A DNA stretch of 64,000 bases, taken from contig JBBILR010000002.1 of the NCBI GenBank assembly GCA_037444825.1, positions 27,984 to 91,983 of the forward strand. The letters are read 5' to 3'. The DNA comes from Acidobacteriota bacterium. GTDB lineage: Bacteria; Acidobacteriota; UBA4820; DSQY01. The notes beneath the pieces are model-generated. The model ran no database searches. It was not told the origin of the DNA and saw nothing but the letters and a program-made list of their open reading frames with translations. Positions 1 to 64,000 of this stretch are shown here, piece after piece (positions within the stretch are counted from its first letter, which is position 1; each line of letters begins with the position of its first letter). A program made the translations under genes and the position numbers.

Positions 1-312
1 GACGTGACCTTCCTGGACGACGCGGGCCGGTCGGAGCTGTGCGTCCAGCGGTCCAACGGGAGGTACCAGTGGACGAACCGGGACGGGAGCGTCTACACGG
101 GCACGCTGGTGGTGGCCAACGGGGGGACGGCCTTCTGGACAACCCCCGAGGACCCGACGTACATCTTCGCCACCTACGACGTGCGGCGAAAGCGGGCGCG
201 GGGCTACTTCACGAACAGCGAGGACGGAAGCTACAACTCCCTCTCGGACCGGAACACCACCAACAACCCCCCCTGCGGGAGCCTCGTCTTGCCGGGGGCG
301 CCATCCCGCTAA
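1..312 (+). CDS. 3' end (last 103 codons) of a gene that starts outside the window; hypothetical protein
   Basis: Open frame from the window edge to TAA at 310-312. Composition is ordinary (Thr/Asn/Tyr/Asp rich), unlike the Arg/Gly/Pro-biased spurious ORFs. It is followed directly by a canonical hairpin plus T-tract terminator. Confidence 0.55.
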   Translation, partial: DVTFLDDAGRSELCVQRSNGRYQWTNRDGSVYTGTLVVANGGTAFWTTPEDPTYIFATYDVRRKRARGYFTNSEDGSYNSLSDRNTTNNPPCGSLVLPGAPSR

Positions 313-336
313 GATCCGCCTTCGTGGAACCGGGGA

Positions 337-367
337 GAGCGCGGGGCGCAAGCCCCGCGCTTTCTTT
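337..367 (+). terminator. Rho-independent terminator for the partial upstream gene
   Basis: Perfect 9-bp stem GCGCGGGGC (339-347), loop GCAA, GCCCCGCGC (352-360), then TTTCTTT (361-367). No U-tract on the opposite side, so it is unidirectional. Confidence 0.7.
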
Positions 368-447
368 GTGCCCCGCCGGGGGGAATCCGGCGGCCAAGGA
401 AGGCTTTGGGGGGCCGGTTCCGGAGGAGGCGGCCCCGGGGGGAGTCT

Positions 448-1398
448 TCAGTAAAACATCCGCCGGGCCAGGGGGAGGTCCCGAAAGTACGCCCTCGCCC
501 GTTCCACGTCCTCGGCGATCTGCGCCTTGAGAGCCTCGGGGGAGGGGAACTTCCGTTCGGGCCGCAGGAACTGGAAGAAGAGGCAGCGGATCCGCCTCCC
601 GTAGAGGTCCCCCTCCGCGGAGAGGAGGTGGACCTCCACCGTGACCTCCCCCTCCCCGAAGGTGGGCCGCACGCCGAGGTTGGCCACGGCGGGGCGGAGG
701 AGGGGATCGCCGTTGTCCACGGCCACCACGTACACCCCGCGGGCGGGGATCAGCTCGTTGTCGATGGAGAGGTTGGCGGTGGGGTACCCCAGCTCCCGGC
801 CCCGGCCGTCGCCGTGGGCCACCACCCCTTCGATGATGTACGGCCGCCCCAGGAGACGGACGGCCTTTTCCATCTCCCCCTCGAGGAGCAGTCTTCGGAT
901 GGTGGAGGAGGAGACCTCCACGCCGTCCACCTTGAGCTTGGGGAAGGCGAAGGCCTCGTACCCCAGTTCGGCGGCCAGGGATTTGAGAAAGGTGATGTCC
1001 CCCGTGCGCTGGTACCCGAACCGAAAGTCGTCGCCGATGTAGATCTCCCGGGGGGAGAGCCTGTGGCAGAGGAGGCGCACGAAGGCTTCGGCGGAGAGGC
1101 GCCCGAAGGCCTCGTCGAAGGGGACCTCCAGAAGGACCTGGATGCCCAGGTGGGCGAGAATGTCCCGCTTCTGCGAAAGGGTCTGGATGAGCTGGGGGGC
1201 CTTTTCGGGGTGGAGGACCTTGAGGGGGTGGGGTTCGAAGGTCACCACCACGCTGGTCCCCCCCTCTTCCCGTGCGCGGGAGATGACCTTTCGCAGAATC
1301 CGTTTGTGGCCTCGGTGGAGGCCGTCGAAGTTTCCGATGGTGACCATCACCGGGGCGGTGAGGGGGGGGATCCGGTCCAGGTCCTTGAGCAGGATCAT
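448..1398 (-). CDS. ribF: bifunctional riboflavin kinase / FMN adenylyltransferase
   Basis: 316-aa ORF with the N-terminal FAD-synthetase nucleotidyltransferase motif GNFDGLHRGH and the C-terminal riboflavin-kinase motif (GYPTANL...EVHLL). Start overlaps the pgpA stop. Confidence 0.9.
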   Translation of the reverse strand: MILLKDLDRIPPLTAPVMVTIGNFDGLHRGHKRILRKVISRAREEGGTSVVVTFEPHPLKVLHPEKAPQLIQTLSQKRDILAHLGIQVLLEVPFDEAFGRLSAEAFVRLLCHRLSPREIYIGDDFRFGYQRTGDITFLKSLAAELGYEAFAFPKLKVDGVEVSSSTIRRLLLEGEMEKAVRLLGRPYIIEGVVAHGDGRGRELGYPTANLSIDNELIPARGVYVVAVDNGDPLLRPAVANLGVRPTFGEGEVTVEVHLLSAEGDLYGRRIRCLFFQFLRPERKFPSPEALKAQIAEDVERARAYFRDLPLARRMFY

Positions 1399-1886
1399 GC
1401 GAGCCTCGTCACGACGATGGTCAGGATGCCGGCCAGGGCGCCGGCCAGAAGGTCGTCGGCCATCACGCCCAGGGTGCCGGGCAGTCTTTCCAGGGTGGCG
1501 ATGGGAAAGGGCTTGAAGACGTCCAGGAGGCGAAAGAGGAGAAAGGCGATGAGGAGGTAAGGGAACTCCGGGTCCAGGAAGGCGAGGGCCGCCAGCATCC
1601 CGGCCACCTCGTCGAGGATGACGAAGGAGGGATCGCGCTGTCCGGAGGCGGCCAGCACGGGGGGGACGGCCAGAAAGGCCAGGGCCAGGAGGACGGCCAT
1701 TTCCGCGAGGGCCAGGATCCAGCCCGTGCGCGGAGGGAGAAGAAAGGCCGGAAGGTAGAGAAAGAGGCCCACGGCGGCCCCCACGGTGCCCGGCATGAGG
1801 GGGGTGTAGCCCAGCCCCAGGACGGTGGCCGCCGCCTGGGCCCAGAGGGGGCCGTTCTTGAGCGGTCTCGGCTCACGCGGGGCCAA
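1395..1886 (-). CDS. pgpA: phosphatidylglycerophosphatase A
   Basis: 163-aa hydrophobic protein with PgpA-family motifs (GTVGAAVG, DEVAGM, RLLDVFKPFPI). Overlaps rimO (14 nt) and ribF (4 nt), typical operon packing. Confidence 0.8.
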   Translation of the reverse strand: MAPREPRPLKNGPLWAQAAATVLGLGYTPLMPGTVGAAVGLFLYLPAFLLPPRTGWILALAEMAVLLALAFLAVPPVLAASGQRDPSFVILDEVAGMLAALAFLDPEFPYLLIAFLLFRLLDVFKPFPIATLERLPGTLGVMADDLLAGALAGILTIVVTRLA

Positions 1887-3192
1887 GGATCTCTCCCACG
1901 AGGTCGTAGGGGTGCGCCTCCGTGACGCGGACCTTGGCGAAGGTCCCCGGAGGGGCGAAGCCGTCGTTGAGGAGAACCTTGCCGTCCACGTCGGGGGCCT
2001 GGGTGGGGAGGCGGCCCTCCAGGAGGTGCTCGGTCTCCTCGGAGACCCCTTCCACCAGCACGGTGACCTTCTGGCCCACCCGGGCGAGGTTCTTTTCGTA
2101 GGAGACGGCCTGCTGGAGGGCCAGTAGCCGCTCCTGGCGCCGGCGCTTGGTGCGGTTGTCCACGGGGTCGCCCAGGGGATGGGCCTTGGTCCCCTCCTCC
2201 CGGGAGTAGGTGAAGACGCCTAGGTGGTCGAAGCGGGCCTCCCTCACGAAATCCAACAGGAGACGGAAGTGCTCGCGCCTTTCCCCGGGGAAGCCCACGA
2301 TGAAGGTGGACCGCACGGCGAGGCCGGGGACGGTTCGCCGCGCCTTTTCGAGAAGGCGGAGAAAGGCCTCGGCGGAGCCCCCTCTCCCCATGGCCCCCAG
2401 GATCTCGGGGTGGGCGTGCTGGAGGGGAAGGTCGAGGTAGGGCACCACCCGGGAGCAGGAGGCCATGGCCTCCAGCAGGGGGCGGCGCAGGCGGTTGGGG
2501 TAGGCGTAGAGGACCCGGATCCAGGGAACCTCCGTCTCCTTCTCCAGGCGGCGCAGCAGCATGGCCAAGCCGTCCTTGAGCCCCAAGTCCCGGCCGTAGT
2601 CGGTGGTGTCCTGCGCGACGAGGACCGCCTCCCTCACCCCCCGCTCCGCCAGGGAGCGGACCTCCCGGACCACGTCGTCCGGGGGGCGGGAGCGGAAGGC
2701 GCCGCGGAAGGAGGGAATGGGGCAGAAGGAGCAGGGGTTGTCGCAGCCTTCGGCGATCTTGACGTACGCGAGGTGGGGCGGCGTGGAGAGGAGGCGGGGG
2801 GAGAGGCCGTCGTAGAGCGGCATCTCGACGCCCACGGGGGCGTCGGGTTTCTCCTCCGTGAGCAGGCGGGCCACCTGGCCCACCGCCCCCAGGGGGATGA
2901 AGCCGTCGATCTCCGGGATAGCCTGGCGAAGCTCCTCCTTGTAGCGCTCCACCAGGCACCCCGCCACGAGGAGGCGGCGGACGCGTCCCTCCTTCTTGCG
3001 CACCGCCACCTCGAGGATGGCCCGGATGGACTCCTCCTTGGCGGCGTCGATGAAGCCGCAGGTGTTCACGATGACCGTTTCGGCGTCGGGGTCCGCCGTC
3101 ACCTCGTGGCCGGCCGCCCGGAGTTGCCCGAGCATCCACTCGCCGTCCACCCAGTTCTTGGGGCACCCCAGCTGGACCATGGCCAGGCGCAT
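1873..3192 (-). CDS. rimO: ribosomal protein S12 methylthiotransferase (radical-SAM MTTase)
   Basis: MTTase N-domain (MRLAMVQLGCPKN), radical-SAM CxxxCxxC (CSFCPIPSFRG) and C-terminal TRAM domain. RimO-type rather than MiaB-type N-terminus. ATG at 3192 chosen over the upstream ORF extension. Confidence 0.85.
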   Translation of the reverse strand: MRLAMVQLGCPKNWVDGEWMLGQLRAAGHEVTADPDAETVIVNTCGFIDAAKEESIRAILEVAVRKKEGRVRRLLVAGCLVERYKEELRQAIPEIDGFIPLGAVGQVARLLTEEKPDAPVGVEMPLYDGLSPRLLSTPPHLAYVKIAEGCDNPCSFCPIPSFRGAFRSRPPDDVVREVRSLAERGVREAVLVAQDTTDYGRDLGLKDGLAMLLRRLEKETEVPWIRVLYAYPNRLRRPLLEAMASCSRVVPYLDLPLQHAHPEILGAMGRGGSAEAFLRLLEKARRTVPGLAVRSTFIVGFPGERREHFRLLLDFVREARFDHLGVFTYSREEGTKAHPLGDPVDNRTKRRRQERLLALQQAVSYEKNLARVGQKVTVLVEGVSEETEHLLEGRLPTQAPDVDGKVLLNDGFAPPGTFAKVRVTEAHPYDLVGEILGPA

Positions 3193-3304
3193 GGCGCCTC
3201 CCGCGGGGGAAAAGGTAGCACGGGGCGGGGGAGGGGGCAACGCGGGAGGGCGGGGGCGAAAAAAAGGGGCCCCCGAAGGGGCCCCCAGGGGAAAAGACTC
3301 GGAC

Positions 3305-6300
3305 TCACCAGGACCAGACGGTGGTGGCCTCGCCGCCGTCGGGGTTGACGAAGCGGAAGGTCTTGGGGACCCCCCTGGGCACGGTGGTCTTGAGGGTGGA
3401 TCCGGTGAGGACGATCTTCGTGGAGGACTTGTAGACGACGCCGGTCCACTCGGTCCCGTCGATGTACACCTTGATCCCCTGCTGGAGGTTGGATCCGTTG
3501 ACGACGATCTTGAAGGGCGGGGACTTCTTGACCATGGAGGCGATGACCGGGGGATCCACGATGGTGATGGTCTGGGAGGCGGTGGCCGTCTGGCCCAGGC
3601 CGTCGGTTACGGTCAGCGTGATGGTGTAGGTGGCCTTGGTGGCCCAGGCGTGGCTCACGGAGGCGCCCGTGGCCGTGCCCCCGTCTCCGAAATTCCAGGC
3701 GTAGGCGTAGTGGCCGTCCCCGCCCGACGCGGAGGCGCTGAAGGTGACGGGAACGTTGGGGCCGGCGGAGGAGCGGCCGGAAATGGAGGCGCTCACGGGG
3801 CCGTAGACCTTCACGGTGACCTCGTTGCTCTGGGCCGAATTCCCGGCGCCGTCGTAAACGGTGGCCCTCGCGGTGTAGGTGCCCGGGGCCGAATAGGCGT
3901 GGGTGGGGTTCGCGCCCGAACCCGACGAACCGTCCCCGAAGGCCCAGGTGAAGGTGGGGAAGTACCCGTCGCCGCCGGAGGCGGAAACGTGGAACGACAC
4001 GGCCTGGCCAACCCGGGCCCGGGAGGGCTGCACGGTGGCCCTGGCCATGACGGGGGAGTACACCCGCACGGTGACGGGGGCGCTGGTCTTCACGGACCCC
4101 TGGCTGTCCATGACCGTGACGATGGCCGCGTAGGTCCCGGGGACGGCGTAGGTGTGGGCGGGGGGATCGGCGGAGGTGCCGGTGCCCCCGTCCCCGAAGG
4201 ACCAGGCGTAGGTGTACGGGGTGGAGCCGCCCGTGGCGGCGCAGGAGAAGTCCACGGAGAGCGGCGCCGAACCGGAGGGGTTGGAGGGGGAGGCCGTGAC
4301 GGTGACCGCCAGGCTCGAGACCGTGATGGTCGTCGCGGCGCGGGCGGTGTATCCGGAGGCGTCGGTGGCGGTGACCTGGGCCGTATAGGTTCCGGCCGCG
4401 GTGTAGGTGTGGCTCGCGGAGGCTCCCGTGGCCGTGTTGCCGTCTCCGAAGTCCCACGAGTAGCCGTAGGGAGGCGTGCCGCCCGTGGCGGCGGCCTGGA
4501 GGGTCACCGCGAGGGGAGCCGGCCCCGCCGCGGGGGTGGCCGCGGCGGAGACGCCGAAGGCCACGCAGAGGGAGTGGAGGGCCCCGCCGTCGGCCTGGAG
4601 GACGCCGGAAACGCCGGTGACCTGAACGGGGGTGCTCCGCGTGGTGGTGGTTCCGTCGCCCACCTGGCCGTCGCCGTTGGTGCCCCACGCCCACAGCGTG
4701 TGGTCGGTGCGGATGAGGAGGCTGTGGCGGTCGCCGGCGGCCACGGCGGAGGCGTTGGCGATCCCGGGGAGCTGCACGGGGGCGCGGCGGTCGGTGGTGG
4801 TTCCGTCTCCCAGCTGGGCGTAGTAGTTGTCGCCCCACACCCAGAGGGTCCCGCCGGACTTCACGGCGAGGTTGTGGTCCCGCCCCGCGGCGATGGCGGT
4901 GACGTCCGTGAGCCCCGAGACCTGGACGGGAGTCCGGCGGGTGGTCGTCGTGTTGTCGCCGCACTGGCCGTCGGCGTTGTTCCCGCAGGCCCAGACCGTG
5001 CCGTCGCTCTTGAGGATCAGCGTGTGGTGCTCGCCGGCGGCCACGGCGGAGGCGGTGACGATCCCCGAGACCTGCACGGGGGTGTGGCGGTCGGTGCTCC
5101 CCCCGTCGCCGCACTGGCCGTAGTAGTTGTCGCCCCACGCCCACACGGTGCCGTTGGACTTTCGGGCCACGGCGTGGTAGCCGCCCGCGGCGATGGCGGT
5201 GACGCCCGTGAGGCCCGAGACCTGGACCGGCGTGAACCGGTCGGTGGTGGTCCCGTCGCCGAGGTTCCCGTTTCCGTTGTCGCCCCACCCCCAGACGGTC
5301 CCGTCGGCCTTGAGGGCGAGGCTCCAGTTGATGCCCGCCGCCACCTGCACCACGTTGGAGAGGCCCTGCACCTGCTTCGGGAAGCGGCTGGGAGTCTGGG
5401 TGCCGTCGCCCAGCTCGCCCGAGCCGTTGTTGCCCCAGGCCCAGACCGTCCCGTCGGCGGCGAGGCCCAGGGAGTGGTCGCTACCCGCGGCCACCTGCAC
5501 GAAGGCGGAGGGGCCCAGCACGCCCACGGGACCGGTGCGGTCGGAGCCGCTGGTGCCGTCGCCCACCTCCCCGCTGTTGTTGTTGCCCCATCCGTGGGCG
5601 TTGGAGGCCACGGAGAGGACGGCCGTCTGACTGTAGGTGCTGCCGCAGGAGGCGGTGACCTTCACCCAGTACCTTTTCGTGGTCTGGACGGCGGGCGTGG
5701 TGTACGTGCTGGAGGTGGCCCCCGAGATGGGGGAGGTGATGGTCCCGCTGGGCCCCTCGTACCACTGGTAGGAAAGGGCGGTGGTGCCCTGGGCCGCCAC
5801 CGAAAGGGTGACGCTGGACCCGGGGCTCACCACCTGGCTTTGCGGGTGCGCCGTGATGCGGGGCTTGACGCAGGTGGCGTTGGTGACGGTGACGGTCCCC
5901 GTCTGCACGCACGGCTGGGCGCCGGTGGCGGTGGCCGTTAAGGTCCAGGTGTAGGTTCCGGGCGCTAAGTAGGCGTGGGTGGGGTTCTGCAAGGTGGAGA
6001 GGGGCGCCCCGTCCCCGAAGTTCCACTCGTAGCCCACGCCTCCGGTGCCGCAGGAAGAGACGGCTTGGCCGAAGAAGGCCGCCGGGACGGCGGTGAAGGC
6101 CGACGTGGGGGCCCAGGCCTGGCAGGTGACGGCGCAGGGGCTCCCGCACTGGCTCACGGCGCGGGCGTAGGCGGTGCACCCCTGGTAGGTCACGCAGATC
6201 TCCAGGTCGTGGACCGACCCGTCGGTGTAGATCGTGTCGTAGGAGATGACGTACTGGTTGTTGATGAGGTTGCCGATGTCGGTGAGGATCTGCTGGAGGG

Positions 6301-9300
6301 CCCCGGCGTCGGTCCCCCGGTAGTACTTCCCGCCCGTCTGGTCGGCGATCCGCTGCATCACCGCGTCGTCGGGGCTTCCGAAGCCGATGGTGTAGATGGG
6401 GATGCGGGCCTGCTGGGCGTAGGCGATGATCTCCGCCTCGGTGTGGGAACTGCTGTTGTCCTCCCCGTCGGTCATGGCGAGGACCGCCTTGCGGCCCGTC
6501 TTGGCGGCGGTGGCCACGAGGGCGTCATAGGTGGCGTCGAAGAAGGCGGTGGAGCCTCCGCTGTAAGCGTACCCGTCGATGGCGGCGTAGAGGGCCTGCT
6601 TGTCGGCGGTGAAGTCGATCACGAAGTCCACCTGCGAATCGAAGCCCCAGACCGCCACCTGGTCCGACGCGCCGAGGAGGCCCACGAAGGTCTTGGCCGC
6701 GTTCTTCTCCAGCTGGAACTGGGAGGAGCCGAGGCTGCCCGAGTTGTCGATGGTGATGCCCACGTAGAGGGTGGATCCGCTCTGTCCCGCGCCGGTCACG
6801 GTGAAGTTCTGCGGCACGCCGTCCTCGCTGACGCAGAAGGAGGAGGCGGTGAGCCCCTGGACCGGCTGGCCCTGGCCGTCGAAGACGCTGACCACCGCCT
6901 GCACCGTGGGGCACCGGGAGGGGTCCACCTGGGCGATGGCGAGGGTGGGGCAGGTTCCCGACGCCCCGCACCGGAAGGTCCCCTGGACCCACCGGGTGCA
7001 CCCGCCGGTGGTCACGCAGAACCGGAGGTCGTGCAGGGCGCCGTCGGTCTTGGTGGTGGTGTAGGAGACCACGTACTGGCTTCCGAGGAGGGTGCCGATG
7101 GCGGAGAGGATCTGCTGGAGGTTCTGGGAGGAGGCCGAGGCGAAGAAGAGGCCGCCCGTCCTCGCGGCGATGTCCTGAAGGACGGCCTGGTCGGCGCTCC
7201 CGAAGGCGATGGTGAAGACGGGGATGCCGAGGCTCTGCGCGTAGAGGACGAGCTCGTCCTTGCCGTGGGAGGAGGAGTTGTCCTCCCCGTCCGTCATGGC
7301 CACGACGGCCTTTCGGCCGGACTTGGAGGCGGCGTTCGTGAGCGCCGCCCATACCCCGTCGTAGAAGGCCGTCATCCCCCCCTTGTAAGGGTAGCCGTCG
7401 ATGGCGGCGAGCAGGGTGGGTTTGTTCGACGTGAAGTCCTGGACCAGGTCCACCGTGCTGGTGAAGCCGTACACCGCGCACTGGTCGCCGGCGCCCAGCA
7501 GGTTCACCAGGGCCTTGGCGGCGGTCTTTTCGTCGTTGAAGGCCGACGAGCCGAGGGAGCCCGAGTTGTCGATCACCTGCGCGAGATACAGGGAGGTCCC
7601 GCTCTGGGAGGCGGTGGTCACCGTGAAGTTCGTGATGGAGGCGCCGTCCTCCTCGACGCAGAAGGCGGAAGAGGAGAGGCCCGTGACGGGGTTCCCGGTG
7701 GCGTCCCGGACCGTGAGAATTCCCCTCACCGTCGGGCACGCGGAGGTGTCCACCTGGGCCAGCGTCACCTGGGGGCAGTTGCCCCCGCCGGAGGTCCCGC
7801 ACCGCATGGTTCCCGAGGCGTAGGTGGTGGGGCAGCCGGGGAGGCTCTGGAGGCAGACGTCGAGGGCGTGGCTCTGGCCGTCGTTCTTCGTGGTGGTGTA
7901 GGTGAGGACGTACTGGTTGTTGATGACGTTGCCGATGTCGGTGAGGATCTGCTGGAGGTTCTGCGAGGTGGCCGAGGCGTAGTAGCGGCCGCCGGTCTGG
8001 GTGGCGATGGCGGTGAGGACCGCCACGTCCGCCGAGCCGAAGCCGATGGTGAAGACGGGGATGCCCAGGCTCTGGGCGTAGGCGATGAGTTCGGCCTGGG
8101 AGTGGGAGGAGGAGTTGTCCTCCCCGTCGGTCATGGCGATGACGGCCTTTCGCCCCGTCCTCGGCCCCGTGAGGGAGAGGGCCTGGTAGACCGCGTCGTA
8201 GAAGGCCGTCATCCCCCCCTTGTAGGGGTACCCGTCGATGGCGGCCTGGAGGGCGGCCTTGTCGGTGGTGAAGCCCTGGACGAGGTCCACCTGGCTCGTG
8301 AACCCCAGGAAGGCCGCGGCGTCCCCGGCGGCCAGGAGACCCACCAGGGCCTCGGCGGCGTTCTTCTCGTCGGCGAAGGCCGAAGAGCCGAGGCTTCCGG
8401 AGTTGTCCACCACCAGGGCCGCCTGGAGCGCGTTTCCGCCCCCGCTGCCGGTGGTGAGGGAAAAGCTCTGGGAGACCCCGTCCTCCGAGAGGCAGAAGTT
8501 GGAGGCCGTGAGACCCGTCACCGCCTGTCCCGAAGGGCTGGTCACCGTGACCACGACCTTCACCGTGGGGCAGGAGGCGGTGTCCACCTGGGAGACGGTG
8601 AGGGTGGGGCAGCTCCCGCCGGCGCCGCAGGTGAAGGAGCCCTGGGCGGTGAGGAGGGAGCAGCCGGGGGCCTGGACGCAGGGTTCCAGCGTGTGGCTCT
8701 GGCCGTCGGCGCGTGGGGTGGTGTAGGTGATCACGTACTGGTTGTTCATGACGGCGCCGATGGCTTGGAGGATGGCCTGCAGGTTCCCCGAGGAGGCGGC
8801 GGCGTAGAAGCGGCCCCCCGTCTGGGTGGCGATGGCCTCCAGGACCTGGGTGTCCGCGCTACCGAAACCGACGGTGAAGACGGGGATGCCGAGGCTCTGC
8901 GCGTAGGCGATGAGCTGGGCCTGGGAGTGGGAGGAGGAGTTGTCCTCCCCGTCGGTCATGGCGACGACGGCCTTCCGGCCGTTTCGGGTGGAGGTGTTGG
9001 AGAGGGCCTGGTAGACCGCGTCGTAGAAGGCCGTCATGCCGCCCTTGTACGGGTAGCCGTCGATGGCCGCGGAGAGGGCGGCCTTGTCGGCGGTGAAGTC
9101 CATCACCAGGTCCACGGCGCTGGTGAAGCCGTAGACCGCCGCCTGGTCGGAGGCGCCCAGGAGGGCGATGAAGGCCTCGGCGGCGGCTTTCTCTTCGTGG
9201 AACGAAGACGACCCCAGGCTGCCGGAGTTGTCCAGCACCAGGGCGGTGTAGAGGTCCCCTCCCCCCGACGAGCCATGGGTGACGGTGAAGTTCGTCACGG

Positions 9301-10666
9301 GGACCCCGTCTTCGCTCAGGCAGAAGTCGGAAGCGGTGAGCCCCGTCACCGCCCCCCCGGCGGCGTCGAGGACGCTCACCACGGCCTTGACGGTGGGGCA
9401 GGCGGAGGTGTCCACCTGGTTGAGCAACAGCGTGGCGGGGCAGGTGGACTGGCAGCCCGCCGGCACGTTCACGTGGCCGGGAACGGTCTTCGTGCCGGCG
9501 TTGGTGGAGGAGACCTGAATGGTGTAGGCGAGGTCCCCGGTGACCGCCCCGCTGGCGCTGACCTGCCAGGAGAGGAGTGCGGAGGAGCCGAGGGGGAGGT
9601 CCCCCACCGTCTGGGTGGCGCTGCCGGCGGCCAGAGACAGGCCCGCCGGCAGGGTCAGCGTGGCGGAGAGCCCCGTCACGGTCCCGCTGGAGCCGGAGAG
9701 GGTGTTGGAAAGGTACAGGGACACGGTGAAGGGGTTGGGGGAGAAGAGGTGGTTGACGCAGTCCAGGTTGGAGGGGGCCGTGAGGGCCGTGGCCACCGGA
9801 GGGACGGTGTCCACCGCGATGGACCCCAGCCCGTAGTAGGTTCCGAAGGTGAGGCTCGACCCCGGGGCCAGCGCCCGGTTCTCCCAGTAGACGGCGTAGG
9901 CCGTGTCGTAGATGGTGAACTGGGGGTTCACGGTGTAGTCGAAGTCTTGGTCGTACAGGTGGGCCCACCCGGCCACCTGGAAGCGGTCCGGAGGCAGGGC
10001 CACCAGGCCTCCCAGGAGGGTGCCCTGGCAGGTGGTGGTGGGGTTGTAGAGGTCGTCGAAGACGTAGAAGTACGGCGGCAGGGAGGCGCCGGTCCACTCC
10101 CGCTCCTGGGCGATGGAGCCGGTCCCGGGGACCTGGAAGGGGGCGTTGTCGTTGGCCCCGATCTTGGTGTCGAGCATGATGCGGCAGCCCACCGTGTGCG
10201 AAACGGAGTCCAGGTTCTCCACGGTGTAGGAGACGAAGTAGGCGTCCTGGCGCCCGGTGGCGGTGCTGGTCACCAGCGTGATCCGCTGGCGGACCCGGAG
10301 GGGGCCCGTCCCCAGGTACCAGACGCCCTCGTTGGTCTGGCCGTTGTTGGTGGGGGGCTGGACGAGGGTCCCGAAGGAGTCCTCGTTGGTGTACACGGTG
10401 CCGTCCACCTGGATGGAGGAGAAGGAACTCCACGGGTAGGGGTGGCCGTAGAGGATCATGGGCCCGCCGGGGACGCCCATGGTGAACTGGCCCGAGGTGT
10501 CGTCGAGGGCCACCTCGATGTACGGGGACCCCGGCCCCCACGAGAGGGGCCTCGGCGGGCCGGGCCGAAGGGCCTCCTTCCCGCCGCCCGCCGCGAAGGC
10601 GGCGAAGGTCCCGGCGAACGCCGACAGGAGGAGCACCGCCGCACGCGAAATCCGACGCATTCTCAT
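3305..10666 (-). CDS. giant secreted multidomain protein (2454 aa): signal peptide, ~380-aa N-terminal domain, 4x [beta-sandwich + von Willebrand factor A domain with DxSxS MIDAS], 1 PKD, Ig-like domain, 7-bladed RCC1-like beta-propeller, 4 PKD domains, C-terminal IPT/TIG-like domain
   Basis: ATG at 10666 has a GGAGG RBS 8 nt upstream and a signal peptide (MRMRRISRAAVLLLSAFAGTFAAFAAG). Four near-identical modules each carry DNSGSLGSS...TDGEDNSSSH...GIPV(F/Y)T(V/I)GFGS (VWA/MIDAS). Seven RCC1-type blades are visible (HxLxLxxDGTVWAWGxNxxGQLGDGTT), and there are repeated PKD-type WxFGDG...HxYxxxGxYT motifs. The ORF-track start at 10843 is an upstream extension without RBS. Confidence 0.85.
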   Translation of the reverse strand: MRMRRISRAAVLLLSAFAGTFAAFAAGGGKEALRPGPPRPLSWGPGSPYIEVALDDTSGQFTMGVPGGPMILYGHPYPWSSFSSIQVDGTVYTNEDSFGTLVQPPTNNGQTNEGVWYLGTGPLRVRQRITLVTSTATGRQDAYFVSYTVENLDSVSHTVGCRIMLDTKIGANDNAPFQVPGTGSIAQEREWTGASLPPYFYVFDDLYNPTTTCQGTLLGGLVALPPDRFQVAGWAHLYDQDFDYTVNPQFTIYDTAYAVYWENRALAPGSSLTFGTYYGLGSIAVDTVPPVATALTAPSNLDCVNHLFSPNPFTVSLYLSNTLSGSSGTVTGLSATLTLPAGLSLAAGSATQTVGDLPLGSSALLSWQVSASGAVTGDLAYTIQVSSTNAGTKTVPGHVNVPAGCQSTCPATLLLNQVDTSACPTVKAVVSVLDAAGGAVTGLTASDFCLSEDGVPVTNFTVTHGSSGGGDLYTALVLDNSGSLGSSSFHEEKAAAEAFIALLGASDQAAVYGFTSAVDLVMDFTADKAALSAAIDGYPYKGGMTAFYDAVYQALSNTSTRNGRKAVVAMTDGEDNSSSHSQAQLIAYAQSLGIPVFTVGFGSADTQVLEAIATQTGGRFYAAASSGNLQAILQAIGAVMNNQYVITYTTPRADGQSHTLEPCVQAPGCSLLTAQGSFTCGAGGSCPTLTVSQVDTASCPTVKVVVTVTSPSGQAVTGLTASNFCLSEDGVSQSFSLTTGSGGGNALQAALVVDNSGSLGSSAFADEKNAAEALVGLLAAGDAAAFLGFTSQVDLVQGFTTDKAALQAAIDGYPYKGGMTAFYDAVYQALSLTGPRTGRKAVIAMTDGEDNSSSHSQAELIAYAQSLGIPVFTIGFGSADVAVLTAIATQTGGRYYASATSQNLQQILTDIGNVINNQYVLTYTTTKNDGQSHALDVCLQSLPGCPTTYASGTMRCGTSGGGNCPQVTLAQVDTSACPTVRGILTVRDATGNPVTGLSSSAFCVEEDGASITNFTVTTASQSGTSLYLAQVIDNSGSLGSSAFNDEKTAAKALVNLLGAGDQCAVYGFTSTVDLVQDFTSNKPTLLAAIDGYPYKGGMTAFYDGVWAALTNAASKSGRKAVVAMTDGEDNSSSHGKDELVLYAQSLGIPVFTIAFGSADQAVLQDIAARTGGLFFASASSQNLQQILSAIGTLLGSQYVVSYTTTKTDGALHDLRFCVTTGGCTRWVQGTFRCGASGTCPTLAIAQVDPSRCPTVQAVVSVFDGQGQPVQGLTASSFCVSEDGVPQNFTVTGAGQSGSTLYVGITIDNSGSLGSSQFQLEKNAAKTFVGLLGASDQVAVWGFDSQVDFVIDFTADKQALYAAIDGYAYSGGSTAFFDATYDALVATAAKTGRKAVLAMTDGEDNSSSHTEAEIIAYAQQARIPIYTIGFGSPDDAVMQRIADQTGGKYYRGTDAGALQQILTDIGNLINNQYVISYDTIYTDGSVHDLEICVTYQGCTAYARAVSQCGSPCAVTCQAWAPTSAFTAVPAAFFGQAVSSCGTGGVGYEWNFGDGAPLSTLQNPTHAYLAPGTYTWTLTATATGAQPCVQTGTVTVTNATCVKPRITAHPQSQVVSPGSSVTLSVAAQGTTALSYQWYEGPSGTITSPISGATSSTYTTPAVQTTKRYWVKVTASCGSTYSQTAVLSVASNAHGWGNNNSGEVGDGTSGSDRTGPVGVLGPSAFVQVAAGSDHSLGLAADGTVWAWGNNGSGELGDGTQTPSRFPKQVQGLSNVVQVAAGINWSLALKADGTVWGWGDNGNGNLGDGTTTDRFTPVQVSGLTGVTAIAAGGYHAVARKSNGTVWAWGDNYYGQCGDGGSTDRHTPVQVSGIVTASAVAAGEHHTLILKSDGTVWACGNNADGQCGDNTTTTRRTPVQVSGLTDVTAIAAGRDHNLAVKSGGTLWVWGDNYYAQLGDGTTTDRRAPVQLPGIANASAVAAGDRHSLLIRTDHTLWAWGTNGDGQVGDGTTTTRSTPVQVTGVSGVLQADGGALHSLCVAFGVSAAATPAAGPAPLAVTLQAAATGGTPPYGYSWDFGDGNTATGASASHTYTAAGTYTAQVTATDASGYTARAATTITVSSLAVTVTASPSNPSGSAPLSVDFSCAATGGSTPYTYAWSFGDGGTGTSADPPAHTYAVPGTYAAIVTVMDSQGSVKTSAPVTVRVYSPVMARATVQPSRARVGQAVSFHVSASGGDGYFPTFTWAFGDGSSGSGANPTHAYSAPGTYTARATVYDGAGNSAQSNEVTVKVYGPVSASISGRSSAGPNVPVTFSASASGGDGHYAYAWNFGDGGTATGASVSHAWATKATYTITLTVTDGLGQTATASQTITIVDPPVIASMVKKSPPFKIVVNGSNLQQGIKVYIDGTEWTGVVYKSSTKIVLTGSTLKTTVPRGVPKTFRFVNPDGGEATTVWSW
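4558..5602. repeat. intragenic tandem repeat: seven ~150-bp RCC1-like propeller-blade units
   Basis: Seven consecutive ~50-aa units with a conserved W(A/G)WGxN...G(E/Q)(L/C)GDGTTT...P(V)QV...V..(V/I)AAG..H(S/T)L pattern. Confidence 0.75.
6118..9448. repeat. intragenic tandem repeat: four ~830-bp VWA-domain modules inside the giant gene
   Basis: Protein modules at aa 466-745, 746-1025, 1026-1300 and 1301-1575 of the ORF are highly similar over ~275 aa each. This implies ~0.83-kb direct DNA repeats. Confidence 0.8.
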
Positions 10667-10950
10667 GGAATCACCCTCCTCGGGGGAAGGGGGCGCCGAA
10701 GAGCGAAGGAATCCCCTTTCCCTCCCGGGGGGAATCTTGCAAGGACCGTTCCGCCGCCGTTCTTCGGGAAACTCCCTCAAAATGCGAGGGGATGATTCTC
10801 CGCAGGCCCCGAGGGGCGAAAAATTTTCCCGGGCCCCGTCCATTTTTCGTGGCTCCCGTCGCCGAAAAAAACCTTGTGGCTTCCCGGGGAGGGGGATAGA
10901 CTTCCCGCAAGCCTGGCGGAAGAGGGGGTAGCCCCTTGCGGGAGGAAAAG

Positions 10951-13900
10951 ATGACCGGTCCGAGGCTCAGGGCGGCGGCGGCGGTTCTGGGGCTCCTCGC
11001 CGGGCAGGCGTGGGCCGGCGGGGCGCTGCGGGTTCTGAAGGCGGGTCCCGTGGGGGAGACGGCCAACCTCGCACAGGCCGGGGAGATCCGGGTGGTCTTC
11101 TCGGAGCCCATGGTGGCCTTGGGGCGGGTGGCGGAGCTTCGGGAGGTGAGGGGGTTCTCCATCTCCCCCCCCGTGGCCGGCACCTTCCGGTGGGCGGGGA
11201 CCGACACGCTGATCTTCCGTCCCGAAACCCCCCTCCCCTTCGCAACCCGGTACGAGGTGCGGATCGGCCCCGAACTCCGGGCGGTCTCCGGGCAGAGCCT
11301 GCCGAACCCCTACGTCTTCGCCTTCACCACCCCCACGGTGAGGCTGAGGAGCGTGCGGTGGATCCGCGAGGACGGGACGGTCCGCTCGCCGGTCCTCCTG
11401 GCGGTGGCCTTCAACCAGAAGGTGGACCCCCGGCAGGTTCTGCCCCACCTCTCGCTGGCCTACCGGCCCCACGACTACGCGCCGCCCCCCCTTCCCGCGG
11501 GGGTCAAGGAGCGCCTTTCCCGGGAGGACCCGCGGGCGGTGGAGGACTACCAGTTCAAGGCCGCCGCCGCCATGCTGGCCGCCAGGTCCTCGGACCCGGT
11601 CCCCTTCGAGGCCGCGGCCTCCTGGGACGAGAAGCGATTCCCCCGGGCCCCGGAGGTGCTGGTGGTGCGAACCCGGTCGGCCCCTCCCCCCAACGCCTGG
11701 TTGGAGGTGGTGCTGGACGGGAAGGCGCCGAGCCCCGAGGGCCCCGAGGTCTCGGGGGAGGTCCAGCGGTACACGGTCCAGCTGGAACCGGCCTTTTTCG
11801 TCAAGGGTTTTCGATGCACCTACCGGTGCGTTCCGGACGGGTACAACCCCCTGGAGTTCACCGCCGACGTCCGCTTCGGCGATCTGAAGGAGGCGGTCTC
11901 CCTCTTCACCGGCGACGCCGGGGGGGGCGCCGTCCGGAAGGCCTCGCCGGAAGGGGAGGGGGAATCCTGGGATTGGCCCTCTCGGTACTGGTCCCTGGAC
12001 CGCCTGGGCCTGGAGCCGCCCCCCGCCGCCTCCTTCTTCGTCCAGGTGGACCGCGGCCTGAGGTCCGACGACGGCCAAGTCCTCGGCTACACCTGGCTCT
12101 GCGAAATGACCACCACCCACCGCACGGCCTTCTCCGCCTTCGAATCGGGCTTCGGGGTCTGGGAGGCCTCCGGCGGCCCGGTGCTCCCCCTTTCCGTCCG
12201 CAACCTCGCCTCCGTGAACCTCTGGGTCATGCCGCTGAAGCTGGGGGAGCTCCTGCCGGCGGTGCGGCAGCTGGCGGTGCGCCCCGTCTCCAAGGACCCC
12301 GACACGGGGGAGGAGGAACCGGACTACACGTGGCGGCCCTTCTCCCTTCCCCCGCCCGTCCCACCGGTCTTCCGGCGCCTGAAGACCCCGGTGGACCGCA
12401 CCGCCTTCGTGGGCCTGGACCTCTCGCCCGCGTTGAACGAGAAAGGCAAGGGACTTTCGTGGGTGGCGGTGAAGAACGGCGAGGCCATCCCGGGGGCGCC
12501 CTTCGCCGCGGAACCCCCGCTCAAGGCCTCCCTCATCCAGGTCACCGACCTGGGCCTCACCGTGAAGGATTCGCCCCAGGGCTTCCTGGTCTGGGTCACC
12601 CGCCTCTCCGACGGGACCCCCGTCTCGGGGGCCTCCGTGGCCGTCTGGAAGCCGGACGGGAGCCGGGTCTTCGAAGGCGTCACCGGCGCCGACGGCACCG
12701 TCCTCACCCCGCCCCTCTCCCTTCGGGACCCCGAGAACGGGTGGGACCTCTCCTTCGTGGTCTCGGCGGAGAAGGACGGCGACACGGCCTACCTCTGCTC
12801 CGACTGGAACGAGGGCCTGGAGCCGTGGGAGTTCGGGGTCGGTTACGACCTCCACGAGCAGAAGCCGGTGCTGAGGGGGCGGGTCTTCCCCGACCGGGGC
12901 GTCTACAAGCTCGGCGAGGAGGTCCACCTGAAGGCGGTCCTCCGAAGCGACACGGCCTCCGGCATGAAGGTCCCCCCCGAAGGGACGGAGGCGGCCCTCC
13001 TCGTGAGCGACAGCCGAGGAGGCAAGGTGGCGGAGCGTACGGTGGCCCTGGACGCCTTCGGGGCGGCGGAGGTGGTGGTGAAGCTCCCCGAGGAGGCGCC
13101 CCTGGGGACCTACACCGTCACGGCGGAGGTGAAGGGCCACCACCGGGAGGTGCGGGACGCCTTCCTGGTGGCGGCCTACCGGAAGCCCGACTTCCGCGTG
13201 GACGCCGCCCTCGGGGCCGAGCGGCCGGTGGCGGGCGTCCCCCTCCTGGGGACGGTGACGGGGCGGTACCTCTTCGGCGCCCCCATGGCGGGGAGGCCCT
13301 GCCGCTTCTCCGTGACGCGGCGGAGGCTCACCGGAGCCACCCCCGCCGTCACCCAGCGGTACCCCGAGGGGTGGATCTTCGGCGAGGGGACGGACCGGTG
13401 GGACTCCCGCGGGGAGGAGACCGTGAAGGAGGCCGACGGGACCCTGGACGCCCAGGGGACCCTCCGGGTGGAGGTCCCCACCGGGGACGGCCAGGGCCTC
13501 TCCTACACCTACACGCTGGAGGGGACCGTCACCGACGTCACCCGCCAGACCCTCTCCGGGCGGATCTCCGTTCCCGTCTACGCCGCGCCGTTCTTCGCGG
13601 GCCTCAAGGACCCGCCGTTCTTCGTGGACGCGGGCAAGGACCTGGTGACGGAGGTCCTCACCCCGGACCTCTCGGGGAACCCCGTGGAGGGCCTCTCCGT
13701 CTCCCTCAAGCTCGTGCAGGTCCAGTGGCACGCCGTGCGGAGGGCCGAGGGCAACGGCTTCTACACGTGGGAAACGGAGCGGAAGGAGGTGGAGCGGTGG
13801 ACGGGGAAGGTGACCTCCGCCGCCCGGCCGGTGGAGGTCCGGATCCCCGTGGAGCAGGGGGGGTACTACCTCCTCCGCGCGGAGGCCGCCGACGGCGAGG

Positions 13901-16788
13901 GAAGGGTCTCCCGCTGCGGGGCCTCCTTCTACGCCTTGGGCGCGGGCTTCACCGCCTGGGAGCGGTACGACCACAACCGCATCGACCTCGTCCCCGAGAG
14001 GAGCACGTACCGGCCCGGCGAGACGGCGCGGATCCTCGTCAAGTCCCCCTGGGAGAAGGCCAAGGCCCTCCTCACCGTGGAGCGGGAAGGGGTCCGCACC
14101 CACCGGGTCTTCGACCTCGTCTCCACCCAGCAGACGGTGGAGGTCCCCGTGGGGGAGGGCGACGTGCCCAACCTCTACGTCTCGGTGGTCCTCCTCAAGG
14201 GCCGGACGGAGGCCTACACCGGCGAGGACGTCTCGGACCCCGGCAAGCCGGCCTTCCGCGTGGGCCTCGTGGAACTCCACGTGGAGAACCTCGTGAAGCG
14301 GCTCTCGGTGGCCGTCTCCAGCGACGCCGACGAGTACCGCCCCGGCGCCCGGGCCGTCGTCTCCGCCGTGGTCACCGACGGGGCGGGAAAGCCCGCCGAG
14401 GCCCAGGTGACCCTCTGGGCGGTGGACCACGGCGTCCTCTCCCTCACCGGCTACCAGACCCCGGACCTTTTGCCCTCGGTCTGGGTGGACAAGGCCCAGC
14501 AGGTCCTCACCGAGGACTCCCGCCAGCGCATCGTTTCCCGGAGGGTGCTCACCCCCAAGGGGGCGGACGAAGGGGGCGGAGGAGGAATGGAGGAGGGCCC
14601 GGGGGAGGTCCGGCGGGACTTCCGGGTCCTCGCCTTCTACCTGGGTTCCCTCGTCACGGACGCCAAGGGAAAAGTTACTTCTGAAGTAACATTGCCGGAG
14701 AGCCTCACCACCTACCGGATCATGGCCGTGGCCCACGACAAGGCCTCCCGCTTCGGCTTCGGCCAGAAGGAGATCCGCACCGCCAAGCCGCTGGTGCTCC
14801 TGCCCTCCCTGCCCCGCTTCCTGGCGCGGGGGGACCGGGCCGTCTTCGGCGTGGTGGTCCACAACCGCGGCGGGTCCTCGGGCCGGGTCCGGGTGGAGGC
14901 GGAGAGCCTGGACGCCGGCCGGCTGGCCCTCGCCGGCCCCACGGTCCAGGAGGTGGATTCGGCCCCGGGCGTTCCCGGGGAGGTCCGCTTCGCCTTCGAA
15001 GCCCGCGGGGTGGGCAAAGCCCGCCTCCGCTTCCGCGCCGCCCTGGGCGGGGAGACGGACGCCTTCGAGCAGGTGCTCCCGGTGGAGGTCCTCAACGCCC
15101 CCGAGGCCGCCGTGGCCACGGGCTCCACCGAGGGTACGGCGGAGGAGGCCCTGGAGGTCCCCGGGGGGGTGGTGCCCGGCTTCGGCGGGCTGGAGGCGAG
15201 CCTGTCCTCCACGGCCCTCGCCGGTTTGGAGGAGGGGGCGAGGTACCTGGTGGACTACCCCTACGGCTGCGCCGAGCAGCGCGGCTCCGCCACCCTCGCC
15301 CTGGTGCTGGTCTCCGACCTCTCGGGGGCCTTCCACCTCCCCGGCATCGAGACGGAGAAGATCCGGGACATCGCCCAGCGGAACCTCAAGGCCCTGGAGG
15401 CCTTCCAGTGCGAAGACGGCGGATTCGTCTACTGGAAGGGCTCTTCGTGCCTCTACGCCTCCGAGGTCCTCACCGCCTACCTCCTCCACGTCTTCCAGCG
15501 GGCGCAGGCGCTGGGCTTCGCCGTGAACGAGGAGGTCCTCCGCAAGGGGTACGACTTCCTGTCCCGGGCGCTGAACCGCCCCTACCCGGTGAACGAGGGG
15601 TGGTGGCCCCACTACACCGCCTGGCAGGCCTACGCGGTGAAGGTCCTGGCCGACGGGGGCCTCACCGTGGACAGCCACCTGAGCCGGCTTTACCCGTACG
15701 CAGGCCGAATGCCGGTCTTCGGCCTGGCCTACCTGGAGGGCGCCATGGCCCGCTCCGGCCGCTTCCAGGCCGAACGGCAGGACCTGTTGCGCCGGATGGA
15801 CGACGCCATCCTCCCCGAGGGGGCCGGCGCCCACGTGGAGGAGCTTTCCGACCCGTACCTCCTGTGGTTCTGGAACTCCAACGTGCGCTCCACGGCCATC
15901 GTCCTCTCGGCCTTCGCCAGGGACCCCGGGCGCCGCCACACCGCCGAGCGCATGGTGCGCTGGCTCCTGGACGCACGGCGGAAGGGGAGGTGGGGCAACA
16001 CCCAGGAGAACGCCCACGCCCTGGAGGCCCTCATCGACTACTACCGCGCCTACGAGAAGGAGACCCCCGACTTCCGGGCCGCGGTCTCCCTGGCGGGGAA
16101 GACCCTCCTGGAGGAGCGTTTCGCAGGGCGGACCACCGAGGCCAAAGGGACGGCGCTGAAGATGGAGGCCCTCCACGCGGAGGCTTCCTCGGGCGCGCGC
16201 CTGCCTCTGGTGTTCTCCAAGAAGGGAACGGGCAGGCTCTTCTACACGGCGCGCCTGAAGTACGCCCTCGCCCCCGAAGGCCTTGGCCCGGTGGACCAGG
16301 GCATCGCGGTGGAGCGGCGCTACGAGCTCTACGAGGGCGACGGCGGCCAGGGGCCCACCCGCGCCTTCCCCCAGGGCCGCCTTGTCCGGGTGACCCTGAC
16401 CCTTCACCTCCCCAAGGAACGGCGGTACGTCGCCGTCACCGACCCCCTCCCCGCCGGCCTGGAGCCGGTGGAGTCCTGGTTCGCCACCACCGCCAGGGAC
16501 CTCCAGAAGGCCCCGCCGCCTTCCTCCGGGGACGAAGGGGACGAGGAGGGCGAGGGGGAGGGGTGGTTCCTCCTTTGGCAGCGCGGCGGCTTCGACCACG
16601 TGGAGCGCCGCGACGACCGCGTCCTCCTCTTCGCCACCCGCCTGGCGGCGGGCAAGCACGCCTTCTCCTACGTGGCGAGGGCCACCACCCAGGGCGTTTT
16701 CGTCGTCGCCCCCGCCCGCGCCGAGGAGATGTACAGCCCCGAGGTCTTCGGCCGCACCGCCACGGAGGTGGTGGAGGTGCTCCCGTAG
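10951..16788 (+). CDS. bacterial alpha-2-macroglobulin family protein (thioester-containing, periplasmic; YfhM-like)
   Basis: ~1945 aa. Signal peptide without lipobox Cys (LLAGQAWA|GG). Thioester motif GCAEQ at 15268-15279 inside YLVDYPYGCAEQRG, and an A2M receptor/complement-like C-terminus. Start set at the ATG with a GGGAGG RBS (10951); the 10936 ATG is also possible. Confidence 0.85.
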   Translation: MTGPRLRAAAAVLGLLAGQAWAGGALRVLKAGPVGETANLAQAGEIRVVFSEPMVALGRVAELREVRGFSISPPVAGTFRWAGTDTLIFRPETPLPFATRYEVRIGPELRAVSGQSLPNPYVFAFTTPTVRLRSVRWIREDGTVRSPVLLAVAFNQKVDPRQVLPHLSLAYRPHDYAPPPLPAGVKERLSREDPRAVEDYQFKAAAAMLAARSSDPVPFEAAASWDEKRFPRAPEVLVVRTRSAPPPNAWLEVVLDGKAPSPEGPEVSGEVQRYTVQLEPAFFVKGFRCTYRCVPDGYNPLEFTADVRFGDLKEAVSLFTGDAGGGAVRKASPEGEGESWDWPSRYWSLDRLGLEPPPAASFFVQVDRGLRSDDGQVLGYTWLCEMTTTHRTAFSAFESGFGVWEASGGPVLPLSVRNLASVNLWVMPLKLGELLPAVRQLAVRPVSKDPDTGEEEPDYTWRPFSLPPPVPPVFRRLKTPVDRTAFVGLDLSPALNEKGKGLSWVAVKNGEAIPGAPFAAEPPLKASLIQVTDLGLTVKDSPQGFLVWVTRLSDGTPVSGASVAVWKPDGSRVFEGVTGADGTVLTPPLSLRDPENGWDLSFVVSAEKDGDTAYLCSDWNEGLEPWEFGVGYDLHEQKPVLRGRVFPDRGVYKLGEEVHLKAVLRSDTASGMKVPPEGTEAALLVSDSRGGKVAERTVALDAFGAAEVVVKLPEEAPLGTYTVTAEVKGHHREVRDAFLVAAYRKPDFRVDAALGAERPVAGVPLLGTVTGRYLFGAPMAGRPCRFSVTRRRLTGATPAVTQRYPEGWIFGEGTDRWDSRGEETVKEADGTLDAQGTLRVEVPTGDGQGLSYTYTLEGTVTDVTRQTLSGRISVPVYAAPFFAGLKDPPFFVDAGKDLVTEVLTPDLSGNPVEGLSVSLKLVQVQWHAVRRAEGNGFYTWETERKEVERWTGKVTSAARPVEVRIPVEQGGYYLLRAEAADGEGRVSRCGASFYALGAGFTAWERYDHNRIDLVPERSTYRPGETARILVKSPWEKAKALLTVEREGVRTHRVFDLVSTQQTVEVPVGEGDVPNLYVSVVLLKGRTEAYTGEDVSDPGKPAFRVGLVELHVENLVKRLSVAVSSDADEYRPGARAVVSAVVTDGAGKPAEAQVTLWAVDHGVLSLTGYQTPDLLPSVWVDKAQQVLTEDSRQRIVSRRVLTPKGADEGGGGGMEEGPGEVRRDFRVLAFYLGSLVTDAKGKVTSEVTLPESLTTYRIMAVAHDKASRFGFGQKEIRTAKPLVLLPSLPRFLARGDRAVFGVVVHNRGGSSGRVRVEAESLDAGRLALAGPTVQEVDSAPGVPGEVRFAFEARGVGKARLRFRAALGGETDAFEQVLPVEVLNAPEAAVATGSTEGTAEEALEVPGGVVPGFGGLEASLSSTALAGLEEGARYLVDYPYGCAEQRGSATLALVLVSDLSGAFHLPGIETEKIRDIAQRNLKALEAFQCEDGGFVYWKGSSCLYASEVLTAYLLHVFQRAQALGFAVNEEVLRKGYDFLSRALNRPYPVNEGWWPHYTAWQAYAVKVLADGGLTVDSHLSRLYPYAGRMPVFGLAYLEGAMARSGRFQAERQDLLRRMDDAILPEGAGAHVEELSDPYLLWFWNSNVRSTAIVLSAFARDPGRRHTAERMVRWLLDARRKGRWGNTQENAHALEALIDYYRAYEKETPDFRAAVSLAGKTLLEERFAGRTTEAKGTALKMEALHAEASSGARLPLVFSKKGTGRLFYTARLKYALAPEGLGPVDQGIAVERRYELYEGDGGQGPTRAFPQGRLVRVTLTLHLPKERRYVAVTDPLPAGLEPVESWFATTARDLQKAPPPSSGDEGDEEGEGEGWFLLWQRGGFDHVERRDDRVLLFATRLAAGKHAFSYVARATTQGVFVVAPARAEEMYSPEVFGRTATEVVEVLP

Positions 16789-16920
16789 GCCGGAGGAGGC
16801 GTCAGACCGGGAACCGGTCCGGGAGGGTCCTGGAAACCGGCCCGGGACGGCCGAGGCTTCTCGGTCCCCAAGGGCCGGAAGCGGGCCTGTCGGCGGGGCG
16901 CCGGAAGGGAGTGGGCGCGC

Positions 16921-18486
16921 TCACCTCCCCCGTTCGTAGGGGGCGAAGGCGACGGTGTTGGCGCGGTAGTCGAACCAGACGGCGAAGAGGTCCAGGATGT
17001 CCCTCCGGCCGAGGATCCCGTACAGAGGGAGGCCCCAGCCGCCGCCCAGGGGGGTCACCTGCACCGTCTGCATGTCGAAGCGGGCATTTCCCAGGAGGAG
17101 GACGACGTCGGTGGCCACGCCGCTGGTGAAGGCGCCGGAGAGCCCCGACCCCGTCTGGGCGCCGTAGCGGCCCGAGTTCACCCGGACCCCCGCTTCGGCG
17201 GCCCTTTCCGCCGCGATGAAGGTGGTGTAGGCGCCGGTGTCCACCATGAAGAAGCGCTCCGGCTTTCCCTGGAGGGTGGCGGCGACGAAGGGCCGGTCGT
17301 AGGGCCAGAGGGACTTGACGGTGAAGGCCTCCGGTCCCAGGGCCTCCTTCGGCGGGGTGCCGCTGGGGTGGAGGACCAGCTTGCTCCGCCGCCGGTCGTA
17401 GAGGAGACCGTGGTGCCGGAAGAGGGAGAGGGGCACGATGCCGCCCACCTCCTTGAAGAAGTCTTCCTTCTCGCTCAGGACCAGCGCGGGGACGTTGCGG
17501 AGGGTCAGGGGCCCGAAGGCGAGGCGGTCGAGGATCACCCAGTTGGACTTCTGGGCCCCGAGGTAGCCGAGGCCGAGGTAGGAGGCGGTGGCCACCGGCT
17601 GGAGGCCCAGCTCCTTGACCCACTTCGGGCTCAGAAGGAGGGTGTCGGAACCGGAATCGAGGAGCACGAGGCGGTCCTTGGTGCCGTTCACCGCCACCGG
17701 CGTCACCACGCGGGTGGAGGTGGTGACGCTGCCGGTCCCCGCGTCCCCGAAACCCCAGGTGAGGGCCGAGACGTCCCGGTACTCCGACTTCTCCTTGAGG
17801 GGAAGGGCGACGGGGTACGAAGCCTCCAGCTTCTCGTCGAAGAGCCGCCCCTTTCCCACGGCGCCGTAAAGGCGTTTCAGCCCCTCGTACTCGTCCTTTC
17901 CGGCGGGGTCGGCGGCCAGAAGCGCCTCGGCCCGCATGACCCCCTCCTCCCCCGTCTTCGCCAGGCCGAGGGCCAGCCGGAGGAGCTCCGGCGAGGGCTT
18001 CTCCGAAAGCGACAGGGTCCTTTCCAGGAGGGCCGACGCCTCCTCTTCCTTGCCCGACGCGCGCAGGGCGAAGACCGCCCGGGCGCAGGCCCGGTCCCGC
18101 CAGGAGGGGTTGGAGAGGAGGACCGTCCAGTTCTGCACCGCCTGGGGGACGAGGAGCATCTGGAAGGCCGCCTCGCCCGCGTAGTACCGCAGCTCCGGCC
18201 GGTCGGGAAAGCGCGAGGCCCAGGGGACGGCCATGCGGGCCGCCTCCTGGGGCCGGTTCAGGCCCAGGAGGGCCCGGATCTTCCCGGCGGCGTAGCCGGG
18301 GTTGTCCGGTTCGGCTTGGAGGCCCGCTTCGGCGGACTGCAACGCCTCCTCGTACTTTTCCCCCTCCAACAGGAGCCCGATTTCCTGGAGCCGTCCCGGC
18401 GGGAGGGTCCCCCCCGTCTGGGCCCAGGCGGGGAATGCCAAGATGAACGCCAGAAGGGCCTGAAGAAGCCGTGGTCGGAGCGCCAT
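16921..18486 (-). CDS. secreted TPR-repeat protein with two tandem retropepsin-like aspartic protease domains
   Basis: Signal peptide (MALRPRLLQALLAFILAFPAWAQ), a TPR-like helical N-half, then two clan-AA catalytic motifs preceded by hydrophobics: LVLLDSGSDTLLLS (DSG at 17650-17658) and FFMVDTGAYTTF (DTG at 17233-17241). Confidence 0.75.
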   Translation of the reverse strand: MALRPRLLQALLAFILAFPAWAQTGGTLPPGRLQEIGLLLEGEKYEEALQSAEAGLQAEPDNPGYAAGKIRALLGLNRPQEAARMAVPWASRFPDRPELRYYAGEAAFQMLLVPQAVQNWTVLLSNPSWRDRACARAVFALRASGKEEEASALLERTLSLSEKPSPELLRLALGLAKTGEEGVMRAEALLAADPAGKDEYEGLKRLYGAVGKGRLFDEKLEASYPVALPLKEKSEYRDVSALTWGFGDAGTGSVTTSTRVVTPVAVNGTKDRLVLLDSGSDTLLLSPKWVKELGLQPVATASYLGLGYLGAQKSNWVILDRLAFGPLTLRNVPALVLSEKEDFFKEVGGIVPLSLFRHHGLLYDRRRSKLVLHPSGTPPKEALGPEAFTVKSLWPYDRPFVAATLQGKPERFFMVDTGAYTTFIAAERAAEAGVRVNSGRYGAQTGSGLSGAFTSGVATDVVLLLGNARFDMQTVQVTPLGGGWGLPLYGILGRRDILDLFAVWFDYRANTVAFAPYERGR

Positions 18487-18614
18487 GCGTCCCCCTTTCC
18501 CCCGGTGGTTCACGGGTCGGGGTTCATTGTACACCAGAAACCGGCGGCCGTTGTGAGCCGAGGCCCCCGGGAAGGGTCTCCGGCTCGGCCTCGGGGTTGT
18601 TGTACCCTGAAAAC

Positions 18615-20951
18615 ATGGGCGAGAAGGCGAAGCGGTGGGTCTGGAGGGCGGCCGCCGGGGCGCTCCTGGCGGCGGCCGGGGCGGCCTACGTGCGGTGCGG
18701 CCCCCTCCCCCCGTCGCTCCTGGACCCCTCCCCCCGGCTTTCCACGGCGGTGCTCGACCGGAGGGGCCGCCCCCTCTACGAACGCCTCTCCGCGAAGGAG
18801 GCGCGGAGCGCCTGGCTGGATCCCGGGAGCGTCCCCCCCCTCGTGGAGGCGGCCACGCTGGCGGCGGAGGACCACCGCTTCCACCGCCACGCGGGTCTCG
18901 ACCCCTGGGCGCTCCTCCGGGCGGCCTGGAACGACCTCCGGGCCGGGCGGATTCGGGAGGGGGGCTCCACGCTCACCCAGCAGGCGGTGAAACAACTCAC
19001 CGGCCGCCCCCGAACGATGGCCGGAAAGGTGCGGGAGATGGTCCTGGCCCTTCGCCTGGAGCACCGCCTCGAAAAGCGGGAGATCCTCGCCCTTTACCTG
19101 AACGTGGCGCCTTACGGGAACCAGGCGGAGGGGATCGGAGAGGCGGCCCGGACCTACTTCGGCTGCCGCCCTTCCCACCTGACGCCCGCCCAGGCGGCCT
19201 TTCTGGCGGGTCTTCCCCAGCGCCCCTCGGCCTTCGACCCCTACCGCCGGCTCGGCGAAGCCCGCGCGCGCCAGCGGTGGGTCCTTCGCCGTATGCGCGC
19301 CCTCGGGTTCCTCGACGATGCGGCCTACCGGCGGGCCCTTTCGGAGCGGCTGGTCCTCCGGCGGCCCGACCGTCCCTTCCAGGCGCCCCACTTCGTCCAG
19401 CGGGTCCTGGAGGCGTGCCCGCCGGGCACGAGGGAGGTTCGAACGACCCTGGACCTGGACCTCCAGCGGAAGGTCCTTCAAATCCTTCAGGCGGGGCGGA
19501 TGGCGCGGGAGGCCCACGGCGCCTTCGCCGCCGCCGTGGTGGTGGTCCACAACCCTACGGGGGAGATCCTGGCGTACGAGGGGTCGGGGGACTACTTCGA
19601 CGCCGCCCACTCGGGGGCCATGGACGGGGCCCGGACCCCCCGCCAGCCGGGGTCGGCCCTCAAGCCCTTCACCTACGCCCTGGCCTTCGACGGCGGGTAC
19701 ACCCCCGCGTCGGTCCTCCCCGACCTCCCCCAGCACTTCCCCACCGCCGAGGAGGGGGTGGTCTACAGCCCCCGGAACTACGACGGGCGCTTCCGGGGGC
19801 CTCTGCGGGCCCGGGAGGCGCTGGGGGGATCCGAGAACGTTCCGGCGGTGGTCCTCCTCTCGCGGCTGGGGGCGGGACGTCTCCTCTCCCTCCTTCGGGA
19901 GCTGGGGCTCACGACGCTGGACCGGTCGGCTTCCTACTACGGCTTCGGCCTCACCCTGGGGGACGCCGAGGTCCGCCTCGACGAGCTGTGCGGCGCCTAC
20001 GCCGCCTTGGCGCGGGGAGGCCTCCACCTTCCCCTCGTGGACACGCTGAAGCGGGAGGGGGGGGAGGAAGCCGGCGGGCAGCCCCCTTCGCCTTCCCCGC
20101 CCCGCCGCCTTTTCTCTCTCCTGGCCGCCTACTGGACGGCCCACATCCTCGCCGACCCCGAAGCCCGGGCCTGGGCCTTCGGCCGCGGGGGAAGCCTCGA
20201 CTTCCCCTTCCCGGTCTGCGCCAAGACCGGAACCTCTGAGGCCTACCGGGACAACTGGTGCCTGGGCTTCACGCGGGAGGTCACGGTGGGGGTCTGGGTG
20301 GGCAACTTCGACCGCACGCCGCTGAAAGGGGCCTCGGGGGTCACCGGAGCCGGCCCCCTCTTCCACGAGGTCCTGCTGGAGGCCGAGCGCCACGTCCGGG
20401 GGGGACTGCCCGGCCCCCTGGACCCCTTCCCGGTGGACCCGCCGGAGGGGCTGGCCCCGGTGGAGGTGTGCGCCCTCTCGGGGGGGGCGGCGGGCCCCTC
20501 CTGCCCCTCCCGCCTTTCCGAGTCCTTTCCTCGGGAGCGGGTCCCGAAGCCCTGCGACTGGCACCTTCCGTCGGGCCGGGTGGCTTGGCCGGCGGAGTAC
20601 CGGGCCTGGGCCCGGCGGACCGGGCGCCTCGCGGAGGAGGAGCCCCGGCTGGCCCTCCCCGCCTCCCGCCCGCCCTCGGGGAAACCGGGAGGGCCCCTTC
20701 ACCTGGAGAACCCCCCCGACGGGGCCGTCTACCTCCTGGACCCCACCCTGCCGCCGGCCTTTCAGACCCTGCCCCTCAGGGCCTCCGTCCGGGGAGCGCC
20801 CCGGCGGCTCCTGTGGACGGTGGACGGCGAGGAAGTGGGGCGGTGCTCCTCGGAGGCGGGCCTGGAGTGGCCTCTGCGCCGCGGTGAACACACCGTGGAG
20901 GTGCGGGACGACCGCGGAGCCTCCGCCCGCGCCCGCATCCGGGTGAAGTGA
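18615..20951 (+). CDS. pbpC: penicillin-binding protein 1C (transglycosylase + transpeptidase)
   Basis: N-terminal TM anchor. GT51 motifs EDHRFHRHAGLD and GGSTLTQQ. Transpeptidase motifs SALKP, SxN-like and KTGT. The C-terminal PbpC-specific domain is present. Start taken at the internal ATG (MGEKAKRWVW) rather than the ORF-track GTG at 18471. Confidence 0.88.
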   Translation: MGEKAKRWVWRAAAGALLAAAGAAYVRCGPLPPSLLDPSPRLSTAVLDRRGRPLYERLSAKEARSAWLDPGSVPPLVEAATLAAEDHRFHRHAGLDPWALLRAAWNDLRAGRIREGGSTLTQQAVKQLTGRPRTMAGKVREMVLALRLEHRLEKREILALYLNVAPYGNQAEGIGEAARTYFGCRPSHLTPAQAAFLAGLPQRPSAFDPYRRLGEARARQRWVLRRMRALGFLDDAAYRRALSERLVLRRPDRPFQAPHFVQRVLEACPPGTREVRTTLDLDLQRKVLQILQAGRMAREAHGAFAAAVVVVHNPTGEILAYEGSGDYFDAAHSGAMDGARTPRQPGSALKPFTYALAFDGGYTPASVLPDLPQHFPTAEEGVVYSPRNYDGRFRGPLRAREALGGSENVPAVVLLSRLGAGRLLSLLRELGLTTLDRSASYYGFGLTLGDAEVRLDELCGAYAALARGGLHLPLVDTLKREGGEEAGGQPPSPSPPRRLFSLLAAYWTAHILADPEARAWAFGRGGSLDFPFPVCAKTGTSEAYRDNWCLGFTREVTVGVWVGNFDRTPLKGASGVTGAGPLFHEVLLEAERHVRGGLPGPLDPFPVDPPEGLAPVEVCALSGGAAGPSCPSRLSESFPRERVPKPCDWHLPSGRVAWPAEYRAWARRTGRLAEEEPRLALPASRPPSGKPGGPLHLENPPDGAVYLLDPTLPPAFQTLPLRASVRGAPRRLLWTVDGEEVGRCSSEAGLEWPLRRGEHTVEVRDDRGASARARIRVK

Positions 20952-21145
20952 CCGCCGGCGTGCCTCTCCGGCCACGCCCCTCGCTCCTTCGCGCTTCCGG
21001 GAAAGGGTCCGTCCTGGCGGGAAAGGAAACTCGCCTCAGGCCTCTCCGGGTTCGCCCAACTTCGTTCCGCCGGTCTTTCGTGCGGTAGAATGGTCGCCCG
21101 CCCCGGCGCGGGTGCCGCCGGGGCCATGGAGCGGAGGAGGCTTTC

Positions 21146-21628
21146 GTGAACGCCGTCGCCGTGTACCCCGGGTCCTTCGACCCGGTCACCAACGGCCACG
21201 TGGACCTGGTGTTGCGAGGGGCCGGCATCTTCCGGAAGGTCGTCGTGGCCGTCCTCCGGAACACGCAGAAGCAGTCGCTCTTCTCCGTGGAGGAGCGGGT
21301 GGCCCTCCTCCGGGAGAGCCTCGCGGGGATGGAGCGGGTGGAGGTGGACGCCTTCGACGGGCTGCTGGTGGACTACGCCCGGTCCAAGGGGGCCCGCCAC
21401 ATCCTTCGGGGGATCCGGGCCGTCTCGGACTTCGAGTACGAGTTCCAGATGGCCCTCATGAACCGGAGGCTGGCCCCCGACGTGGAGACGGTCTTCCTCA
21501 TGCCGAGGGAGGAGTACACCTACCTCTCCTCCCGGCTGGTGCGGGAGGTGGCGCTCCTGGGCGGGCCCCTGGAAGGGCTGGTGCCGCCGCCGGTCCTGGC
21601 GATGCTGGAGAAGAGGTTCCCCCGATGA
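21146..21628 (+). CDS. coaD: phosphopantetheine adenylyltransferase
   Basis: 160 aa; AVYPGSFDPVTNGHVD nucleotidyltransferase motif. GTG start with a GGAGGAGG RBS. Confidence 0.9.
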   Translation: MNAVAVYPGSFDPVTNGHVDLVLRGAGIFRKVVVAVLRNTQKQSLFSVEERVALLRESLAGMERVEVDAFDGLLVDYARSKGARHILRGIRAVSDFEYEFQMALMNRRLAPDVETVFLMPREEYTYLSSRLVREVALLGGPLEGLVPPPVLAMLEKRFPR

Positions 21629-22806
21629 AGACGTCGGAACGGCTGAAACACGTCCACTCCTCCCGGCTGCTGGAGCTCATCGCCAAGGGGCAGGAGCTGC
21701 GGAAACGGGGCGTGGACCTGGTGGACCTGGGCCCCGGCCAGCCGGACTTCCCCGTGCCGGAGCCCATTTTGGAGGCGACGGCGAAGGCGCTCCGGGACGG
21801 CTACACCTTCTACAGCCCGGTGATGGGGCTCCCGGAACTGAGGGAGGCCGTGGCCGCGCGGTACAACCGGCTCTACGGCGGAAGGTACACCGCCGAAAAC
21901 GTCATGATCACCGCCGGCGCCAAGGGGGCCCTCTACCACCTGCTGGGGGCCCTTCTCGACCCCGGCGACGAGGTGGTCATCCCGGCCCCCTACTACGTCT
22001 CCACGCCGGAGATCGTCAAGCTGTGGGGCGGGGAGCCGCGCTTCGTGCCCTGCCGGCGGGAGGACGGATTTCTGCCCCGCTTCGAGGCCCTGGCCGAGGC
22101 CGTGGGGCCGAGGACCCGGGCCCTGGTGCTCAACTCCCCCTGCAACCCCACGGGGGCGGTGGTGCCCCGGGAGCTGCTCGCCCGGATCGTCCGCTTCGCC
22201 CAGGAGCGGGGGCTCTTCGTCCTCCTGGACGAGTGCTACGACCGGTACGTCTACGTGCCGGACCTCTACGCCACCGCCGCCCACCTGGACCCCGAGGGGC
22301 GCCTGCCGGTCCTCTGCGCCGGCTCCTTCTCCAAGACCTTTTCCATGACGGGCTACCGGCTGGGGTGGGCGCTGGGGCCCAAGGCGGTGGTGGCCGCCGC
22401 GGGAAAGATTCAGGCCCACTCCATGAACGGCCCCACCACCTTCGCCCAGGTGGGGGGGATGGAGGCCCTCCGTCTGGAGGAGGAGCTCTTCGCGCCGGTC
22501 CTTCGGGAGTACGCCCGGAGGCGGGAGGCGCTGGTGGCGGGCCTTTCCCGGATCCGCGGGGTGGCGGCCGAGGCGCCGCCGGGTTCGTTCTACGTCTTCC
22601 CGGAGGTGGGGGGGCTCCTCCAGCGCCTCCGCCTGCCCGGCTCCGACGCCCTGGCGGAGCTTCTCCTCGACAAGGCGGGGGTCATGGCCGTCCCCGGCGC
22701 CGCGTTGGGACTCGAAGGGTTTTTGCGGGTCTCCTTCGCCGTACCGGTGGAGAAGATCGAAGAGGCCGCGGAGCGGATCGCCCGTTGGGTGGAGGAGGCC
22801 TCCTGA
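21625..22806 (+). CDS. class-I/II pyridoxal-phosphate aminotransferase (aspartate aminotransferase family)
   Basis: 394 aa. NSPCNPTG and the PLP-lysine context SFSKTFSMTGYRLGW. ATGA overlap with coaD. Confidence 0.85.
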   Translation: MKTSERLKHVHSSRLLELIAKGQELRKRGVDLVDLGPGQPDFPVPEPILEATAKALRDGYTFYSPVMGLPELREAVAARYNRLYGGRYTAENVMITAGAKGALYHLLGALLDPGDEVVIPAPYYVSTPEIVKLWGGEPRFVPCRREDGFLPRFEALAEAVGPRTRALVLNSPCNPTGAVVPRELLARIVRFAQERGLFVLLDECYDRYVYVPDLYATAAHLDPEGRLPVLCAGSFSKTFSMTGYRLGWALGPKAVVAAAGKIQAHSMNGPTTFAQVGGMEALRLEEELFAPVLREYARRREALVAGLSRIRGVAAEAPPGSFYVFPEVGGLLQRLRLPGSDALAELLLDKAGVMAVPGAALGLEGFLRVSFAVPVEKIEEAAERIARWVEEAS

Positions 22807-22816
22807 ATCTCGAGCG

Positions 22817-23917
<1,101 letters not shown>

Positions 23918-23938
23918 GGGCACCTCCGAGAGGGAGGG

Positions 23939-23944
23939 ATTATA
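23939..23944 (-). promoter_or_regulatory. perfect -10 hexamer TATAAT for the DHS-like gene (no good -35)
   Basis: Minus strand reads GGC TATAAT CCCTCCCTCTCGGAGGTGCCC ATG; the hexamer sits ~22 nt upstream of the start codon. Confidence 0.35.
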
Positions 23945-23988
23945 GCCCTGGCGGAAGGGAGAGGCCACCGGAAGGGGCGTGGGGCCGC

Positions 23989-24014
23989 AAAAAAGGCTCC
24001 CCGTACGGGGAGCC
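23989..24014 (-). terminator. probable intrinsic terminator downstream of erpA (hairpin + U6 on the minus strand)
   Basis: GGCTCCCC-GTAC-GGGGAGCC perfect 8-bp stem (23995-24014), followed on the minus strand by TTTTTT (complement of AAAAAA at 23989-23994). Confidence 0.45.
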
Positions 24015-24079
24015 GAGCAGAGGAGGGGGATCCTCATGGGAACGGGTCTTGCGCCCCCGCCTCCCCCGGAGGGGAGGGT

Positions 24080-24105
24080 GCTCCCCGGCCTTTCGGCCGG
24101 GGAGC
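24080..24105. repeat. second strong hairpin sharing the same core: GCTCCCCGGCC-TTTC-GGCCGGGGAGC (11-bp stem), flanked by direct repeats GAGGAGGGGGATCCTCaTGGGAA (24031-24052 and 24111-24134)
   Basis: Seen directly in the sequence. Both hairpins have the core GCTCCCCG...CGGGGAGC; the direct repeats contain GGATCC twice. Confidence 0.5.
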
Positions 24106-24222
24106 GTTGAGAGGAGGGGGGATCCTCTTGGGAAAGCTCGCCTGGGGCCTTTCAGCCTCCTCGCCGTTTCACCGGCGTTCTACGCTCCCAAGCTACGCAA
24201 GGAGCGTGCCAATCACGGGTCC

Positions 24223-24546
24223 TCAGGCCTCGAAGGAGTGGCCGCAACCGCAGGAGGCGTGGGCGTTGGGGTTCTGGAAGACGAAGCCCGAACCCCGCAG
24301 GTCGTTCACGTAGTCCACCACGGTGCCCTTCAGGTACAGAAAAGAGTTCCTGTCCACGTAGACCGGGAGGTCGCCGAAACGGAAGACTTCGTCGTTCTCG
24401 GAGGCCTTGTCGGCGAGGGAGAGGTCGTACTGGAAGCCGCTGCACCCGCCGCCCACCACGGCGATCCGGAGACCGGCGTCCTCGCGGCCCTCCGCCTTGC
24501 GAAAGCTCTTTACCGCCTCCACGGCCTGGTCGGTCAACTGAATCAT
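24223..24546 (-). CDS. erpA: iron-sulfur cluster insertion protein (A-type carrier, HesB/IscA/ErpA family)
   Basis: 107 aa from MIQLTDQAVEAVK, ending with the conserved C-terminal CGCGxSF. Central GGGCSGFQY. GGAGGAAAG RBS. Confidence 0.88.
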   Translation of the reverse strand: MIQLTDQAVEAVKSFRKAEGREDAGLRIAVVGGGCSGFQYDLSLADKASENDEVFRFGDLPVYVDRNSFLYLKGTVVDYVNDLRGSGFVFQNPNAHASCGCGHSFEA

Positions 24547-24796
24547 GGCTTTCCTCCGTGCCGGCAGAAGGTCCGGCACCCGGGGGGTTTGCAAGGGGTA
24601 TGCCAGGAACACCGGACCGGGCGGGGGCTCCCCGGCGGCGGGATTTCTCCCGGAGGCCCCTTTCCGGCGGAGGCCTCCCGGTTCCACCGGCGGACCTGGA
24701 TGTTTCAAAATGGGCGGGGTGTTGCAGTAACGCAACGCGAGTCGGCGCCGCGGGTCTCCGCTTGTGGTACAACCTCATCCCGAAAGGAGACGGCCC

Positions 24797-25366
24797 ATGG
24801 GACGACGTTTCGATCCCCGCAAGGCGGCCCGGCTGGAGAGCGAGGAGCGCCGCCGCCGCCTGCCTCCGAAGGAAATCCTCGCGAAATTCGGTTTGCGCCC
24901 GGGAATGGTCCTGGCCGACGTGGGGGCCGGCTCGGGGTACTTCGCCCTCCCGGCGGCCGAGGTGGTGGGCCCCTCCGGTAAGGTCTTCGCCCTGGACGTA
25001 TCGGAGGAGATGCTGGGCCTCCTGCGGGCCAAGAACCCTCCTCCCCAGGTGGAGGTCCTGACCTGCGGCGAGGCGCGCCTTCCCCTGGACAACGGGGCGG
25101 CCGATCTCGTCCTGGCGGCCTTCGTCCTGCACGAGGCCCGGGACCCCGAGGCCTTCCTCCGGGAGCTCCACCGCGTGACGCGTCCCGGCGGGCGTGCGGC
25201 CCTGCTGGATTGGCTTCCCCTCCACGAGGAGGAGGGACCTCCCCTGGAGGAGCGCATCGCCCCGGCGGAGGCCGGAAGGCTCCTCCGGAGCGCCGGTTTT
25301 CAGCCCCTCGGGGAGGAGACCTATGGGGGAAGCTTTTTTCTTCTGTCAGGCCTCAAGGCCGAGTGA
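24797..25366 (+). CDS. class-I SAM-dependent methyltransferase
   Basis: Motif I VLADVGAGSGYFAL and an acidic post-I region (FALDVSEEM). 189 aa from the ATG at 24797; a GTG at 24764 is possible. Confidence 0.75.
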   Translation: MGRRFDPRKAARLESEERRRRLPPKEILAKFGLRPGMVLADVGAGSGYFALPAAEVVGPSGKVFALDVSEEMLGLLRAKNPPPQVEVLTCGEARLPLDNGAADLVLAAFVLHEARDPEAFLRELHRVTRPGGRAALLDWLPLHEEEGPPLEERIAPAEAGRLLRSAGFQPLGEETYGGSFFLLSGLKAE

Positions 25367-25699
25367 CTCCGGCTGGAGCCGGAAGGCCGCCGCCAGGGAA
25401 AGGACGAAGGTCACGAAGAGAAAGTGGGCGTGGCGGACGAAGCGGAGGAAGGGGCGGGGGCCCCGCGGGGAGGCGGTCCAGAGGAGGAGGCCGCCCGAGA
25501 GAAGGCCCAGGACGGCGGTGGCGGGAAGGAGGGAGGGCATCAGGGCCCGGTCCCGCTGGACGAAGGCCATCAGAACCCCCCCGGCCGCCGCCAGGCCCAG
25601 GGCGTACAGGAGGTGAACGGCCGCCAGGAGGTGCCTCGGCGCCGGTTGTCGGTGGGGACCTTGTTCGTCCAGGGCCCGCAGAAGGTGCCTGTGCCACAT
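25346..25699 (-). CDS. small hypothetical membrane protein (about 3 TM segments)
   Basis: Only non-biased ORF in an otherwise 390-bp gap. Hydrophobic stretches LLAAVHLLYALGLAAAGGVLMAF, LLPATAVLGLLSGGLLLW and FLFVTFVLSLAAAF. Overlaps the methyltransferase stop by 21 nt. Confidence 0.35.
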   Translation of the reverse strand: MWHRHLLRALDEQGPHRQPAPRHLLAAVHLLYALGLAAAGGVLMAFVQRDRALMPSLLPATAVLGLLSGGLLLWTASPRGPRPFLRFVRHAHFLFVTFVLSLAAAFRLQPESLGLEA

Positions 25700-25752
25700 G
25701 CCGCCATCCTACGGGAAGGGCGGTTTGAAGAGAAGGCCGGGTTCCGGTCCCC

Positions 25753-26811
25753 TCAGAGAAAGGGAAAGGGGGACGGATGGGCTTCCGCGGCGCCCTCCGG
25801 GCCCTCCACCCTCACTTCGGCCTCCCCGTCGGAAGCCAGGGCCGGGGGGAGGTAGGCGAAGGCGCAGGTCCGTCCCAGGAGGGGGGAGAAGCGGGCGGTG
25901 GTGAGGCGGGCGGCCACCTTGCCGTTGAGCCGCACCGCGTCGCCGGGCTCGGCGGGACCGTTCACGAGAAGACCGGTCCGCACGCGGCGGAGGTTCCCGT
26001 AGGTCCGCACCCTCGCCACCACCTCCTGGCCCACGTAGCAGCCCTTGTCCCAGGAGAGGTGGTCGGGGAGGCGCGCCTCGGAGAAGAGGATCTCCTCGGT
26101 GAGGTCGGCGCCGAAGCGGGGGAGGCCCGCCTCCGTCCTGGCCGTCTCCAGCAGGTCCCAGCCGGCGGGGGTGGCCCCCTCGGCGCAGAGGGCGCGCCAG
26201 AGGGAGGGGGCCGCCTCCGGCGCGAGGAGAAGGTCGAAGCCGGGGCGGCCGGTCCGCGGGAGCTTCGCCACGCGAACGGGGCCCCCCCCGAAGGCCGCCT
26301 CGGCGTGGCCGTAGAGGGGGAGTCCTTCCCCGGAGGTCCCCAGGACGCCCCGGAGAATCTCCCCGGCCGCCGGCCCCTGCAAGGAGAGGTGGGCCAGGGT
26401 GTCCCCCCTCTGCTCCACCTCCACCCGGGAGGAGAGGCGGAACTTCCGAAGCCTCTCGGCGAGAGGGGTCTCCAGGCCCGGTTCCCCTTCCAGCAGGAAG
26501 CCTTCCTCGAGGGCGAGGATCCGAACCTCCGCCAGGATGCGGGAGCGGCGGTCCAGGAAGCAGGCGGGGCGGCCCTCGCCCTCCCGGAGGTCCAGGATCT
26601 TCTGGGTGACCAGGCCGTTCAGGAAGGACCCCCGGTCCGGGCCGGAGACGAGGAGCTTGGTATGGTCCGAAAGGTCCAGGAGGACCGCCCCCGTCTCGAG
26701 GGCGGCGTACTCCTCCTCGAAGGGGCCGAAGCCGGCCAGGCGCGGACGCCCGAAACGCGGCAGAAAGCGCCCGCCCCGGCTCTCGTGGAAGTGGCGGTCC
26801 AGAAGCGCCAT
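25753..26811 (-). CDS. ygfZ: folate-binding YgfZ/GcvT-like protein (Fe-S cluster repair/tRNA modification factor)
   Basis: 352 aa with the diagnostic KGCYxGQE motif (WDKGCYVGQEVVARV) near the C-terminus and a GcvT-like fold N-terminus. Confidence 0.8.
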   Translation of the reverse strand: MALLDRHFHESRGGRFLPRFGRPRLAGFGPFEEEYAALETGAVLLDLSDHTKLLVSGPDRGSFLNGLVTQKILDLREGEGRPACFLDRRSRILAEVRILALEEGFLLEGEPGLETPLAERLRKFRLSSRVEVEQRGDTLAHLSLQGPAAGEILRGVLGTSGEGLPLYGHAEAAFGGGPVRVAKLPRTGRPGFDLLLAPEAAPSLWRALCAEGATPAGWDLLETARTEAGLPRFGADLTEEILFSEARLPDHLSWDKGCYVGQEVVARVRTYGNLRRVRTGLLVNGPAEPGDAVRLNGKVAARLTTARFSPLLGRTCAFAYLPPALASDGEAEVRVEGPEGAAEAHPSPFPFL

Positions 26812-26887
26812 GGCCTCCTCTCCTCGTTTCCCCCGGAAGGGGGGGAGAGACGACCAACGCGCCGGAGGGGGGACTTCTTCCCCTCCC

Positions 26888-28123
26888 TCAGAGTTCCTCC
26901 ACCGTCTCGAGGATTCGGATCCTCCGCCGGGCCAGCTCCTCCAGAAAGGCCCGGTAGGTATCGCCGGCCACGGCGTCCTCCGGAGCCACGATGCCCTTCT
27001 CCCGGATGAGGCCCCTTCCGATGAAGACCGCGCCGATGGCCGCCGGAAAGCCCGTGACCCGACCCATGGCGGAGACGCCGCTCTCCTCGTCCGGCCCTTC
27101 CCACATGTGGTAGGAGATCCGCAGGGGCTTCCCGTTCTTGAGGCCCGTGACCGTGTTGTACATCACGCAGACGTCTCCCTCTCCGGGGCGCGGCTTCAGC
27201 CGGGGCTCGACGCAGGCCAGCAGCACCTCCCGGGGCACCACCTTCGTGCCCCCCACGTCCACCGGGTCGAGGTCCAAAAGGCCGCACTCCTTGAGGGTCT
27301 GCACCCCCTCCCAGTGGCCGGGCCACCGCACGGTCTTCTCGGCGAAGCGCCGTAAGAAAGGACGGGTGAAGATGAAGGAAGGCATGCCCGGCGTGACGGC
27401 GCACTCCAGCGTCTCGTCCACCCCGAAGCGGTCGAAATGGAAGGCCTCCCGCTGGGTGGCCGCCTCCACCTCCACCCGGCGCCCCTCCTCCAGGACGAAG
27501 AGCCGGACGCTGTACTCGCGCAGGACGTGGGAAAAGGCCCAGGTGATCATGTACCTCAGGGGGTGGCGGGCGGCGGCGGACTTCTCGGGGATCCCCCCCA
27601 CCCGGGCGATGACGTCGTGGGCCTCGTCCAGCTTCCGGATGGCCTCGCCGCAGGTGAGGTTGGAGAGGCCCGGGGCGAAGCCGATGCCGTCCAGGAAGGT
27701 CACGCCGTTCTTCAGCGCCGTCTCGTGCAGGTAGTCCCCGAAGGCGTAAAGGTCCATGCCTTCCGGCAGGCGGAGCCCCTCGATTTCGTAGAGGTCCGGC
27801 CTTAGGTGGTACTCCTCCAGCATGTCCACGTAGTGGACGCCGGCCTCCACCACGGCTTTGGCCAGGGCGTAGGAGGTCCTCCGGTCGGGGAGGGTGGAAA
27901 CGACCACGTCATAGTTCCCCACCAGCCGTTTGACGGAGGCCTCCTCGGTGACGTCCAGGGCGTGGAGGGCCACCTGGGTGCTGTCCAGCCACCGGTGGGT
28001 CTCGTCCAGGGCCTCCAGCCGCCGCCCCGCCAGGCCCACCCGCTCCACCTGCGGCTCCCGAACGAGGTCGTAGGCCACGGCCCGGCCCATCTTCCCGTTT
28101 CCGCCGAAGACCAGGATCTTCAT
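26888..28123 (-). CDS. saccharopine dehydrogenase family NAD(P)-dependent oxidoreductase
   Basis: N-terminal Rossmann MKILVFGGNGKMGRAVAYDL and saccharopine-DH family length (411 aa). Could equally be a carboxynorspermidine/homospermidine-type enzyme. Confidence 0.75.
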   Translation of the reverse strand: MKILVFGGNGKMGRAVAYDLVREPQVERVGLAGRRLEALDETHRWLDSTQVALHALDVTEEASVKRLVGNYDVVVSTLPDRRTSYALAKAVVEAGVHYVDMLEEYHLRPDLYEIEGLRLPEGMDLYAFGDYLHETALKNGVTFLDGIGFAPGLSNLTCGEAIRKLDEAHDVIARVGGIPEKSAAARHPLRYMITWAFSHVLREYSVRLFVLEEGRRVEVEAATQREAFHFDRFGVDETLECAVTPGMPSFIFTRPFLRRFAEKTVRWPGHWEGVQTLKECGLLDLDPVDVGGTKVVPREVLLACVEPRLKPRPGEGDVCVMYNTVTGLKNGKPLRISYHMWEGPDEESGVSAMGRVTGFPAAIGAVFIGRGLIREKGIVAPEDAVAGDTYRAFLEELARRRIRILETVEEL

Positions 28124-28169
28124 GGGGCACCCCCGCTCGTTACCCGCCTTGGGTTGGCCCCATTCTCGG

Positions 28170-28265
28170 CGGGGAAGGGGTGGGGGTCAAGGGGGAAAGG
28201 CGGAAGTCGGAAAGAGAAAGGCGGAAGGCGGAGGGAGGGGAGGGTGGGGGGGCGCGGGGCGGGGC
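28170..28265. other. ~95-nt almost pure polypurine tract with seven G4+ runs (GGGGAAGGGGTGGGGG...GGAGGGAGGGGAGGGTGGGGGGG)
   Basis: Seen directly. Lies between the start of the saccharopine-DH-like gene and the stop of the upstream secreted-protein gene; on the coding (minus) strand it is a C/T tract. Overlaps a long imperfect inverted repeat GCGGAGGGAGGGG...CCCCTCCCTCCGC (28238-28287). Confidence 0.5.
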
Positions 28266-28297
28266 CCCTCCCTCCGCGCCATGCTTCGAGGGGGGCC

Positions 28298-29467
28298 TCA
28301 CCCCCCCTTCGGGAAAGGATCCCCGAGAAAGGCGGACTGGCGGCGGGCGATCTTCACCCCTGGGCTGACGAACTCCTCCCCGTCGAAGTCCACGGACTTC
28401 ACCCGCACGAAAAAGGACCGGGCCTTCGGGAAGGGGGCGGGGAAGGTGACTTCGTACAGAGAGTGGTCGCCCCGGGGCTCCGTCTCGGTCTCCGGAACCT
28501 CCACGTAGGGGCCGCTCCGCCGCCGCGAAGCCTCCACGACGAACCGGGCGGTTCCCGATTCCACGTTGGTCCGCCAGCGGACCGTCACCAGGCCCCCTCG
28601 AAGGAAGGCTTCGGCCCCCGCGAAGACCCCCGCCGGGGTGGGGACGATGGCAAAGGAGCTGGCGGGACCGGTGAAAGCGGTCTCGTAGGCGCCGGAATCG
28701 AAAACCAGGGAGAGGCAGAGCCAGACGGCGTCCGCCCCCGGGGGGAGGGCCGAAACGGGGATGGCCGCCACGGCGCTCTGCGGGTCGGGGCCCGAGGAGA
28801 CGTCCACCTCCGCCGCGATGTTGGGCCAATAGGGAAGCTCTTGGGGCGGGGGGAGGGTTCCCTGGGCCCAGCGGACTCGGACGGCCGTCACCAAGTTCCC
28901 CGAAGGAGGCGAGTCGTAGACCCCCACGAGGTCGAGGGCGGGGGCCCAGGCCACGGGAACGTAGTAGTAGGTGCCGTCTGAGGTCACGTCCCCGTTGATC
29001 CCCGGGGCGGGGATGGGGGCGGGTTCCAGGACTCCGGAGAGGGTGTCGTCGAAGTCGAAGTCCCGGTAGGGCCCGGCCATGCCGCCCACCACCGATTGGA
29101 GGATATAGCCCTGCGGCGTGGAGGTCACCTGGGCGCACCGGGCGAGGGGGGGGATGGTGTTGTCCGGGCACCCCACCGTCTGCGGCTCGGTCCAGGTGGA
29201 GGAGATGAAGTAATCCCCACCCCCCAGGGGAGAAAACATGCCCGTGCCCAGGGTGCCGGAGTTGTAGAGGTCCCCCTGGCCCACGATCCAGTAGCGGGCG
29301 TCCACCTTCGAGGGGTAGGCCCCGCCGAGGTGCTGGGAACACTTCCCGCAGGCCCCGGAGTTCCGGACGTAGGTGGCTTTGGACGGGGGACAGACGGCCA
29401 GGCATAAAGCGCCGCCCCCGATCCAAGCCGCCAGCACCACCACGGCCCTTTTGGCGAACGTCCTCAT
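28298..29467 (-). CDS. hypothetical secreted (possibly lipo-)protein, 389 aa
   Basis: ATG at 29467 with a GAGGAGG RBS and signal peptide MRTFAKRAVVVLAAWIGGGALCLAVCPP. Cys-containing N-terminus, no recognisable catalytic motif. The ORF-track TTG at 29488 is a 7-codon extension. Confidence 0.6.
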   Translation of the reverse strand: MRTFAKRAVVVLAAWIGGGALCLAVCPPSKATYVRNSGACGKCSQHLGGAYPSKVDARYWIVGQGDLYNSGTLGTGMFSPLGGGDYFISSTWTEPQTVGCPDNTIPPLARCAQVTSTPQGYILQSVVGGMAGPYRDFDFDDTLSGVLEPAPIPAPGINGDVTSDGTYYYVPVAWAPALDLVGVYDSPPSGNLVTAVRVRWAQGTLPPPQELPYWPNIAAEVDVSSGPDPQSAVAAIPVSALPPGADAVWLCLSLVFDSGAYETAFTGPASSFAIVPTPAGVFAGAEAFLRGGLVTVRWRTNVESGTARFVVEASRRRSGPYVEVPETETEPRGDHSLYEVTFPAPFPKARSFFVRVKSVDFDGEEFVSPGVKIARRQSAFLGDPFPKGG

Positions 29468-29558
29468 GGAATCCTCCTCGATCCTCAAAACGAAGCCCGC
29501 CTTCCCCGAGCACCAAGGGTAAGGTCTTTGCCGCTTGGGCTTGTTTCCTGAGTAGGTA

Positions 29559-29586
29559 AATATACCCTTTCCCGCCCCGGTGTCAA
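29559..29586 (-). promoter_or_regulatory. near-consensus sigma-70 promoter TTGACA-N16-TATATT for the secreted-protein gene; the -35 overlaps the rdgB stop codon
   Basis: Minus strand: cTTGACAccggggcgggaaagggTATATTtacc. -35 = complement of 29581-29586, -10 = complement of 29559-29564. Predicted TSS ~29552, leader ~85 nt ending in GAGGAGG. Confidence 0.5.
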
Positions 29587-30209
29587 GGGGAAGTGGCGGG
29601 GCCGCCGGCCCACCGGCCTTCCAGGTGGCGCCTCAGGGCCCGGACGGCCTGGCCGCGGTGGCTGTACCGGTCCTTCTCTTCGGGGGAGACGCAGCCGAAG
29701 GTGGTCCCGGAGGGAGGGTGGTAGAAGAGGGGGTCGTAGCCGAAGCCTCCCGTCCCGGCGGGGGCTTCGGCGATGGTCCCCTCCACCCGGCCGGTGAAGA
29801 CCCGCTCTCCCCCGTCGGGCTCGAGGAGAACCACCACCGCCTCGTACCACGCCCGGCGCTCCTCCCCGCGAAGGCCCCGCATGCGCTCCAGAAGCAGGAG
29901 GTTTCGCTCCGCGTCGCTCCGCAGGCCGCCGTACCTCGCCGAGTGGACCCCCGGTTCCCCGTTCAATGCGGGGACGACGATCCCCGAATCCTCGGCGGCC
30001 ACGTACCCCCCCGGCAGAAGGGGGGCGTACCCCCGCGCCTTCAGCCGGGCGTTCTCCTCGAAGGTGGTCCCCGTCTCCTCCACCTCCGGCGGGTTCCCCA
30101 CGTCGGGGAGAAAGAGGAGGTCGAGGGGCAGGCCGTTCAGAATCTGCCGGATCTCGCGGGCTTTTCCGGCGTTGGAGGTGGCGAAGAGGAGGCGTGGGCG
30201 GTCAACCAT
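29583..30209 (-). CDS. rdgB: non-canonical purine NTP pyrophosphatase (dITP/XTP pyrophosphatase, Ham1/RdgB)
   Basis: 208 aa. LLFATSNAGKAREI, FEENARLKA and GxGGFGYDPLF motifs. Confidence 0.88.
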   Translation of the reverse strand: MVDRPRLLFATSNAGKAREIRQILNGLPLDLLFLPDVGNPPEVEETGTTFEENARLKARGYAPLLPGGYVAAEDSGIVVPALNGEPGVHSARYGGLRSDAERNLLLLERMRGLRGEERRAWYEAVVVLLEPDGGERVFTGRVEGTIAEAPAGTGGFGYDPLFYHPPSGTTFGCVSPEEKDRYSHRGQAVRALRRHLEGRWAGGPATSP

Positions 30210-30233
30210 GGTGGACCCTCCGGAAGGGGGTTT

Positions 30234-31493
30234 TTATTCGGCGAACCGCTCCACGCGGCCGCCCAGGGCGCGAAGCCGCTCTTCCAGCCTCTCGTACCCC
30301 CGGTCCAGGTGGTAGATCCGGCGGACGCGGGTGGTCCCTTCGGCGGCGAGGCCGGCGAGGACGAGGGAGGCCGAGGCCCTCAGGTCGCTGGCCATGACGG
30401 GGGCCCCGGAAAGCCGCACGGGGCCCTTCACCACGGCCACCCGGCCTTCGATCTGGATCTTCGCCCCCATGCGCGTCAGCTCGGGGACGTGCATGAAGCG
30501 GTTTTCGAAGATCGTCTCCCGGACGGTGGAGGTTCCCCGGGCCTGGGTGAGCAGGGCGAGGAACTGGGCCTGGAGGTCGGTGGGAAAGCCGGGGTAGGGG
30601 AGGGTGACGACGTCCGCGGCTCGGAGGGGATCCGGGGCGGCCACCCGGATCCGGTCCGGGCCCGTCTCCACCCGGGCCCCCATCTCCCGGAGCTTCACGA
30701 GGAGCGCCTCCAGGTGCTCGGGGACCACGGGGGCGCAGGTGACGTCCCCCCCGGTGATGGCGCCGGCGAGGAGCAGGGTCCCGGCGACGATGCGGTCGGG
30801 GATGCAGCGGTGGACGGCGCCGTGGAGGCACGGGACGCCCTCGACGCGGAGCGTGTCGGTCCCCGCCCCCTCGATGCGGGCCCCCATGGCGAGGAGGAGG
30901 CGGCAGAGGTCTCCGACCTCCGGCTCCCGGGCGGCGTTGCGGATCACCGTCGTCCCCTGAGCCAGCACCGCCGCCATGAGCAGGTTTTCGGTGCCGCCGA
31001 CGGTGACCTTGTCGAAGACCACCTCGGCACCCGTAAGCCGCGGCGCCGCGGCCTCGACGTACCCGTGCTCCACGCGGATCTCCGCCCCCAGAGCCGCCAG
31101 GGCCTTCAGGTGGAGGTCCACGGGCCTGGCCCCGATGGCGCAGCCCCCCGGCAGGGAAACGCGGCCCCGTTTGAAGCGGGCCACCATGGGCCCCAGCACG
31201 AGGATGCTGGCCCGCATCTTGCGGACCAGGTCGTAGGGGGCCTCCAGGTGGCCGCCCCCGTTGGTGGTCCGCAGGGTCAGCGAGCCGTCCCGGTTCCGCC
31301 CGGCCTCCACCCCCAGATGGCCGAGAACCTCCAGCATAGTGGAGATGTCGGCGTGGGAGGAGGGGGCCTCGAAGGTCAGCGGCTCCGACGTGAGGAGCGC
31401 CGCCGCCAGGCAGGGGAGCTGGGCGTTCTTGGCCGTCTCCACGGCGGCCGTCCCCTGGAGGGGGAGGCCGCCCTCGATCCGAAAGGCATCCAT
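30234..31493 (-). CDS. murA: UDP-N-acetylglucosamine 1-carboxyvinyltransferase
   Basis: 419 aa, full-length EPSP-synthase fold. Catalytic Cys region LPGGCAIGARPVDLH; C-terminal MASDLRASASLVLAGLAAEGTT. Confidence 0.93.
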   Translation of the reverse strand: MDAFRIEGGLPLQGTAAVETAKNAQLPCLAAALLTSEPLTFEAPSSHADISTMLEVLGHLGVEAGRNRDGSLTLRTTNGGGHLEAPYDLVRKMRASILVLGPMVARFKRGRVSLPGGCAIGARPVDLHLKALAALGAEIRVEHGYVEAAAPRLTGAEVVFDKVTVGGTENLLMAAVLAQGTTVIRNAAREPEVGDLCRLLLAMGARIEGAGTDTLRVEGVPCLHGAVHRCIPDRIVAGTLLLAGAITGGDVTCAPVVPEHLEALLVKLREMGARVETGPDRIRVAAPDPLRAADVVTLPYPGFPTDLQAQFLALLTQARGTSTVRETIFENRFMHVPELTRMGAKIQIEGRVAVVKGPVRLSGAPVMASDLRASASLVLAGLAAEGTTRVRRIYHLDRGYERLEERLRALGGRVERFAE

Positions 31494-31526
31494 GTCACGC
31501 CTCGAAGAGGGCCCTTTCCCGCCCGA

Positions 31527-32636
31527 TCACGGGGTACTTTCCGAGGGAGGGCAGGGTGCGTCGGCCTCCGGCTGGAGTTCCTTGATGCGGGGAAAGATGT
31601 CGGTGCGGTACACCCGGAAGACCTCCAGGGCCACGGCGAAGAAGAGGGGCCCCACCAGGATCCCCAAAAAACCCATGCTGGCCAGCCCCCCCAGCACCCC
31701 CAGGAGGATCACGAGAAGCGGGAGCTTGGAGTGGCTGGAGATGAAGTAGGGCCGGATCACGTTGTCGATGGAAGAAACCACGGCGGCGCTCCACAGGAGG
31801 AGGAAGACCGCCCTGCCGGTGTGGCCGGCGGCGAAGAGGTAGAGCACCCCCGGCACCCAGACCAGCGCCGTCCCCACCACGGGGATGAAGGCGAAGACCA
31901 CCATCACGGCCCCGAAGAAGACGGGGGAGGGCAGGCCCACCAGGGCGAACCCCACCCCCCCGAGGGCCCCCTGGACGACGCAGGTGAGGATGATCCCGTA
32001 GAGAACCGCGTGGACCACGCGGCGAACCGCCGAGGCGATGAGCTCCTTGTCGCACCGCTTCAGGGGGACGACGTCCCAGAAGGCCTGGGCGATCCTCTCC
32101 CCGTCCCGGAAGGCGAAAAAGAGCACCGCCACCATGACGAAGAACTTGAGCAGGGCCGCAAAGAGGTTTTTGAAGGCCGCCTTGGAGAGGGTGATGGCCA
32201 CCGTGCTGACGGTCTTCATGGCCGCCAGGGCGAGCGGCTTGAGGTCCAAGTCCTTCACGTAGGGTTGGGCCCAGGCCAGAAAGCTCTGGACCCGTGGGTT
32301 GGCCAGGGCCGCGTCGACGCCGGGGATCTCTCCCGTGGAGGCGTACCCCTCCAGGGCGATCACCACCTGCGTCGCCTCGCCGGCGAAGAGGACCGCGAGG
32401 ACCAGCAGGGGGAGGACGAGGACCAGGACCACCACCGCCGTCGAAAGGAAGGCCGACACGTTCTCCCGCCCCTTGCACCATTGGAGGAATTTCTTGTGGA
32501 GCGGGCGGGCCGCCAGCGCCAGGACCCCCGCCCAGGCCAGCGACGAGAGAAAGGGCTTGACGAGGATCACCGCCAGCGCCGCCATGGCGAGAAAACCGAC
32601 GAAGTACAGGAGGGTCAGGAAGAGTTCCTTGTTCAT
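31527..32636 (-). CDS. AI-2E family transporter (PerM/YdiK-like, UPF0118)
   Basis: 369 aa, ~8 TM helices, with the family-typical IxFAFIPVVG...SIDNVIRP motifs. TATACT -10-like box ~18 nt upstream. Confidence 0.82.
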   Translation of the reverse strand: MNKELFLTLLYFVGFLAMAALAVILVKPFLSSLAWAGVLALAARPLHKKFLQWCKGRENVSAFLSTAVVVLVLVLPLLVLAVLFAGEATQVVIALEGYASTGEIPGVDAALANPRVQSFLAWAQPYVKDLDLKPLALAAMKTVSTVAITLSKAAFKNLFAALLKFFVMVAVLFFAFRDGERIAQAFWDVVPLKRCDKELIASAVRRVVHAVLYGIILTCVVQGALGGVGFALVGLPSPVFFGAVMVVFAFIPVVGTALVWVPGVLYLFAAGHTGRAVFLLLWSAAVVSSIDNVIRPYFISSHSKLPLLVILLGVLGGLASMGFLGILVGPLFFAVALEVFRVYRTDIFPRIKELQPEADAPCPPSESTP

Positions 32637-32754
32637 CGCCGCTCCATCGTAACGGAGTATAGACCACCCGGCGGCGGGAAGGCGGAAAAAGAAGAGACGC
32701 GGGGCGCGGCTTGGGGGCCGGACGGCCGGTTCGGCGCCGGCCGTTCAGGCGCGC

Positions 32755-33102
32755 TCACTCCTTGCCGAGGCCGAAGAGGCTGCGGAAGAACCCCCGGCGG
32801 ACCTCCGACTGCTTGCCCACGAGGAGTTGCTCCAGCTCCCCCCTGTCGAAGTAGATCCCCTCGCAGAGGGTGCAGACGTCCACCTTGACGCCCTCGAGGT
32901 CCTTCTCCGCCATGGAATGGCCGCACTTTGGGCAATGCAGGTAGTGAAGGTCCCTCAGGCGCCTGCGCTCCTCCTCGGCCTCCCGGGCCTGGGCCTCGGC
33001 GATGCGGGCCTCGCGCTTCTTCCGCATCTCCTCGAGGAGCTGGCGTTCCCGTTCGAAAAAGTACTGCTCTTCCTTCTTCTTGGCCTCGTCGCTCAGAGCC
33101 AT
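32755..33102 (-). CDS. small zinc-ribbon protein with N-terminal coiled coil
   Basis: 115 aa. CPKCG...CTLCEGIYFDRGELEQL (C4 ribbon). Lys/Glu-rich helix, unlike high-GC noise ORFs. Confidence 0.55.
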   Translation of the reverse strand: MALSDEAKKKEEQYFFERERQLLEEMRKKREARIAEAQAREAEEERRRLRDLHYLHCPKCGHSMAEKDLEGVKVDVCTLCEGIYFDRGELEQLLVGKQSEVRRGFFRSLFGLGKE

Positions 33103-33214
33103 GGCTCCCTCCTGAGGGCGGAATTGTACAAGAAAAGCTGCGCGGTTCCCAGGCGCGCTTGCGGAGGGGGGAGACGCAAGGGTACCCTGGAACGGGGACT
33201 TGAAGGGGGAATTC

Positions 33215-34282
33215 ATGCCCGGAAAGCGAATGTTGCGGGGGGCCATTCTTGCCGCGGGGCTGCTTCTCGGCCTGGCGCCCTTCGCGGCCCCGCCCGGAAA
33301 GGATCGGCCCCTCTACGACGCCGCCGCCTACGGGCGGGGCCGGCAAGCCCTGGCCCATGGGGAGGTGGCGGCGGCGGCGGCGGTCTTTTGTTCCATGCTC
33401 CCGCCGGAGGGGGACGGGAACCTCTACACCCTGAGCGTGGTGCTGCTGTGCCGCCCGGAAAACGTCCCCGGGGAGGCCGCCCGGCTGTCGGGCCTGGAGC
33501 CGGTCTTCGTGGAGGCGGTGGAGTACCGCGGCCAGACCTGCTACCGGCTCTGCGCGGGCCTCTCCCGGACGCGGGAAGGGCTGGCCGCCCTGCGGCGGCG
33601 GCTTCCGGAGGAGGTCCAAGCCCATCATCCCTTCGTGGTGGCCCTCCAGAGGCCCTGCGCCAGGGAGGCTTCCGCGCCGCCGGAGGTTCCCCCCGCCCCG
33701 TCGCCTCCGGAGACCCCGGCGGCGGCGGAGGTCCCCCCCGAGTCCTCTTCCTCCGTCCCTTCCCCGGTTCCGCCGCCCCCGCCGCCGGCGGCCCCCGAGC
33801 TTCGCCGCCCGGGAGAGAAGGAGGCGGAGACCTGGTTCCAGAAGGGCGTGGCGGCCTACACCCAGGGCCGACGGCAGGAGGCCGAGTCCTGCTACCGGGA
33901 GGCATTGCGGGCGGACCCCGGAAAGCCGGAGGTCCTCAACAACCTGGGGGTCCTGCGGTTGGAGGAGAAGCGGTACGAGGAGGCCCGGGACCTCTTCCGG
34001 CGGGCCCTGGAGCGGGCCCCGCGTTACGCCCGGGCCCGGCTCAACCTGGCGGGGGCGCAGTGGGCCCTGGGGGAGCGGGACGGCGCGGTGGAGGAGGCTC
34101 TGCGGGCCTCGGAGCTGGACCCCGGGGACGTGGCCGCCCACCTGACCCTCGCCTCCTTTTACCTCGCCCTCGGCAAAAAGGTGGAAGCCCGGGCGGAGGC
34201 CCAGCGGGTCCTGGCCCTGGACCCGGCCAACGAGCAGGCCCAGGTCTTCGTCGCGGCGGCCGGGATGGAGGAGACCCGGTGA
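33215..34282 (+). CDS. secreted SPOR-domain + TPR-repeat protein
   Basis: Signal peptide, SPOR-like segment (LYTLSVVLLCRPENVPGEAARLSG...VEYRGQTCYRLCAGLS), Pro-rich linker, then 4-5 TPR repeats (WFQKGVAAY...ALRADPG...NNLG). Stop overlaps the ABC ATPase GTG start. Confidence 0.7.
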   Translation: MPGKRMLRGAILAAGLLLGLAPFAAPPGKDRPLYDAAAYGRGRQALAHGEVAAAAAVFCSMLPPEGDGNLYTLSVVLLCRPENVPGEAARLSGLEPVFVEAVEYRGQTCYRLCAGLSRTREGLAALRRRLPEEVQAHHPFVVALQRPCAREASAPPEVPPAPSPPETPAAAEVPPESSSSVPSPVPPPPPPAAPELRRPGEKEAETWFQKGVAAYTQGRRQEAESCYREALRADPGKPEVLNNLGVLRLEEKRYEEARDLFRRALERAPRYARARLNLAGAQWALGERDGAVEEALRASELDPGDVAAHLTLASFYLALGKKVEARAEAQRVLALDPANEQAQVFVAAAGMEETR

Positions 34283-35037
34283 CCCGGGAGCCGCGGCGTG
34301 GCGCGGCGCTGGAGGTGCGGGACCTTCGCTTCACCTACCCCGCCCTCTGGGGCCCCTTGGCCTGGCTGGCCCGCGGACCCTCCCGGCCCCTTCCGGTCCT
34401 TGAGGGGGTCTCCTTCTCGCTGGCACCGGGGGAGCACGTCTGCCTCCTGGGGAGGAACGGCGCCGGGAAAACCACCCTCTTCAAGGCCATCCAGGGCTTT
34501 CTGGATCCTTCGGGCGGGGAGATCCGCCTGGAGGGCCGCCCGGCGGGACGAGAGGAACACCGGCGATCCGGCTTCGCCGCCGCGGACGAGCGCTCCTTCT
34601 ACCACCGCCTCACCGTCCTCGAGAACCTGGAGTTCTTCGGCGGCCTCTGGGGCCTCTCGGCCCGGGAGGCCCGGGAGAGGGCCCGGGAAACGTCGGAAAG
34701 CCTGGGCCTCGCCCCCCTCCTCCACCGTCCCTTCTCGGACCTCTCCACGGGCTGGCGCCAGAGGGCGGCCCTGGCCCGGGCCCTGCTCCACCGGCCGGGC
34801 CTCCTGCTCCTGGACGAACCCACGCGCAGCCTGGACGCCCCCGCGGCGGCCCGCTTCCGTGCCCTCCTTCGCGAAGAGCCCTTGCGAGGGGTCACGGTGC
34901 TCTTCTCCACCCACAACCTGGAGGAGGCCCGGGAGGTGGGAAGCCGCTGCCTGGTCCTGGCCGGCGGAAGGGTGGTTCTGGACGGACCGCCCCCGTCCAC
35001 GGAGGGCCTTGCGGCCCTCCTGGAGGCCTCGCCGTGA
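34279..35037 (+). CDS. ABC transporter ATP-binding protein
   Basis: Walker A GRNGAGKTT, signature LSTGWRQR, Walker B LLLLDEP and H-loop STHN. GTG start overlapping the upstream stop. Confidence 0.85.
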   Translation: MTREPRRGAALEVRDLRFTYPALWGPLAWLARGPSRPLPVLEGVSFSLAPGEHVCLLGRNGAGKTTLFKAIQGFLDPSGGEIRLEGRPAGREEHRRSGFAAADERSFYHRLTVLENLEFFGGLWGLSAREARERARETSESLGLAPLLHRPFSDLSTGWRQRAALARALLHRPGLLLLDEPTRSLDAPAAARFRALLREEPLRGVTVLFSTHNLEEAREVGSRCLVLAGGRVVLDGPPPSTEGLAALLEASP

Positions 35038-35828
35038 CCGGCGCGGCGGTGGCGGCGGTGCTCCACCGGGACCTTCGCCTGGCCCTCTCGTACCGTTTGA
35101 ACTTCTTGCTGGGGGCCCTCTCCAGCCTCTTCTCCGCCGTGCTCTGGTATTACCTGTCGGCTTTCGTTACCGTCCGGGGAACGGAGGTTCCCGGCGGCTA
35201 CTTCGCCTTCGTGGCGACGGGAACGGTCCTCCTCCAGTACGTAACGGCCGCCCTCCACGGGGCTTCGCGGCGGCTCCGGGAGGAGCAGGCGGCGGGAACC
35301 CTGGAGTTCCTCCTCTCTTCCCCCGCCCCGCCCTGGGGCCTGCTCTTCGCCTCGGTCCTCTTCGACCTTTTGCTCCGGACGGCGGACGCCCTGGTGCTCC
35401 TGGGGGCCGGCGCGGCGCTGGGCCTGGAGTTCCGCCTCCACCATCCCCTGGCCCTGCTGGTCATCGCGTTGCTCTCGGTGGCCTCCTTCGCCGCCCTGGG
35501 GATCCTGGCCGCCTCCTTCCTGCTGGTCTTCCAGCGGGGGGAGCCGGTGACGCCCCTGGTGGGGGGGCTCCTGGCCCTCTTGGGCGGGGTCTTTTTCCCG
35601 CCGTCGGTCCTGCCGCCTTTCCTGGCCGCCGCCGCCCGGCTTCTGCCCCTCTCCTACGCCGCCGACGGGCTGAGGGCCGTCCTTCTGGAGGGGAAGGGTC
35701 TGACGGCCCTGGGGGGGGTGGTGGGTCCCCTGGCGCTCTTCGCGGCCCTTCTCCTTCCGCTTTCGTTCCTGGCCTTCTCGACGGCCCTTCGCGCCGCCCG
35801 CCGGTACGGCCTCTTGGGGAGGTACTGA
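35034..35828 (+). CDS. ABC-2 type transporter permease
   Basis: 264 aa, 6 predicted TM helices. GTGA overlap with the ATPase gene. Confidence 0.75.
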   Translation: MTGAAVAAVLHRDLRLALSYRLNFLLGALSSLFSAVLWYYLSAFVTVRGTEVPGGYFAFVATGTVLLQYVTAALHGASRRLREEQAAGTLEFLLSSPAPPWGLLFASVLFDLLLRTADALVLLGAGAALGLEFRLHHPLALLVIALLSVASFAALGILAASFLLVFQRGEPVTPLVGGLLALLGGVFFPPSVLPPFLAAAARLLPLSYAADGLRAVLLEGKGLTALGGVVGPLALFAALLLPLSFLAFSTALRAARRYGLLGRY

Positions 35829-35838
35829 AGGCTGTGGT

Positions 35839-36165
35839 ATGCTGAAGGGCGGAGCGAGCGCCATGGCCGAAGGCGACACCTTCACCGTCACGTGCCCCTG
35901 CTGTCAGGCCCTGCTCCGGGTGGACGGCCGGGCGGGGGTGGTGGTTTCCCACGAGGCCCCGCCGCCCGCCGGGGAGAAGACATCCTTCGAGGAGCGGATG
36001 CGGCGCCTCGAGGAGGAGAAGCGGGCCGCCGAGGAAAAGTTCCAGGAGTCCATCCGGGCCGAGAAGGCCAAGAAGGACGTACTCGAAAAGAAGTTTCAGG
36101 ATCTGTTCAAGAAGGCCAAGGAGGGGCCCGCGGGGCCGGTGCCCAAGGACATCGACCTGGATTGA
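35839..36165 (+). CDS. small zinc-ribbon/coiled-coil protein (CPCC motif)
   Basis: TVTCPCCQALLRVD ribbon followed by a Lys/Glu-rich helix (EEKRAAEEKFQESIRAEKAKKDVLEKKFQDLFKKAKE). Confidence 0.5.
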   Translation: MLKGGASAMAEGDTFTVTCPCCQALLRVDGRAGVVVSHEAPPPAGEKTSFEERMRRLEEEKRAAEEKFQESIRAEKAKKDVLEKKFQDLFKKAKEGPAGPVPKDIDLD

Positions 36166-36198
36166 GGCCCCACCGGGGGTTTTCGGGGGAGGCGCACG

Positions 36199-36726
36199 AT
36201 GAAGAAAGCAATGGCGTTGACGGCGGGGGCGGTTTTGGCGGCGGGGTTGGTCCTGGGCTGCAAGAAGGGCCCCGAGCCCCCCAAGGACATCCAGGCCTAC
36301 GCCGTGGATTCGGCCCAGGGGGTCCTCAACCCCGACGTGGCGGTCTTCGACAAGACCGTCTCGGCGGACGGCAACGGCTCCCTCAAGGTGAGCACCGAAA
36401 TGCCCACCACCGTCACCCTCTACGAGGTCTCCTTCCCCGGCGTGGAGGGGGCCGACCTGGTGTACCGAGCCAAGGTGAAGACCCAGGACTTCGGGGGGGA
36501 CGCCTACCTCCAGATGGTGGTCCACTTCCCCGCCGGAGGCGAGGTGACGGCCCAGAACTACCAGAACGCCCTCCGCGGCACCTCCGACTGGACGACGCTG
36601 GAGACCTCCCTGCGCCTCCAGAAGGGGCAGAAGCCCGATTCGGTGCGCCTGGGGCTCGTGGTGAACGGGGTGGGCACCGTCTGGATCGACGACATTCACC
36701 TCATCAAGGCCCCTTCGGCCCAGTAG
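36199..36726 (+). CDS. hypothetical lipoprotein
   Basis: Lipobox LVLGC after MKKAMALTAGAVLAAG; 175 aa. Confidence 0.6.
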   Translation: MKKAMALTAGAVLAAGLVLGCKKGPEPPKDIQAYAVDSAQGVLNPDVAVFDKTVSADGNGSLKVSTEMPTTVTLYEVSFPGVEGADLVYRAKVKTQDFGGDAYLQMVVHFPAGGEVTAQNYQNALRGTSDWTTLETSLRLQKGQKPDSVRLGLVVNGVGTVWIDDIHLIKAPSAQ

Positions 36727-36862
36727 CTTCGGGGTAGCGGTAAGCCAAGGGGGGCGGGGACGACCCGGCCCCCGCGGCGTTGACCTGCGATCCTTGCGCG
36801 GCGGGTGGGGTTGCGGATACACTCGCCCCCAGTGGTAGTCGCGCGCGGGCAAGGGGACGGCC

Positions 36863-39403
36863 ATGCGGAAGGTCGGGGAGCGGTACCGGAGGTTTTTTCA
36901 GGATCTCCTTCCCATCCTCTTCGCGCTCCTCGTATCGGCCGTCTACTTCCTTTCGGTGGTCCCCAACACCCGGCCGTACTGGGACCGTTTCGTTCTCCTC
37001 ACGCTGGTCCTGTTGGTTCTGGACCGCATCGTCATCGCCTGGTACATGCGGCGAAGGCTCCTTCCGCCCATCCTGGCCTACAAGCGGGGGAGGCGGGCGG
37101 GAAGGCGCTTTAGCCGCCCGGAGCTGGAGGAGTTCTACCGGGCCTTTTCCTCCTACGTCATTCGCCACCAGGTGATGAGCGCCGTGGCCTGGGCCGTGGC
37201 GGCGCTGGCCCTGGCGACCCTGACCTACCTCTTCCTTCAGCGGACGGCGCTGGCCTTTTTCGGCGTCCTTTTCACGGGGGCCATCGCCGCCGGCGTCTCC
37301 CTGGGTTTCTCCTACTTCGTCCTCCAAAGGCAGACGGGACCGCTCCTGGAGGAGGTCCAGGCCCAGTTGGAGCGCCTCCCCGACGTCTCGAGGTGGCGGC
37401 TCTCCGTGCGCTCCAAGGTGGGGGGCTCGGTGATCCTCCTCACGGCCCTGGCCTTTCTCGCCTTCGGCGTCCTCGTTTACTCGAAGATTTCGCTGGGGCT
37501 TTCGGACTTCGCCGTGCGAACGGGGCTGGAGGAGGGGGGGGCGCTTCTCTCCGCCTTGGAAACCGCGCCGGAAGGCGAATGGTCCGCCCTCCTCCAGGGG
37601 GTCGCCAGCCCCCTCTGGTGCCTCCAGGTGGTGAACGAAAAGGGGGAGGTGCTGGCGGCCACGCCGGGGGAGGTCCGCGCCCCCATGGCCGAGGCGGCGC
37701 GCCTCCTGGCGGTACCGGGCCCGCCGCGAACGGTGATGACCAACTGGGGCACCGCGGGGGTGAAGGGCCTCCCCGGCGGGAAGGCCGCGCTCCTCCTTCC
37801 CCGAAAGGGGGGAACCGGAAGGATCCTCGGAGGCTTCGCCGTGACGGGGGGGCTCTTCCTCCTCGGAACCCTGCTGGTTCTGGGGGCCTACATCCTCTGG
37901 CTGAGCCGGGATACGGCGAGGACCCTGGCCCGCACCACGGAGGCCGGCGCCCGCCTGGCGTCGGGGGACCTCCGGGAAGTCCCGTCCATCTGGTCCGACG
38001 ACGAGATGGGGAGCCTCGCCGAAGACCTCCGGGAGACCTTCCGGGGGCTGAGGAAGCTCACCCGTGAGGTGGCGGGGGCCGCGTCCACCGTGGACGAGGA
38101 GGTGGCCCGCACCGTGGAGGTGGTGGGCGGCCTCCACGAGCGGGTGGCCGACCAGAGCCGCTCGGCGGCCCGGACCGACGAGGCCCTCAAGTCCCTGGAA
38201 GGCCGGATCCTGGAGGTCTCCCGGGCCATGGAGCAGGTCTCCACCTCCACGCAGGAGGTCTCCTCGGCCATCCTGGAGATGCAGGCCAGCGTGGAGGAGA
38301 TCGCGCGGAACGCCGACGTGCTGATCTCCTCGGTGGAGACCACCGCCGCCTCCTCCAACGAAATCGCCTCGTCGGCCCAGGAGGTGAAGGGGGCCACGGA
38401 GCGCCTCCACGGGGCGGGGCAGGAGGCCGTCTCCTTCCTCAACGAGCTGGACGCCTCCCTGGAGGAGACCCGCCGGAACGCCGCCGCCCTTCGCGACGCC
38501 GCCGCCAAGGTCACCAAGGACGCGGAGGCCGGCTTCGCCGCCGTGGCGGCGGTGGAGGACGGGATCCTGAAGACCCGAAGGGCCGGCGAGGAGAGCCAGA
38601 AGACCCTCGGGGACCTGATGGATTCCATCCATCGCATCGGGCGCATCGTGGGGGTGATCCAGGAGGTCACCGAGCAGACCAACCTCCTCAGCCTCAACGC
38701 CTCCATCATCGCCGCCGGGGCGGGGGAGTACGGCAAGGCCTTCGCCGTGGTGGCCCACGAGATCCGGGAGCTTTCGGCCCGCACGGCGGCCAACGCCAAG
38801 GAGATCCGGGAGGTCATCGCGCGCCTCACCGAGAGCGGCGGCGAGATGGCCGCCTCCATGGACCGCACCGTGGAGGTGGTGGACCGCAGCACCGACCTCA
38901 GCCGGGAGGCGGGCCTGGCCTTGAGGACCATCCTGGAGTCGGCCTCCACCCAGGAGGAGATGAGCCGGCGGATCGCCGCCGCCACCGAGGAGCTGGCCCA
39001 CGGGGGACAGTCGGCCAGCCGGGCCATGCAGGCGATTTTCGAGATGATCGAAGGGATCTCCCGCGCGGCCCACGAGCAGGCGCAGTCCACCCTCTTCCTC
39101 AACCAGGAGGCCGAGCGGGTGCGGGACGTGGCCCGCCAGCTCCGTAACGCCACCGGGGAGCAGGCCAAGGGGTCGCGGGTCATCAGCGAGGCCGTCACGC
39201 GCATCATGGAGGACACGGCGGGAACCACCCGGGCCGTGCAGGTCCAGACCCGCGAGGCGGCGGCCATCAGCGAGGCGGCCCGGGAGGTGGCGGAGACGGC
39301 CAGGGCCATCGAGCGCTCCTTCGAAGACCTCAGCGCCGCCGCCGGGCGCCTCCGCCGGAGCGCCGAGATCCTGCAGCGGGAGATCCGGGCCTTCCGCACC
39401 TGA
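36863..39403 (+). CDS. methyl-accepting chemotaxis protein, atypical multi-TM N-terminus + HAMP + MCP signalling domain
   Basis: Highly conserved MCP core [41 protein letters not shown] (LASGDLREVPSIWSDDEMGSLAEDLRETF). Four TM helices, a ~130-aa loop, then a fifth TM before HAMP. Confidence 0.88.
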   Translation: MRKVGERYRRFFQDLLPILFALLVSAVYFLSVVPNTRPYWDRFVLLTLVLLVLDRIVIAWYMRRRLLPPILAYKRGRRAGRRFSRPELEEFYRAFSSYVIRHQVMSAVAWAVAALALATLTYLFLQRTALAFFGVLFTGAIAAGVSLGFSYFVLQRQTGPLLEEVQAQLERLPDVSRWRLSVRSKVGGSVILLTALAFLAFGVLVYSKISLGLSDFAVRTGLEEGGALLSALETAPEGEWSALLQGVASPLWCLQVVNEKGEVLAATPGEVRAPMAEAARLLAVPGPPRTVMTNWGTAGVKGLPGGKAALLLPRKGGTGRILGGFAVTGGLFLLGTLLVLGAYILWLSRDTARTLARTTEAGARLASGDLREVPSIWSDDEMGSLAEDLRETFRGLRKLTREVAGAASTVDEEVARTVEVVGGLHERVADQSRSAARTDEALKSLEGRILEVSRAMEQVSTSTQEVSSAILEMQASVEEIARNADVLISSVETTAASSNEIASSAQEVKGATERLHGAGQEAVSFLNELDASLEETRRNAAALRDAAAKVTKDAEAGFAAVAAVEDGILKTRRAGEESQKTLGDLMDSIHRIGRIVGVIQEVTEQTNLLSLNASIIAAGAGEYGKAFAVVAHEIRELSARTAANAKEIREVIARLTESGGEMAASMDRTVEVVDRSTDLSREAGLALRTILESASTQEEMSRRIAAATEELAHGGQSASRAMQAIFEMIEGISRAAHEQAQSTLFLNQEAERVRDVARQLRNATGEQAKGSRVISEAVTRIMEDTAGTTRAVQVQTREAAAISEAAREVAETARAIERSFEDLSAAAGRLRRSAEILQREIRAFRT

Positions 39404-39438
39404 GACGGGCCGTTCCCGCGTTTTCCGAGGAGAAGCCC

Positions 39439-40479
39439 ATGACCGAAGGACCGCTCCGCTACAAGGACGCCGGCGTGGACATCGACGCGCAGGAAGAGGG
39501 GCTCCGGGGCGTGAAACAACTCGCCCGGGAGACCTTCACGAAGGGTGTCCTCTCGGAGATCGGCCTCTTCGGCGGGCTCTTCGCCCTGGACCCCGATGAC
39601 CCCCGGGGACCGGTGCTGGTGGCCTCCGCCGACGGGGTCGGCACCAAGCTCCAGGTGGCGGAGAGGGCGGGGCGCTTCGACACCGTGGGGGAAGACCTGG
39701 TCAACCACTGCGTCAACGACATTCTCGTTCAGGGGGCCGAACCGCTCTTCTTTCTCGACTACTTCGCCGCGGGCCGCCTGGACCCCCGGCGTCTGGTGGA
39801 GGTGGTGTCGGGGCTCGCCCGGGGGTGCCGGGAGAACGGCTGCGCCCTGCTGGGGGGGGAGACGGCGGAGATGCCCGGACTGTACCAGGGGGAGGACTTC
39901 GACCTGGCGGGGTTCATCGTGGGCCGCGTCCAGCGGGACCGGCTCCTTCCCCGCGAGGTGGCCCCCGGCCAGATCCTCCTGGGCCTTCCCTCCAGCGGCC
40001 TTCACACCAACGGCTTCTCCCTGGCCCGGAAGCTCTTCTTCGAGATCAAGGGATTCACCACCGAGACGAGGCTCCAGGACCTGGGGGCCCCCCTGGGGGA
40101 GGTCCTTCTCGCCGTCCACCGGTCGTACTTGAAGCCCCTGGCGCCCCTTCTCCAGCCCGGCTCGGGCCTTCGGGGCCTCGCCCACATCACCGGAGGGGGC
40201 ATCCCCGACAACCTGCCCCGGATCCTGCCCGAGGGGGTCCGGGCGGTGGTCCGGCCGAGTGGGTGGACCGAACCGCCCATCTTCGGCTACATCCGGAGGG
40301 AGGGGAAGGTCCCCGAGGAGGAGATGCGGCGCACCTTCAACCTGGGCGTCGGCATGGTCCTCGTGGCCGAGGCCGACAGGGCCGAGGAGATCCTGGGGGT
40401 TCTGAAACACTCCGGCGAGGCCCCCTTCGTGGTCGGGGAACTGAGGGAGGGGGACCGGGGGGTCGAGTACGAAGGCTAG
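39439..40479 (+). CDS. purM: phosphoribosylformylglycinamidine cyclo-ligase (AIR synthetase)
   Basis: 346 aa. DAGVDIDA, GGLFAL, VASADGVGTKL and HITGGG motifs. Confidence 0.93.
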   Translation: MTEGPLRYKDAGVDIDAQEEGLRGVKQLARETFTKGVLSEIGLFGGLFALDPDDPRGPVLVASADGVGTKLQVAERAGRFDTVGEDLVNHCVNDILVQGAEPLFFLDYFAAGRLDPRRLVEVVSGLARGCRENGCALLGGETAEMPGLYQGEDFDLAGFIVGRVQRDRLLPREVAPGQILLGLPSSGLHTNGFSLARKLFFEIKGFTTETRLQDLGAPLGEVLLAVHRSYLKPLAPLLQPGSGLRGLAHITGGGIPDNLPRILPEGVRAVVRPSGWTEPPIFGYIRREGKVPEEEMRRTFNLGVGMVLVAEADRAEEILGVLKHSGEAPFVVGELREGDRGVEYEG

Positions 40480-40511
40480 GAGGCCAAGGTCCTCCGAGAG
40501 ACGCGGAGGTC

Positions 40512-41093
40512 TCAGCCGGAGGCGGAACGGCTCCGGAGGTAGGCTTCCAGGGCGTTGCGGACCTTGCCCCGGGCCCGGTGGAGCCGCATCTTCACCACGT
40601 CCTTGCCGAGGCCCAGCGCCTGGGCCACCGTTTCGGTGTCGAGTCCCTCGAGATCCCTCAGAACCAGCACCGAGCGGTAGCCCTCGGGCAGATCGAGGAT
40701 CGCCTGCCGGAGCCGCTCCCTCAGCTCGTCGTCCAGGAGGGCCTGGTCCGGAAGGCGGCTCCAGGGCAACGCCTCCCCCGCCCCGGGGCCCGGAAGGGCC
40801 TCGTCCAGCTCCACCTCCTCCTTCAGGTACTTGGAACGGCGGCGCCGCATGAGGCAGGCGTTGTGGGCGATGCGGTACAGCCAGCCGGCGAAGGCCCCCG
40901 GCTGCTTGAGGGTGGAGATGGACTCGAAGGTCTTGAGGAGGGTGTCCTGGAGGACCTCCCGGGCGTCCTCCCGGTCCCCGCACATGCGGTAGCCGAAGTT
41001 GAGGAGCTTTTCGCCGTAGGACCGGAAAAACTCCTCGAAGGCCTGGGGATCGCGGGCCTTCATGCGTTCGATGAGCTCCACGGGGACCTCCAC
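40512..41093 (-). CDS. ECF (sigma-70 family group 4) RNA polymerase sigma factor
   Basis: Region 2 (FEEFFRSYGEKLLNFGYRMCGDREDAREVLQDTLLKTF...WLYRIAHNACLMRRRR) and region 4 HTH (LPEGYRSVLVLRDLEGLDTETVAQALGLGKDVVKMRLHRARG). GTG start at 41093 with an AAGGGGGAG RBS. No adjacent anti-sigma gene. Confidence 0.8.
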   Translation of the reverse strand: MEVPVELIERMKARDPQAFEEFFRSYGEKLLNFGYRMCGDREDAREVLQDTLLKTFESISTLKQPGAFAGWLYRIAHNACLMRRRRSKYLKEEVELDEALPGPGAGEALPWSRLPDQALLDDELRERLRQAILDLPEGYRSVLVLRDLEGLDTETVAQALGLGKDVVKMRLHRARGKVRNALEAYLRSRSASG

Positions 41094-41229
41094 GCGCGCT
41101 CCCCCTTTGGCCCGCAGTATAGGCCGAAAGCCCCTCCGGCCATAGCCCCCGCGCCGCTGTCGCGCACAGGCCCCCGCGGGGCTTGTCTCCGGAAGGGTGG
41201 ACCGGCTACGATGGGGCGGGAGGTGGAGG

Positions 41230-43782
41230 ATGGGAAGGCTCATCGGCAGGCTCCCCAGCTGGCTGCTCGAACTGGTGCCGATCCTCGTGGGCATCGCCGT
41301 GGCCTTCGCCTACTTCGTCGTCACCCTGCCGGCCACGCGGCCCTTCGTCCCCCAGTACTTTCTCGCCGCGTTGGTCATCTACCTCCTCTCCCGGCCCCCC
41401 GCCGTGTGGTACTACAACCGCTTCGTGCTCCCGCCCCTCAAGGCGTACCGGAAGGCCCGGAGGTCCGGGCGGCCCCTCAGCCAGGCGGACCTCCGAAGGT
41501 TCTACCTCGACCTCTCCCCCTTCCTGCCCCGCCACCTCTTGGGCAGCCTGGTCATCTGGCTGGGCTGCGGCGCGGCCCTCCTCACCGCCGACCAGCTCTT
41601 CCTGGTGGGCACCTTCCTCTCCGCCGTCACCCTGGTCTTCACCACCATCATCATCGTGGTGGTGGGGGTGGTTCTCTCCTACTACGTCAACAAGGCCCGC
41701 CTGACCCCCGTGATGGAGGAGATCCAGGGACTCCTGGAGCGGCCCCCGGAGGTGCGGAAGGGCAGGCTTTCCATCCCCATGAAGGTGGCGGGGGGCGTGC
41801 TGGCCATCAACCTGCTGGCTTTTTTCGCTTTCGGCGTTCTTCTCTACGCGCAGATGGCCCGGGCCATCCAGGTTTCGATCCTCCGCCAAGCCGCCGGGAG
41901 CACCGGCACCCTCGGAGAGGTCCTGGACGGGCTCCCGAGGGAGCGCTGGGCCGCGGAACTGGAAGCGCGGCGCCCCGCGGGCACCGTTCTCGCGGTGGTG
42001 GCCTCCGACGGGACGGTGGTGGCCGAGGCGCCCCCCCGTTCCGTCTCCGGCTTCCGGAGCGTGGGGCGGTGGATCCGAACGTGGGGAAGGGTGGGCCAGG
42101 AGGCCCAGGCCGCCACCCCGCTGGGCCAGGCCCTCTTCCGGCCCGGCCCCCAGGGGCTGGGCCTTCTCCTCGGCGTGGACCGGTCCGAGACCTCGCCGAG
42201 AAGGATGTTCGCCATCTTCACCGTGGGCTTCTTCTACCTCGTGGTGGCCATGCTGCTCCTCGTGCTCTTCATCGGCCTCTTCGGGCGGGACCTCTCCGCC
42301 GTGGGCCAGCGGCTGGCGGCCTTCTCCCACCGGATGGCGGAGGGGGACCTCCGGACCTCCGTCCCCGTGTGGTCCGACGACGAGCTGGGGCGCATCTCCG
42401 ACGACCTCCACGGGCAGTTTCGGGACCTCCGAACCCTCGCCGGGGAGGTGGGCCTCTCGGCGCGCCTCGTGGAGGAGGAGATCGGGAGGCTGGCCGTGAC
42501 GGCGGAGCGCCTCCACCGGGAGGTGGACAGCCAGAACCGCTCCCTCTCGGAGACCCGCGGGGCCGTGGAGGAAGCCTCCCGGACGGCGGAGGGGGTCTCG
42601 CGCTCGGCGGCGGAGGTGGCCTCCTTCACCCAGGAGGTGTCGTCCACCGTCCTGGAACTCCAGGCCAGCACCGAGGAGATTTCCCGGAGCGCCGACGTCC
42701 TCACCCAGTCGGTGGAGCAGACGGCCTCCTCCTCCAACGAGATCGCCGCCGCGGCGGAGGAGATCGCGGGGACGGTGCGGGAACTGGAGGGAAACGGGCA
42801 GGAGGCGGTCTCCTTCTTCCTCGAGCTGGACGCCTCTCTCGAGGAGACGCGGCGGAACGCCCAGAGCCTCCTGGAGGCCGCCCAGAAGGTCCGGGCGGAC
42901 GCGGAGGCGGGCAACCAGGCGGTGCGGGAGGTGGGGGAGACCATCGAGGCCACCCACCGCTCCATCGAAGAGAGCCAGCGGGACCTGGAGTCCCTCCAGG
43001 CCGCCCTGGAGCGGATCCACTCCGTCACCGACGTCATCCAGGAGATCAGCGAGCAGACCAACCTGCTCTCCCTCAACGCCTCCATCATCGCCGCCGGGGC
43101 CGGGGAACACGGAAGGGCCTTCGCGGTGGTGGCCCAGCAGATCCGGGAACTCTCCCACCGGACGGCCCTCAACGTACGGGAGATCCGCGACCACATCCGC
43201 ACGGTGGGGGAGAGCCGGGAACGGGTGGCCCGTTCGGTGGAGCGGTCGGTCCTCTCGGCCCGGAGGAGCACCGACCTTTCCCGCTCCGCGTGGGAGGCCC
43301 TGGCCACCATCCTCGACTCCTCGGTCCGCCAGGACGACGTTTCCAGGACCATCGCCGCGGCGGCGGAGGAGGTGGCCCACGGGGGGCGCAGGGCCAGCCG
43401 GGTCATCGAGGGGATCTTCGAGCGGGTCCAGCAGATCGGAAGGGCCACCCGCCAGCAGGTGGAGGCCACGCGGCTCTTGCACCAGGAGGCCGAAAGGGTG
43501 CGCGAGGTGGCCGCCCACCTTCGCGCCGCCACGGAAGAGCAGGCCCGGGGGACGGCCATGGCCGGCCAGGGGGTCACCCGGATCGCCGAGGAGAGCGCCG
43601 CGACCTCCCAATCCATGGCCCGACAGGCGGAGACCTCCCGGGCCATCACCGCAGCGGTGAACCGCATCAGCGAGGCCGCCGACGCCCTTTCGGGGGCCTT
43701 CGGGGACCTCACCCGGTCGGCGGCGCGCCTCGAGGACGGGGCCCGGCGGCTCAACGAGAGCCTGAGGGCCGTCCGCGTGTGA
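41230..43782 (+). CDS. methyl-accepting chemotaxis protein, paralog of the 36863-39403 gene (same multi-TM + HAMP + MCP architecture)
   Basis: [41 protein letters not shown] ([29 protein letters not shown]). ATG at 41230 with a GGGAGGTGGAGG RBS; divergent from the ECF sigma gene. Confidence 0.88.
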
Positions 43783-43802
43783 GGCCGGGGCGCCCCCAGG
43801 GC

Positions 43803-44240
43803 CTACCTCCCCGGTTTTCGCCGGAAGTACTCCAGCCAGAACTCCACGTCCACGCCCTCGGAGGCCGGCTTCTCGTCTCGCCGGGGGCGCCTCCGTTTCC
43901 GCAGGGAGGCCAGGAACTCCCCAGGCTCCATCCCCCGGGCCCCCTTCTCCCGGCAGCGGGCCAAAAGCTCCCGGTCGGCGGTGACCACCGTGTCCCCGGG
44001 CCTCACCAGCCCGGCGATGACGTCGTCGGCCTTGACCTTTCCCGCGTAGGAGACGGCGATTCTCCCTCGCCGTTCCCCGCCCCGGCGGCCCTCCGGCGGA
44101 GGACCGTCGAAGACCACGGTGAGGGGGGAGGGGGCTGCGCCGGCGAGGAGCCTCTCCAGCAGGCCCTCCCGTCCGGGGTCCCGCCCCTCGCCCTCGGCGA
44201 GGTGCCCCAGGAGGTTGTTCCCGTCGAGGATCCAGGTCAC
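43803..44240 (-). CDS. NYN-domain (YacP-like) putative RNase/RNA-binding protein
   Basis: 145 aa. N-terminal ILDGNNLLGH and a central Asp/Glu-containing beta-alpha core typical of YacP-like NYN proteins. 16 nt downstream of the DUF4388 gene. Assignment by motif recollection only. Confidence 0.5.
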   Translation of the reverse strand: MTWILDGNNLLGHLAEGEGRDPGREGLLERLLAGAAPSPLTVVFDGPPPEGRRGGERRGRIAVSYAGKVKADDVIAGLVRPGDTVVTADRELLARCREKGARGMEPGEFLASLRKRRRPRRDEKPASEGVDVEFWLEYFRRKPGR

Positions 44241-44256
44241 GGCGTCTTGGGCCGCC

Positions 44257-46062
44257 TCAAGACCTCTTCCATGCGGCCACCCGGGGGCTGGCGTTCTGCT
44301 TGAAAAAGGCCGGAAGCTCCCGGAGAGCGGCCTCCGCCGAAGGCCTGTCCGGGTAGAGGCCCCAGATGACCCGGAAGCAGGAGCGGCCTTTGAGGTCGTA
44401 GGGAAGGACCATGAAACGCTCGTCGCCGGCGGCGGCCTGGAGGCCCTTGGCGAGGGTCTCCGGCTGGCAGGCCACCTCCACGTCCACGGTGAAGGCGGCC
44501 GCCCTTCCCCTCAGGGCGCCGGCGAAGGCCCGGGCCGCCTCGGCGTACCGCCCCGCCTCCAGCAGGCGGCGGGCCTCGGCGTCCGTGGCGGGGGCCGGCG
44601 GGGTCGGGGGCGGGGGTTCGCTCCGAGAAGCGGGGGTGGCCTCGGGAGGCGAAGCGGCCTCGGGTGCGGAAGCCGCGGGGGAAGGAGCGGGGAGCGTAGG
44701 TTCCGGAGCCGGTGGTGTGGCCGGGGTTCCGGGAGTGCCGGCGGCCTGGGAGGGGGTGGGGGGCGGCCCTTCGGGTTCCGGCGAGGGGGCGGGGGCCTCC
44801 GGCGTGCGGACCGCCGGGGCGGCCGGTTCCAGGGGCACGTAGGGGGAGGGTTTCAGGAAGAAGTACCACAACGAGAAGGCCGCCACGGCCAGAACGGCCA
44901 GGACGGCGGCGGCGCCCAGGAGAAGGCGGCGGGGGCGGCCCGCGGCGCGTGGCCGCTCCCCCGACCTTCCCGGGGGCTCGTCGAGGCCCTTGGCGGCCTC
45001 CGCTTCTCCTTCCGGAAAGAGAAGTTCGGGGCGGGAGCCTCCTCCGTCCACGCGGATGGGCCGAAAGGAGGGGGCCGGGGGGCGGGGAGGCCGGCCGCCT
45101 TCCACTCGGATGGGCGGCGGCGGGGGGGACATGCCCGGGAGGGAGGAGGGCAGGGACTCCTCCTCCGGTTCGGGGGAGGGGGGCTCCGGTTCCTCCTCGC
45201 TGGCGGAGGGGGCCTGGACCTCGAAGGGCAGGGGCGCCGGCGCCGAAGGCGGGGGAGGCAGGGTGGAGGGGGTGGGGCCCGGCACCTCGGGCGCTTCCGG
45301 GGCCGAGATGTCGAGGAAGTTGAGGTCGATGCGGGGCTCCTCGGCCTTGGGGGGCTCCTGGACCGGCGCGATCTCCACGTAGCCTAGGGCGGAAAGGCCG
45401 ATGAGGAGGCGGGCGGCGGTAAAGGGCTCCACGCCGGAGGCGTCTGCCACCTCCCGGGCGCTGTTCTTCCCGTTCACGGCGGCGAGGACCTTCCGTTCCG
45501 TTTCGGTGAGGCGGAGGGCGGGCATGGAGGCCCGGCCCTCGGGGGTCAAGGTGGGAACGTACGCGAGATCTCCGAGAACCCGCGCCGCCCAGGCCCGGTC
45601 CTCCACGGCAAGGGCCACGTCGAGGATGAAGCGGGGGGTGACCACCGGGAGCTTGGCCAGGTTCGGGGGGAGCACGCCCGGCTTGAAGATGGCCTGGCCC
45701 TCCTCCCAGTTGGCGGCGGAGACGGCGATGCGGCGCATCTGCTCCACGAGGGCCTCCAAGAGGTCCGCGGAGCCGAGGAACCCGAGCTCCACCAGCGTGC
45801 GGCCGATGGTCCGGTTCCCCTTCTTCTCCATGGCCATGGCCAGCTGGTCGGCGGTGAGCTTCCCCTTTTCGATGAGGATCTCGGTGAACTTGTCCTCGGC
45901 GGCGTTGGAGGCGGCGAAGAGGAACTGTCCCTCCTCGGCGTACAGGAACTTGCTCGTGGGGCCCTTCTGGAGAACCAGGGTTCCCGTCTGGTGTCCGCGG
46001 AAAACGTCGCCGAGGATGGGCAGGAGTTCACCCGGAGTGAGGGTGCGTGCCTCGGGGGCCAT
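44257..46062 (-). CDS. DUF4388-domain protein with long Pro-rich linker, one TM helix and C-terminal SPOR-like domain
   Basis: N-terminus GELLPILGDVFRGHQTGTLVLQKGP...FLFAASN fits the DUF4388 pattern. A ~250-aa low-complexity Pro/Glu/Ala stretch follows, then TM (LLLGAAAVLAVLAVAAFSLWYFF), then a SPOR-like C-terminus (FTVDVEVAC...CFRVIWGLYPDRPSAEAALRELP). ATG at 46062 with a GGAGGTGG RBS. Confidence 0.65.
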   Translation of the reverse strand: MAPEARTLTPGELLPILGDVFRGHQTGTLVLQKGPTSKFLYAEEGQFLFAASNAAEDKFTEILIEKGKLTADQLAMAMEKKGNRTIGRTLVELGFLGSADLLEALVEQMRRIAVSAANWEEGQAIFKPGVLPPNLAKLPVVTPRFILDVALAVEDRAWAARVLGDLAYVPTLTPEGRASMPALRLTETERKVLAAVNGKNSAREVADASGVEPFTAARLLIGLSALGYVEIAPVQEPPKAEEPRIDLNFLDISAPEAPEVPGPTPSTLPPPPSAPAPLPFEVQAPSASEEEPEPPSPEPEEESLPSSLPGMSPPPPPIRVEGGRPPRPPAPSFRPIRVDGGGSRPELLFPEGEAEAAKGLDEPPGRSGERPRAAGRPRRLLLGAAAVLAVLAVAAFSLWYFFLKPSPYVPLEPAAPAVRTPEAPAPSPEPEGPPPTPSQAAGTPGTPATPPAPEPTLPAPSPAASAPEAASPPEATPASRSEPPPPTPPAPATDAEARRLLEAGRYAEAARAFAGALRGRAAAFTVDVEVACQPETLAKGLQAAAGDERFMVLPYDLKGRSCFRVIWGLYPDRPSAEAALRELPAFFKQNASPRVAAWKRS

Positions 46063-46268
46063 GGCCACCTCCGGAGCGATTATGGGTTGGTCTCTTCGGC
46101 CTGTCAATCGAGACTCGAGCGAAAGGGGCGGCGAGCCGGGGGACCATGAGGGGTGTTCCCTCCCGATCGAGGTCAGGCGCCGCTTTGCACACCCGGGGGC
46201 TCTCCGGCAGGCGCGGGACGCGGCGGCGGCCCCTCGGCCCGGCCTCTCCGGGGTGGTATGCTCCCCCC

Positions 46269-47360
46269 ATGCGGGATCGGCGGCCCCGAAAGATCCTGGT
46301 GGTCCGTCTCTCCTCCCTGGGAGACGTGGCGCGGCTCCTGCCCTCCCTGAGAAGCCTGGAGGCCCAGGCGGAGCGGGTGGACCTCACCTTGGAGGACCGT
46401 TTCCTGCCCCTTCTGGCCCTCTTTCCCCCCAAGGGGCGGGTGGTGCCCTATCCCAGGCGGTCCGCCGGCTCGCCCCTGAGGAACCCCAGGAGGTGGGCCA
46501 GGGCCATGGCGGCGTACGTTCGCGCGCTACGGGAGGAGCCGTACGACCTCGTCCTGGACCTCCACGGCATCCTTCGGTCGGCGGTGGTGGCCCGCCTCGC
46601 GGGAGGGGAGGTGGCCGGGTACGGACGGGGTTTCGGCAAGGAGCACAGCCACCTCTTTTACGACAAGGTCCTCACCCCCGGCCCGTCGTACCGGCTCTCG
46701 AGGTACGAGCGCTACGAGGGGGCCCTCCGGGCGCTGGGTTTCGAGGCCCCCCGGGGGGAGGAGCCCCTGGTTCCCCAAATCCCCGAAGGTGCCCGCCGAG
46801 ACGTGGAGGCCTTTTTCGAGGCACGGGGCCTGCGGCCGGGGCGGTACCTCCTGGCCTTCCTCGGCACCAGCCGGGCCCAGGCCCGCAAACGGTGGCCCCC
46901 CTTCCGCTTCGCCGAATTGGCCGCCGAGGCCCACGGGCGGTGGGGGCTCCCCACCGTCGTGGGGTGGGGCCCCGACGAAGAGGAGGCGCTCTCCTCCCTC
47001 CCCGAGGCCCCCTGGCTTCACGTTCCGCCCCTCTGGCCCCTGGACCGGCTCCTGGAGGCGGTGCGCCTCTCGGCGGCCTTCGTGGGGGCCGACACCGGCG
47101 CCATGCACCTCAGCGCCCTCCTGGGGGTTCCCACGGTGGCCCTCCTGGGCCCCACCGATCCGGTGGTGAACCGCCCCTACGGGAACCGCCACCGGATCGT
47201 TCACGACCCCCTGGCGCGAAAGGCCTGCGCCGGGCCGGGGTGCCCCCACCGCTCCTGCATGGGCCGCATCGAAGCCCGCGCGGTGGCCGAGGCCCTGGAG
47301 GCCCTTCTCGCGGAGGAGGGGCTTGCCCTTGCCGCGAAGGCGGGGGAGGAGAGACCGTGA
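46269..47360 (+). CDS. glycosyltransferase family 9 (heptosyltransferase-like)
   Basis: KILVVRLSSLGDV N-terminus and C-terminal GADTGAMHLSALLGVPTVALLGPTDP. 363 aa. Confidence 0.8.
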   Translation: MRDRRPRKILVVRLSSLGDVARLLPSLRSLEAQAERVDLTLEDRFLPLLALFPPKGRVVPYPRRSAGSPLRNPRRWARAMAAYVRALREEPYDLVLDLHGILRSAVVARLAGGEVAGYGRGFGKEHSHLFYDKVLTPGPSYRLSRYERYEGALRALGFEAPRGEEPLVPQIPEGARRDVEAFFEARGLRPGRYLLAFLGTSRAQARKRWPPFRFAELAAEAHGRWGLPTVVGWGPDEEEALSSLPEAPWLHVPPLWPLDRLLEAVRLSAAFVGADTGAMHLSALLGVPTVALLGPTDPVVNRPYGNRHRIVHDPLARKACAGPGCPHRSCMGRIEARAVAEALEALLAEEGLALAAKAGEERP

Positions 47361-48166
47361 CGGCATCGGGCATCTGGACCGACAGCCACGCCCACCTGGC
47401 CATGGAGGACTTCGCCCGGGACCTCCCGGAGGTGGTGGAGCGGGCCCGCCGGGCCGGGGTGGAGGGGATCCTGGTGGTGGGAACCTGCCCCGAGGACTGG
47501 GCCCCCTCGGCTCTGGCGGCGGCCCGCTTCGGCTTTCGGGCCACGGCGGGTCTCCACCCCCACGAGGCGCGGCGCTGGGGGGAAAGCCGGGAGCTTCTCC
47601 GAAAGGCCCTCGGCCACCCCCTTGTGGCCGCCGTGGGGGAGGTGGGCCTCGACTACCACTACGACCTCTCCCCCCGGGAGGACCAGCGGCGCGCTTTCGA
47701 AGAGCAGGTGGCCCTGGCCCTGGAGGCGGACCTTCCGGTGGTGGTCCACTCCCGGGAGGCCTTCGAGGACACCCTGGCGATCCTGAGGGGGGCCGGTCCG
47801 TCCCTTCGGGGGGTCCTCCACTGCTTCACTTACGGGCCCGCCGAGGCGGAGGCCTTCCTGGGGCTGGGCCTTTTCCTTTCCTTTTCGGGGATCGCCGCCT
47901 TCCCGAAGGCCGGCAAGGTGCGGGAGGCGGCCCGGGCCACCCCCCTCGGCCGTCTCTTGGTGGAGACCGACGCCCCCTACCTGGCGCCCCCCCCGTTTCG
48001 GGGAAAGCGGTGCGAGCCGGCCTTCGTGGTCCGCGTGGGGGAGTGCCTGGCCGAGGACCGAGACCTCCCTCCCGGGGAGGTGGCCCGGGCCGCGACGGAG
48101 AACGCCCGGAAGCTCTTCGGCCTCGGCGGCGGCCAGGGCCCCACCGGCGAGAAAAAAAGCCCGTAA
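47357..48166 (+). CDS. tatD: TatD-family metal-dependent hydrolase (DNase)
   Basis: DSHAHL, GLHPHEA, GEVGLDYHY, VVHSREAF and ETDAPYL motifs. GTG start overlapping the GT9 stop (GTGA). Confidence 0.85.
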   Translation: MTASGIWTDSHAHLAMEDFARDLPEVVERARRAGVEGILVVGTCPEDWAPSALAAARFGFRATAGLHPHEARRWGESRELLRKALGHPLVAAVGEVGLDYHYDLSPREDQRRAFEEQVALALEADLPVVVHSREAFEDTLAILRGAGPSLRGVLHCFTYGPAEAEAFLGLGLFLSFSGIAAFPKAGKVREAARATPLGRLLVETDAPYLAPPPFRGKRCEPAFVVRVGECLAEDRDLPPGEVARAATENARKLFGLGGGQGPTGEKKSP

Positions 48167-48172
48167 AAAGAC

Positions 48173-48205
48173 GGACGGCCGGAATGGGGGGGCTTCCGGC
48201 CGTCC
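48173..48205. terminator. bidirectional intrinsic terminator between convergent tatD and usp
   Basis: Perfect 12-bp stem GGACGGCCGGAA / TTCCGGCCGTCC with a 9-nt loop. On the minus strand it is followed by GTCTTTTTACGGGCTTTTTTTC (strong U-tract, serves usp). On the plus strand it sits 7 nt after the tatD stop with a weaker U-region. Confidence 0.6.
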
Positions 48206-48274
48206 AGGGAAACTCGGCGTGTTTCTGGAGAGAGCCGCCGAGTACCCCTAATATAACACCTTTGAAGGGAAATT

Positions 48275-48739
48275 TCACCCCTCCCGGTCACCCCCCTTGT
48301 TCTGGGCCCGAACGGTGAGGACCGGGCAGGGGGCGCGGCGCAGCACGCGCTCCGCCGTGGAACCGAGGAGGACGTGGGCCATTCCGGTGTAGCCGTGGGT
48401 GCCCATGACGATGACGTCGGCCTTCTCTTCCGCGGCCACCCGCACGATCTCCTGGGAGGCGCGGCCGTGTTCCACCCGGCTCAGGATCTTTTCCCGGGGG
48501 ACCTCCAGGGAGGCCGCCACCTCTTCCAGGGACTGCCGGGAGCGCTCCATGAGGCGCTCCTCCACGTCTCCGGAGGTCATGGGGCCGAAGGTGAAGTCCG
48601 AGGGGGCCACGATGGGCTCCACCACGTAGACCAGGATCAGCCGGGCGTCGAAGAGATCCCGAAGCGAGGTGGCGAGGCGAAGGGCGGAGAGGGAGACTTC
48701 CGAAAAGTCGATGGGGCAAAGGATCGTCGTCCATTTCAT
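48275..48739 (-). CDS. universal stress protein (UspA family)
   Basis: 154 aa. ATP-binding motif VIVMGTHGYTGMAHVLLGSTAERVLRRAPCPVLTV. GGGAGGG RBS. Confidence 0.88.
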   Translation of the reverse strand: MKWTTILCPIDFSEVSLSALRLATSLRDLFDARLILVYVVEPIVAPSDFTFGPMTSGDVEERLMERSRQSLEEVAASLEVPREKILSRVEHGRASQEIVRVAAEEKADVIVMGTHGYTGMAHVLLGSTAERVLRRAPCPVLTVRAQNKGGDREG

Positions 48740-48823
48740 GGCGGGGCCCTCCCGTTTTTACCCAAAATATACTACCCTCTCCCCGGCGGCGCCAGCGGCC
48801 GCCGGGAAAGGAGCCCCGTGGCG

Positions 48824-49852
48824 ATGTCGAGGTTTCTGGCCGCCCTCCGGCGGCAACGGGTGGACGCCACCCCCATCTGGATCATGCGCCAGGCCGGGCG
48901 GTACCTGCCCCAGTACCGGGCCACCCGGGAGCGGGCGGGGGACTTCCTGGCCCTGTGCAAAACCCCCGAGCTGGCCGCCGAGGTGACCCTGCAGCCGGTG
49001 GAGCTCTTCGGCATGGACGCCGCCATCCTCTTCTCGGACATTCTCATCCCCGTGGAGGCCATGGGGGTTCCCCTGACCTTCCGGGAGGGGGAGGGCCCGC
49101 GCCTGGAGGCGGTGCAGGGCCCCATGGACCTCCGCCGCCTCCACGTCCCCGACCCCGAGACCGAGGTCCCCTTCGTCTTGGAGACCATCCGGATCCTGAG
49201 GGAGCGCCTGCCTCCCGGCGTTCCGCTCCTGGGCTTTTCGGGGGCCCCCTTCACCCTCGCCACCTACGTGGTGGAAGGGGGCACCTCCCGGAACTTCCGC
49301 CGCGTCCTCTCCTGGATGTACGAGGACCCCGCCACCTTTCGGGACCTGCTCGACCTGCTGGCCGAGGCGGTGACGGCGTACCTCGCGGCCCAGGCCCGGG
49401 CCGGCGCCCAGGCCCTCCAGATCTTCGACACCTGGGCCGGCGTCCTCTCCCGGCGGCTCTACCGGGAAATGGCCCTCCCCGTGACCCAGCGGATCGTGAA
49501 GGCGCTGGCCCCGCTGGAGGTGCCGGTGATCCTCTACGTGAACGGGTGTTCCCCCTTCCTGGAAGAGATGGCCGCCACGGGCGTTGATGGGATCTCGGTG
49601 GACTGGAGGGTCTCCCTCGCCGAGGCGGGGGAGCGGACCCGGGGAGCCGTGGCCCTCCAGGGGAACCTGGACCCCCTGGCCCTCTTCGGGAGCAGGACCA
49701 CCGTGGAGCGGGAAGCGGCCCGGGTCCTTGGCGAAGCCCCCGCCCGGGGCCATATCTTTAACCTGGGCCACGGCATCCTGCCGGACACGCCGGTGGAGAA
49801 CGTCCGGGCCCTCGTGGAGGCGGTCCACCGGCTGGGGAAGAGCGAACCCTGA
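48824..49852 (+). CDS. hemE: uroporphyrinogen decarboxylase
   Basis: PIWIMRQAGRYLPQY N-terminal signature, DAAILFSDIL, full length 343 aa. GGAAAGGAG RBS. Confidence 0.92.
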   Translation: MSRFLAALRRQRVDATPIWIMRQAGRYLPQYRATRERAGDFLALCKTPELAAEVTLQPVELFGMDAAILFSDILIPVEAMGVPLTFREGEGPRLEAVQGPMDLRRLHVPDPETEVPFVLETIRILRERLPPGVPLLGFSGAPFTLATYVVEGGTSRNFRRVLSWMYEDPATFRDLLDLLAEAVTAYLAAQARAGAQALQIFDTWAGVLSRRLYREMALPVTQRIVKALAPLEVPVILYVNGCSPFLEEMAATGVDGISVDWRVSLAEAGERTRGAVALQGNLDPLALFGSRTTVEREAARVLGEAPARGHIFNLGHGILPDTPVENVRALVEAVHRLGKSEP

Positions 49853-49906
49853 GGGGAATATCCCCCCTCCTTCCCTCGCCAGGGCCCCCCCAAGGGAGAA
49901 GAAGCG

Positions 49907-51298
49907 ATGTCCGAACGCTGGGCCGCCCCGGTCTTCGACAAGGCGATGATCCTCAAGTACGACCGACCGGGGCCGCGGTACACCTCCTACCCCACGGCGC
50001 CTTACTTCCACGAGGGCTTCGGGCCCCGGGAGTACCTAAGGGAGGTGGAGGAGACCAACGCCGCCCCCGACCCGCCCCCCCTCTCCCTCTACTTCCACCT
50101 GCCCTTCTGCAAGTCCGTCTGCTGGTTCTGCGGCTGCAACGTCACCTACACCAAGGACCGGGGGCTGGGGAACGCCTACGTGGACCACCTCCTGATGGAA
50201 ATGGACGCCTTGAAGGCCCGGATGGCCCCCTCCCGGAAGGTGGTCCAGATCCACTGGGGGGGCGGGACACCCACCTTCATCCCCGCGCCGGTCCTTCGGC
50301 GGCTCTGGGAGGGGATCGTGGAACGGTTCCCCCTGGACCCCGAGGCGGAGGTGGGGGTGGAGATCGACCCCCGGGAGGTCACCGAGGAGCACCTGGCCCT
50401 CTTCCGGGAGGCGGGGTTCAACCGCATCTCGTTGGGAATCCAGGATTTCGACCCGGTGGTGCAGAAGGCGGTCCACCGCATCCAGCCGGAGGATCTCACA
50501 CGGGACGTCATCGCCCGCTGCCGGGATCTGGGCTTCGCCTCCCTCAACGTGGACCTCATCTACGGCCTGCCCCACCAGACCGCGGACTCCTTCCGGTACA
50601 CCCTGGACCGGATCGTGGAGCTCTCCCCCGACCGCATCGCCACCTTCAACTTCGCCTACCTGCCGGAGATGATCCGCCACCAGCGGGCCATCGACGGCAA
50701 GGCCCTTCCCTCCGCCGACGAGAAGCTGGCGATCTTCCAGACGGCCGTGGAGACCTTCACGGCGGCGGGGTACGTCTTCGTGGGGATGGACCACTTCGCG
50801 CGTCCCGAGGATGAACTGGTCAAGGCGCTGAAGGACCGGACCCTCCACCGCAACTTCCAGGGGTACACCACCAAGGCGGGGTGCGACCTCTACGGCATCG
50901 GGGTCACCTCCATCGGGTCTCTGGGGCGCTGCTACGCCCAGAACGCCAAGGCCGTCGCCGAGTACCAGCACCGGGTGGCGGAGGAGGGGACGGCCGTCTT
51001 CCGCGGCGTGCGCCTCACCGACGACGACCTCCTTCGGAGGGACGTGATCACGCGGCTCATGTGCCACTTCGTCCTCGTCAAGTCCGAGATCGAGGAGAAG
51101 TACGGCCTCGCCTTCGACGAGACCTTCGCCGACGCCCTTTCGGACCTCGCGCCCATGGAGAGGGACGGGCTCATCCGGCTCCAGCCCGACCGGATCGAGG
51201 TGACGGCCCTGGGGCGCCTGTTGGTGCGCAACGTCGCCATGGCCTTCGACGCCTACCTCCGCAAGGGGGAGGCGAAGCGCTTCAGCCGGACGGTGTGA
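49907..51298 (+). CDS. hemN: oxygen-independent coproporphyrinogen III oxidase (radical SAM)
   Basis: YDRPGPRYTSYPTAPYF; HLPFCKSVCWFCGCN (CxxxCxxC); GGGTPT; C-terminal HemN_C helix bundle. Confidence 0.92.
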   Translation: MSERWAAPVFDKAMILKYDRPGPRYTSYPTAPYFHEGFGPREYLREVEETNAAPDPPPLSLYFHLPFCKSVCWFCGCNVTYTKDRGLGNAYVDHLLMEMDALKARMAPSRKVVQIHWGGGTPTFIPAPVLRRLWEGIVERFPLDPEAEVGVEIDPREVTEEHLALFREAGFNRISLGIQDFDPVVQKAVHRIQPEDLTRDVIARCRDLGFASLNVDLIYGLPHQTADSFRYTLDRIVELSPDRIATFNFAYLPEMIRHQRAIDGKALPSADEKLAIFQTAVETFTAAGYVFVGMDHFARPEDELVKALKDRTLHRNFQGYTTKAGCDLYGIGVTSIGSLGRCYAQNAKAVAEYQHRVAEEGTAVFRGVRLTDDDLLRRDVITRLMCHFVLVKSEIEEKYGLAFDETFADALSDLAPMERDGLIRLQPDRIEVTALGRLLVRNVAMAFDAYLRKGEAKRFSRTV

Positions 51299-51354
51299 AG
51301 GGAAAAGTGAGGAAGTCAGGAAGTCGGGAAGGGGAAAAGGGGGGACCGCGCCGC

Positions 51355-52437
51355 ATGAACGCTCCGGAAGCCCGTGGGGGCCTCCCTCACTCGCTCGCCT
51401 CCTCACTTCCTGACGGATCCCGGATCCCCACGGCCGTCCTCCTGATGAACTACGGGGGTCCGGAGGGTCCTGGGGACTGCGAGCCCTACCTCAGAAACAT
51501 CTTCCTCGACCCCGATCTGATCCCCCTCCCCGCCCTCCTTCGGCCTTTTCTCGCGAAGGTCGTGGCGAAGCGGCGGGCTCCCAAGCTCCGGGCCATCTAC
51601 GGCGCCATGGGCCGCTACAGCCCCACCCTGGAGGAGACCCGAGCCCAGGCCCAAGGGCTTCAGGCGCTGCTGGGGCCGGGCTTCCGCTGTTTCGTGGGGA
51701 TGCGGTACTGGAGGCCGGCCATCGCCCGCGCCTGCCAGGAGATCGCCGCCGCAGGCTTCTCCCGGCTGGTCCTCCTGCCCCTGTACCCCCAGCAGTCCCG
51801 CACCACCACCGGATCGGCCCTCCGGGAGGCCCGGCGAGCCCTGAAGGAGGCCCGCTTTTCCGGGGAAATCTTCGAGATCCCCTCCTTCCACCGGGAGGAG
51901 GGGTACCTCGAGGCCGCGGCCGCGCGCATCGAGGAGGCCTTGGAAGGGGCCCCCCCCCGGAGCCGCGCCCTCTTTTCCGCCCACGGCCTTCCCCTGTCGG
52001 TGGCCCGGAAAGACCCCTACCCCGCCCAGGTCCTGGAGACGGTGGCGGCCCTGTGTGAGCGGACGGGCCTGGCCTGCGGCCGCCTGGCCTTGGAAGAGCC
52101 CCCGGTGGGTCCCTTTTACGGCCCCGGCGAGGGGCGGATGCGGGCGCAGGTGGCCTGGCAGAGCAAAGTCGGGCCGGCGCGCTGGCTGAAGCCTTCCGTG
52201 GAGGAGGTACTCGCCCGGTGGGCGCGGGAGGGGGTGGCCCACGCCGTCGCCGTACCGGTGGCCTTCGTCAACGAGCACAGCGAGACCCTGTACGAGCTGG
52301 ACGTCCTGTACGCCGGCCTGGCCCGGGAGCTGGGCCTCACCTTTCGAAGGGCCGCCACGGTGGGAACGGCGCCGGCCTTCCTGGGAGCGCTGGCGGGGGC
52401 CGTCCGGCGGGTCCTGGGGGAGGAACGGGCCCCATGA
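51355..52437 (+). CDS. hemH: ferrochelatase
   Basis: TAVLLMNYGGPEGP N-terminus, LPLYPQQS, HGLP and the EHSETLYELD C-terminal motif. The upstream part of the ORF-track entry (50881-51354) is biased junk. Confidence 0.88.
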   Translation: MNAPEARGGLPHSLASSLPDGSRIPTAVLLMNYGGPEGPGDCEPYLRNIFLDPDLIPLPALLRPFLAKVVAKRRAPKLRAIYGAMGRYSPTLEETRAQAQGLQALLGPGFRCFVGMRYWRPAIARACQEIAAAGFSRLVLLPLYPQQSRTTTGSALREARRALKEARFSGEIFEIPSFHREEGYLEAAAARIEEALEGAPPRSRALFSAHGLPLSVARKDPYPAQVLETVAALCERTGLACGRLALEEPPVGPFYGPGEGRMRAQVAWQSKVGPARWLKPSVEEVLARWAREGVAHAVAVPVAFVNEHSETLYELDVLYAGLARELGLTFRRAATVGTAPAFLGALAGAVRRVLGEERAP

Positions 52438-53807
52438 CGGAAGGGCTGGACGCGGTGGTCCTGGGAGGGGGCATCAGCGGCCTCACGGCGGCCTTCCTCC
52501 TTAGGCAACGGGGCTTTTCGGTGCGGCTGCTGGAGGCCGCGGAGCGCCCCGGCGGCTGCATCACCACGTGGCGGAAGGACGGTTTCCTCTTCGAGCTGGG
52601 GCCCAACACCGTCCTCAACAACGCGGAGGAGATCGACCGCCTGTGCGGGGCGGCGGGCCTCCTGGGGGAACGGCTGGAGGCTTCCCCGGCGGCGAAGAAG
52701 CGCTTCGTCGTCAAGGGCGGCCGTCTCGTCGCCCTCCCGGCGGGGCCTCTGGGTTTCCTGACGACCCCCCTCTTCACCCTGCGGGCCAAACTTCGCCTCT
52801 TCCGGGAGCCCTTCATCCCCCCCGCGCCGCCCGAGACGGAGGAGACCATCGCGCAGTTCGTCCGCAGGCGCCTGGGCCGCGAACTTCTGGACTACGCCGT
52901 TTCCCCCTTCGTCTCCGGCGTCTACGCCGGGGACCCCGAACGCCTGTCGGTCCGCCACGCCGTGGCGAAGATTTACGCCCTGGAGCGCGAGCACGGGAGC
53001 CTCATCCGGGGCGCCCTGGCCCGGCGCAAGGGGCCCGCCCCCCAGGGGGGGCTCTTTTCCTTCCCCGACGGCCTCGAAACCCTTCCCCGCCGCTTGGCCC
53101 TCGCCCTGGGCGAGGGGTACACCGCCCCCGCCACCGTCCTGTCGGTGCGAAGGGAGGGGCCGGACTTCTCGGTGGTTGCCTCCCGGCCCGGAGGGCAGGG
53201 GGAGCGCCTTCAGGCGCGGGCGGTGGTCTCGGCCCTTCCGGCCGCCGCGGCCTCCGCCGTCCTTTCGTCCCTGGGGGGGGATTTCCCCTCTCGGATCCGG
53301 AGCCTCCCCTACGCCGACGTCGCCCTGGTCTGCCTGGGCTTTCGGCGGGAGGAGGTGGCCCACCCCCTCGACGGCTTCGGCTTCCTCGCGCCCGAGGTGG
53401 AGGGGCGCTTCGTCCTGGGCTGCCTCTTTCCCAGTTCCCTCTTCCCCGGCCGGGCCCCCGAGGGCCACGTGGCGCTGACGGCCTTCGTGGGGGGCGCCGT
53501 CCACCCCGAAAGGGCCTCCCTCGAAGCCCAAGAGCTGGTCCAGCGGACCCTTCGGGACCTCACCCCGCTCCTGGGGCTTCAAGGCTCGCCGGTTCTTCAG
53601 CGGGTGGAACGGTGGCGCCCCGCCATCCCCCAGTACAACCTGGGCCACGGGGCCTTCCTTCGGGCCGCCGCGGAGCTGGAGGGCTCCCATCCCGGCCTCT
53701 TCGTGTCGGGAAACCTCCTTTCGGGCGTCAGCGTCGGAAACTGCATCCAGAACGCCTACGCCGTGGCGGAGCGGGTGGAGGCCTTCCTCCGGGGGGGGCG
53801 TCCCTGA
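52434..53807 (+). CDS. hemY: protoporphyrinogen oxidase (FAD-dependent, HemY/PgoX type)
   Basis: FAD dinucleotide-binding motif DAVVLGGGISGLTAA with a downstream Glu (RLLEAAERPGG). 457 aa. ATGA overlap with hemH. Confidence 0.82.
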   Translation: MTEGLDAVVLGGGISGLTAAFLLRQRGFSVRLLEAAERPGGCITTWRKDGFLFELGPNTVLNNAEEIDRLCGAAGLLGERLEASPAAKKRFVVKGGRLVALPAGPLGFLTTPLFTLRAKLRLFREPFIPPAPPETEETIAQFVRRRLGRELLDYAVSPFVSGVYAGDPERLSVRHAVAKIYALEREHGSLIRGALARRKGPAPQGGLFSFPDGLETLPRRLALALGEGYTAPATVLSVRREGPDFSVVASRPGGQGERLQARAVVSALPAAAASAVLSSLGGDFPSRIRSLPYADVALVCLGFRREEVAHPLDGFGFLAPEVEGRFVLGCLFPSSLFPGRAPEGHVALTAFVGGAVHPERASLEAQELVQRTLRDLTPLLGLQGSPVLQRVERWRPAIPQYNLGHGAFLRAAAELEGSHPGLFVSGNLLSGVSVGNCIQNAYAVAERVEAFLRGGRP

Positions 53808-53854
53808 CGTCTCCGGCGCTCCTAGGCCATTTGCCCCAGGCCGGGGCGCCCTCG

Positions 53855-53884
53855 TTGACCCGCCTTTCTTTCCGCGGGTATACT
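53855..53884 (+). promoter_or_regulatory. sigma-70 promoter TTGACC-N18-TATACT upstream of ilvE
   Basis: -35 at 53855-53860, -10 at 53879-53884. AGGGGGT RBS 6 nt before the ATG at 53910. Confidence 0.5.
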
Positions 53885-53909
53885 GATTTCTTGTGCGATA
53901 GGGGGTTCC

Positions 53910-54839
53910 ATGCCTGTCAAGCCCACCGAATGGATCTGGATGAATGGGGAGTTCGTGCGGTGGGAGGAGGCGAAGATCCACGTCCTCTCCCACGTGATTC
54001 ACTACGGGAGCAGCGTCTTCGAGGGGATCCGGTGCTACGAAACGCCCAAGGGGCCCATGGTGCTCCGCCTCCAGGACCACATCAAGCGGTTGTACCACTC
54101 CGCCAAGGTCTACCGGATGGTGATCCCGTACTCCTTTGAGGACTACTGCGAGGTCTGCCTGGAGGTGATCCGCCGGAACAAGATGCAGCGGTGCTACATC
54201 CGGCCCGTGGTCTTCCGCGGGTACGGCGACGTGGGGGTCAACCCCCTCCCTTGCCCCGTGGAAACGGCGGTGGCCGTGTGGGACTGGGGGGCCTACCTGG
54301 GCCCCGAGGCCCTGGCCCGGGGGGTGGACGTCTGCGTCTCCTCCTGGAACCGGCCCTCCCCCAACTCGCTCCCGGCCATGGCCAAGTGCGCCGCCAACTA
54401 CATGAACGGCCAGCTGATCAAGATGGAGGCCATCATCGGCGGCTACGCCGAGGGCATCGCCCTGGACGTGAACGGGTACGTCTCGGAAGGTTCGGGGGAG
54501 AACATCTTCCTGGTCCGCAACGGAACCGTCTACACCCCCTCCCTGGGCCACTCGGTGCTCCCCGGCATCACCCGGGACGGCGTCCTCACCATCCTGACGA
54601 AGGAGCTCCGGATGGAGGTCCGCCACCAGGCGGTCCCCCGCGAAATGCTCTACCTCGCCGACGAGATCTTCTTCACCGGCACGGCGGCGGAGATCACCCC
54701 CATCGCCTCGGTGGACAAGATCCCCGTCGGGCAGGGGCGCCGGGGGCCGGTGACGGAGAAGGTCCAGAGCCGCTACCTTGAAATCGTCCAGGGGAAGGCG
54801 GAAGATATCTACGGCTGGCTGACTCCGGTTTACCGGTGA
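53910..54839 (+). CDS. ilvE: branched-chain amino acid aminotransferase
   Basis: 309 aa class-IV aminotransferase. [11 protein letters not shown]-lysine region and GTAAEITPI motifs. Confidence 0.93.
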
Positions 54840-54877
54840 GGCCCCCCGCCCGCGGGGGCGGGGGCCATCGCCTTTTT
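54840..54877 (+). terminator. intrinsic terminator after ilvE
   Basis: GC-rich hairpin GGCCCCCCGCC-cgcgggg-GGCGGGGGCC (one bulge) immediately after the stop, then CCTTTTTCG (T-run 54873-54877). Confidence 0.5.
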
Positions 54878-54920
54878 CGAGGAGACCGGCGCCTGAAGGC
54901 CGGCGGCGGAGGAGTGCGCG

Positions 54921-56075
54921 ATGCACATCAACGACTTCCTCAAGATGGCCATCGAACACGGGGCCAGCGACCTGCACCTGAAGGTCGGCTCCCACCCTGT
55001 CATCCGCGTCCACGGCCACCTGACCCCCATGGCCGACCAGAAGCGCCTCATGCAGGAAGACACCATCGCCATGGCCTTCTCCATCATGGACGCCAAGCAG
55101 AAGGAGAAGTTCAAGGCCAACCTGGAGCTGGACATCGCCTACTCCGTGCCGGGGCTGGGCCGCTTCCGGGTGAACATCTTCCAGCAACGAGGCACGGTGG
55201 GGATCGTCTGCCGCGTCATCCCCATCGGCATCAAGACCATCCGGGAGCTCATGCTGCCTCCCATCCTGGAGAAGATCGCCGCCGAGCAGCGGGGCCTGGT
55301 CCTCTGCACGGGAACCACCGGGTCGGGGAAGTCCACCACCCTGGCCGCCATGATCGACCAGATCAACGCCACGAGGACCGAGCACATCATCACCGTGGAG
55401 GACCCCATCGAGTTCCTGCACCGGGACAAGAAGTCCATCGTGAACCAGCGGGAGGTGGGGGTGGACACCCGCTCCTTCGCCTCCGCCCTGCGGGCCGCCC
55501 TCCGCGAGGACCCCGACGTGATCCTCGTGGGCGAAATGCGGGACTACGAGACCATCGAGACGGCCATCCTGGCGGCGGAGACGGGCCACCTGGTCTTCTC
55601 CACCCTCCACACCCTGGACGCCACGGAGACGGTGAACCGCATCATCTCCGTCTTCCCCCCTCACCAGCAGAAGCAGATCCGCCTCCAGCTGGCCGCCATC
55701 CTTCGGGCGGTCATCTCCCTCCGACTGCTGCCCAAGGCCGACGGGAAGGGGCGGGTGCCCGCCGCCGAGGTCATGATCTGCACCTCCACCATCCGGGACT
55801 GCATCGAGAACAAGGAGAAGACGAAGCTGATCCGGGACTACATCGAGCAGGGCTACAGCCAGTACGGGATGCAGACCTTCGACCAGTCCCTCTTCTTCCT
55901 GTACAAGCAGGGGCTCATCACGCTGGAGGAGGCCCTCCGCCGGGCCACCAACCCCGACGAGTTCCGGCTCAAGATCCAGGGGATCCAGTCCACCTCCGAC
56001 ATCGCCAAGGAGCAGATGGAAGGGGTTCAGGCCCCCGGGGCCGCGGACCTTCCCTCGGCCTTCACCAAATTCTGA
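54921..56075 (+). CDS. pilT: type IV pilus retraction (twitching motility) ATPase
   Basis: 384 aa. Walker A GTTGSGKST, Asp box, Walker B and His box; PilT-specific AIRNLIRE-like helix (TIRDCIENKEKT). Confidence 0.95.
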   Translation: MHINDFLKMAIEHGASDLHLKVGSHPVIRVHGHLTPMADQKRLMQEDTIAMAFSIMDAKQKEKFKANLELDIAYSVPGLGRFRVNIFQQRGTVGIVCRVIPIGIKTIRELMLPPILEKIAAEQRGLVLCTGTTGSGKSTTLAAMIDQINATRTEHIITVEDPIEFLHRDKKSIVNQREVGVDTRSFASALRAALREDPDVILVGEMRDYETIETAILAAETGHLVFSTLHTLDATETVNRIISVFPPHQQKQIRLQLAAILRAVISLRLLPKADGKGRVPAAEVMICTSTIRDCIENKEKTKLIRDYIEQGYSQYGMQTFDQSLFFLYKQGLITLEEALRRATNPDEFRLKIQGIQSTSDIAKEQMEGVQAPGAADLPSAFTKF

Positions 56076-56539
56076 TGGCGAGTGGTGGAAGACGGAGCGA
56101 AGGGGCGGAGGGGACGGCCCTCCGCCTCCTGGCCCTTCGTGAGCACTCCCGGTTCGAGCTCCATCGCAAGCTCCTCGCCAAGGGGTTTTCCGAGAGGGAG
56201 GCCGAGGCGGCCCTGGACCGCCTTTCGGCGAGGGGGGACCTCGACGAGGACCGCTTCGTGGAGGCCCTCACCCGCTCGGAGCTGGGGCGGGGCCGGGGCC
56301 TTCTCTCCGTCCGGGCCAAGCTGAAGAGGGCCGGCCTGCCCGAAAAACAACCGGCGGCGGGGAGGGAGGAGGAGCGGAGGGCCCTCCTGCGGTTGCTCGA
56401 AGGCCGGGGGCTCGACCCCCGCGCGTTGACAGACGGGCAGGAAAGGGCCAGAATCTGGCGTTTCCTGAGGGGGCGCGGCTTCACCCCGTCGCTCCTGGTG
56501 GAGGTGTTGGGCTCCGGCGGCGCGGAGGAGGCCCCTTGA
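56075..56539 (+). CDS. recX: RecA regulator RecX
   Basis: 154 aa with three RecX helical repeats (ALRLLALREHSRFELHRKLLAKGF..., LDRLSARGDLDEDRFVEAL..., ERARIWRFLRGRGF). ATG overlaps the pilT stop (TGATG). Confidence 0.78.
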   Translation: MASGGRRSEGAEGTALRLLALREHSRFELHRKLLAKGFSEREAEAALDRLSARGDLDEDRFVEALTRSELGRGRGLLSVRAKLKRAGLPEKQPAAGREEERRALLRLLEGRGLDPRALTDGQERARIWRFLRGRGFTPSLLVEVLGSGGAEEAP

Positions 56540-56585
56540 CGCGCGATCCGGCGGGGACGGGCACGGCAAAGACCTCGAGGCCAAG

Positions 56586-59249
<2,664 letters not shown>

Positions 59250-59274
59250 ACAGCACCCGTGCCCCGAGGCCTCC

Positions 59275-59940
59275 TCAGGCCTTCACCGCGGTGAAGGTGA
59301 CCACCGTCGTGTAGGTTCCCTCGTGAAAGCGGGCCGAGGCGGCGTCGGGGATCAGGAGGTCGAAGGCCAGCGCCAGGCGCCTCCACCCCTCCCCACGGGC
59401 GGGCAGGGAGAGAAGCGTCTCCGGGGCGCTCGCCAGCGGGCGCGCCGGGGCGGAGAGCCGGGCCTGGGCCTCCCCCGCCTGGGCCAGGACACGGATGGCG
59501 GAAGTCGGAAAGCCGGGGCCCGGCCCGGAGCCGGTCCAGGCGGGTTCCACCGAGGCCTTGACCTCCAGCGTCCCGGAGGCGGCGTTGGAGAAGAGGTAGA
59601 GGGGGCTTTCCCCCGGCTCCGCCGCAAGCCCCCGGGCCTCCAGGGTGGGGGTCTTCACCGCCGTCGGCGTGAAGCGGACGGGGCCCGAACAGCCGGGCGG
59701 AGGGGGAAAGACGTTGTCGGGGCAGGGCTGGCCCGGGCGGACCGTCTCGCCGGTCCTCACGTAGGCCGCGAGGTCGAAGACCACTTCGTCGGGGACCTCC
59801 AGGGCCACCACGCCGGGGATGGTCACCGTGATCCGCACCGAGCCCTGGGTGTGCTGGGCTCCGGTCCGGAGGTCGGCTTGGGCGAAGGCGGCCGCCGTGG
59901 TGAACCCCAGGGTGAGAGCCAGAAGGATCTTGGTTTTCAT
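59275..59940 (-). CDS. hypothetical small secreted protein (221 aa) under a sigma-54 promoter
   Basis: Signal peptide MKTKILLALTLGFTTAAAFAQA. AAGGAGG RBS 7 nt before the ATG. Beta-rich, Thr/Val/Pro composition. Confidence 0.6.
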   Translation of the reverse strand: MKTKILLALTLGFTTAAAFAQADLRTGAQHTQGSVRITVTIPGVVALEVPDEVVFDLAAYVRTGETVRPGQPCPDNVFPPPPGCSGPVRFTPTAVKTPTLEARGLAAEPGESPLYLFSNAASGTLEVKASVEPAWTGSGPGPGFPTSAIRVLAQAGEAQARLSAPARPLASAPETLLSLPARGEGWRRLALAFDLLIPDAASARFHEGTYTTVVTFTAVKA

Positions 59941-59970
59941 GGTCGCCTCCTTTGCGTCCCACCCGCGAAC

Positions 59971-59986
59971 AGCAAGGGGGATACCA
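59971..59986 (-). promoter_or_regulatory. sigma-54 (RpoN) -24/-12 promoter TGGTAT-N5-TTGCT
   Basis: Minus strand reads cTGGTATcccccTTGCTg, with exact consensus spacing (GG-N10-GC) ~40 nt upstream of the ATG at 59940. Preceded by a 40-nt AT-rich patch (59996-60035; in a 70%-GC genome) suitable for IHF bending, and by an imperfect palindrome GGGGTCTCGATTCTGAGAACCCC (60079-60101). Confidence 0.55.
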
Positions 59987-60101
59987 GGAGGCGTGCTTTT
60001 TGAATAGATATGAAAAATAAAGCAGAATTACCATCGTTCCCCGCCCGGTCCTCTCAGTCCTGAGAAAAGGGGGGCGAGGGGTTCTCAGAATCGAGACCCC
60101 A

Positions 60102-61907
60102 TCAGGGGGCGCAGACCCCCGGCGGGAGGGGGTTGCCGGCGCCGTCCCGTCCGGCCACGGTGAAGGACCCTCCGCCCAGGTCCGCCGCCAGGAGGAAGTA
60201 GGCGTCGTCGGGGAGGTCGGGGAGGAGCGCCTCCAGCCGCCCCGAGCCGTCGTCGGAAACCTCCAGGGCGCACAGGCCGTGGCCCGCCTCCGTGTGACTG
60301 GCGAAGTCCCCGAGCCTCCCCCAGAAGAGCGCGTAGGAGACGGCCCCGGGGGCTTTCTGGAAGGCGAGGCGGAAGCCGGGGGAGCCGCCCTTGGCGGCGG
60401 TCTTTTCGAGGGTGAAGGGGAAGAAGGCCTCGGCGCCGCTGACCTCCCGCTGGGCGCAGGGAAGGATCTCCACGGCCACCGGGTCCGACCTCCGCGGGCA
60501 GCCGTCCGGGCCCTCGGCGAGGGCGGTGTAAGTGCCGGGAAGCGCCGTGGCCAGCGCCGTGCCCGGGGCGACGGAAAGAGGCCTCCCGTTCACCTCCCAG
60601 GTGACGGGGGTGGTTCCGGGGGACTCCAGGAGAACCCCGTCGGGACAGGGGAGCGGGGTGGCGGAGAGGGCGGGCTTCGGGGCCAGGGAAAGGGAGAGGG
60701 CGGGAGAGGTGACGGAACAACCGGCCGCCGTGAGCGCCTCGTAGGCGTACGCGCCGCTCTCCTCGGGAACCAGGCGGCGGCCTGCGGCGCCCGGAAGAAT
60801 CTGGCCGTCCTTCCGCCAGGCGTAGGACAGGAAGCCGTCCGGGGCCTCGAGGACCACTCCGCACCCCTGCGGCAGGAGCGCCGGCTCCGGGGCTTCGGCC
60901 ATCCCCACCTCGTGGGCGGGGGAGAAAGCGGCACATCCGGCGCCGTTCTCCACCCGGACGGTGTAGGCCCCGCTCTGCGTCACCGCCAGGGATGGGGAGA
61001 CCGCCCCCGGAATGGGAAGACCGTCCCGGTACCACTGGAGGGAAGCGTAGGCGCCCCCCTCCGCGGAAAGAACCACGGGGGCGCCCGCGCAACCTTCCAC
61101 GGGCCCCGCGATGGAGGGCGGGAGGGGAGGCTCCTCCACCAGGACCTCGAAGTCGGGGGAGAGGCCGCGGCACCCGTCGGCGGTCCATACCTCCACGGCG
61201 TACCGTCCCGTGCGCCCGGCGAGGAGCTCCCTGCCCGAGGCCGCCTCCAGGGCGGATCCCGCGAAGAACCACCGGTAGGAGGCGTACCCCTCCGGCGCCG
61301 AAAGAAGAGTTCCCGGGGGGCAGGCGGAGGGGGCCCCAGAGAGGACCGGTTGGGGGGGGGTGCAGGGAAGGGCCTCCACGCGGACCTCGTCCACCTCCCA
61401 CCACCCGAAGGCGGTCCCCGCGGCGTCGAAGCGGAAGCGGATCCGGAGCCCCGGCCTCCCCACCCACGGGGTGAGGTCGAAGGCGGCGGTGCGCGGCCCC
61501 CGGGCCGCCTCCGCGCCGAATCGCTGAAGGAGATGCGGGAAGGTGGCGCCCCCGTCCTCCGAGAGGGCGATCTCCCCCCCGCCCGTGAAGCCCTCCTGGA
61601 TGAAGCGGTCCTCGGAGACCACCAGACGCGCCTCCCGGGCCCAGAAAGGGAGGTCGAAGGGGGGGCTCACGAGGTCGAGAATCCCCGCGCAAGAAGGCCG
61701 GGCCACGGCGGCGGCGCCCCCTCCGCCGGTGTAGTTGTTGAGTCCCATGGCCGGGGAACCCTCCCATCGCTCCAGACAGGAGGAGGGGGAAAGGCTCCAG
61801 CCGGGGGGAGGCCAGGCCTCGAAGGATTCGGACAGGACGGTCCCCTGGGCGAAGGCTCCCCAGGAAAGAAGCGCCGGGGCGAGGACAAGGAGAATGCGGC
61901 GCCTCAT
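60102..61907 (-). CDS. secreted protein with N-terminal lectin/MAM-like domain and four Ig-like repeats (601 aa)
   Basis: Real start MRRRILLVLAPALLSWGAFAQG at 61907 (ATGA overlap with the upstream gene). Four ~90-aa repeats of Y(R/A)W..dG..l.G.....l......GaYtv.v....GC.. are visible. The upstream half of the ORF-track entry (61908-63953) is the wrong frame of the neighbouring gene. Confidence 0.7.
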   Translation of the reverse strand: MRRRILLVLAPALLSWGAFAQGTVLSESFEAWPPPGWSLSPSSCLERWEGSPAMGLNNYTGGGGAAAVARPSCAGILDLVSPPFDLPFWAREARLVVSEDRFIQEGFTGGGEIALSEDGGATFPHLLQRFGAEAARGPRTAAFDLTPWVGRPGLRIRFRFDAAGTAFGWWEVDEVRVEALPCTPPQPVLSGAPSACPPGTLLSAPEGYASYRWFFAGSALEAASGRELLAGRTGRYAVEVWTADGCRGLSPDFEVLVEEPPLPPSIAGPVEGCAGAPVVLSAEGGAYASLQWYRDGLPIPGAVSPSLAVTQSGAYTVRVENGAGCAAFSPAHEVGMAEAPEPALLPQGCGVVLEAPDGFLSYAWRKDGQILPGAAGRRLVPEESGAYAYEALTAAGCSVTSPALSLSLAPKPALSATPLPCPDGVLLESPGTTPVTWEVNGRPLSVAPGTALATALPGTYTALAEGPDGCPRRSDPVAVEILPCAQREVSGAEAFFPFTLEKTAAKGGSPGFRLAFQKAPGAVSYALFWGRLGDFASHTEAGHGLCALEVSDDGSGRLEALLPDLPDDAYFLLAADLGGGSFTVAGRDGAGNPLPPGVCAP

Positions 61908-64000
61908 GGGCACACCTCCACGGCGCCGATTTCGGGGGCCGTTCCGCAGAAGGGCAGACCCACGTCGGTCCCCGCTTCCCGCAGGGGGCTCCCCGGCGCC
62001 GGCTGGTAGTAGGTCGAAAGGTCGGGGTTTACGGTCTGGACGTACTGCGGGGGGGCGGAGAGGCTGTGGGCCCCCGCCGCCACCGTCCCGTGGAAGGCGT
62101 AGTCGGAGACGTTGCCCCAGAGGTCCTCGTAGTCCGAGTCCACCCAGGCGGCGGTGGCGGGGGAGTCGGTTCCCCAGCCGATGCCGTTGGAGGTCACGGC
62201 GTTGTCGCGGGAGGCCACCGCCGCCGTGGCCCCGGCCACGTAGATCCCCAGGTAGGCGTTGGAATCGAAGGTGTTGCCGTAGATCTCCAGCGTTCCCGCG
62301 GGCTGTTCCACGTGGAGGCCCATGTAGTTCTGCACCGACAGCGTGTGGTCCACGCGCAGGTTCTGGGGGGAGAGGGCGAAGATCCCTTCGCTCCGGGGGA
62401 TGCGGCGCACCAGGGTCCCCGTCACCCGGTGGCCGGTCCCTCCGTTCAGAAAGACCCCGTAGAAGGCGTCGGCGTTGGCGGCGTCCACCCGGCAGGAGTC
62501 CACGGTGCAACTTTGGCCCCCGTCCACGAGGATGCCGTAGCCGAGGGCGGGGGGCGCCACCCGGCACCCCCGGACGGCCACGCCGTTCACCTGGGAGAGG
62601 GCCGGGCCCACCAGGCAGTTCGCGAACTCCAGGTTCCGGACCTCGACGTACCCCACCGTGGGGAAGCCCGTGGGGGTGCTCACCTCGAAACCCGTGTCCT
62701 GCGTGGGGTCGCTGCCGGCGATGAGGGGGAGGAGGCCCCCCGACGGGACGCCGGTGACGAGCGTGGGGCAACCCGAGGTTCCGTTCTGGGCGGAGGAGGT
62801 GACGGCCGAGCCGGCGGCGTACGGCGTGCCGCTGCGGCTGGCGCCCACCTCCACGTAGACGGCCCCCTGGCCCTGAAGGAGCTGCAGGGCCCTCCCGATG
62901 GTTTTCAGGGGCTGGTCCACCGTCCCCGGGTTGGCGTCGTTGCCGGTCTGGTTGTTCACGGTGAGGCCCTTCTCCACCCGCCATTCGAGAAAATCCAGCC
63001 GCAGGCGGTGCCAGGAGGTGGCCGGTGAGGTGGTGAAGCGCACCGTCATTCGCCCGAGGCCGTCGAGGTACGTGGAGACGAGGTTCCCCGGCACGGTGAG
63101 GGCGGCGGTGGCAAAGGAGGCCCCCGGCGTGAAGGTCCCCAGGGAGACCCAGGTGGAGGGGGGCTGCAGGGCCTCCACGGTGACCTGTTCGGACTGGGCG
63201 TGGCTGCCCACCCCGAAGACCCCCGTGAAGACCAGTTCCCGGATGCCGCCCACGTCCAGGGTAGGGGAACGGAAGGAGGCCTGGACGGTGTTCACCACCT
63301 GGACCGTGGCCTCCGTGAAGGAGCGGACGAGGGCGGTGGCGTCCCCGCGGGTTCTCCCCGAGAGGGCCATGCGGAAGGGGTGCAGGCTCTTGGCGTTGGC
63401 GCTGAGCGGCCCGGGGGAGGTGGCCGTGATGACGAAGGAGTTCGTGGGGGTGCTCTGGTTTCGGGCGAGAACCCGGCGGGTGGTGGCCGTCACCGAGCCG
63501 TCGGTGGTGGCCGTGGGCTGGACGATGGTGGGGGCGTTCCACCAGGCGTTGTTCCGGGCGACGCTCACGGCGCTCCACCCTCTGGGGATCGTCACGGTGA
63601 GGGTGCAGCCCGCGCGCATGTCGTCCTGGTTGTAGGGGTTGGAGTCGTCGGTGTGGCGGAGGCGAACCGAGAGGGAGACGGCCTGCCCCGCCGGGACGGC
63701 GGGGATGTAGGCCCGGGGGACGAGGGCGGCGCTCCCGGTGAGGTCGAAGCCCACCGCCACGTCGGCGGCCCACGCAGACCAGTTCACCAGGCGCTGGGTG
63801 GTGGAGGCGGCGTAGGAGCCGGAAAGGGTGGCGGCGGTGAAGGTGAGGGTGGCGTCGCTGGGCTGGGTGTAGGAGGAGGGGGCCGTTACCAACCGGACGA
63901 GGACCAGAAACTCCAAAGCCTCGTGGGGTGGCACCGTGAGGTTCCCCGTCCACCTCAGCGTCCGGGGGTCCACCACCGTGAAGGCCCCCGAGGCCGGGGC
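61904..64000 (-). CDS. C-terminal >699 aa of a large secreted parallel beta-helix (pectate-lyase-fold-like) protein; 5' end outside window
   Basis: In-frame to the window edge (no stop in 63977-64000). PbH1-like repeats (NLEFANCLVGPAL...VAVRGCRVA...GILVDGGQSCTVDSCRVDAAN...GVFLNGGTGHRVTGTLV). Thr/Ser/Asn-rich composition. Confidence 0.7.
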   Translation of the reverse strand, partial: APASGAFTVVDPRTLRWTGNLTVPPHEALEFLVLVRLVTAPSSYTQPSDATLTFTAATLSGSYAASTTQRLVNWSAWAADVAVGFDLTGSAALVPRAYIPAVPAGQAVSLSVRLRHTDDSNPYNQDDMRAGCTLTVTIPRGWSAVSVARNNAWWNAPTIVQPTATTDGSVTATTRRVLARNQSTPTNSFVITATSPGPLSANAKSLHPFRMALSGRTRGDATALVRSFTEATVQVVNTVQASFRSPTLDVGGIRELVFTGVFGVGSHAQSEQVTVEALQPPSTWVSLGTFTPGASFATAALTVPGNLVSTYLDGLGRMTVRFTTSPATSWHRLRLDFLEWRVEKGLTVNNQTGNDANPGTVDQPLKTIGRALQLLQGQGAVYVEVGASRSGTPYAAGSAVTSSAQNGTSGCPTLVTGVPSGGLLPLIAGSDPTQDTGFEVSTPTGFPTVGYVEVRNLEFANCLVGPALSQVNGVAVRGCRVAPPALGYGILVDGGQSCTVDSCRVDAANADAFYGVFLNGGTGHRVTGTLVRRIPRSEGIFALSPQNLRVDHTLSVQNYMGLHVEQPAGTLEIYGNTFDSNAYLGIYVAGATAAVASRDNAVTSNGIGWGTDSPATAAWVDSDYEDLWGNVSDYAFHGTVAAGAHSLSAPPQYVQTVNPDLSTYYQPAPGSPLREAGTDVGLPFCGTAPEIGAVEVCP

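Follow-up and report, generated by a model that had tools for sequence, protein, structure and literature searches.

A putative extracytoplasmic binding scaffold of Acidobacteriota with four VWA/MIDAS modules, encoded beside a thioester alpha-2-macroglobulin gene

We investigated a giant gene in a 64,000-nucleotide stretch of Acidobacteriota DNA (hereafter, the window, meaning the whole stretch analyzed). We hold with moderate confidence that its product is a multivalent, metal-dependent scaffold for binding or adhesion that is Sec-exported, works outside the cytoplasm, and is non-enzymatic. Its combination of domains is rare, but the class to which it belongs, giant exported multi-domain binding proteins, is a familiar one. 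An adhesin/ligand-capture architecture had been proposed in the original prediction, and our results agree with it: every recognised module is of a binding or spacing type, none is a known catalytic domain, and all four MIDAS are intact.

Gene and domain layout

The minus-strand open reading frame spans 3305 to 10843, and an ATG at 10666 sits behind a GAGGAGG ribosome-binding site. Translation from this ATG yields 2,453 aa, which is the exact sequence of an existing NCBI protein (P0001). Full-length relatives (64–83% identity) are in frame in at least five independent assemblies, and a Thermoanaerobaculia MAG encodes one of the close full-length relatives. The gene and its surroundings comprise the following features.

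3305..10666, minus strand: complete coding sequence, 2,453 aa, stop codon included (open reading frame and translation, start backed by a ribosome-binding site, identical NCBI protein, full-length relatives)
10589..10666, minus strand: signal peptide, aa 1–26, MRMRRISRAAVLLLSAFAGTFAAFAA (sequence; lone helix in AF2)
9791..10555, minus strand: predicted beta-supersandwich of galactose-mutarotase-like fold, aa ~38–292
9455..9790, minus strand: predicted Ig-like beta-sandwich (NEW3/CARDB/DUF11-like), aa ~293–404, second half of the head
8627..9454, minus strand: VWA module 1, aa 405–680, consisting of beta-strands, a VWA with full MIDAS, and beta-strands; six cysteines
7793..8626, minus strand: VWA module 2, aa 681–958, full MIDAS
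6968..7792, minus strand: VWA module 3, aa 959–1233, full MIDAS
6146..6967, minus strand: VWA module 4, aa 1234–1507, full MIDAS, GGSTAF variant
5870..6145, minus strand: PKD domain 1, aa ~1508–1599 (Pfam PKD_4 and PKD; WNFGDG at aa 1548)
5603..5869, minus strand: Ig-like domain, aa ~1600–1688 (Pfam Ig_3 at aa 1601–1669; Ig_7)
4559..5602, minus strand: seven-blade RCC1-like beta-propeller, aa ~1689–2036 (Pfam RCC1 and WD40_RLD; motifs; DNA repeats)
3557..4558, minus strand: four tandem PKD domains, aa ~2037–2370 (Pfam PKD_4 and PKD; WxFGDG at aa 2071, 2155, 2241, and 2324)
3308..3556, minus strand: C-terminal TIG-like beta domain, ending in FRFVNPDGGEATTVWSW (weak Pfam TIG match)
3255..3291, minus strand: intrinsic terminator of the gene's own, directly past its stop codon (9-bp G+C stem, TTCG loop, T-run)
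10667..10950, no strand: divergent intergenic region of 284 bp, common to the giant and macroglobulin genes
10951..16788, plus strand: bacterial thioester alpha-2-macroglobulin, 1,945 aa, CAEQ at aa 1440 (Pfam bMG3, MG2, A2M_BRD, A2M, TED, and bMG10)

The predicted domain order was borne out by a Pfam profile scan together with motif scans, which gave signal peptide, ~370 aa without a Pfam match, four VWA modules, PKD, Ig, RCC1 propeller, four PKD, and a weak TIG-like end, with Pfam recovering VWA four times, PKD five times, Ig_3 once, and RCC1 seven times. The five PKD stretches were accompanied by five WxFGDG motifs, one ahead of the propeller and four behind it. Seven blades were indicated for the propeller by seven RCC1 stretches (250.7 bits), a WD40_RLD match (285 bits), seven WGxNxxGxxGD motifs with a 50-aa period between aa 1693 and 1994, and seven DNA copies with a 150-nt period. 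The C-terminal TIG match was sub-threshold (E = 0.0017; 18.8 bits against a cut-off of 20.9), and the same domain also closes family members of ~580 aa (P0078–P0083) and an RCC1/He_PIG protein at locus L039. An Rfam search over 3000–11300 returned one sub-threshold chance match only.

The relatives of ~580 aa consist of just the head, a single PKD, and this C-terminal domain; judging from these sequences, the giant protein looks like such a framework into which the four VWA modules, the Ig domain, the RCC1 propeller, and the extra PKDs were inserted. The four-module design is limited to a small clade (P0002–P0004 and loci L005 and L085–L087). Locus L084 was considered as a distant fused relative and rejected: it encodes three separate T9SS proteins (one RCC1 and two VWA), which, unlike the giant protein, carry a C-terminal T9SS domain.

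VWA modules and their stability

The modules have the alpha/beta Rossmann-like VWA fold, and Pfam PF00092 matched the protein in four stretches with 260.5 bits (cut-off: 23.8). NCBIfam TIGR03436 (acidobact_VWFA) also matched in four stretches, with 421.8 bits (cut-off: 81.25), covering model positions 8–318 of 324 with the beta flanks included, such that each module fits this model of single-module proteins almost end to end, MIDAS included. In keeping with an acidobacterial origin, the closest full-length relatives were in Acidobacteriota and Thermoanaerobaculia MAGs. The nearest stand-alone TIGR03436-type proteins are 300–470 aa long, are annotated as ‘VWFA-related’ or ‘Ca-activated chloride channel family’, and carry one module with at most 41% identity, whereas the giant protein carries four tandem modules in 2,453 aa together with a supersandwich head, an RCC1 propeller, and PKD arrays.

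The MIDAS, predicted to be intact, is complete in 4/4 modules (DNSGS...GG(M/S)TAF...MTDGED; DxSxS/T/D), and its residues align with DSSGS, GST, and MTDGE of the MIC2 A domain. Among 31 aligned family members, D75, S77, and D168 were invariant, and S79 and T141 nearly so. Structural matches of the modules include the VWA domains of LapA, Mfa5, RrgA, and SpaC. Identities to the BatA/BatB-type VWA (PDB 3ibs) and to metazoan A/I domains (CMG2, integrin alpha I, ITIH, and MIC2/TRAP) were 14–25%, and the giant protein differs from BatA/BatB and the metazoan MIDAS proteins in that it begins with a signal peptide and lacks a hydrophobic segment at its C-terminus.

The modules had been described as nearly identical at the protein level and the resulting ~0.83-kb tandem repeats as a hotspot prone to recombination, variation in copy number, and collapse during assembly. 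The tandem period was indeed 822–837 nt, a few exact matches of 31–47 nt do exist between modules, and one divergent relative, P0005, carries three modules, of which two share 81% identity. However, pairwise alignments revealed diverged modules rather than near-identical ones, with between-module identities of 56–70% (protein) and 75–81% (nucleotide) and longest exact DNA matches of 16–47 nt. The gene has a GC3 of 95.6%, and modules shared the same codon at conserved residues in 70–75% of cases, which is near the 65–68% expected from codon usage alone; much of the DNA likeness between modules therefore reflects codon bias acting on conserved residues. Furthermore, all full-length relatives (8/8, from independent assemblies) have four modules, which at 75–81% identity even 150-bp reads can tell apart, and in the three relatives compared with the window module by module (P0002, P0003, and P0004) the same-position module was always the closest (72–91%, against 54–71% for paralogues). 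Close relatives differ in length not by module number but by a 245-aa non-VWA segment, which most relatives carry and which has no Pfam match. The constant count and the positional matching indicate, at the sequence level, that the quadruplication is old, fixed, and free of concerted evolution, and is neither an assembly artefact nor a copy-number hotspot. The hotspot reading thus has very little chance of being correct, and the worry about repeat instability in this gene can be dropped.

N-terminal head, export, and function

The head had been listed as an unknown domain, and neither Pfam nor NCBIfam matched it even at E ≤ 10, nor was there a PDB sequence match. Structural superposition on known members nevertheless placed its first part, at the fold level, among the galactose mutarotase-like supersandwiches, and the structural model thus points to a beta-supersandwich followed by an Ig domain. 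The Ig-like half is all-beta in the AF2 model, and the same region of homologues matches NPCBM_assoc, DUF11, and CARDB. Sequence identity to every structural match was only 5–13%, and profile searches did not assign the head to the aldose 1-epimerase, GH94, or GH186 families. The periplasmic glucan proteins OpgG/OpgD/MdoD and the N-terminal domain of GH94 phosphorylases belong to the same fold class, and OpgD also has the same two-domain order, but identities of 7–12% do not amount to a sequence-level relationship. Residues D166, T167, N172, D173, E188, W234, D254, and W261 of the head are invariant; fold matches include catalytic supersandwiches (aldose 1-epimerases and OpgD/OpgG-type glucanases) and several of the invariant acidic residues could form an active site, an observation that sits uneasily with a non-enzymatic scaffold.

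The head family contains at least 1,825 cluster representatives (50% identity) at E ≤ 1e-30, found at the head of many secreted proteins in bacteria and at least one archaeon, and its supersandwich part had no Pfam model in 12/12 members scanned. It merits its own family definition. Some distant homologues end in a PEF-plus-helix tail. Fusions of the head to LCAT/PGAP1-type lipases, a GDSL lipase, a metallophosphoesterase, or PKD domains occur in other proteins and point to an accessory or targeting role.

The signal peptide is probably of the Sec type, without a lipobox cysteine and with a cleavage site predicted from sequence; AF2 gave a single low-confidence helix at aa 2–25 and then a disordered linker. 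The protein contains 40 cysteines, six per VWA module at conserved positions, a content compatible with an extracytoplasmic location. HemolysinCabind, expected of RTX/type I adhesins, was absent (Pfam), while an N-terminal signal peptide, which such adhesins lack, is present; the Por_Secre_tail or type B CTD of T9SS cargo was also absent (Pfam and NCBIfam), and the protein ends in GGEATTVWSW with no hydrophobic segment of the sortase, PEP-CTERM, or PEF-CTERM kind. As signals for T1SS, T9SS, sortase, and PEP-CTERM were all absent, the 250-kDa protein may remain in the periplasm. Pfam and NCBIfam recognised no catalytic family in it, and the PADLOC anti-phage models returned 0 families for it and 0 for the neighbouring macroglobulin.

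LapA-type RTX adhesins, Mfa5, RrgA, GBS104, and SpaC likewise present VWA/MIDAS domains on long chains of Ig/PKD-type spacers. In contrast to them, the giant protein lacks RTX repeats, a T1SS signal, LPXTG, pilin motifs, and a T9SS tail; it also differs by its four VWA domains in place of a single one, by its RCC1 propeller, and by its head of supersandwich fold. We infer its export route, final location, ligand, and head glycan binding along the following lines. The head (supersandwich plus Ig) would probably bind a glycan, and the four TIGR03436-type modules would each offer an independent site where acidic ligands bind in a metal-ion-dependent manner. The PKD and Ig domains would serve as spacers, the seven-blade RCC1 propeller would be a further interaction surface, and the TIG-like domain would terminate the chain. 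Outside the cytoplasm, such a protein would bridge or hold its ligands, which could be other proteins, polymers, or components of the matrix or the surface.

Alternatively, the head could be catalytic (hydrolase, lyase, or epimerase-like), with the VWA, RCC1, and PKD domains tethering the enzyme to a polymeric substrate. Its fold matches include aldose 1-epimerases, GH94 N-domains, OpgD/MdoD, and GH174 (a fold not described in the fucoidanase review consulted), its supersandwich–Ig pairing resembles the two-domain layout of OpgD/OpgG, and its residues D166, N172, D173, E188, and D254, as well as aromatic ones, are invariant. Against this, the low identity extends to all structural matches and no CAZy-type family was found; the fold is a non-catalytic accessory domain in most glycoside hydrolases, and homologous heads are fused to recognisable catalytic domains of other types, which argues for targeting. 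We consider a catalytic head quite unlikely and prefer the binding scaffold.

The macroglobulin neighbour

The original prediction also placed an alpha-2-macroglobulin gene divergently upstream and took the shared region as a hint of possible co-regulation of surface-binding and anti-protease functions. The neighbour is genuine, as its Pfam domains and the CAEQ thioester motif indicate, whereas the predicted shared region of ~270 bp is in fact 284 bp, the macroglobulin ATG being at 10951. The divergent pair was present in seven of nine related loci. It occurs in the window, L001/L006, L005, L086, L085/L087, and L002, spanning giant-protein identities of ~64–83%, with differing outer flanks in L001 and L002. 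The adjacency is missing in L003 and L004, which have an inositol monophosphatase gene upstream instead. The spacer yielded no sigma-70-like promoter, and poorly anchored alignments to the related loci revealed only an AAGTCTA(C/T) block near 10896–10903 and a TTGAGG block, giving no evidence of a shared operator. The conserved neighbour hints at a role more specific than generic adhesion.

A PBP1C gene lies ~1.7 kb beyond the macroglobulin, an arrangement also seen in L001 and similar to the A2M/PBP1C envelope-defence pair of the E. coli YfhM–PbpC type. Unlike in that pair, a TPR-aspartyl-protease gene stands between the two here, and the macroglobulin signal peptide has no lipobox cysteine. 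Our literature search found no description of a giant VWA protein beside an A2M/PBP1C pair, and nothing on TIGR03436, on bacterial alpha-2-macroglobulin with von Willebrand, or on Acidobacteria VWA with PKD.

The giant protein and the divergent macroglobulin might form one envelope-defence unit, in which the VWA/MIDAS or the head binds the macroglobulin or its protease complexes. The retention of the pair in the seven loci, over that range of identities and with those differing flanks, speaks for such a unit, as does the thioester of the macroglobulin. Head and macroglobulin also meet elsewhere: in an unrelated 53%-GC genome (L089/L090), the gene for a 591-aa head-domain protein precedes a bacterial alpha-2-macroglobulin gene by 75 nt, both lying on one strand, and P0037 joins an internal head domain to MG2 and A2M_BRD-like domains in one protein. 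Nevertheless, L003 and L004 do without the adjacency, no macroglobulin accompanies the shorter or more distant head-domain genes at L088, L091–L095, L096–L100, and L101–L103, and the two genes are transcribed divergently as separate units across a little-conserved spacer. A dedicated defence unit is thus unlikely, although complement would offer a parallel from established knowledge.

In complement, C3b binds the VWA domain of factor B, and iC3b binds the I domain of integrin CR3. By analogy, the giant protein and the thioester macroglobulin could be a two-component capture system in which one or more MIDAS sites, or the head, recognise the macroglobulin, either by itself or in covalent complex with proteases; such a system, which we regard as a speculative and improbable extension, would be a prokaryotic counterpart of complement recognition between thioester proteins and VWA domains (C3b–factor B and iC3b–CR3). 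The likeness is an analogy of working principle only, a thioester macroglobulin gene adjoining a MIDAS-bearing VWA gene, with an adjacency that is not universal. The repeated adjacency of a MIDAS-rich protein and a macroglobulin provides a testable hypothesis on the interaction partners of bacterial macroglobulins.

Gene boundaries and modular architecture

The giant protein is encoded within a single minus-strand ORF (3305 to 10843) of the window, whose G+C content is about 70%. The ATG at 10666, preceded by GAGGAGG, opens a typical signal sequence (MRMRRISRAAVLLLSAFAGTFAAFAA) and yields a product of 2,453 residues that is identical to the existing NCBI protein P0001; the relatives align with it at their N-termini. 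A strong intrinsic terminator (3286-3265) lies past the stop codon. The GC3 of the gene (3305-10666) was 95.6%, which makes diverged repeats look more alike at the nucleotide level and accounts for numerous long spurious ORFs on the other strand (e.g., 5975-10795, plus strand, 1,606 aa).

Pfam detected VWA (4 stretches), PKD or PKD_4 (5 stretches), Ig_3, and RCC1 (7 stretches, plus WD40_RLD), bearing out the domains listed in the original prediction, except that its C-terminal IPT/TIG-like domain was only hinted at by a sub-threshold TIG match (18.8 bits against a cut-off of 20.9). Motif scans placed one PKD domain ahead of the propeller and four behind it, and resolved seven blades with a 50-aa period, corresponding to seven DNA copies with a 150-nt period. 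Neither the propeller nor the PKD domains are out of the ordinary for their families. The overall architecture is rare: in a search of 5.8 billion protein clusters, the only finds were three other proteins with the same domain order (P0002, P0003, and P0004) and the shorter P0005, and a handful of loci carry giant-type proteins. The giant protein is a recombination of common extracellular modules.

Identity and age of the four VWA modules

The four modules, which repeat every 822-837 nt in the DNA, lie in the giant protein as follows:

aa 405-680: VWA module 1
aa 681-958: VWA module 2
aa 959-1233: VWA module 3
aa 1234-1507: VWA module 4

NCBIfam TIGR03436 (acidobact_VWFA) matched four times over nearly the whole model length (421.8 bits; cut-off 81.25), indicating that each module is a complete known Acidobacterial unit rather than a bare VWA domain. 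DNSGS, GG(M/S)TAF, and MTDGED were present in all four modules, varied hardly or not at all across an alignment of 31 family sequences, and lined up with the residues that form the MIDAS in the A domain of Toxoplasma MIC2. In the AlphaFold model of module 1 (pLDDT 85.6, pTM 0.82), three beta-strands precede a canonical VWA core and three follow it; the flanking strands presumably form a single sandwich. In every defining feature testable here, the modules belong to TIGR03436 and the VWA/MIDAS superfamily.

The modules had been described as nearly identical at the protein level, and the gene consequently as a hotspot for recombination, copy-number variation, and assembly collapse. We found pairwise identities of only 56-70% (protein) and 75-81% (DNA), with longest exact DNA matches of 16-47 nt. 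Residues conserved between modules used the same codon in 70-75% of cases, where codon usage by itself predicts 65-68%; synonymous sites are thus nearly saturated, and most of the similarity in DNA comes from residue conservation combined with an extreme codon bias. For each module of the window protein, similarity was highest to the same-position module of P0002, P0003, and P0004 (72-91%), above that to its paralogues within the protein (54-71%). In addition, all full-length relatives found (L001/L006, L005, L086, L085, L087, L002, and L003), drawn from NCBI MAGs, ENA, Logan, and JGI assemblies, carry four modules. The quadruplication is therefore older than the split of these lineages. The modules show no concerted evolution, their fourfold arrangement is not a product of misassembly, and there is next to no chance that near-identical repeats make the gene a recombination hotspot. 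With 1,688 aa, the more distant P0005 carries three modules, of which two are 81% identical, and lacks the RCC1 propeller.

The real length polymorphism of the gene is not module number but a two-domain, cysteine-rich segment of 245 aa without a Pfam match, located between the head and module 1 in most close relatives:

L001 11207-11962: 245-aa segment, also in L005, L086, L002, and L003

It is absent, cleanly and in frame, from the window (~9443-9454), from the closest relatives of the window protein (L085/L087), and from P0005.

The N-terminal head

The head, listed in the original prediction as an unknown 380-aa domain, had no sequence match in Pfam, NCBIfam, or PDB, even at lenient thresholds. 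Its AlphaFold model (17-sequence alignment, pLDDT 84.9) is all-beta and matches the N-domains of GH94 and cyclic-glucan synthase, aldose 1-epimerases, and a GH174 fucanase; Foldseek concurred, adding OpgD/MdoD and the YidC periplasmic domain. The ~110 residues after the supersandwich form an Ig-like sandwich, whose counterpart in homologues matches NPCBM_assoc (NEW3), DUF11, or CARDB. The head has a known fold, but belongs to no described sequence family. Its invariant residues (D166, T167, N172, D173, E188, W234, D254, and W261) suggest, by their conservation, a binding or active site.

Searching 1.84 billion cluster representatives with a profile gave 1,825 proteins at E<=1e-30; weaker hits may in part be due to PKD columns of that profile. 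In most cases the head comes after the signal peptide, and outside the giant it is joined to LCAT/PGAP1-type lipases, a GDSL lipase, a metallophosphoesterase, and PKD or Big_7 domains. Six relatives of ~580 aa consist of a head, one PKD domain, and, at the C-terminus, the same WSW-terminated domain as in the giant, which therefore looks like this frame into which four VWA modules, an Ig domain, the RCC1 propeller, and further PKD domains have been inserted. The C-terminal domain also closes an RCC1/He_PIG protein of another Acidobacterium (L039).

Related parts occur in other arrangements. P0037 (2,998 aa) combines Peptidase_M23, many CARDB/NEW3-type domains, and MG2 and A2M_BRD-like domains in one chain, with an internal head copy at residues 1497-1853 (36% identity). 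On an archaeal contig with genes for eIF-1A, a family B DNA polymerase, and archaeal DUF728x proteins (L096 10001-15198; same in L097-L099), the gene for a 463-aa head protein ending in a PEF-plus-hydrophobic-helix tail is convergent to that of a 1,081-aa Big_1, VWA, and PKD protein; the head and VWA/PKD parts are separate neighbours there and fused in the window protein. Similarly, RCC1 and VWA, fused in the window protein, are neighbours in an unclassified bacterium (L084 9920-20288), where a 13-repeat RCC1 protein is followed by two VWA proteins, all three T9SS-tailed and adjacent.

Genomic neighbours and proposed function

A divergent macroglobulin gene had been predicted across a shared 270-bp region; the neighbour is there, and the spacer measures 284 bp. 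This gene (plus strand, from 10951) encodes a bacterial alpha-2-macroglobulin of 1,945 aa with bMG3, MG2, bait-region, A2M, TED, and bMG10 domains, a CAEQ thioester, and a signal peptide without a lipobox cysteine. It is followed by:

16921-18534, minus strand: TPR-aspartyl-protease gene
18471-20951, plus strand: PBP1C gene

This order recurs in L001 and is the known macroglobulin/PBP1C pairing, here interrupted by an additional protease gene. The genes downstream of the giant one encode a radical-SAM methylthiotransferase (with UPF0004, Radical_SAM, and TRAM domains), which we read as RimO/MiaB type, and a RibF-type FAD synthetase/riboflavin kinase; the remainder of the window is ordinary chromosomal content.

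The divergent pair also occurs in L001/L006 (Acidobacteriota MAG), L005 (Thermoanaerobaculia MAG), L086, L085/L087, and L002, the last with different outer flanks. It is absent from L003 and L004, both with an upstream inositol monophosphatase gene:

L003 98-1839; L004 20-283: upstream inositol monophosphatase region

Because both pairless relatives share this gene, the ancestral arrangement is ambiguous. P0003, without the pair, is sister to P0004, with it (73% identity), so the adjacency was gained or lost within the clade. In L003, a XerC/D-type integrase gene lies ahead of the inositol monophosphatase gene. AAGTCTA(C/T) (minus-strand reading; window 10896-10903, ~50 nt upstream of the macroglobulin start) was the sole clearly conserved spacer element across five loci (window, L085, L086, L005, and L001), and the window, L001, and L002 have in common a TTGAGG(G/C)(A/G)(G/A)TT block on the upstream side of the giant gene.

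A specific partnership between the giant protein and its thioester macroglobulin would fit an unrelated 53%-GC genome (L089 7770-14887; same in L090), in which a 591-aa head protein (39% identity; it also carries an FG-GAP repeat) and a 1,755-aa bacterial alpha-2-macroglobulin are encoded on one strand, the former 75 nt upstream of the latter, as well as the joining of head to MG2 and A2M_BRD-like domains in P0037. However, no macroglobulin adjoined the other loci of shorter or distant head proteins (L088, L091-L095, L096-L100, and L101-L103), and the spacer sequence is little conserved; we consider such a partnership rather unlikely. By analogy, the two might form a complement-like bacterial pair of thioester protein and VWA recognition protein, which seems quite improbable. 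In L089, the head-protein and macroglobulin genes have a CHASE2 adenylate/guanylate cyclase gene upstream.

The recognised modules of the giant protein are all binding or spacer domains, and no known catalytic family or defence-system family was detected in it; that the head is itself catalytic appears unlikely. We infer the export route and final location of the protein, in which no T1SS, T9SS, sortase, or PEP-CTERM signal was found; its 40 cysteines, which include six at conserved positions in each module, fit an oxidising, extracytoplasmic location. On balance, we favour a multivalent, metal-ion-dependent binding or adhesion scaffold, in which the head would probably bind glycans, four independent MIDAS sites would take acidic ligands, the RCC1 propeller may serve as a platform, and the PKD and Ig domains may act as spacers.

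Follow-up and report, generated by a model that had tools for sequence, protein, structure and literature searches.

The region lies within a 64,000-nucleotide stretch of Acidobacteriota DNA (the window) and contains three genes in the order alpha-2-macroglobulin (A2M, plus strand), secreted aspartic protease (minus strand) and pbpC (plus strand), a known gene pair with a protease gene between its members (Table 1). The A2M/PBP1C pair consists of a thioester protease trap in the periplasm and a peptidoglycan synthase with a presumed role in repair. All three products, with identical ends, are already on public record as called genes. On the plus strand pbpC is the next gene after A2M, 1826 bp downstream. 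The initial annotation of a minus-strand gene splitting the pair described the geometry correctly.

Table 1. Features of the A2M, protease and pbpC region, in window coordinates (aa, residues of the protein concerned).
Feature	Position	Strand	Size or residues	Basis or remark
Intergenic region upstream of A2M	10667..10950		284 bp	divergent from giant minus-strand gene 3305-10666
Shine-Dalgarno-like GGGAGG	10940-10945			ahead of A2M; read from sequence
A2M, type-I (thioester), N-terminal Big_5 Ig-like domain	10951..16788	+	1945 aa	Pfam, phmmer
A2M predicted signal peptide	10951..11016	+	aa 1-22	AWA/GG signal-peptidase-I pattern; cleavage site predicted from sequence pattern
A2M candidate bait region, ...SRRVLTPKGADEGGGGGMEEGPGEVRRDF	14503..14622	+	~aa 1185-1224	Gly/Glu-rich flexible stretch
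A2M thioester motif GCAEQ	15265..15279	+	aa 1439-1443	inside TED domain
Convergent intergenic region	16789..16920		132 bp	A2M stop to protease stop
Secreted TPR + single-chain tandem retropepsin-like (clan AA) aspartic protease	16921..18486	-	521 aa	
Retropepsin-like lobe 2	16939..17325	-	~aa 388-516	second Asp_protease_2 stretch
Lobe 2 catalytic D416-T-G-A	17233-17241	-	DTG aa 416-418	
Retropepsin-like lobe 1	17362..17730	-	~aa 253-375	best Asp_protease_2 stretch, 263-338
Lobe 1 catalytic D277-S-G	17650-17658	-	aa 277-279	
TPR-like all-helical domain	17857..18399	-	~aa 30-210, 11 helices	TPR_19, TPR_14 matches
Protease predicted signal peptide, MALRPRLLQALLAFILAFPAWA/Q (...PAWA/Q)	18421..18486	-	aa 1-22	cleavage site predicted
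Divergent intergenic region	18487..18614		128 bp	protease start to pbpC start
PbpC, penicillin-binding protein 1C	18615..20951	+	778 aa	TIGR02073, Pfam

The A2M product scored above the Pfam gathering thresholds for nine domains (Big_5, bMG3, MG2, bMG5, bMG6, A2M_BRD, A2M, TED_complement and bMG10), placing it in the A2M family as first proposed, and its residues 526-1937 match the Salmonella and E. coli A2M structures 4u48, 5a42 and 4rtd (phmmer E ~1e-31). Its domain content identifies it as a full-length type-I bacterial A2M of the ECAM/SaA2M type. Like the proteins of E. coli yfhM-pbpC (ECAM) and Salmonella (SaA2M), it has the MG/BRD/TED/MG10 set and a CxEQ thioester; it is ~300 aa longer than ECAM (1945 vs 1653 aa), with an N-terminal Big_5 domain. 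The GCAEQ motif that had been read as thioester-competent does fall inside the TED domain, and CxEQ occupies the aligned position in 50/50 related A2Ms. The candidate bait region was assigned from its place between the A2M_BRD and A2M Pfam domains.

The pbpC pairing and the lipobox of bacterial A2Ms have been described (PMC4498604, PMC3328433). ECAM has a lipoprotein box that anchors it to the inner membrane (PMC3328433), a trait of that protein and not strictly required of family members. The window A2M has a signal-peptidase-I type signal instead, and its N-terminus, MTGPRLRAAAAVLGLLAGQAWA/GG (LLAGQAWA/GG), contains no Cys up to residue 23. The initial annotation had taken this to set the protein apart from YfhM. 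The absence of Cys stands, but it is common among relatives: a canonical lipobox was found in none of ~30 related acidobacterial A2M N-termini, and the A2M orthologues of L004, L010 and L011 (L numbers denote related loci) likewise lack Cys at the N-terminus. The missing lipobox is thus a trait of the acidobacterial family, not a peculiarity of the window locus.

The PbpC product scored 534.8 bits against TIGR02073 PBP_1c (cut-off 494.2) and matched Transgly, Transpeptidase and BiPBP_C in Pfam, with an N-terminal membrane anchor also present. Its transglycosylase motifs (EDHRF, GGSTLTQQ) and transpeptidase motifs (SALK, SEN, KTG) are catalytic motifs that are invariant in five orthologues. From sequence the product is a true PBP1C, so that here, as in the ECAM/SaA2M systems, A2M is partnered by PBP1C and both products are envelope proteins. 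The gene had been identified correctly, but its start codon is the ATG at 18615 and not at 18618.

Unlike yfhM-pbpC, the window A2M and pbpC are separated by 1.8 kb that hold a gene of the opposite strand, and therefore cannot form one operon; the A2M/pbpC pairing is kept at this locus, the operon is not. The protease gene is convergent to A2M and divergent from pbpC and is therefore co-transcribed with neither. A promoter consensus scan over 10500-21200 returned 0 promoters, the consensus being uninformative for a 70% GC organism, and a terminator scan of the same interval gave 1 terminator-like site vs 5.7 expected, which is equally uninformative at 70% GC. No sigma-70 consensus was found in the intergenic region upstream of A2M and no terminator consensus in the convergent spacer, whose RNA fold was no better than that of shuffled sequence (z = -0.70); Rfam gave 0 matches over the whole window. 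The divergent control region of 130 bp that had been proposed for pbpC exists as geometry (128 bp), but no promoter consensus was found in it, and an alignment of the corresponding spacers from six loci showed poor sequence conservation and no shared motif.

The minus-strand product had been described as a signal-peptide TPR protein with two fused retropepsin-like motifs, and Pfam, alignment and translation agree on each of these elements. It scored 71.8 bits against Asp_protease_2 (cut-off 24.3), in two stretches, and 52.3 bits against gag-asp_proteas (cut-off 28.2), confirming the proposed aspartic protease family. The score against TIGR02281 (clan AA DTGA, PerP-like), which we take to represent the Caulobacter PerP-type retropepsin-like proteases, was 33.4 bits, below the cut-off of 57.95, and the protein is therefore not a member of that subfamily. 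The hydrophobic N-terminus is kept in homologues. In an alignment of 19 homologues reaching down to 37% identity, DSG and DTG are invariant, as are L276, D277, S278 and G279 in lobe 1 and D416, T417, G418, A419, G490, G493, R495, L498 and D499 in lobe 2. Towards its C-terminal end lobe 2 has a GRD/N-like motif, YGILGRRDILD.

An AlphaFold2 model of the protease was obtained with pLDDT 84.8 and pTM 0.83. Residues 1-29 have pLDDT < 50, while helices cover 31-210 with a block pLDDT of ~91-97, and TPR structures were among the Foldseek matches. Similarity of the TPR domain to PA4667/LbcA was weak and not significant (E = 0.26-0.32). In Foldseek the model matched tethered HIV-1 protease dimers of a single chain (TM on target ~0.7) and PDB 9iy9, each with probability 1.0, and the two lobes are predicted to pack like a retropepsin dimer. 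The top match of all was 9iy9, a Bacteroides fragilis 'putative endopeptidase / exported protein' released in 2025 (510 aligned columns, Foldseek E = 3e-18). It too is a single exported chain, and its residues 166-246 align with lobe 1 in phmmer; it differs in sequence (13% identity, sequence E 0.002), in length (420 vs 521 aa) and in its shorter N-terminal part. A literature search found no paper on 9iy9 or its function.

Like RloA1-3 (PMC12239564) and Rickettsia APRc (PMC4140852), the window protease belongs to clan AA, has D-T/S-G motifs and is exported; RloA proteins have been linked to cell shape and to envelope stress (PMC12239564). However, RloA, APRc and PerP-type proteases are single-domain proteins that must homodimerise, whereas the window protease has two diverged lobes fused in one chain (DSG + DTG) and an N-terminal TPR domain of ~180 residues. 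With pepsin-like (A1) proteases it shares a single chain, two lobes and one catalytic Asp in each, and plasmepsins and 4ehc (the Rv0977 PE_PGRS C-terminal aspartic-peptidase-like domain) appeared among the Foldseek matches. Unlike pepsin, it falls in Asp_protease_2 and has no match to PF00026; its score against PE-PGRS_C was 18.5 bits (cut-off 33). In the model, tethered retroviral protease dimers appear structurally closer to it than pepsin-like proteases or 4ehc.

The family is rare: a search of 1.84 billion representative proteins at E <= 1e-30 gave 44 clusters (50% identity), and its size is ~500 members. No published work on a TPR + tandem-retropepsin family was found, and no paper combining Asp_protease_2 with TPR.

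The arrangement of the three genes was compared among relatives in 70 metagenome loci with related pbpC and both gene boundaries visible. A2M and pbpC were contiguous in 69/70, with an estimated gap from A2M stop to pbpC start of median 5 bp (range -28 to 194), and in the same 69 loci no protease homologue lay within 10 kb, even at E <= 0.01. Conservation of an A2M-protease-pbpC arrangement, which the initial annotation had put forward for checking, is thus contradicted, and contiguous A2M-pbpC is, judged from these sequences, the ancestral state. An exact look-up of the window protease sequence matched 0 contigs, and a profile search of genome contigs with 7 closer protease sequences yielded 7 loci only. 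The synteny sample is small (~8 linked contigs, 7 independent protease contexts).

The split arrangement was confined to one monophyletic Acidobacteriota clade (Thermoanaerobaculia-like), in which the proteases are 57-83% identical to that of the window. In a neighbour-joining tree, the pbpC-linked proteases (window, L003, L011, L004/5, L010, L015, L098) form one clade together with the protease of L008, and the sister of this clade is PilZ-linked. L008 (71% protease identity) was considered as an unlinked counter-example and dropped: DNA comparison showed that it carries the L015-type ABC genes and is collinear with L010 and L015 until ~255 bp from its contig end, where homology is lost. Protease orthologues at 38-53% identity adjoin unrelated genes, away from A2M and pbpC, and both of these genes are absent at every protease locus outside the linked clade.

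Within the linked clade the three genes all stay within 2-9 kb of one another, and the interval between A2M and protease varies. It holds 0 genes in the window, in L011, and in L003 as far as that contig reaches; a DUF4440 gene alone in L004 and L010; and DUF4440, an ABC ATPase and a large unannotated ORF (presumed permease) in L015. The ABC part of the inserted block is also seen in L008 and L098, and in L098 a GntR-family gene precedes the ABC gene set. The only junction that is constant across the clade is the head-to-head one between protease and pbpC (kept in L003, L004/L005, L010, L011, L015 and L098), which persists at protease identities as low as 57%, whereas each of the other inserted genes has been lost in some lineages. 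Selection for co-regulation, instead of neutral retention, could account for this survival.

Confinement of the split to one monophyletic clade implies a single evolutionary event. In the outgroup L012, PilZ is followed by the protease and then by convergent ABC genes, with pbpC absent; this locus has the protease-ABC block without pbpC, and the block is therefore older than its pbpC junction. We propose that a single break of the operon took place in the ancestor of this small Acidobacteriota clade, the direction of the rearrangement being deduced from these comparisons. The break would have placed between A2M and pbpC a pre-existing block that may originally have comprised the opposite-strand protease gene, a convergent ABC-transporter gene set and a DUF4440 gene. 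The window sub-lineage would later have lost the other inserted genes, the protease gene alone remaining. A recent horizontal or mobile insertion of the protease gene was also considered and rejected, because GC content shows no shift across the gene and its region and terminal or flanking repeats are absent, the repeats around the gene being short chance-level matches only.

In the resulting arrangement, A2M would be exported by its signal-peptidase-I type signal, probably soluble in the periplasm, and would trap proteases that cleave its bait region via the GCAEQ thioester. PbpC would be anchored in the membrane, its gene now having a start region of its own for transcription. The protease would be an independent exported envelope protease in which each lobe gives one catalytic Asp (DSG, DTG) to a dimer built into a single chain, with the TPR domain probably selecting protein substrates. 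It probably acts on cell-envelope or peptidoglycan proteins, a likely substrate class, rather than as a cognate partner of A2M.

Several other explanations of the locus were weighed. The sources are metagenome-assembled genomes and the related contig L008 loses homology near its end, as might be seen if misassembly of a metagenome bin had joined the protease gene to A2M and pbpC. However, the same order and orientation recur in the independent Logan (L003) and JGI (L004, L005, L015) assemblies, in the NCBI MAGs L010 and L011 and in ENA L098, and a second assembly has a 10.7-kb contig whose proteins cluster at at least 90% identity with all three window proteins, so that an artefact is effectively refuted. 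The initial annotation had suggested a protease/anti-protease module, in which A2M would serve the adjacent protease as its cognate inhibitor or buffer, or the protease would activate A2M in the manner of a convertase. Such coupling would fit the persistent proximity of the three genes (within 2-9 kb), the signal peptides through which both proteins would meet in the periplasm, and the trapping of proteases of all catalytic classes by A2Ms (PMC8712716). Against it, the protease gene is missing from 69/70 related A2M-pbpC loci, most protease orthologues lie away from any A2M gene, and the three genes occur together in one clade only, by a single origin. Furthermore, the A2M and protease genes are convergent, hence not co-transcribed, and other genes separate them in L004, L010 and L015; nor are linked and unlinked loci told apart by A2M traits (CxEQ in 50/50, lipobox in no relative) or by protease motifs. 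A dedicated module is thus very unlikely, and A2M and protease appear to be without functional coupling.

A link between the protease and the cell wall, rather than A2M, was also considered. The TPR-adaptor/protease pairs NlpI-Prc and LbcA-CtpA provide an analogy for TPR-guided proteolysis. By this analogy the protease would be tied to PbpC and cell-wall maintenance through a shared divergent control region, its TPR domain would bring in peptidoglycan enzymes or their regulators for proteolysis, and A2M, PbpC and protease together would form an envelope-maintenance neighbourhood. The constancy of the pbpC junction is consistent with this, as is the finding that in 3/7 independent contexts the protease gene has a peptidoglycan gene as its head-to-head neighbour: pbpC, ddl (L095/L099, with an NlpC/P60 gene ~5 kb away) and mltA (L096). 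Without the context that prompted the question the count is 2/6; if peptidoglycan genes make up ~1-2% of all genes, a post-hoc estimate puts p at ~0.002-0.006. In L013 and L014 the protease gene is flanked by genes for MscS channels. The secreted P. aeruginosa retropepsins RloA1-3 affect cell shape, hypo-osmotic tolerance and beta-lactam sensitivity, and their authors suggest possible regulation of peptidoglycan synthases or hydrolases (PMC12239564). On the other hand, in the remaining 4/7 contexts the neighbours are not cell-wall genes (BipA, PilZ, AspRS, unknown gene), the category 'peptidoglycan gene' was set after the data were seen, the divergent spacer is poorly conserved without a shared motif, and the junction with pbpC arose once only. 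The RloA proteins are single-domain homodimers without TPR, their homology to the protease being shown at the clan level only. We therefore treat the 3/7 contexts as a modest lead to a cell-envelope role of the protease, and regard its functional tie to PbpC as rather unlikely. Improbable in our view is the further idea of a new periplasmic regulatory protease class that controls peptidoglycan enzymes and was recruited to A2M/PBP1C (for example with PbpC being processed or degraded and A2M limiting the protease), the split operon then being a three-part envelope-repair circuit and not neutral. The reading we favour, with reasonable though not strong confidence, is that the window holds the known type-I A2M/PBP1C pair with its operon broken by a single lineage-specific rearrangement, and not a conserved protease/anti-protease system.

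These results mainly confirm the known A2M/PBP1C pairing, which is strongly conserved in Acidobacteriota, and one lineage shows that the pairing tolerates the loss of co-transcription. Soluble, non-lipoprotein A2Ms would be the norm in this phylum, going by the relatives examined. The more useful lead is the protease, a natural single-chain retropepsin dimer that is fused to TPR, exported and repeatedly found beside cell-wall genes. A dimer-to-bilobed transition has long been proposed for aspartic proteases. If the link to peptidoglycan is true, the family would stand alongside the recently described Pseudomonas RloA retropepsins as regulators of the envelope, and the protease would also be a natural example of that transition.

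The layout proposed in the initial annotation was borne out: three long ORFs match its description, with an alpha-2-macroglobulin (A2M) gene and pbpC separated by a gene for a signal-peptide TPR protein with tandem retropepsin-like motifs (the protease), and Pfam and TIGR02073 confirmed their identities. Three products with exactly these ends are called genes on a 159-kb NCBI contig. A composition scan gave ~70% GC across the region without a break. The A2M and protease genes converge on a 132-bp spacer, and the protease and pbpC genes diverge from a spacer of 128 bp. PbpC scored 534.8 bits on TIGR02073 (cut-off 494.2) and carries Transgly, Transpeptidase and BiPBP_C domains (Pfam), with EDHRF, SALK, SEN and KTG motifs invariant in an alignment of five orthologues. 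The gene divergent from A2M encodes a giant secreted protein whose N-terminus resembles a signal peptide and which contains four VWA domains, an RCC1-repeat propeller, an Ig domain and five PKD domains. Downstream of pbpC, a deoxyhypusine synthase (Pfam DS) homologue is preceded by a CTP_transf_like gene (annotated in L003; a matching 160-aa ORF in the window) and an aminotransferase gene, and this neighbourhood is kept in L003.

Features in the window and in related metagenome or MAG loci (L numbers)
Feature	Locus	Position	Strand	Details
A2M	window	10951-16788	+	1945 aa; long ORF and Pfam domains
LLAGQ string of A2M signal peptide	window	10996-11010		aa 16-20 LAGQA
Protease	window	16921-18486	-	521 aa; TPR_19 match and two Asp_protease_2 stretches
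PBP1C (pbpC)	window	18615-20951	+	start ATG at 18615; TIGR02073 and Pfam
Giant secreted protein	window	3305-10666	-	2453 aa
DS homologue	window	22817-24037	-	
DS counterpart	L003	4625-5725		
Upstream of pbpC	L016	1-420		pbpC relative, 62% identity
Upstream of pbpC	L087	1-5334		pbpC relative, 55% identity
PbpC orthologue	L098	181-2046	-	621 aa
Protease paralogue pair	L006	7094-10455		
Protease paralogue pair	L007	10001-13362		
Protease paralogue pair	L095	8001-12502		
Protease paralogue pair	L099	8001-12724		
Protease and D-Ala-D-Ala ligase (ddl)	L095	6791-9623		head-to-head; protease 44-47% identity
Protease and D-Ala-D-Ala ligase (ddl)	L099	6792-9620		head-to-head; protease 44-47% identity
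Protease and lytic transglycosylase MltA	L096	6055-9005		head-to-head; protease 44-47% identity
MscS-type channel gene	L013	4121-5281	-	downstream of protease orthologue
MscS-type channel gene	L014	12102-13022	-	downstream of protease orthologue
M16 peptidase gene pair	L004	3756-7434		by pbpC-protease junction
M16 peptidase gene pair	L012	5172-8865		by PilZ-protease

All Pfam domains of the A2M (Big_5, bMG3, MG2, bMG5, bMG6, A2M_BRD, A2M, TED_complement and bMG10) exceeded the gathering score, and residues 526-1937 match the solved Salmonella and E. coli alpha-2-macroglobulins 4u48, 5a42 and 4rtd (E ~1e-31). Residues 1439-1443 form the thioester motif GCAEQ. The A2M had been described as soluble, unlike the E. 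coli lipoprotein YfhM (ECAM). This is true, since ECAM has a lipoprotein box (PMC3328433), but it is not specific to the locus: among loci L004-L094 with a visible A2M N-terminus (~30, e.g. L018 ~4200, L075 ~4248), none has a canonical lipobox (L-[AS]-[GA]-C), and most end in sites of the type A-x-A followed by Q/D. The lack of a lipobox is a trait of the acidobacterial A2M family, and with CxEQ present in 50/50 related A2Ms, no A2M feature sets apart the loci where the protease adjoins pbpC (linked loci). In a few related N-termini LFAC, LSTC or LATC-like strings occur, and their meaning is uncertain. The window signal peptide reads LLAGQ, resembling the classic lipobox LAGC with Gln replacing Cys, which may have arisen by chance or be left over from a lipid anchor since lost. 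Full-length related A2Ms have about the same span, ~1900-1950 aa, and the N-terminal sequence that yields the Big_5 match in the window is conserved in all those examined. Compared with the known type-I A2M/PBP1C pair, the window has a broken operon and an A2M that is longer, begins with Big_5 and lacks a lipid anchor.

Metagenome contigs were scanned with a PbpC orthologue alignment, giving 80 loci (47-67% identity), against which the three window proteins were run by tblastn. Wherever the upstream DNA sufficed, A2M lies directly upstream of pbpC on the same strand, apart from L015 and the two ambiguous loci L016 and L087. The estimated gap from A2M stop to pbpC start had a median of 5 bp (range -28 to 194) in 69 of the 70 loci with both ends visible; the single exception was L015, with ~6.9 kb. 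No protease homologue was detected by tblastn in L016-L094, even at E <= 0.01. L016 and L087 are pbpC relatives without A2M upstream; the 400 bp upstream of pbpC in L016 are GC-poor, non-coding and at the contig end, while in L087 more than 5 kb lack an A2M match.

We also inspected the contigs of 35 protease homologues. The protease lies between A2M and pbpC in L011 and L003 (82% identity; the L003 contig stops inside the A2M gene), in L015 (70%), and in L004/L005 and L010 (67-68%). In L098 (57%) protease and pbpC are head-to-head, and the contig ends ahead of any A2M gene. The PbpC orthologue there matches window PbpC residues 24-591 without BiPBP_C; truncation, a frameshift or misassembly may account for this. 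Homologues at <=53% identity adjoin unrelated genes: BipA (L001, L014, L100/101), PilZ with a tandem paralogue (L006/7/9, L012), Asp-tRNA synthetase (L097), an unknown gene (L002), D-Ala-D-Ala ligase (L095/L099) and MltA (L096). In a neighbour-joining tree all pbpC-linked proteases formed one clade, with L098 basal and the PilZ-linked clade as sister, pointing to an arrangement that arose once. Several genomes hold two paralogous tandem-retropepsin genes, adjacent or one gene apart; the second copies of L095/L099 branch deep in the tree, and those of L006/7/9 group beside the PilZ-linked proteases.

Between A2M and protease there is nothing in the window, in L011, or in L003 as far as its contig extends. 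L004 and L010 have a DUF4440/SnoaL gene there, and L015 has DUF4440, a small ORF, an ABC ATPase and a large unannotated ORF (presumed permease). The ABC part was also seen in L008 and in L098, in the latter preceded by a GntR-family gene. In the outgroup L012 the order is PilZ, protease and convergent ABC genes, with no pbpC, so the protease-ABC block predates its junction with pbpC. An M16 (insulinase-type) peptidase gene pair, in L004 and L012, marks the older gene-order context of the protease. In the simplest history, a contiguous A2M-pbpC operon would have been split around the protease-ABC block in one ancestor, and the window's sub-lineage would later have lost all gap genes but the protease. 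GC does not shift across the region and no repeats flank the protease gene, so there is no sign that it was inserted recently as a mobile element. The head-to-head protease/pbpC junction is the only constant one in the linked clade; its spacer sequence is poorly conserved, and no consensus promoter was found in it.

These results bear on the initial proposal of a dedicated protease/anti-protease module, which predicts repeated co-occurrence of A2M and protease. The three genes are as observed, but the module interpretation is not supported. The synteny check it called for, run from the pbpC and protease sides, confined the arrangement to one clade; the protease gene is almost never at A2M-pbpC loci, and its family is usually located elsewhere. 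Even in linked loci, A2M and protease are convergent and, in half of them, parted by other genes. We therefore regard such a module as very improbable. A functional tie of the protease to PbpC or the cell wall is less improbable, though still doubtful. The protease is head-to-head with a peptidoglycan gene in 3/7 independent contexts: pbpC, ddl (with an NlpC/P60 gene ~5 kb off) and mltA. Minus the prompting pbpC context this is 2/6, a small sample in a category defined post hoc, with p ~0.002-0.006 by our own estimate if 1-2% of genes are peptidoglycan-related. The pattern would fit findings on RloA1-3, secreted retropepsins of P. aeruginosa with effects on cell shape, on tolerance of hypo-osmotic conditions and on sensitivity to antibiotics that target peptidoglycan; possible regulation of peptidoglycan synthases or hydrolases by these proteins was suggested (PMC12239564). 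The MscS-type mechanosensitive channel genes in L013 and L014 recall the hypo-osmotic RloA phenotype (PMC12239564).

The protease scored 71.8 bits on Asp_protease_2 (cut-off 24.3). Across 19 aligned homologues, the most distant at 37% identity, L-D277-S-G and D416-T-G-A were invariant, as was a G..G.R..LD block near the C-terminus resembling the retroviral GRD/N motif; the N-terminus is hydrophobic and ends A-x-A. Membership of the PerP-like subfamily TIGR02281 was rejected (33 bits, cut-off 58). In an AlphaFold2 model derived from this alignment (mean pLDDT 84.8, pTM 0.83), residues 31-210 form eleven helices and two beta-rich lobes come after them. In a Foldseek search of the PDB the best match was 9iy9 (E = 3e-18), an unpublished Bacteroides fragilis structure labelled 'putative endopeptidase/exported protein', followed by HIV-1 protease dimers tethered into single chains (probability 1.0, TM on target ~0.7). 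Plasmepsins and the Rv0977 PE_PGRS domain ranked after these; TPR proteins matched the N-terminal part. The protease is therefore predicted to be exported and to be a retropepsin 'dimer' that occurs naturally as one chain, preceded by a TPR domain. The family is rare, with 44 proteins at E <= 1e-30 and 508 at E <= 1e-3 among 1.84 billion representatives, and we found no publications on a fused-tandem retropepsin plus TPR architecture. We class the protease as a clan AA retropepsin-like enzyme in an undescribed fused-tandem and TPR form, with 9iy9 as its one unpublished structural relative, and the interest of the locus rests mostly on this protease family rather than on gene order.

Follow-up and report, generated by a model that had tools for sequence, protein, structure and literature searches.

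A predicted exported aspartic protease with a TPR domain and two fused retropepsin-like lobes in an Acidobacteriota bacterium

The minus-strand gene described here, contained in a stretch of 64,000 nucleotides of Acidobacteriota DNA (hereafter, the window), is predicted from its sequence to code, very probably, for a real protease. The reading that we consider likely is that of an aspartic endopeptidase of clan AA which is soluble, consists of a single chain, is exported by Sec and derives from a duplicated and fused Asp_protease_2 domain, with D277 and D416 as its catalytic dyad and a TPR domain for docking. According to the mechanism proposed here, an ancestral retropepsin-like (Asp_protease_2) domain would have undergone duplication and then fusion, and the resulting lobes would pack intramolecularly, like the subunits of retroviral proteases or the lobes of pepsin. 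D277 (lobe 1, DSGS) and D416 (lobe 2, DTGA) would form one dyad on the floor of the inter-lobe cleft, possibly with S278 and T417 as a 'fireman's grip', and two flaps, GLGYLG and GSGLSG, one per lobe, would close over the substrate cleft. Dimerisation would be unnecessary in such an enzyme and its half-sites would be free to diverge. By analogy with the PDZ domains of other superfamily members and with the TPR of periplasmic BepA, the TPR domain would most likely provide, in the cell envelope, a docking site for a partner or for substrates that are proteins or peptides.

Gene structure, export signal and TPR domain

The ORF described by the first-pass annotation is present and encodes 521 aa when read from an ATG at 18484-18486 to a stop codon at 16921-16923 (Table 1). 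A GTG at 18534 would give the longest mechanical ORF, but the ATG is preferred because it follows a Shine-Dalgarno-like run, GGAAAGGGGGA, and because all full-length homologs have their start at the corresponding Met. The choice of start bears on the numbering of the catalytic Asp residues, which had previously been given as D295 and D434; these figures are wrong, the residues being 277 and 416 when counted from the ATG and 293 and 432 when counted from the GTG, whereas the spacing of 139 residues between them had been given correctly. The intergenic region shared with the divergent pbpC gene contains no match to the sigma-70 consensus, and a promoter and terminator scan of 16600-18800 yielded nothing over shuffled expectation. 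Rfam gave no matches at 16000-19500 nor anywhere in the window, and no tRNAs were found.

Table 1. Coordinates of the protease gene, its parts and its neighbours in the window, and of family members in other loci
Feature	Position	Strand	Basis
Complete gene, predicted exported TPR + two-lobed retropepsin-like aspartic protease, 521 aa (stop codon included)	16921-18486	-	ORF, translation, 35 full-length homologs, Pfam
Shine-Dalgarno-like run, 4 nt upstream of ATG	18491-18501	-	sequence reading
Predicted Sec-type signal peptide, residues 1-23, cleavage between AWA and Q	18418-18486	-	hydrophobicity/charge pattern; 31/33 homologs; pLDDT <50 in model
TPR-like helical domain, residues 32-210, 11 helices	17857-18393	-	
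Beta-strand linker, residues 211-256, with KEKSE and low-confidence loop 236-256	17719-17856	-	alignment, AF2 model
KEKSE motif, residues 231-235	17782-17796	-	33-sequence alignment
Lobe 1, residues 257-378	17353-17718	-	PF13650 43.5 bits alone; invariant columns; hhalign to lobe 2
Lobe 1 motif D277-S-G-S	17647-17658	-	
Lobe 1 Gly-rich flap, residues 303-316	17539-17580	-	
Lobe 1 hairpin D364-R365-R366	17389-17397	-	33-sequence alignment
Inter-lobe linker, residues 379-387	17326-17352	-	AF2 secondary structure; alignment
Lobe 2, residues 388-519	16930-17325	-	PF13650 34.4 bits alone; invariant residues; hhalign
Lobe 2 motif D416-T-G-A	17230-17241	-	
Lobe 2 flap GSGLSG, residues 446-458	17113-17151	-	
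Divergent intergenic region, protease gene/pbpC, 128 bp	18487-18614		coordinates of both start codons
Alpha-2-macroglobulin (A2M), bacterial, 1950 aa, thioester motif CAEQ, convergent neighbour	10936-16788	+	Pfam bMG3, MG2, A2M_BRD, A2M, TED, bMG10; translation
PBP1c-type bifunctional peptidoglycan synthase, divergent neighbour	18615-20951	+	Pfam Transgly, Transpeptidase, BiPBP_C
Sister subfamily members	L019 8297-10408; L020 2463-4163; P0047, P0048, P0050, P0052, P0064, P0066, P0072		
Paralog pairs	L002 10001-11620 + 13147-14724; L007 9956-11527 + 11740-13317; L009; L012 9842-11446 + 14048-15649; L014 3097-4701 + 5787-7388		

The N-terminus of the product, MALRPRLLQALLAFILAFPAWA followed by Q, combines a positively charged n-region, two Arg, a hydrophobic core of 15 residues and an AxA site. 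The same type of N-terminus is found in 31 of 33 homologs, the two exceptions being truncated gene calls, and the signal peptide claimed in the first-pass annotation is thus borne out as a Sec-type pattern maintained across the family. The 521-aa protein contains neither a further TM-like segment nor a lipobox Cys, and a location in the periplasm or beyond is predicted for it.

The TPR-like helical region that had also been claimed for the N-terminal part is confirmed by the Pfam matches obtained when this part was scanned separately (TPR_19, 29.4 bits; TPR_14, 26.8 bits) and by the modeled helices of residues 32-210, which make up about 5.5 TPR-like repeats arranged as a solenoid of helical hairpins. 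The segment that connects it to lobe 1 is modeled with strands at 217-237 and contains KEKSE, an invariant block in the 33-sequence alignment described below, with E232, S234 and E235 invariant.

Lobes, catalytic motifs and predicted structure

The whole protein matches the Pfam family Asp_protease_2 (PF13650) in two stretches, with an E-value of 7.7e-20, and TPR_19 is matched as well. Alignment to this family had been suggested in the first-pass annotation as a check on its two-domain reading, which would have been refuted if one of the motifs lay in a non-homologous fold. Each lobe by itself exceeds the PF13650 gathering cut-off of 24.3 bits (lobe 1, 43.5 bits, E 5.3e-11; lobe 2, 34.4 bits, E 3.6e-8), and the sub-alignments of the two lobes, compared with hhalign, align with each other at 93.8% (E 1.8e-7, 112 columns). 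The pairing places DSG on DTG, the Gly-rich hairpin GLGYLG on GSGLSG, GGIVP-LSLF on YGILGRRDILDLF and the YDRRRSKLVL hairpin on FDYRANTVAF. Because of these separate family matches and of the alignment between lobes, the halves of the protease go back, at the sequence level, to the duplication of a single retropepsin-like unit within the chain and are not a chance pair of tripeptides.

Both D[ST]G motifs lie in a hydrophobic context, LVLLDSGSD for D277 and FFMVDTGAY for D416. The second psi-loop element is of the retropepsin type in lobe 2 (YGILGRRD at 488-495, with G490 and G493 invariant), whereas lobe 1 presents GGIVPLSLF at the corresponding position, with the Gly and the hydrophobic residues kept and the Arg-Asp pair absent; the C-terminal hairpin of lobe 1, in turn, bears the invariant D364-R365-R366. 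The lobes have diverged asymmetrically, with DSGS-D in one and DTGA-Y in the other and an ILGRD-type motif in lobe 2 only, an asymmetry that a fused enzyme tolerates and a homodimer cannot.

The AF2 model of the single chain, computed with the family alignment, has a mean pLDDT of 83.5 and a pTM of 0.83. Most of the two lobes lies above a pLDDT of 85, and low values are limited to the signal peptide, the loop at 236-256 and the flap tips (301-310 and 441-452); beyond the helical residues 32-210, the remainder of the protein is beta-rich. The top Foldseek match in the PDB is 9IY9 (E 2.6e-18), followed by the tethered HIV-1 protease dimers 4EQ0 and 1HVC, with target-normalised TM-scores of 0.65-0.67 over about 260 columns; plasmepsin X and the Rv0977 C-domain rank in between these dimers. 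One lobe comprises only about 125 residues and, therefore, alignments of this length superpose both lobes at once, which in turn implies the geometry of pepsins and retropepsin dimers, with the psi-loop Asp residues opposite each other. From this superposition of the whole unit on pepsins and tethered HIV proteases, D277 and D416 are predicted to be apposed in one intramolecular cleft. Together with the family matches and the alignment between lobes, the match to the tethered dimers upholds the earlier description of two retropepsin-like lobes that form a pepsin-style unit within one chain, and the outcomes that would have spoken against it, a motif in a non-homologous fold or lobes that stand apart, do not appear.

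The same model was obtained with a single chain, and could not have revealed an arrangement in which the lobes pair across chains, giving a domain-swapped homodimer or higher oligomer with two active sites per dimer. Such pairing would be in line with the homodimeric state of the characterised APRc, RimB and RloA (PMC12239564). However, the 9-residue linker and the confidence of the model put the lobes as in pepsin or tethered HIV protease, the differences between lobes (DSGS versus DTGA, ILGRD in lobe 2 only) fit a fixed hetero-pairing, and the sole 9IY9 entry lists a single chain. Taken together, these observations make pairing across chains very unlikely indeed, and we retain the intramolecular arrangement of the lobes.

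Family conservation and genomic neighbourhood

A word-indexed search returned 35 full-length homologs, 38-100% identical and all of about 520 aa, every one of which consists of a TPR region and two Asp_protease_2 domains. The genome hits fall throughout in Acidobacteriota MAGs (Thermoanaerobaculia, Aminicenantes), and close homologs bear the NCBI name 'aspartyl protease family protein'. In an alignment of the protease with its 32 nearest homologs (33 sequences), D277, G279, D416, T417 and G418 are invariant down to 37% identity, and S278, S280 and A419 are conserved in at least 90% of the sequences. The remaining invariant residues include D364-R365-R366 in the lobe 1 hairpin, G448 and G451 in the lobe 2 flap, and G490, G493, L498 and D499 of the ILGRxxLD motif. 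Two full-length paralogs a few kb apart are common among the family loci (Table 1), and the window holds one copy.

A sister subfamily, 32-41% identical, retains the TPR and two-lobe layout as well as KEKSE and YDRR, and has lost the catalytic Asp of lobe 2 (LSTSN or LATVN) and the Gly of the lobe 1 motif (DSS or DSA). Its members are probable pseudo-proteases, as judged from these substitutions, and the MAG of one of them (L019) carries an intact copy in another locus (L015). The catalytic motifs thus decay in this subfamily when they are not under selection and, therefore, their invariance in the clade of the protease argues for activity. This pattern bears directly on the idea of an inactive binding protein with the scaffold of pepsin or of a retropepsin, in the manner of the plant xylanase inhibitors or of yeast Ddi1-like adaptors, the cleft and TPR of which would bind a ligand without cutting it. 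Across the 33 sequences, however, both Asp and both Gly, and likewise the Ser/Thr of the fireman's grip, vary little or not at all, and since these residues are dispensable for folding, as their loss in the sister group indicates, their retention implies selection for catalysis. A purely binding function is accordingly improbable, and a catalytic activity of the protease is what its sequence would predict.

KEKSE and D364-R365-R366 are two invariant charged motifs located outside the active site. Both KEKSE and the DRR of the YDRR hairpin are lost in the divergent relatives P0064, P0072 and P0059, and their joint loss suggests that they may form a pair of strands, linked by a salt bridge, within the sheet between the lobes. 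The notion of KEKSE as a pepsinogen-like inhibitory or auto-cleavage site was considered and is unsupported, the motif being kept in the catalytically dead sister subfamily, and its loss alongside the YDRR hairpin fits a structural salt-bridge pair better than an inhibitory segment.

Genes for A2M and pbpC are usually adjacent and co-oriented. In the window they lie 1.8 kb apart (10936-20951), with the protease gene on the opposite strand in the gap, and the A2M product has a cleavable signal peptide (AWA followed by G) instead of a lipobox. The position of the protease gene exactly between A2M and pbpC could be taken to mean that its product is a dedicated part of a periplasmic A2M-PBP1c defence and repair locus, in which it would process or activate A2M or PBP1c, or would be a self-protease restrained by A2M. 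The same layout is found in five loci (L003, L004, L005, L008 and L010; protease identity 67-82%), all three products have export signals, and the neighbour of another sub-clade, a D-Ala-D-Ala ligase, is also a cell-wall gene. Nonetheless, the protease gene is opposite in strand to both neighbours, which precludes co-transcription, and A2M and PBP1c are themselves 62-83% identical in the five loci, so that the arrangement may be inherited synteny. Co-localisation is not kept beyond close relatives, neither A2M nor PBP1c being present in the available flanks (up to 10 kb on each side) in L006 (71% identity) or in 13 loci at or below 53%, and a DUF4440 gene also occurs in the gap in L003 and L008, suggesting that the gap tolerates insertions. 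A dedicated role in such a locus is hence unlikely. Because the layout is maintained only in close relatives (at least 67% identity), the functional link to A2M is weak, and the position next to A2M and pbpC would represent lineage-specific synteny.

Other arrangements recur elsewhere in the family. Upstream of the protease in L002, L012, L014, L019 and L021, a D-Ala-D-Ala ligase gene in divergent orientation is accompanied by a gene for a short-chain dehydrogenase, and a pair of M16 peptidase genes is located 1-3 kb upstream in L003, L008, L009 and L011; cell-wall genes may tend to recur beside different sub-clades. No evidence for a role in a defence system emerged, the PADLOC match being sub-threshold only (E 0.006). 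Divergent from the A2M gene, a 2512-aa ORF at 3308-10843 (minus strand) contains four VWA domains, an RCC1-like beta-propeller and five PKD domains. The plus-strand ORFs at 2996-5941 and 5975-10795 are without Pfam matches and were discarded as GC-rich antisense artefacts of this gene. Antisense ORFs that reach 1960 aa likewise lie opposite real genes at 10777-16659 (minus), 17368-18990 (plus) and 18510-20975 (minus), and were set aside as a by-product of the GC content of about 70% and not as overlapping genes.

The lobes of this bilobed single chain are still homologous in sequence and two flaps are retained. It could be speculated that the acidobacterial family is a natural snapshot of how a homodimeric retropepsin turns into a pepsin-like monomer, recruited in the Thermoanaerobaculia lineage of the window to an A2M-pbpC envelope-defence locus in which it would act on A2M or be controlled by it, but as a whole this scenario is quite unlikely.

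Relation to known proteases and distribution of the design

The closest deposited structure, 9IY9 (PDB release 2025-08), is a crystal structure with a two-lobe layout, registered as 'Exported protein' and putative endopeptidase of Bacteroides fragilis. It carries both FDTGAGT and FDTGNST and aligns with the protease over both lobes (E 2.8e-20), and the protease, with its signal peptide, N-terminal accessory domain and a D[ST]G motif in each lobe, shares its layout. Nevertheless, the two are only 12-14% identical, belong to different phyla and differ in the N-domain that precedes lobe 1 (about 150 aa in 9IY9 versus about 230 aa), and 9IY9 is devoid of the two motifs, KEKSE and YDRR, that the acidobacterial subfamily has. 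Engineered tethered HIV-1 protease dimers (1HVC, 4EQ0) also join two retropepsin units head to tail around one active site, although they are artificial, have identical halves, are more compact (2 x 99 aa) and contain no accessory domain. In the periplasmic BepA (M48 plus TPR), Prc/NlpI and DegP, protease and export signal come together with a repeat module that binds peptides or proteins and selects envelope substrates or partners. The analogy with these is functional only, as their catalysis is of the metallo or serine type and their folds are unrelated to that of the protease.

Rickettsia APRc (ApRick), Pseudomonas RimB and the secreted RloA1-3 have the clan AA fold and the DTG/DSG motif in common with the protease, and ApRick is matched by the family profile (E 2.7e-6). 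Proteolytic activity has been demonstrated for RloA, which possesses flaps and begins with a signal peptide (PMC12239564, PMC4140852). In contrast to the fused, diverged halves located behind a TPR domain in the protease, these enzymes have a single lobe, with solved chains of about 130-140 aa, and are obligate homodimers. The bilobed fold of pepsin (A1, a family that includes the bacterial shewasins and the PE_PGRS16/PecA-type C-domain, Rv0977), with one Asp per lobe, is also that predicted for the protease, and the view that bilobed pepsins arose when a retropepsin-like half was duplicated and fused is of long standing (PMC2761423). No A1/pepsin family appears, however, among the Pfam matches of the protease at E <= 1, and pepsin has lobes that share psi-loop motifs only (PMC2761423) and one flap, whereas the protease has lobes that are homologous in sequence and, like retropepsins, two flaps. 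The protease also falls below the cut-offs of PecA and PE-PGRS_C (NF038019, 150 bits, and PF20729, 33 bits; Rv0977-type C-domain) and, with 33.4 bits, below the NCBIfam cut-off of 57.95 bits for TIGR02281 (clan_AA_DTGA).

A HMMER scan of 1.84 billion representatives at 50% identity with the two-lobe half of the protease matched 612 proteins at E <= 1e-3, and nearly all of the best 150 of these 612 have two lobes. Among 180 proteins that were collected, 159 are two-lobed, their paired D[ST]G motifs being separated by about 135-150 residues, and the single-lobe hits are mostly fragments. In 70 diverse long members, Asp_protease_2 is found in all 70, TPR_19 in 37 and PDZ in nine. In sequence space, fusions of this kind, which often include TPR, are widespread and ordinary. 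The premise of the first-pass annotation that bacterial retropepsin-like proteases are single-domain homodimers thus holds for the characterised APRc, RimB and RloA (PMC12239564, PMC4140852), but the rarity of the fusion that it implied does not, given the 612 matching clusters. In the literature searched, we found no paper on 9IY9, nothing relevant on tandem, fused or bilobed retropepsins and no study of the function of fused exported forms with TPR or PDZ domains, and PF13650 (Asp_protease_2) appeared in eukaryotic transposon contexts only. The gene adds one member to a known, annotated and structurally represented architecture and opens no new question, because the architecture is annotated and a related structure has been deposited. 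What the family does bring out is that the characterised bacterial retropepsin-like proteases in the literature searched are all single-lobe homodimers (APRc, RimB and RloA; PMC12239564, PMC4140852), whereas fused exported forms are numerous in metagenomes. Chains with both halves still matching one single-lobe family show that fusion of this sort occurs readily, and they offer tractable models of the divergence of half-sites.

Follow-up and report, generated by a model that had tools for sequence, protein, structure and literature searches.

Several described promoters combine a sigma-54 core with distant activator sites. At the E. coli glnAp2 promoter, tandem strong NtrC sites are centred at about -140 and -108. 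The Klebsiella pneumoniae nifH promoter (CTGGTATGTTCCCTGCA) has a NifA site, TGT-N10-ACA, at about -130 and an IHF site between this enhancer and the promoter. Genes for surface filaments are also under this kind of control, including pilA with PilS/PilR in Pseudomonas aeruginosa, Myxococcus xanthus and Geobacter, and the flagellins of Caulobacter with FlbD and IHF. To our knowledge, few sigma-54 promoters have been documented in the Acidobacteriota, which are abundant and hard to culture, and our search of the literature on sigma-54 in Acidobacteria found nothing usable. Control by sigma-54 is a recurrent theme among flagella and pili (PMC3162934).

We analysed a 64,000-nucleotide stretch of DNA from an Acidobacteriota bacterium, hereafter the window. 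Near one end lies a 161-bp intergenic gap that, judged from its motifs and their conservation, is very probably an activator-dependent sigma-54 promoter region that would make a separate transcription unit of the last gene in a surface-fibre-like cluster. The genes and the elements next to the start codon are as follows.

61904..64000, minus strand, 5' end beyond the window: gene A (cluster gene 5), a right-handed beta-helix protein (Pfam Beta_helix, NosD, DUF1565)
60102..61907, minus strand: gene B (cluster gene 6), a 601-aa secreted protein with Ig-like domains
59987..59971, minus strand: sigma-54 -24/-12 promoter element CTGGTATCCCCCTTGCT, from sequence reading, weight matrix and conservation
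59958..59962, minus strand: predicted transcription start at about 59960, from standard sigma-54 geometry, 12 nt downstream of the -12 C
59952..59946, minus strand: ribosome-binding site AAGGAGG, 5 nt before the ATG at 59940
59275..59940, minus strand: target gene, a 221-aa protein of an orphan family, with signal peptide MKTKILLALTLGFTTAAAFA/QA
56586-59249, plus strand: alaS, converging with the 221-aa gene

GC3 frame analysis confirms the reading frames, and the start codon of gene B and the stop codon of gene A overlap (ATGA). An earlier reading of this DNA, made from the letters alone and called here the sequence-only reading, had proposed a sigma-54 promoter in front of a small secreted protein encoded by the last of three secreted-protein genes. 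The product, with its signal peptide and 221 aa, is indeed small and secreted. The gene is also the last in its row, but the conserved cluster has seven genes, of which the window holds only the last three.

The -24/-12 motif is present with the dinucleotides and spacing that had been claimed for it. On the minus strand, GG at 59985-59984 and GC at 59973-59972 give the canonical TGG-N8-TTGC spacing, and TGGTAT-CCCCC-TTGCT (59971-59986) has the 10-nt GG/GC spacing of TGGCAC-N5-TTGCW. The motif is non-coding, falls within the 161-nt gap and has the same orientation as the 59275-59940 gene. Its distance from the ATG, given earlier as about 40 nt, is short as stated, with actual values of 31 nt from the 3' end and 46 nt from the 5' end. 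The AAGGAGG ribosome-binding site is where it was said to be.

How far does the motif exceed chance within the window? TGG-N8-TTGCW has 5 matches where 1.24 are expected, and TGGYAY-N5-TTGCW, allowing at most one mismatch, has 3 where 0.96 are expected. We also carried out the weight-matrix scan that the sequence-only reading had proposed, using an approximate matrix modelled on the published consensus. CTGGTATCCCCCTTGCT scored 13.7 bits and ranked third; it departs from the consensus in having T at -23 and C at -20 and is the weaker for it, and the other two candidate sites outscore it at 16.6 and 18.1 bits. Three sites reach 13.7 bits or more in 128 kb (both strands of the window), compared with 0.55 in simulated sequence. 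All three are intergenic, lie on the minus strand and point at minus-strand gene starts. Taken alone, the window offers modest evidence above chance.

What we consider decisive for a site beyond chance is its conservation in relatives. We aligned seven orthologous gaps (the window, L001, L018, L013, L002, L003 and L004), whose proteins share 60-95% identity. The motif core columns T, G, G, T, T, G and C are all invariant, and TGG and CCTTGCT are invariant as units, with variation at the non-consensus positions between the core elements. Invariant columns make up 11/17 of the sigma-54 motif block (Fisher p = 3e-7 versus the remaining columns), 14/15 of the block of an inverted repeat further upstream (repeat 1; p = 6e-12), 8/14 of the block of a second repeat (repeat 2; both arms, while the centre varies freely; p = 2e-5) and 13/15 of the block from the ribosome-binding site to the ATG, against 6/90 of all remaining gap columns; these p-values are optimistic and overstate independence, because the seven sequences are not independent but share ancestry. 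Outside the conserved blocks, the more distant orthologs drop to 31-53% identity with the window. The sequence AGGAGGCG.CCATG is unchanged across orthologs, and the predicted start falls in a partly conserved GGAYGC, in which G146, G147, A148 and G150 of the alignment are conserved. A functional -24/-12 promoter with a protein-binding site upstream of it would be expected to leave such a footprint.

The pattern also recurs beyond the orthologs. L005 and L019/L020 encode a 38%-identical homolog that is likewise last in its cluster after a long gap, and AGGCATGGGAGTTGCC or CGGCATACCCCTTGCG stands upstream of it; in these distant relatives, the motif reads GGCAT-N5-TTGC. L005 and L019/L020 also carry, about 120 nt upstream, a single TCTCA-N4-TGAGA, which is the core of repeat 1. 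The proposal of a sigma-54 promoter is supported by these comparisons, both by the invariant TGG/TTGC of the seven orthologous regions and by its return at 38% identity.

The same data bear on whether the motif does anything at all. It could be a functionless chance match, and the gene could depend for its transcription wholly on read-through from its upstream neighbours; roughly 0.55 sites of such a score are expected per window, and there is no terminator between gene B and the 221-aa gene. However, the conservation pattern and the recurrence in distant lineages are incompatible with chance. Moreover, a gap of 147-163 nt with its conserved blocks is kept in all orthologs, while the other genes of the cluster overlap or abut. 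We regard a chance match as scarcely credible.

A second alternative accepts that the block is functional but takes it for a sigma-70 or ECF promoter, or for an unrelated operator, whose resemblance to a sigma-54 site is coincidental. TTGCTG is similar to a -35 hexamer, TATAAT occurs within the AT-rich island of ortholog L001, and an ECF sigma factor gene is present in the window at 40512-41294. Yet a scan of 59200-60300 for sigma-70-like promoters returned 0 sites, with no competing -35/-10 hexamer pair, and the TATAAT-like stretch is not conserved. The invariant positions are the exact sigma-54 contact positions at the exact sigma-54 spacing, and the same pattern is found with different flanks at the promoter of the first gene of the cluster and in distant lineages. 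Another sigma factor or an operator is very unlikely to account for the block, and we return to sigma-54 as the preferred reading.

Upstream of the promoter element, the gap contains two related inverted repeats and an AT-rich island.

60100..60078, minus strand: extended palindrome GGGGTCTCGATTCTGAGAACCCC around repeat 1, an extension found in the window genome
60096-60083, minus strand: inverted repeat 1 (distal, putative enhancer site) TCTCGATTCTGAGA, centred at about -129
60065..60052, minus strand: inverted repeat 2 (proximal, putative enhancer site) TCTCAGGACTGAGA, centred at about -98
60030..59996, minus strand: AT-rich island TAATTCTGCTTTATTTTTCATATCTATTCAAAAAG, about -36 to -70 from the predicted start

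The repeats share the consensus kTCTCr-N4-yGAGAa, and the arms of both are invariant in the seven orthologs. The distance between them is 31, 31, 31, 31, 31, 30 and 29 bp in the seven, or about three helical turns. From the centre of the proximal repeat to the GG of the promoter, there are 72-73 nt in six orthologs and 62 nt in L004; the L004 distance is one helical turn shorter, and phasing is therefore preserved. With centres at about -98 and -129, these dyad-symmetric sites lie in the range of 80-150 bp upstream. TCTC-N6-GAGA is absent elsewhere in the cluster loci, and a search of the window for TTCTCR-N4-YGAGAA with at most one mismatch recovers only the two repeats (0.27 expected). Of the palindrome that had been noticed in the sequence-only reading, GGGGTCTCGATTCTGAGAACCCC is present as described, but its partner TCTCAGGACTGAGA had been missed.

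The palindrome had been offered as either an activator site or the terminator of the upstream gene. A version of the second idea would leave the promoter real and have the repeats fold as RNA hairpins where the gene B transcript ends, acting as a weak terminator or as a stabiliser that protects against exonucleases. The position fits, with GGGGTCTCGATTCTGAGAACCCC beginning 2 nt past the gene B stop codon (60104-60102) and the core of repeat 1 5 nt past it. In the window genome, the extended repeat 1 can form a 9-bp stem of moderate stability as RNA (-13.7 kcal/mol, z = -3.1), and C-rich and G-rich flanks, which show a few compensatory changes, could lengthen the proximal repeat. The outer GGGG/CCCC extension of repeat 1 is not conserved in the orthologs, however, and the core arms never vary, showing no compensatory changes across orthologs of 60-95% identity. 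A search for intrinsic terminators at the gap called none and there is no T-run, the segment as a whole is no more stable in its fold than shuffled sequences (z = -1.1), and an Rfam search of the region returned no family. Two copies about three turns apart, at a fixed and helically phased distance from the promoter, also speak against hairpins. In L005 and L019, the upstream gene is followed by a strong hairpin (-28 and -30 kcal/mol) that is distinct from the repeat, which comes further downstream. We consider RNA hairpins an unlikely explanation of the repeats.

A double-stranded DNA site for a dimeric protein is favoured because of the spacing, the phasing, the invariant arms, the uniqueness of the repeats, the missing terminator, the unremarkable fold and the separate hairpin of L005/L019. 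Taken as a pair, the repeats resemble a tandem enhancer at which a sigma-54 activator would bind, and not a terminator; the enhancer half of the earlier alternative is the one favoured by two invariant repeats at a fixed distance from the promoter, and the terminator half finds neither a T-run nor a terminator call. In the window genome, repeat 1 may possibly serve as DNA site and RNA hairpin at once, because the extended form folds as stably as it does.

If the repeats bind a protein, that protein could still be a regulator other than a sigma-54 activator, such as a repressor, an anti-activator or an architectural protein, with the activator working from another site or from solution. We know of no activator site that the TCTC-N6-GAGA dyad matches, no cognate activator was identified in the window or the loci searched, and the first-gene promoter has a different upstream element, ATGTTTTC...GTAACACTTTTC. 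Against this, the placement at -98/-129, the tandem arrangement at about three turns and the AT-rich spacer match the classic enhancers of glnAp2 and nifH. In addition, apart from the repeats, the seven-ortholog alignment shows no conserved block between gene B and the promoter to act as an enhancer instead. The probability that we give to a different kind of regulator is low, and we continue with the repeats as putative enhancer sites.

The AT-rich island had been reported by the sequence-only reading as the usual place of an IHF site, 30-70 nt further upstream than the promoter. The island exists, but it abuts the -24 element. Its lowest 30-nt stretch has 20% GC, compared with 71% for the window. 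Across orthologs, spacer GC is 45-57% overall with 30-nt minima of 20-40%, and it is this composition, not the sequence, that is conserved. The IHF consensus WATCAANNNNTTR, which comes from E. coli and need not apply to Acidobacteriota, has its best window match between enhancer and promoter at 3 mismatches and is perfect among the orthologs in L004 only (TATCAATAGGTTA). A bendable spacer between the repeats and the promoter is supported, and the island could act through an intrinsic bend or by binding a protein of the IHF/HU type; as for an IHF site as such, low GC is the only part of the claim that is conserved.

We searched for the gene of a bacterial enhancer-binding protein (bEBP) that might act at the repeats. 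In agreement with what had been noted before, the window contains none, as judged by GAFTGA and ESELFGH motifs in six frames and by Pfam scans of the open reading frames. No GAFTGA-type protein is encoded in L001-L004, L013, L018 or L023. An NtrC-family gene had been suggested just beyond the window; in a syntenic relative (L023, of the L004 genome), the corresponding 20 kb upstream of the gene, or 10 kb upstream of the cluster, hold none. The activator or activators must therefore be unlinked, because none is found in the window, the ortholog loci or L023. The only GAFTGA-type activator that we found belongs to the distant L006/L007 cluster, which carries an upstream palindrome of a different sequence (TGTGTCA-N12-14-TGACACA).

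The same six-frame search gave no RpoN box in the window or in any fetched locus. We infer that sigma-54 is present in the window's lineage. Indirect support for RpoN comes from the Sigma54_activat protein of L006/L007 and from the two further high-scoring sites of the window. These sites, at 24590-24606 (18.1 bits) and 24196-24212 (16.6 bits), flank an IscA/HesB-like gene, and they suggest that the organism may use sigma-54 more widely.

The cluster to which the target gene belongs was reconstructed from contigs of homologs. Its first four genes precede gene A.

Cluster gene 1: 865-869-aa protein with C-terminal CarboxypepD_reg domains
Cluster gene 2: 218-aa protein, a paralog of the 221-aa protein
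Cluster genes 3 and 4: proteins of about 292 and 286 aa (also 295/285 aa)

Orthologs of gene A encode about 830 aa, and those of gene B encode 601-606 aa at the same position. As in the window, the terminal 221-aa gene of the conserved cluster converges with alaS. An AlphaFold model of the 869-aa first protein predicts, at low confidence (pLDDT 54), a porin-like outer-membrane beta-barrel with N- and C-terminal beta domains. We recognised no PapD, PapC or Usher family among the cluster proteins, and the assembly genes of the cluster matched no known pilus machinery. The 295- and 285-aa proteins were considered as further pilin paralogs and rejected, as they are unrelated to the pilin-like family. 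A contig search with the first-protein alignment yielded only unrelated proteins with CarboxypepD_reg domains (L014-L017), and a homolog search with a 59-aa C-terminal fragment of the DUF7121 protein yielded no candidates.

The 221-aa protein itself has no match in Pfam or NCBIfam. Twelve homologs were found in a collection of 5.8 billion sequences, two of them labelled as Acidobacteriota MAGs, and in a set of 1.84 billion representative proteins, the subunit family forms only 42 clusters at 50% identity. The AlphaFold model (pLDDT 76) has a disordered N-terminal segment and a beta-sandwich body, and Foldseek matches it to archaeal bundling pili, FimG, CfaB, TasA and PapA, all with weak E-values. 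The family profile shows no similarity to any solved structure among PDB sequences. From the model, the protein is predicted to be a pilin-like beta-sandwich with a donor-strand-pilin-like fold, and a role as a surface-fibre subunit is a reasonable inference. It is 31% identical to the 218-aa product of the second cluster gene, its paralog, and probably forms part of the same fibre.

Sites of the sigma-54 type are not confined to the last gene. In every lineage examined (L001, L003, L004, L018, L019, L006, L009 and L010), GGCAC/T-N5-TTGC precedes the ATG of the first cluster gene by 25-40 nt. In the window's lineage, this promoter has a conserved upstream element of its own, the one named above, which differs from the dyad of the last gene. 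A more distant type of cluster, L006-L012, has two subunit paralogs in tandem after the first gene, and there the TGTGTCA-type palindrome is followed by an AT-rich stretch. Directly beside the L006/L007 cluster lie genes for a histidine kinase, a response regulator and the NtrC-type Sigma54_activat protein. Because first-gene sites occur in all lineages and because L006/L007 have this NtrC-type activator, the whole cluster family looks sigma-54 dependent.

We propose the following sequence of events at the 161-bp gap. RNA polymerase with sigma-54 would bind the -24 (TGG) and -12 (TTGC) elements at 59971-59987 and be held as a closed complex. An unlinked bEBP of the NtrC family would bind the two kTCTCr-N4-yGAGAa dyads at about -129 and -98, some three helical turns apart, and the DNA would loop across the AT-rich spacer (-36 to -70), helped by an intrinsic bend or by an IHF/HU-type protein. 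ATP hydrolysis by the activator would then open the promoter, with transcription from about 59960. The resulting leader of about 20 nt, with its strong AAGGAGG, would lead to translation of the secreted, donor-strand-pilin-like subunit. If the subunit is a component of the same fibre, a separate promoter would allow its amount or timing to be set apart from the assembly genes.

A wider reading of the cluster, which we put forward tentatively and hold to be less probable than its opposite, is that it represents an undescribed surface-fibre system restricted to Acidobacteriota. Such a system would consist of an outer-membrane barrel, an orphan subunit of the donor-strand type, two unknown proteins, a beta-helix protein and an Ig-like protein, with a second subunit paralog at the end in the window's lineage. 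All of it would be wired to sigma-54 through two different enhancers, ATGTTTTC...GTAACACTTTTC at the first gene and kTCTCr-N4-yGAGAa at the gene of the terminal subunit. If so, two unlinked activators could independently set the machinery and the type of subunit, and a new activator would have its regulon defined by the dyad.

The unusually clean footprint offers a usable model of a promoter and enhancer for Acidobacteriota genomes. The kTCTCr-N4-yGAGAa dyad is a candidate binding site with which the unlinked activator and its regulon may be sought in complete genomes, and the promoter marks a rare orphan-gene cluster as a probable regulated cell-surface structure. The understanding of sigma-54 itself is unchanged by the finding.

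Compared with glnAp2, the locus shares the -24/-12 promoter, two dyad sites about three helical turns apart at 100-140 bp upstream and, as we would expect from this geometry, looping. The sites differ in sequence (TGCACC-N5-GGTGCA at glnAp2 versus kTCTCr-N4-yGAGAa here). glnAp2 serves nitrogen assimilation, whereas the product here would be a secreted fibre-like subunit, and the activator here is not encoded nearby. With nifH, the locus has in common the unusual TGGTAT hexamer at -24, an enhancer at about -130 and a bendable or IHF-binding region between enhancer and promoter. The IHF site of nifH is documented, while only AT-richness is conserved here; the enhancer sequences are unrelated, and the -12 region here (CCTTGCT) is nearer to consensus.

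The pilin and flagellin systems offer a parallel in what is controlled, namely a gene for a presumed surface-filament subunit with its own sigma-54 promoter and enhancer. The L006/L007 version further shares with them a two-component kinase and an NtrC-type activator beside the cluster. The subunit here is neither a type IV pilin nor a flagellin but a member of an orphan family with a predicted beta-sandwich of the donor-strand-exchange type. When set beside fibres built by donor-strand exchange (FimG/FimA/PapA/CsuA-B, TasA, archaeal bundling pili and the TLP-1 fibril; PDB 9IKK; PMC11494351), it differs in that fold scores are weak and come with no sequence similarity, and in that neither a PapD-like chaperone nor a PapC-like usher was recognised in the cluster. 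By analogy, then, the architecture matches that of classic enhancer-dependent promoters and would represent a well-known kind of switch; what is new here is the phylum, the sequence of the dyad and the orphan gene family that it appears to control.

A predicted sigma-54-type promoter of the form GGCAC/T-N5-TTGC precedes the first gene of the surface-fibre-like cluster and is conserved in every lineage examined (8 loci). The gene that it precedes encodes an outer-membrane-barrel-like protein of 865-919 aa. The predicted promoters are located as follows, with L001, L003, L004 and L018 belonging to the window's lineage, L019 to a more distant one and the last three to a more distant cluster type:

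L001 440-455, first-gene sigma-54-type promoter
L003 384-399, the same
L004 401-416, the same
L018 426-441, the same
L019 77-92, the same
L006 ~6365-6380, the same
L009 ~5474-5489, the same
L010 ~2765-2780, the same

In the window's lineage, a conserved element, ATGTTTTC-N5-GTAACACTTTTC, is found ~200 nt upstream at the first gene and is unlike the TCTC-N6-GAGA dyad of the terminal gene. At the terminal gene, we compared the spacer that separates the proximal repeat from the -24 element in L004 (9901-9955) with its counterpart in the window (59986-60051). The L004 spacer is 10-11 nt shorter, approximately one helical turn, and L004 is the only ortholog among those compared to carry a perfect IHF consensus (TATCAATAGGTTA). 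The subunit family of the terminal gene product (window 59275-59940) is very small: in a set of 1.84 billion representative proteins, clustering at 50% identity gives it 42 clusters. Its two unusually long members (946 and 2137 aa) match part of the domain repeatedly, 9-10 times.

The two highest-scoring sigma-54-type sites in the window, scored with an approximate weight matrix, flank a small IscA/HesB-like gene for Fe-S cluster biosynthesis:

24590-24606 (-), site CTGGCATACCCCTTGCA, 18.1 bits, top score in the window
24721-24736, inverted repeat GTTGC-N6-GCAAC upstream of that site
24196-24212 (-), site TTGGCACGCTCCTTGCG, 16.6 bits, rank 2
~24108-24127 and 24017-24035 (-), two copies of the imperfect direct repeat GAGGATCCCCC(C)TCCTCT...CTCCCCG

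CTGGCATACCCCTTGCA lies 45 nt upstream of the IscA-like ATG (24545), and the inverted repeat lies ~150 nt upstream of the start predicted for this site. TTGGCACGCTCCTTGCG begins 12 nt past the IscA-like stop codon; its distance to the start codon (ATG, 24037) of the deoxyhypusine-synthase-like gene downstream is ~160 nt. One copy of the direct repeat falls within the leader of this second gene and the other spans its annotated ATG. The repeat may reflect a duplication or a wrongly assigned start codon.

The window also encodes:

3305-10843 (-), giant 2512-aa protein with four VWA domains, RCC1 repeats, an Ig domain and five PKD domains
10936-16788 (+), bacterial alpha-2-macroglobulin, 1950 aa
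18471-20951 (+), PBP1C-type penicillin-binding protein (Transgly, Transpeptidase, BiPBP_C)
36863-39403 and 41197-43782 (both +), two large methyl-accepting chemotaxis proteins
40512-41294 (-), ECF-type sigma factor gene, between the chemotaxis genes together with an AIR-synthase-related gene
54921-56075, PilT-like ATPase adjoining alaS

The alpha-2-macroglobulin and PBP1C-type genes, which lie near each other, are the known A2M-PBP1C pairing. An aspartyl-protease/TPR gene lies between them on the opposite strand.

The more distant form of the cluster directly adjoins genes (L006/L007 16176-20256) for an NtrC-type Sigma54_activat protein, which has a GAFSGA loop, for a histidine kinase and for an HD-domain response regulator. 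Its first promoter is preceded by TGTGTCA-N12-14-TGACACA and by DNA that is very rich in AT. The two tandem subunit paralogs, of 251 aa and 221 aa, have a long GC-rich hairpin, GCGCGCGGCGCCGCGC...GCGGCGCCGCGCG, between them:

L006 6255-6290, L009 5365-5400 and L010 2655-2690, regions with TGTGTCA-N12-14-TGACACA
L006 9944-10000 and L010 6319-6382, hairpin

The hairpin between the subunit paralogs is an intercistronic stem-loop of the kind by which pilus operons set their subunit ratios.
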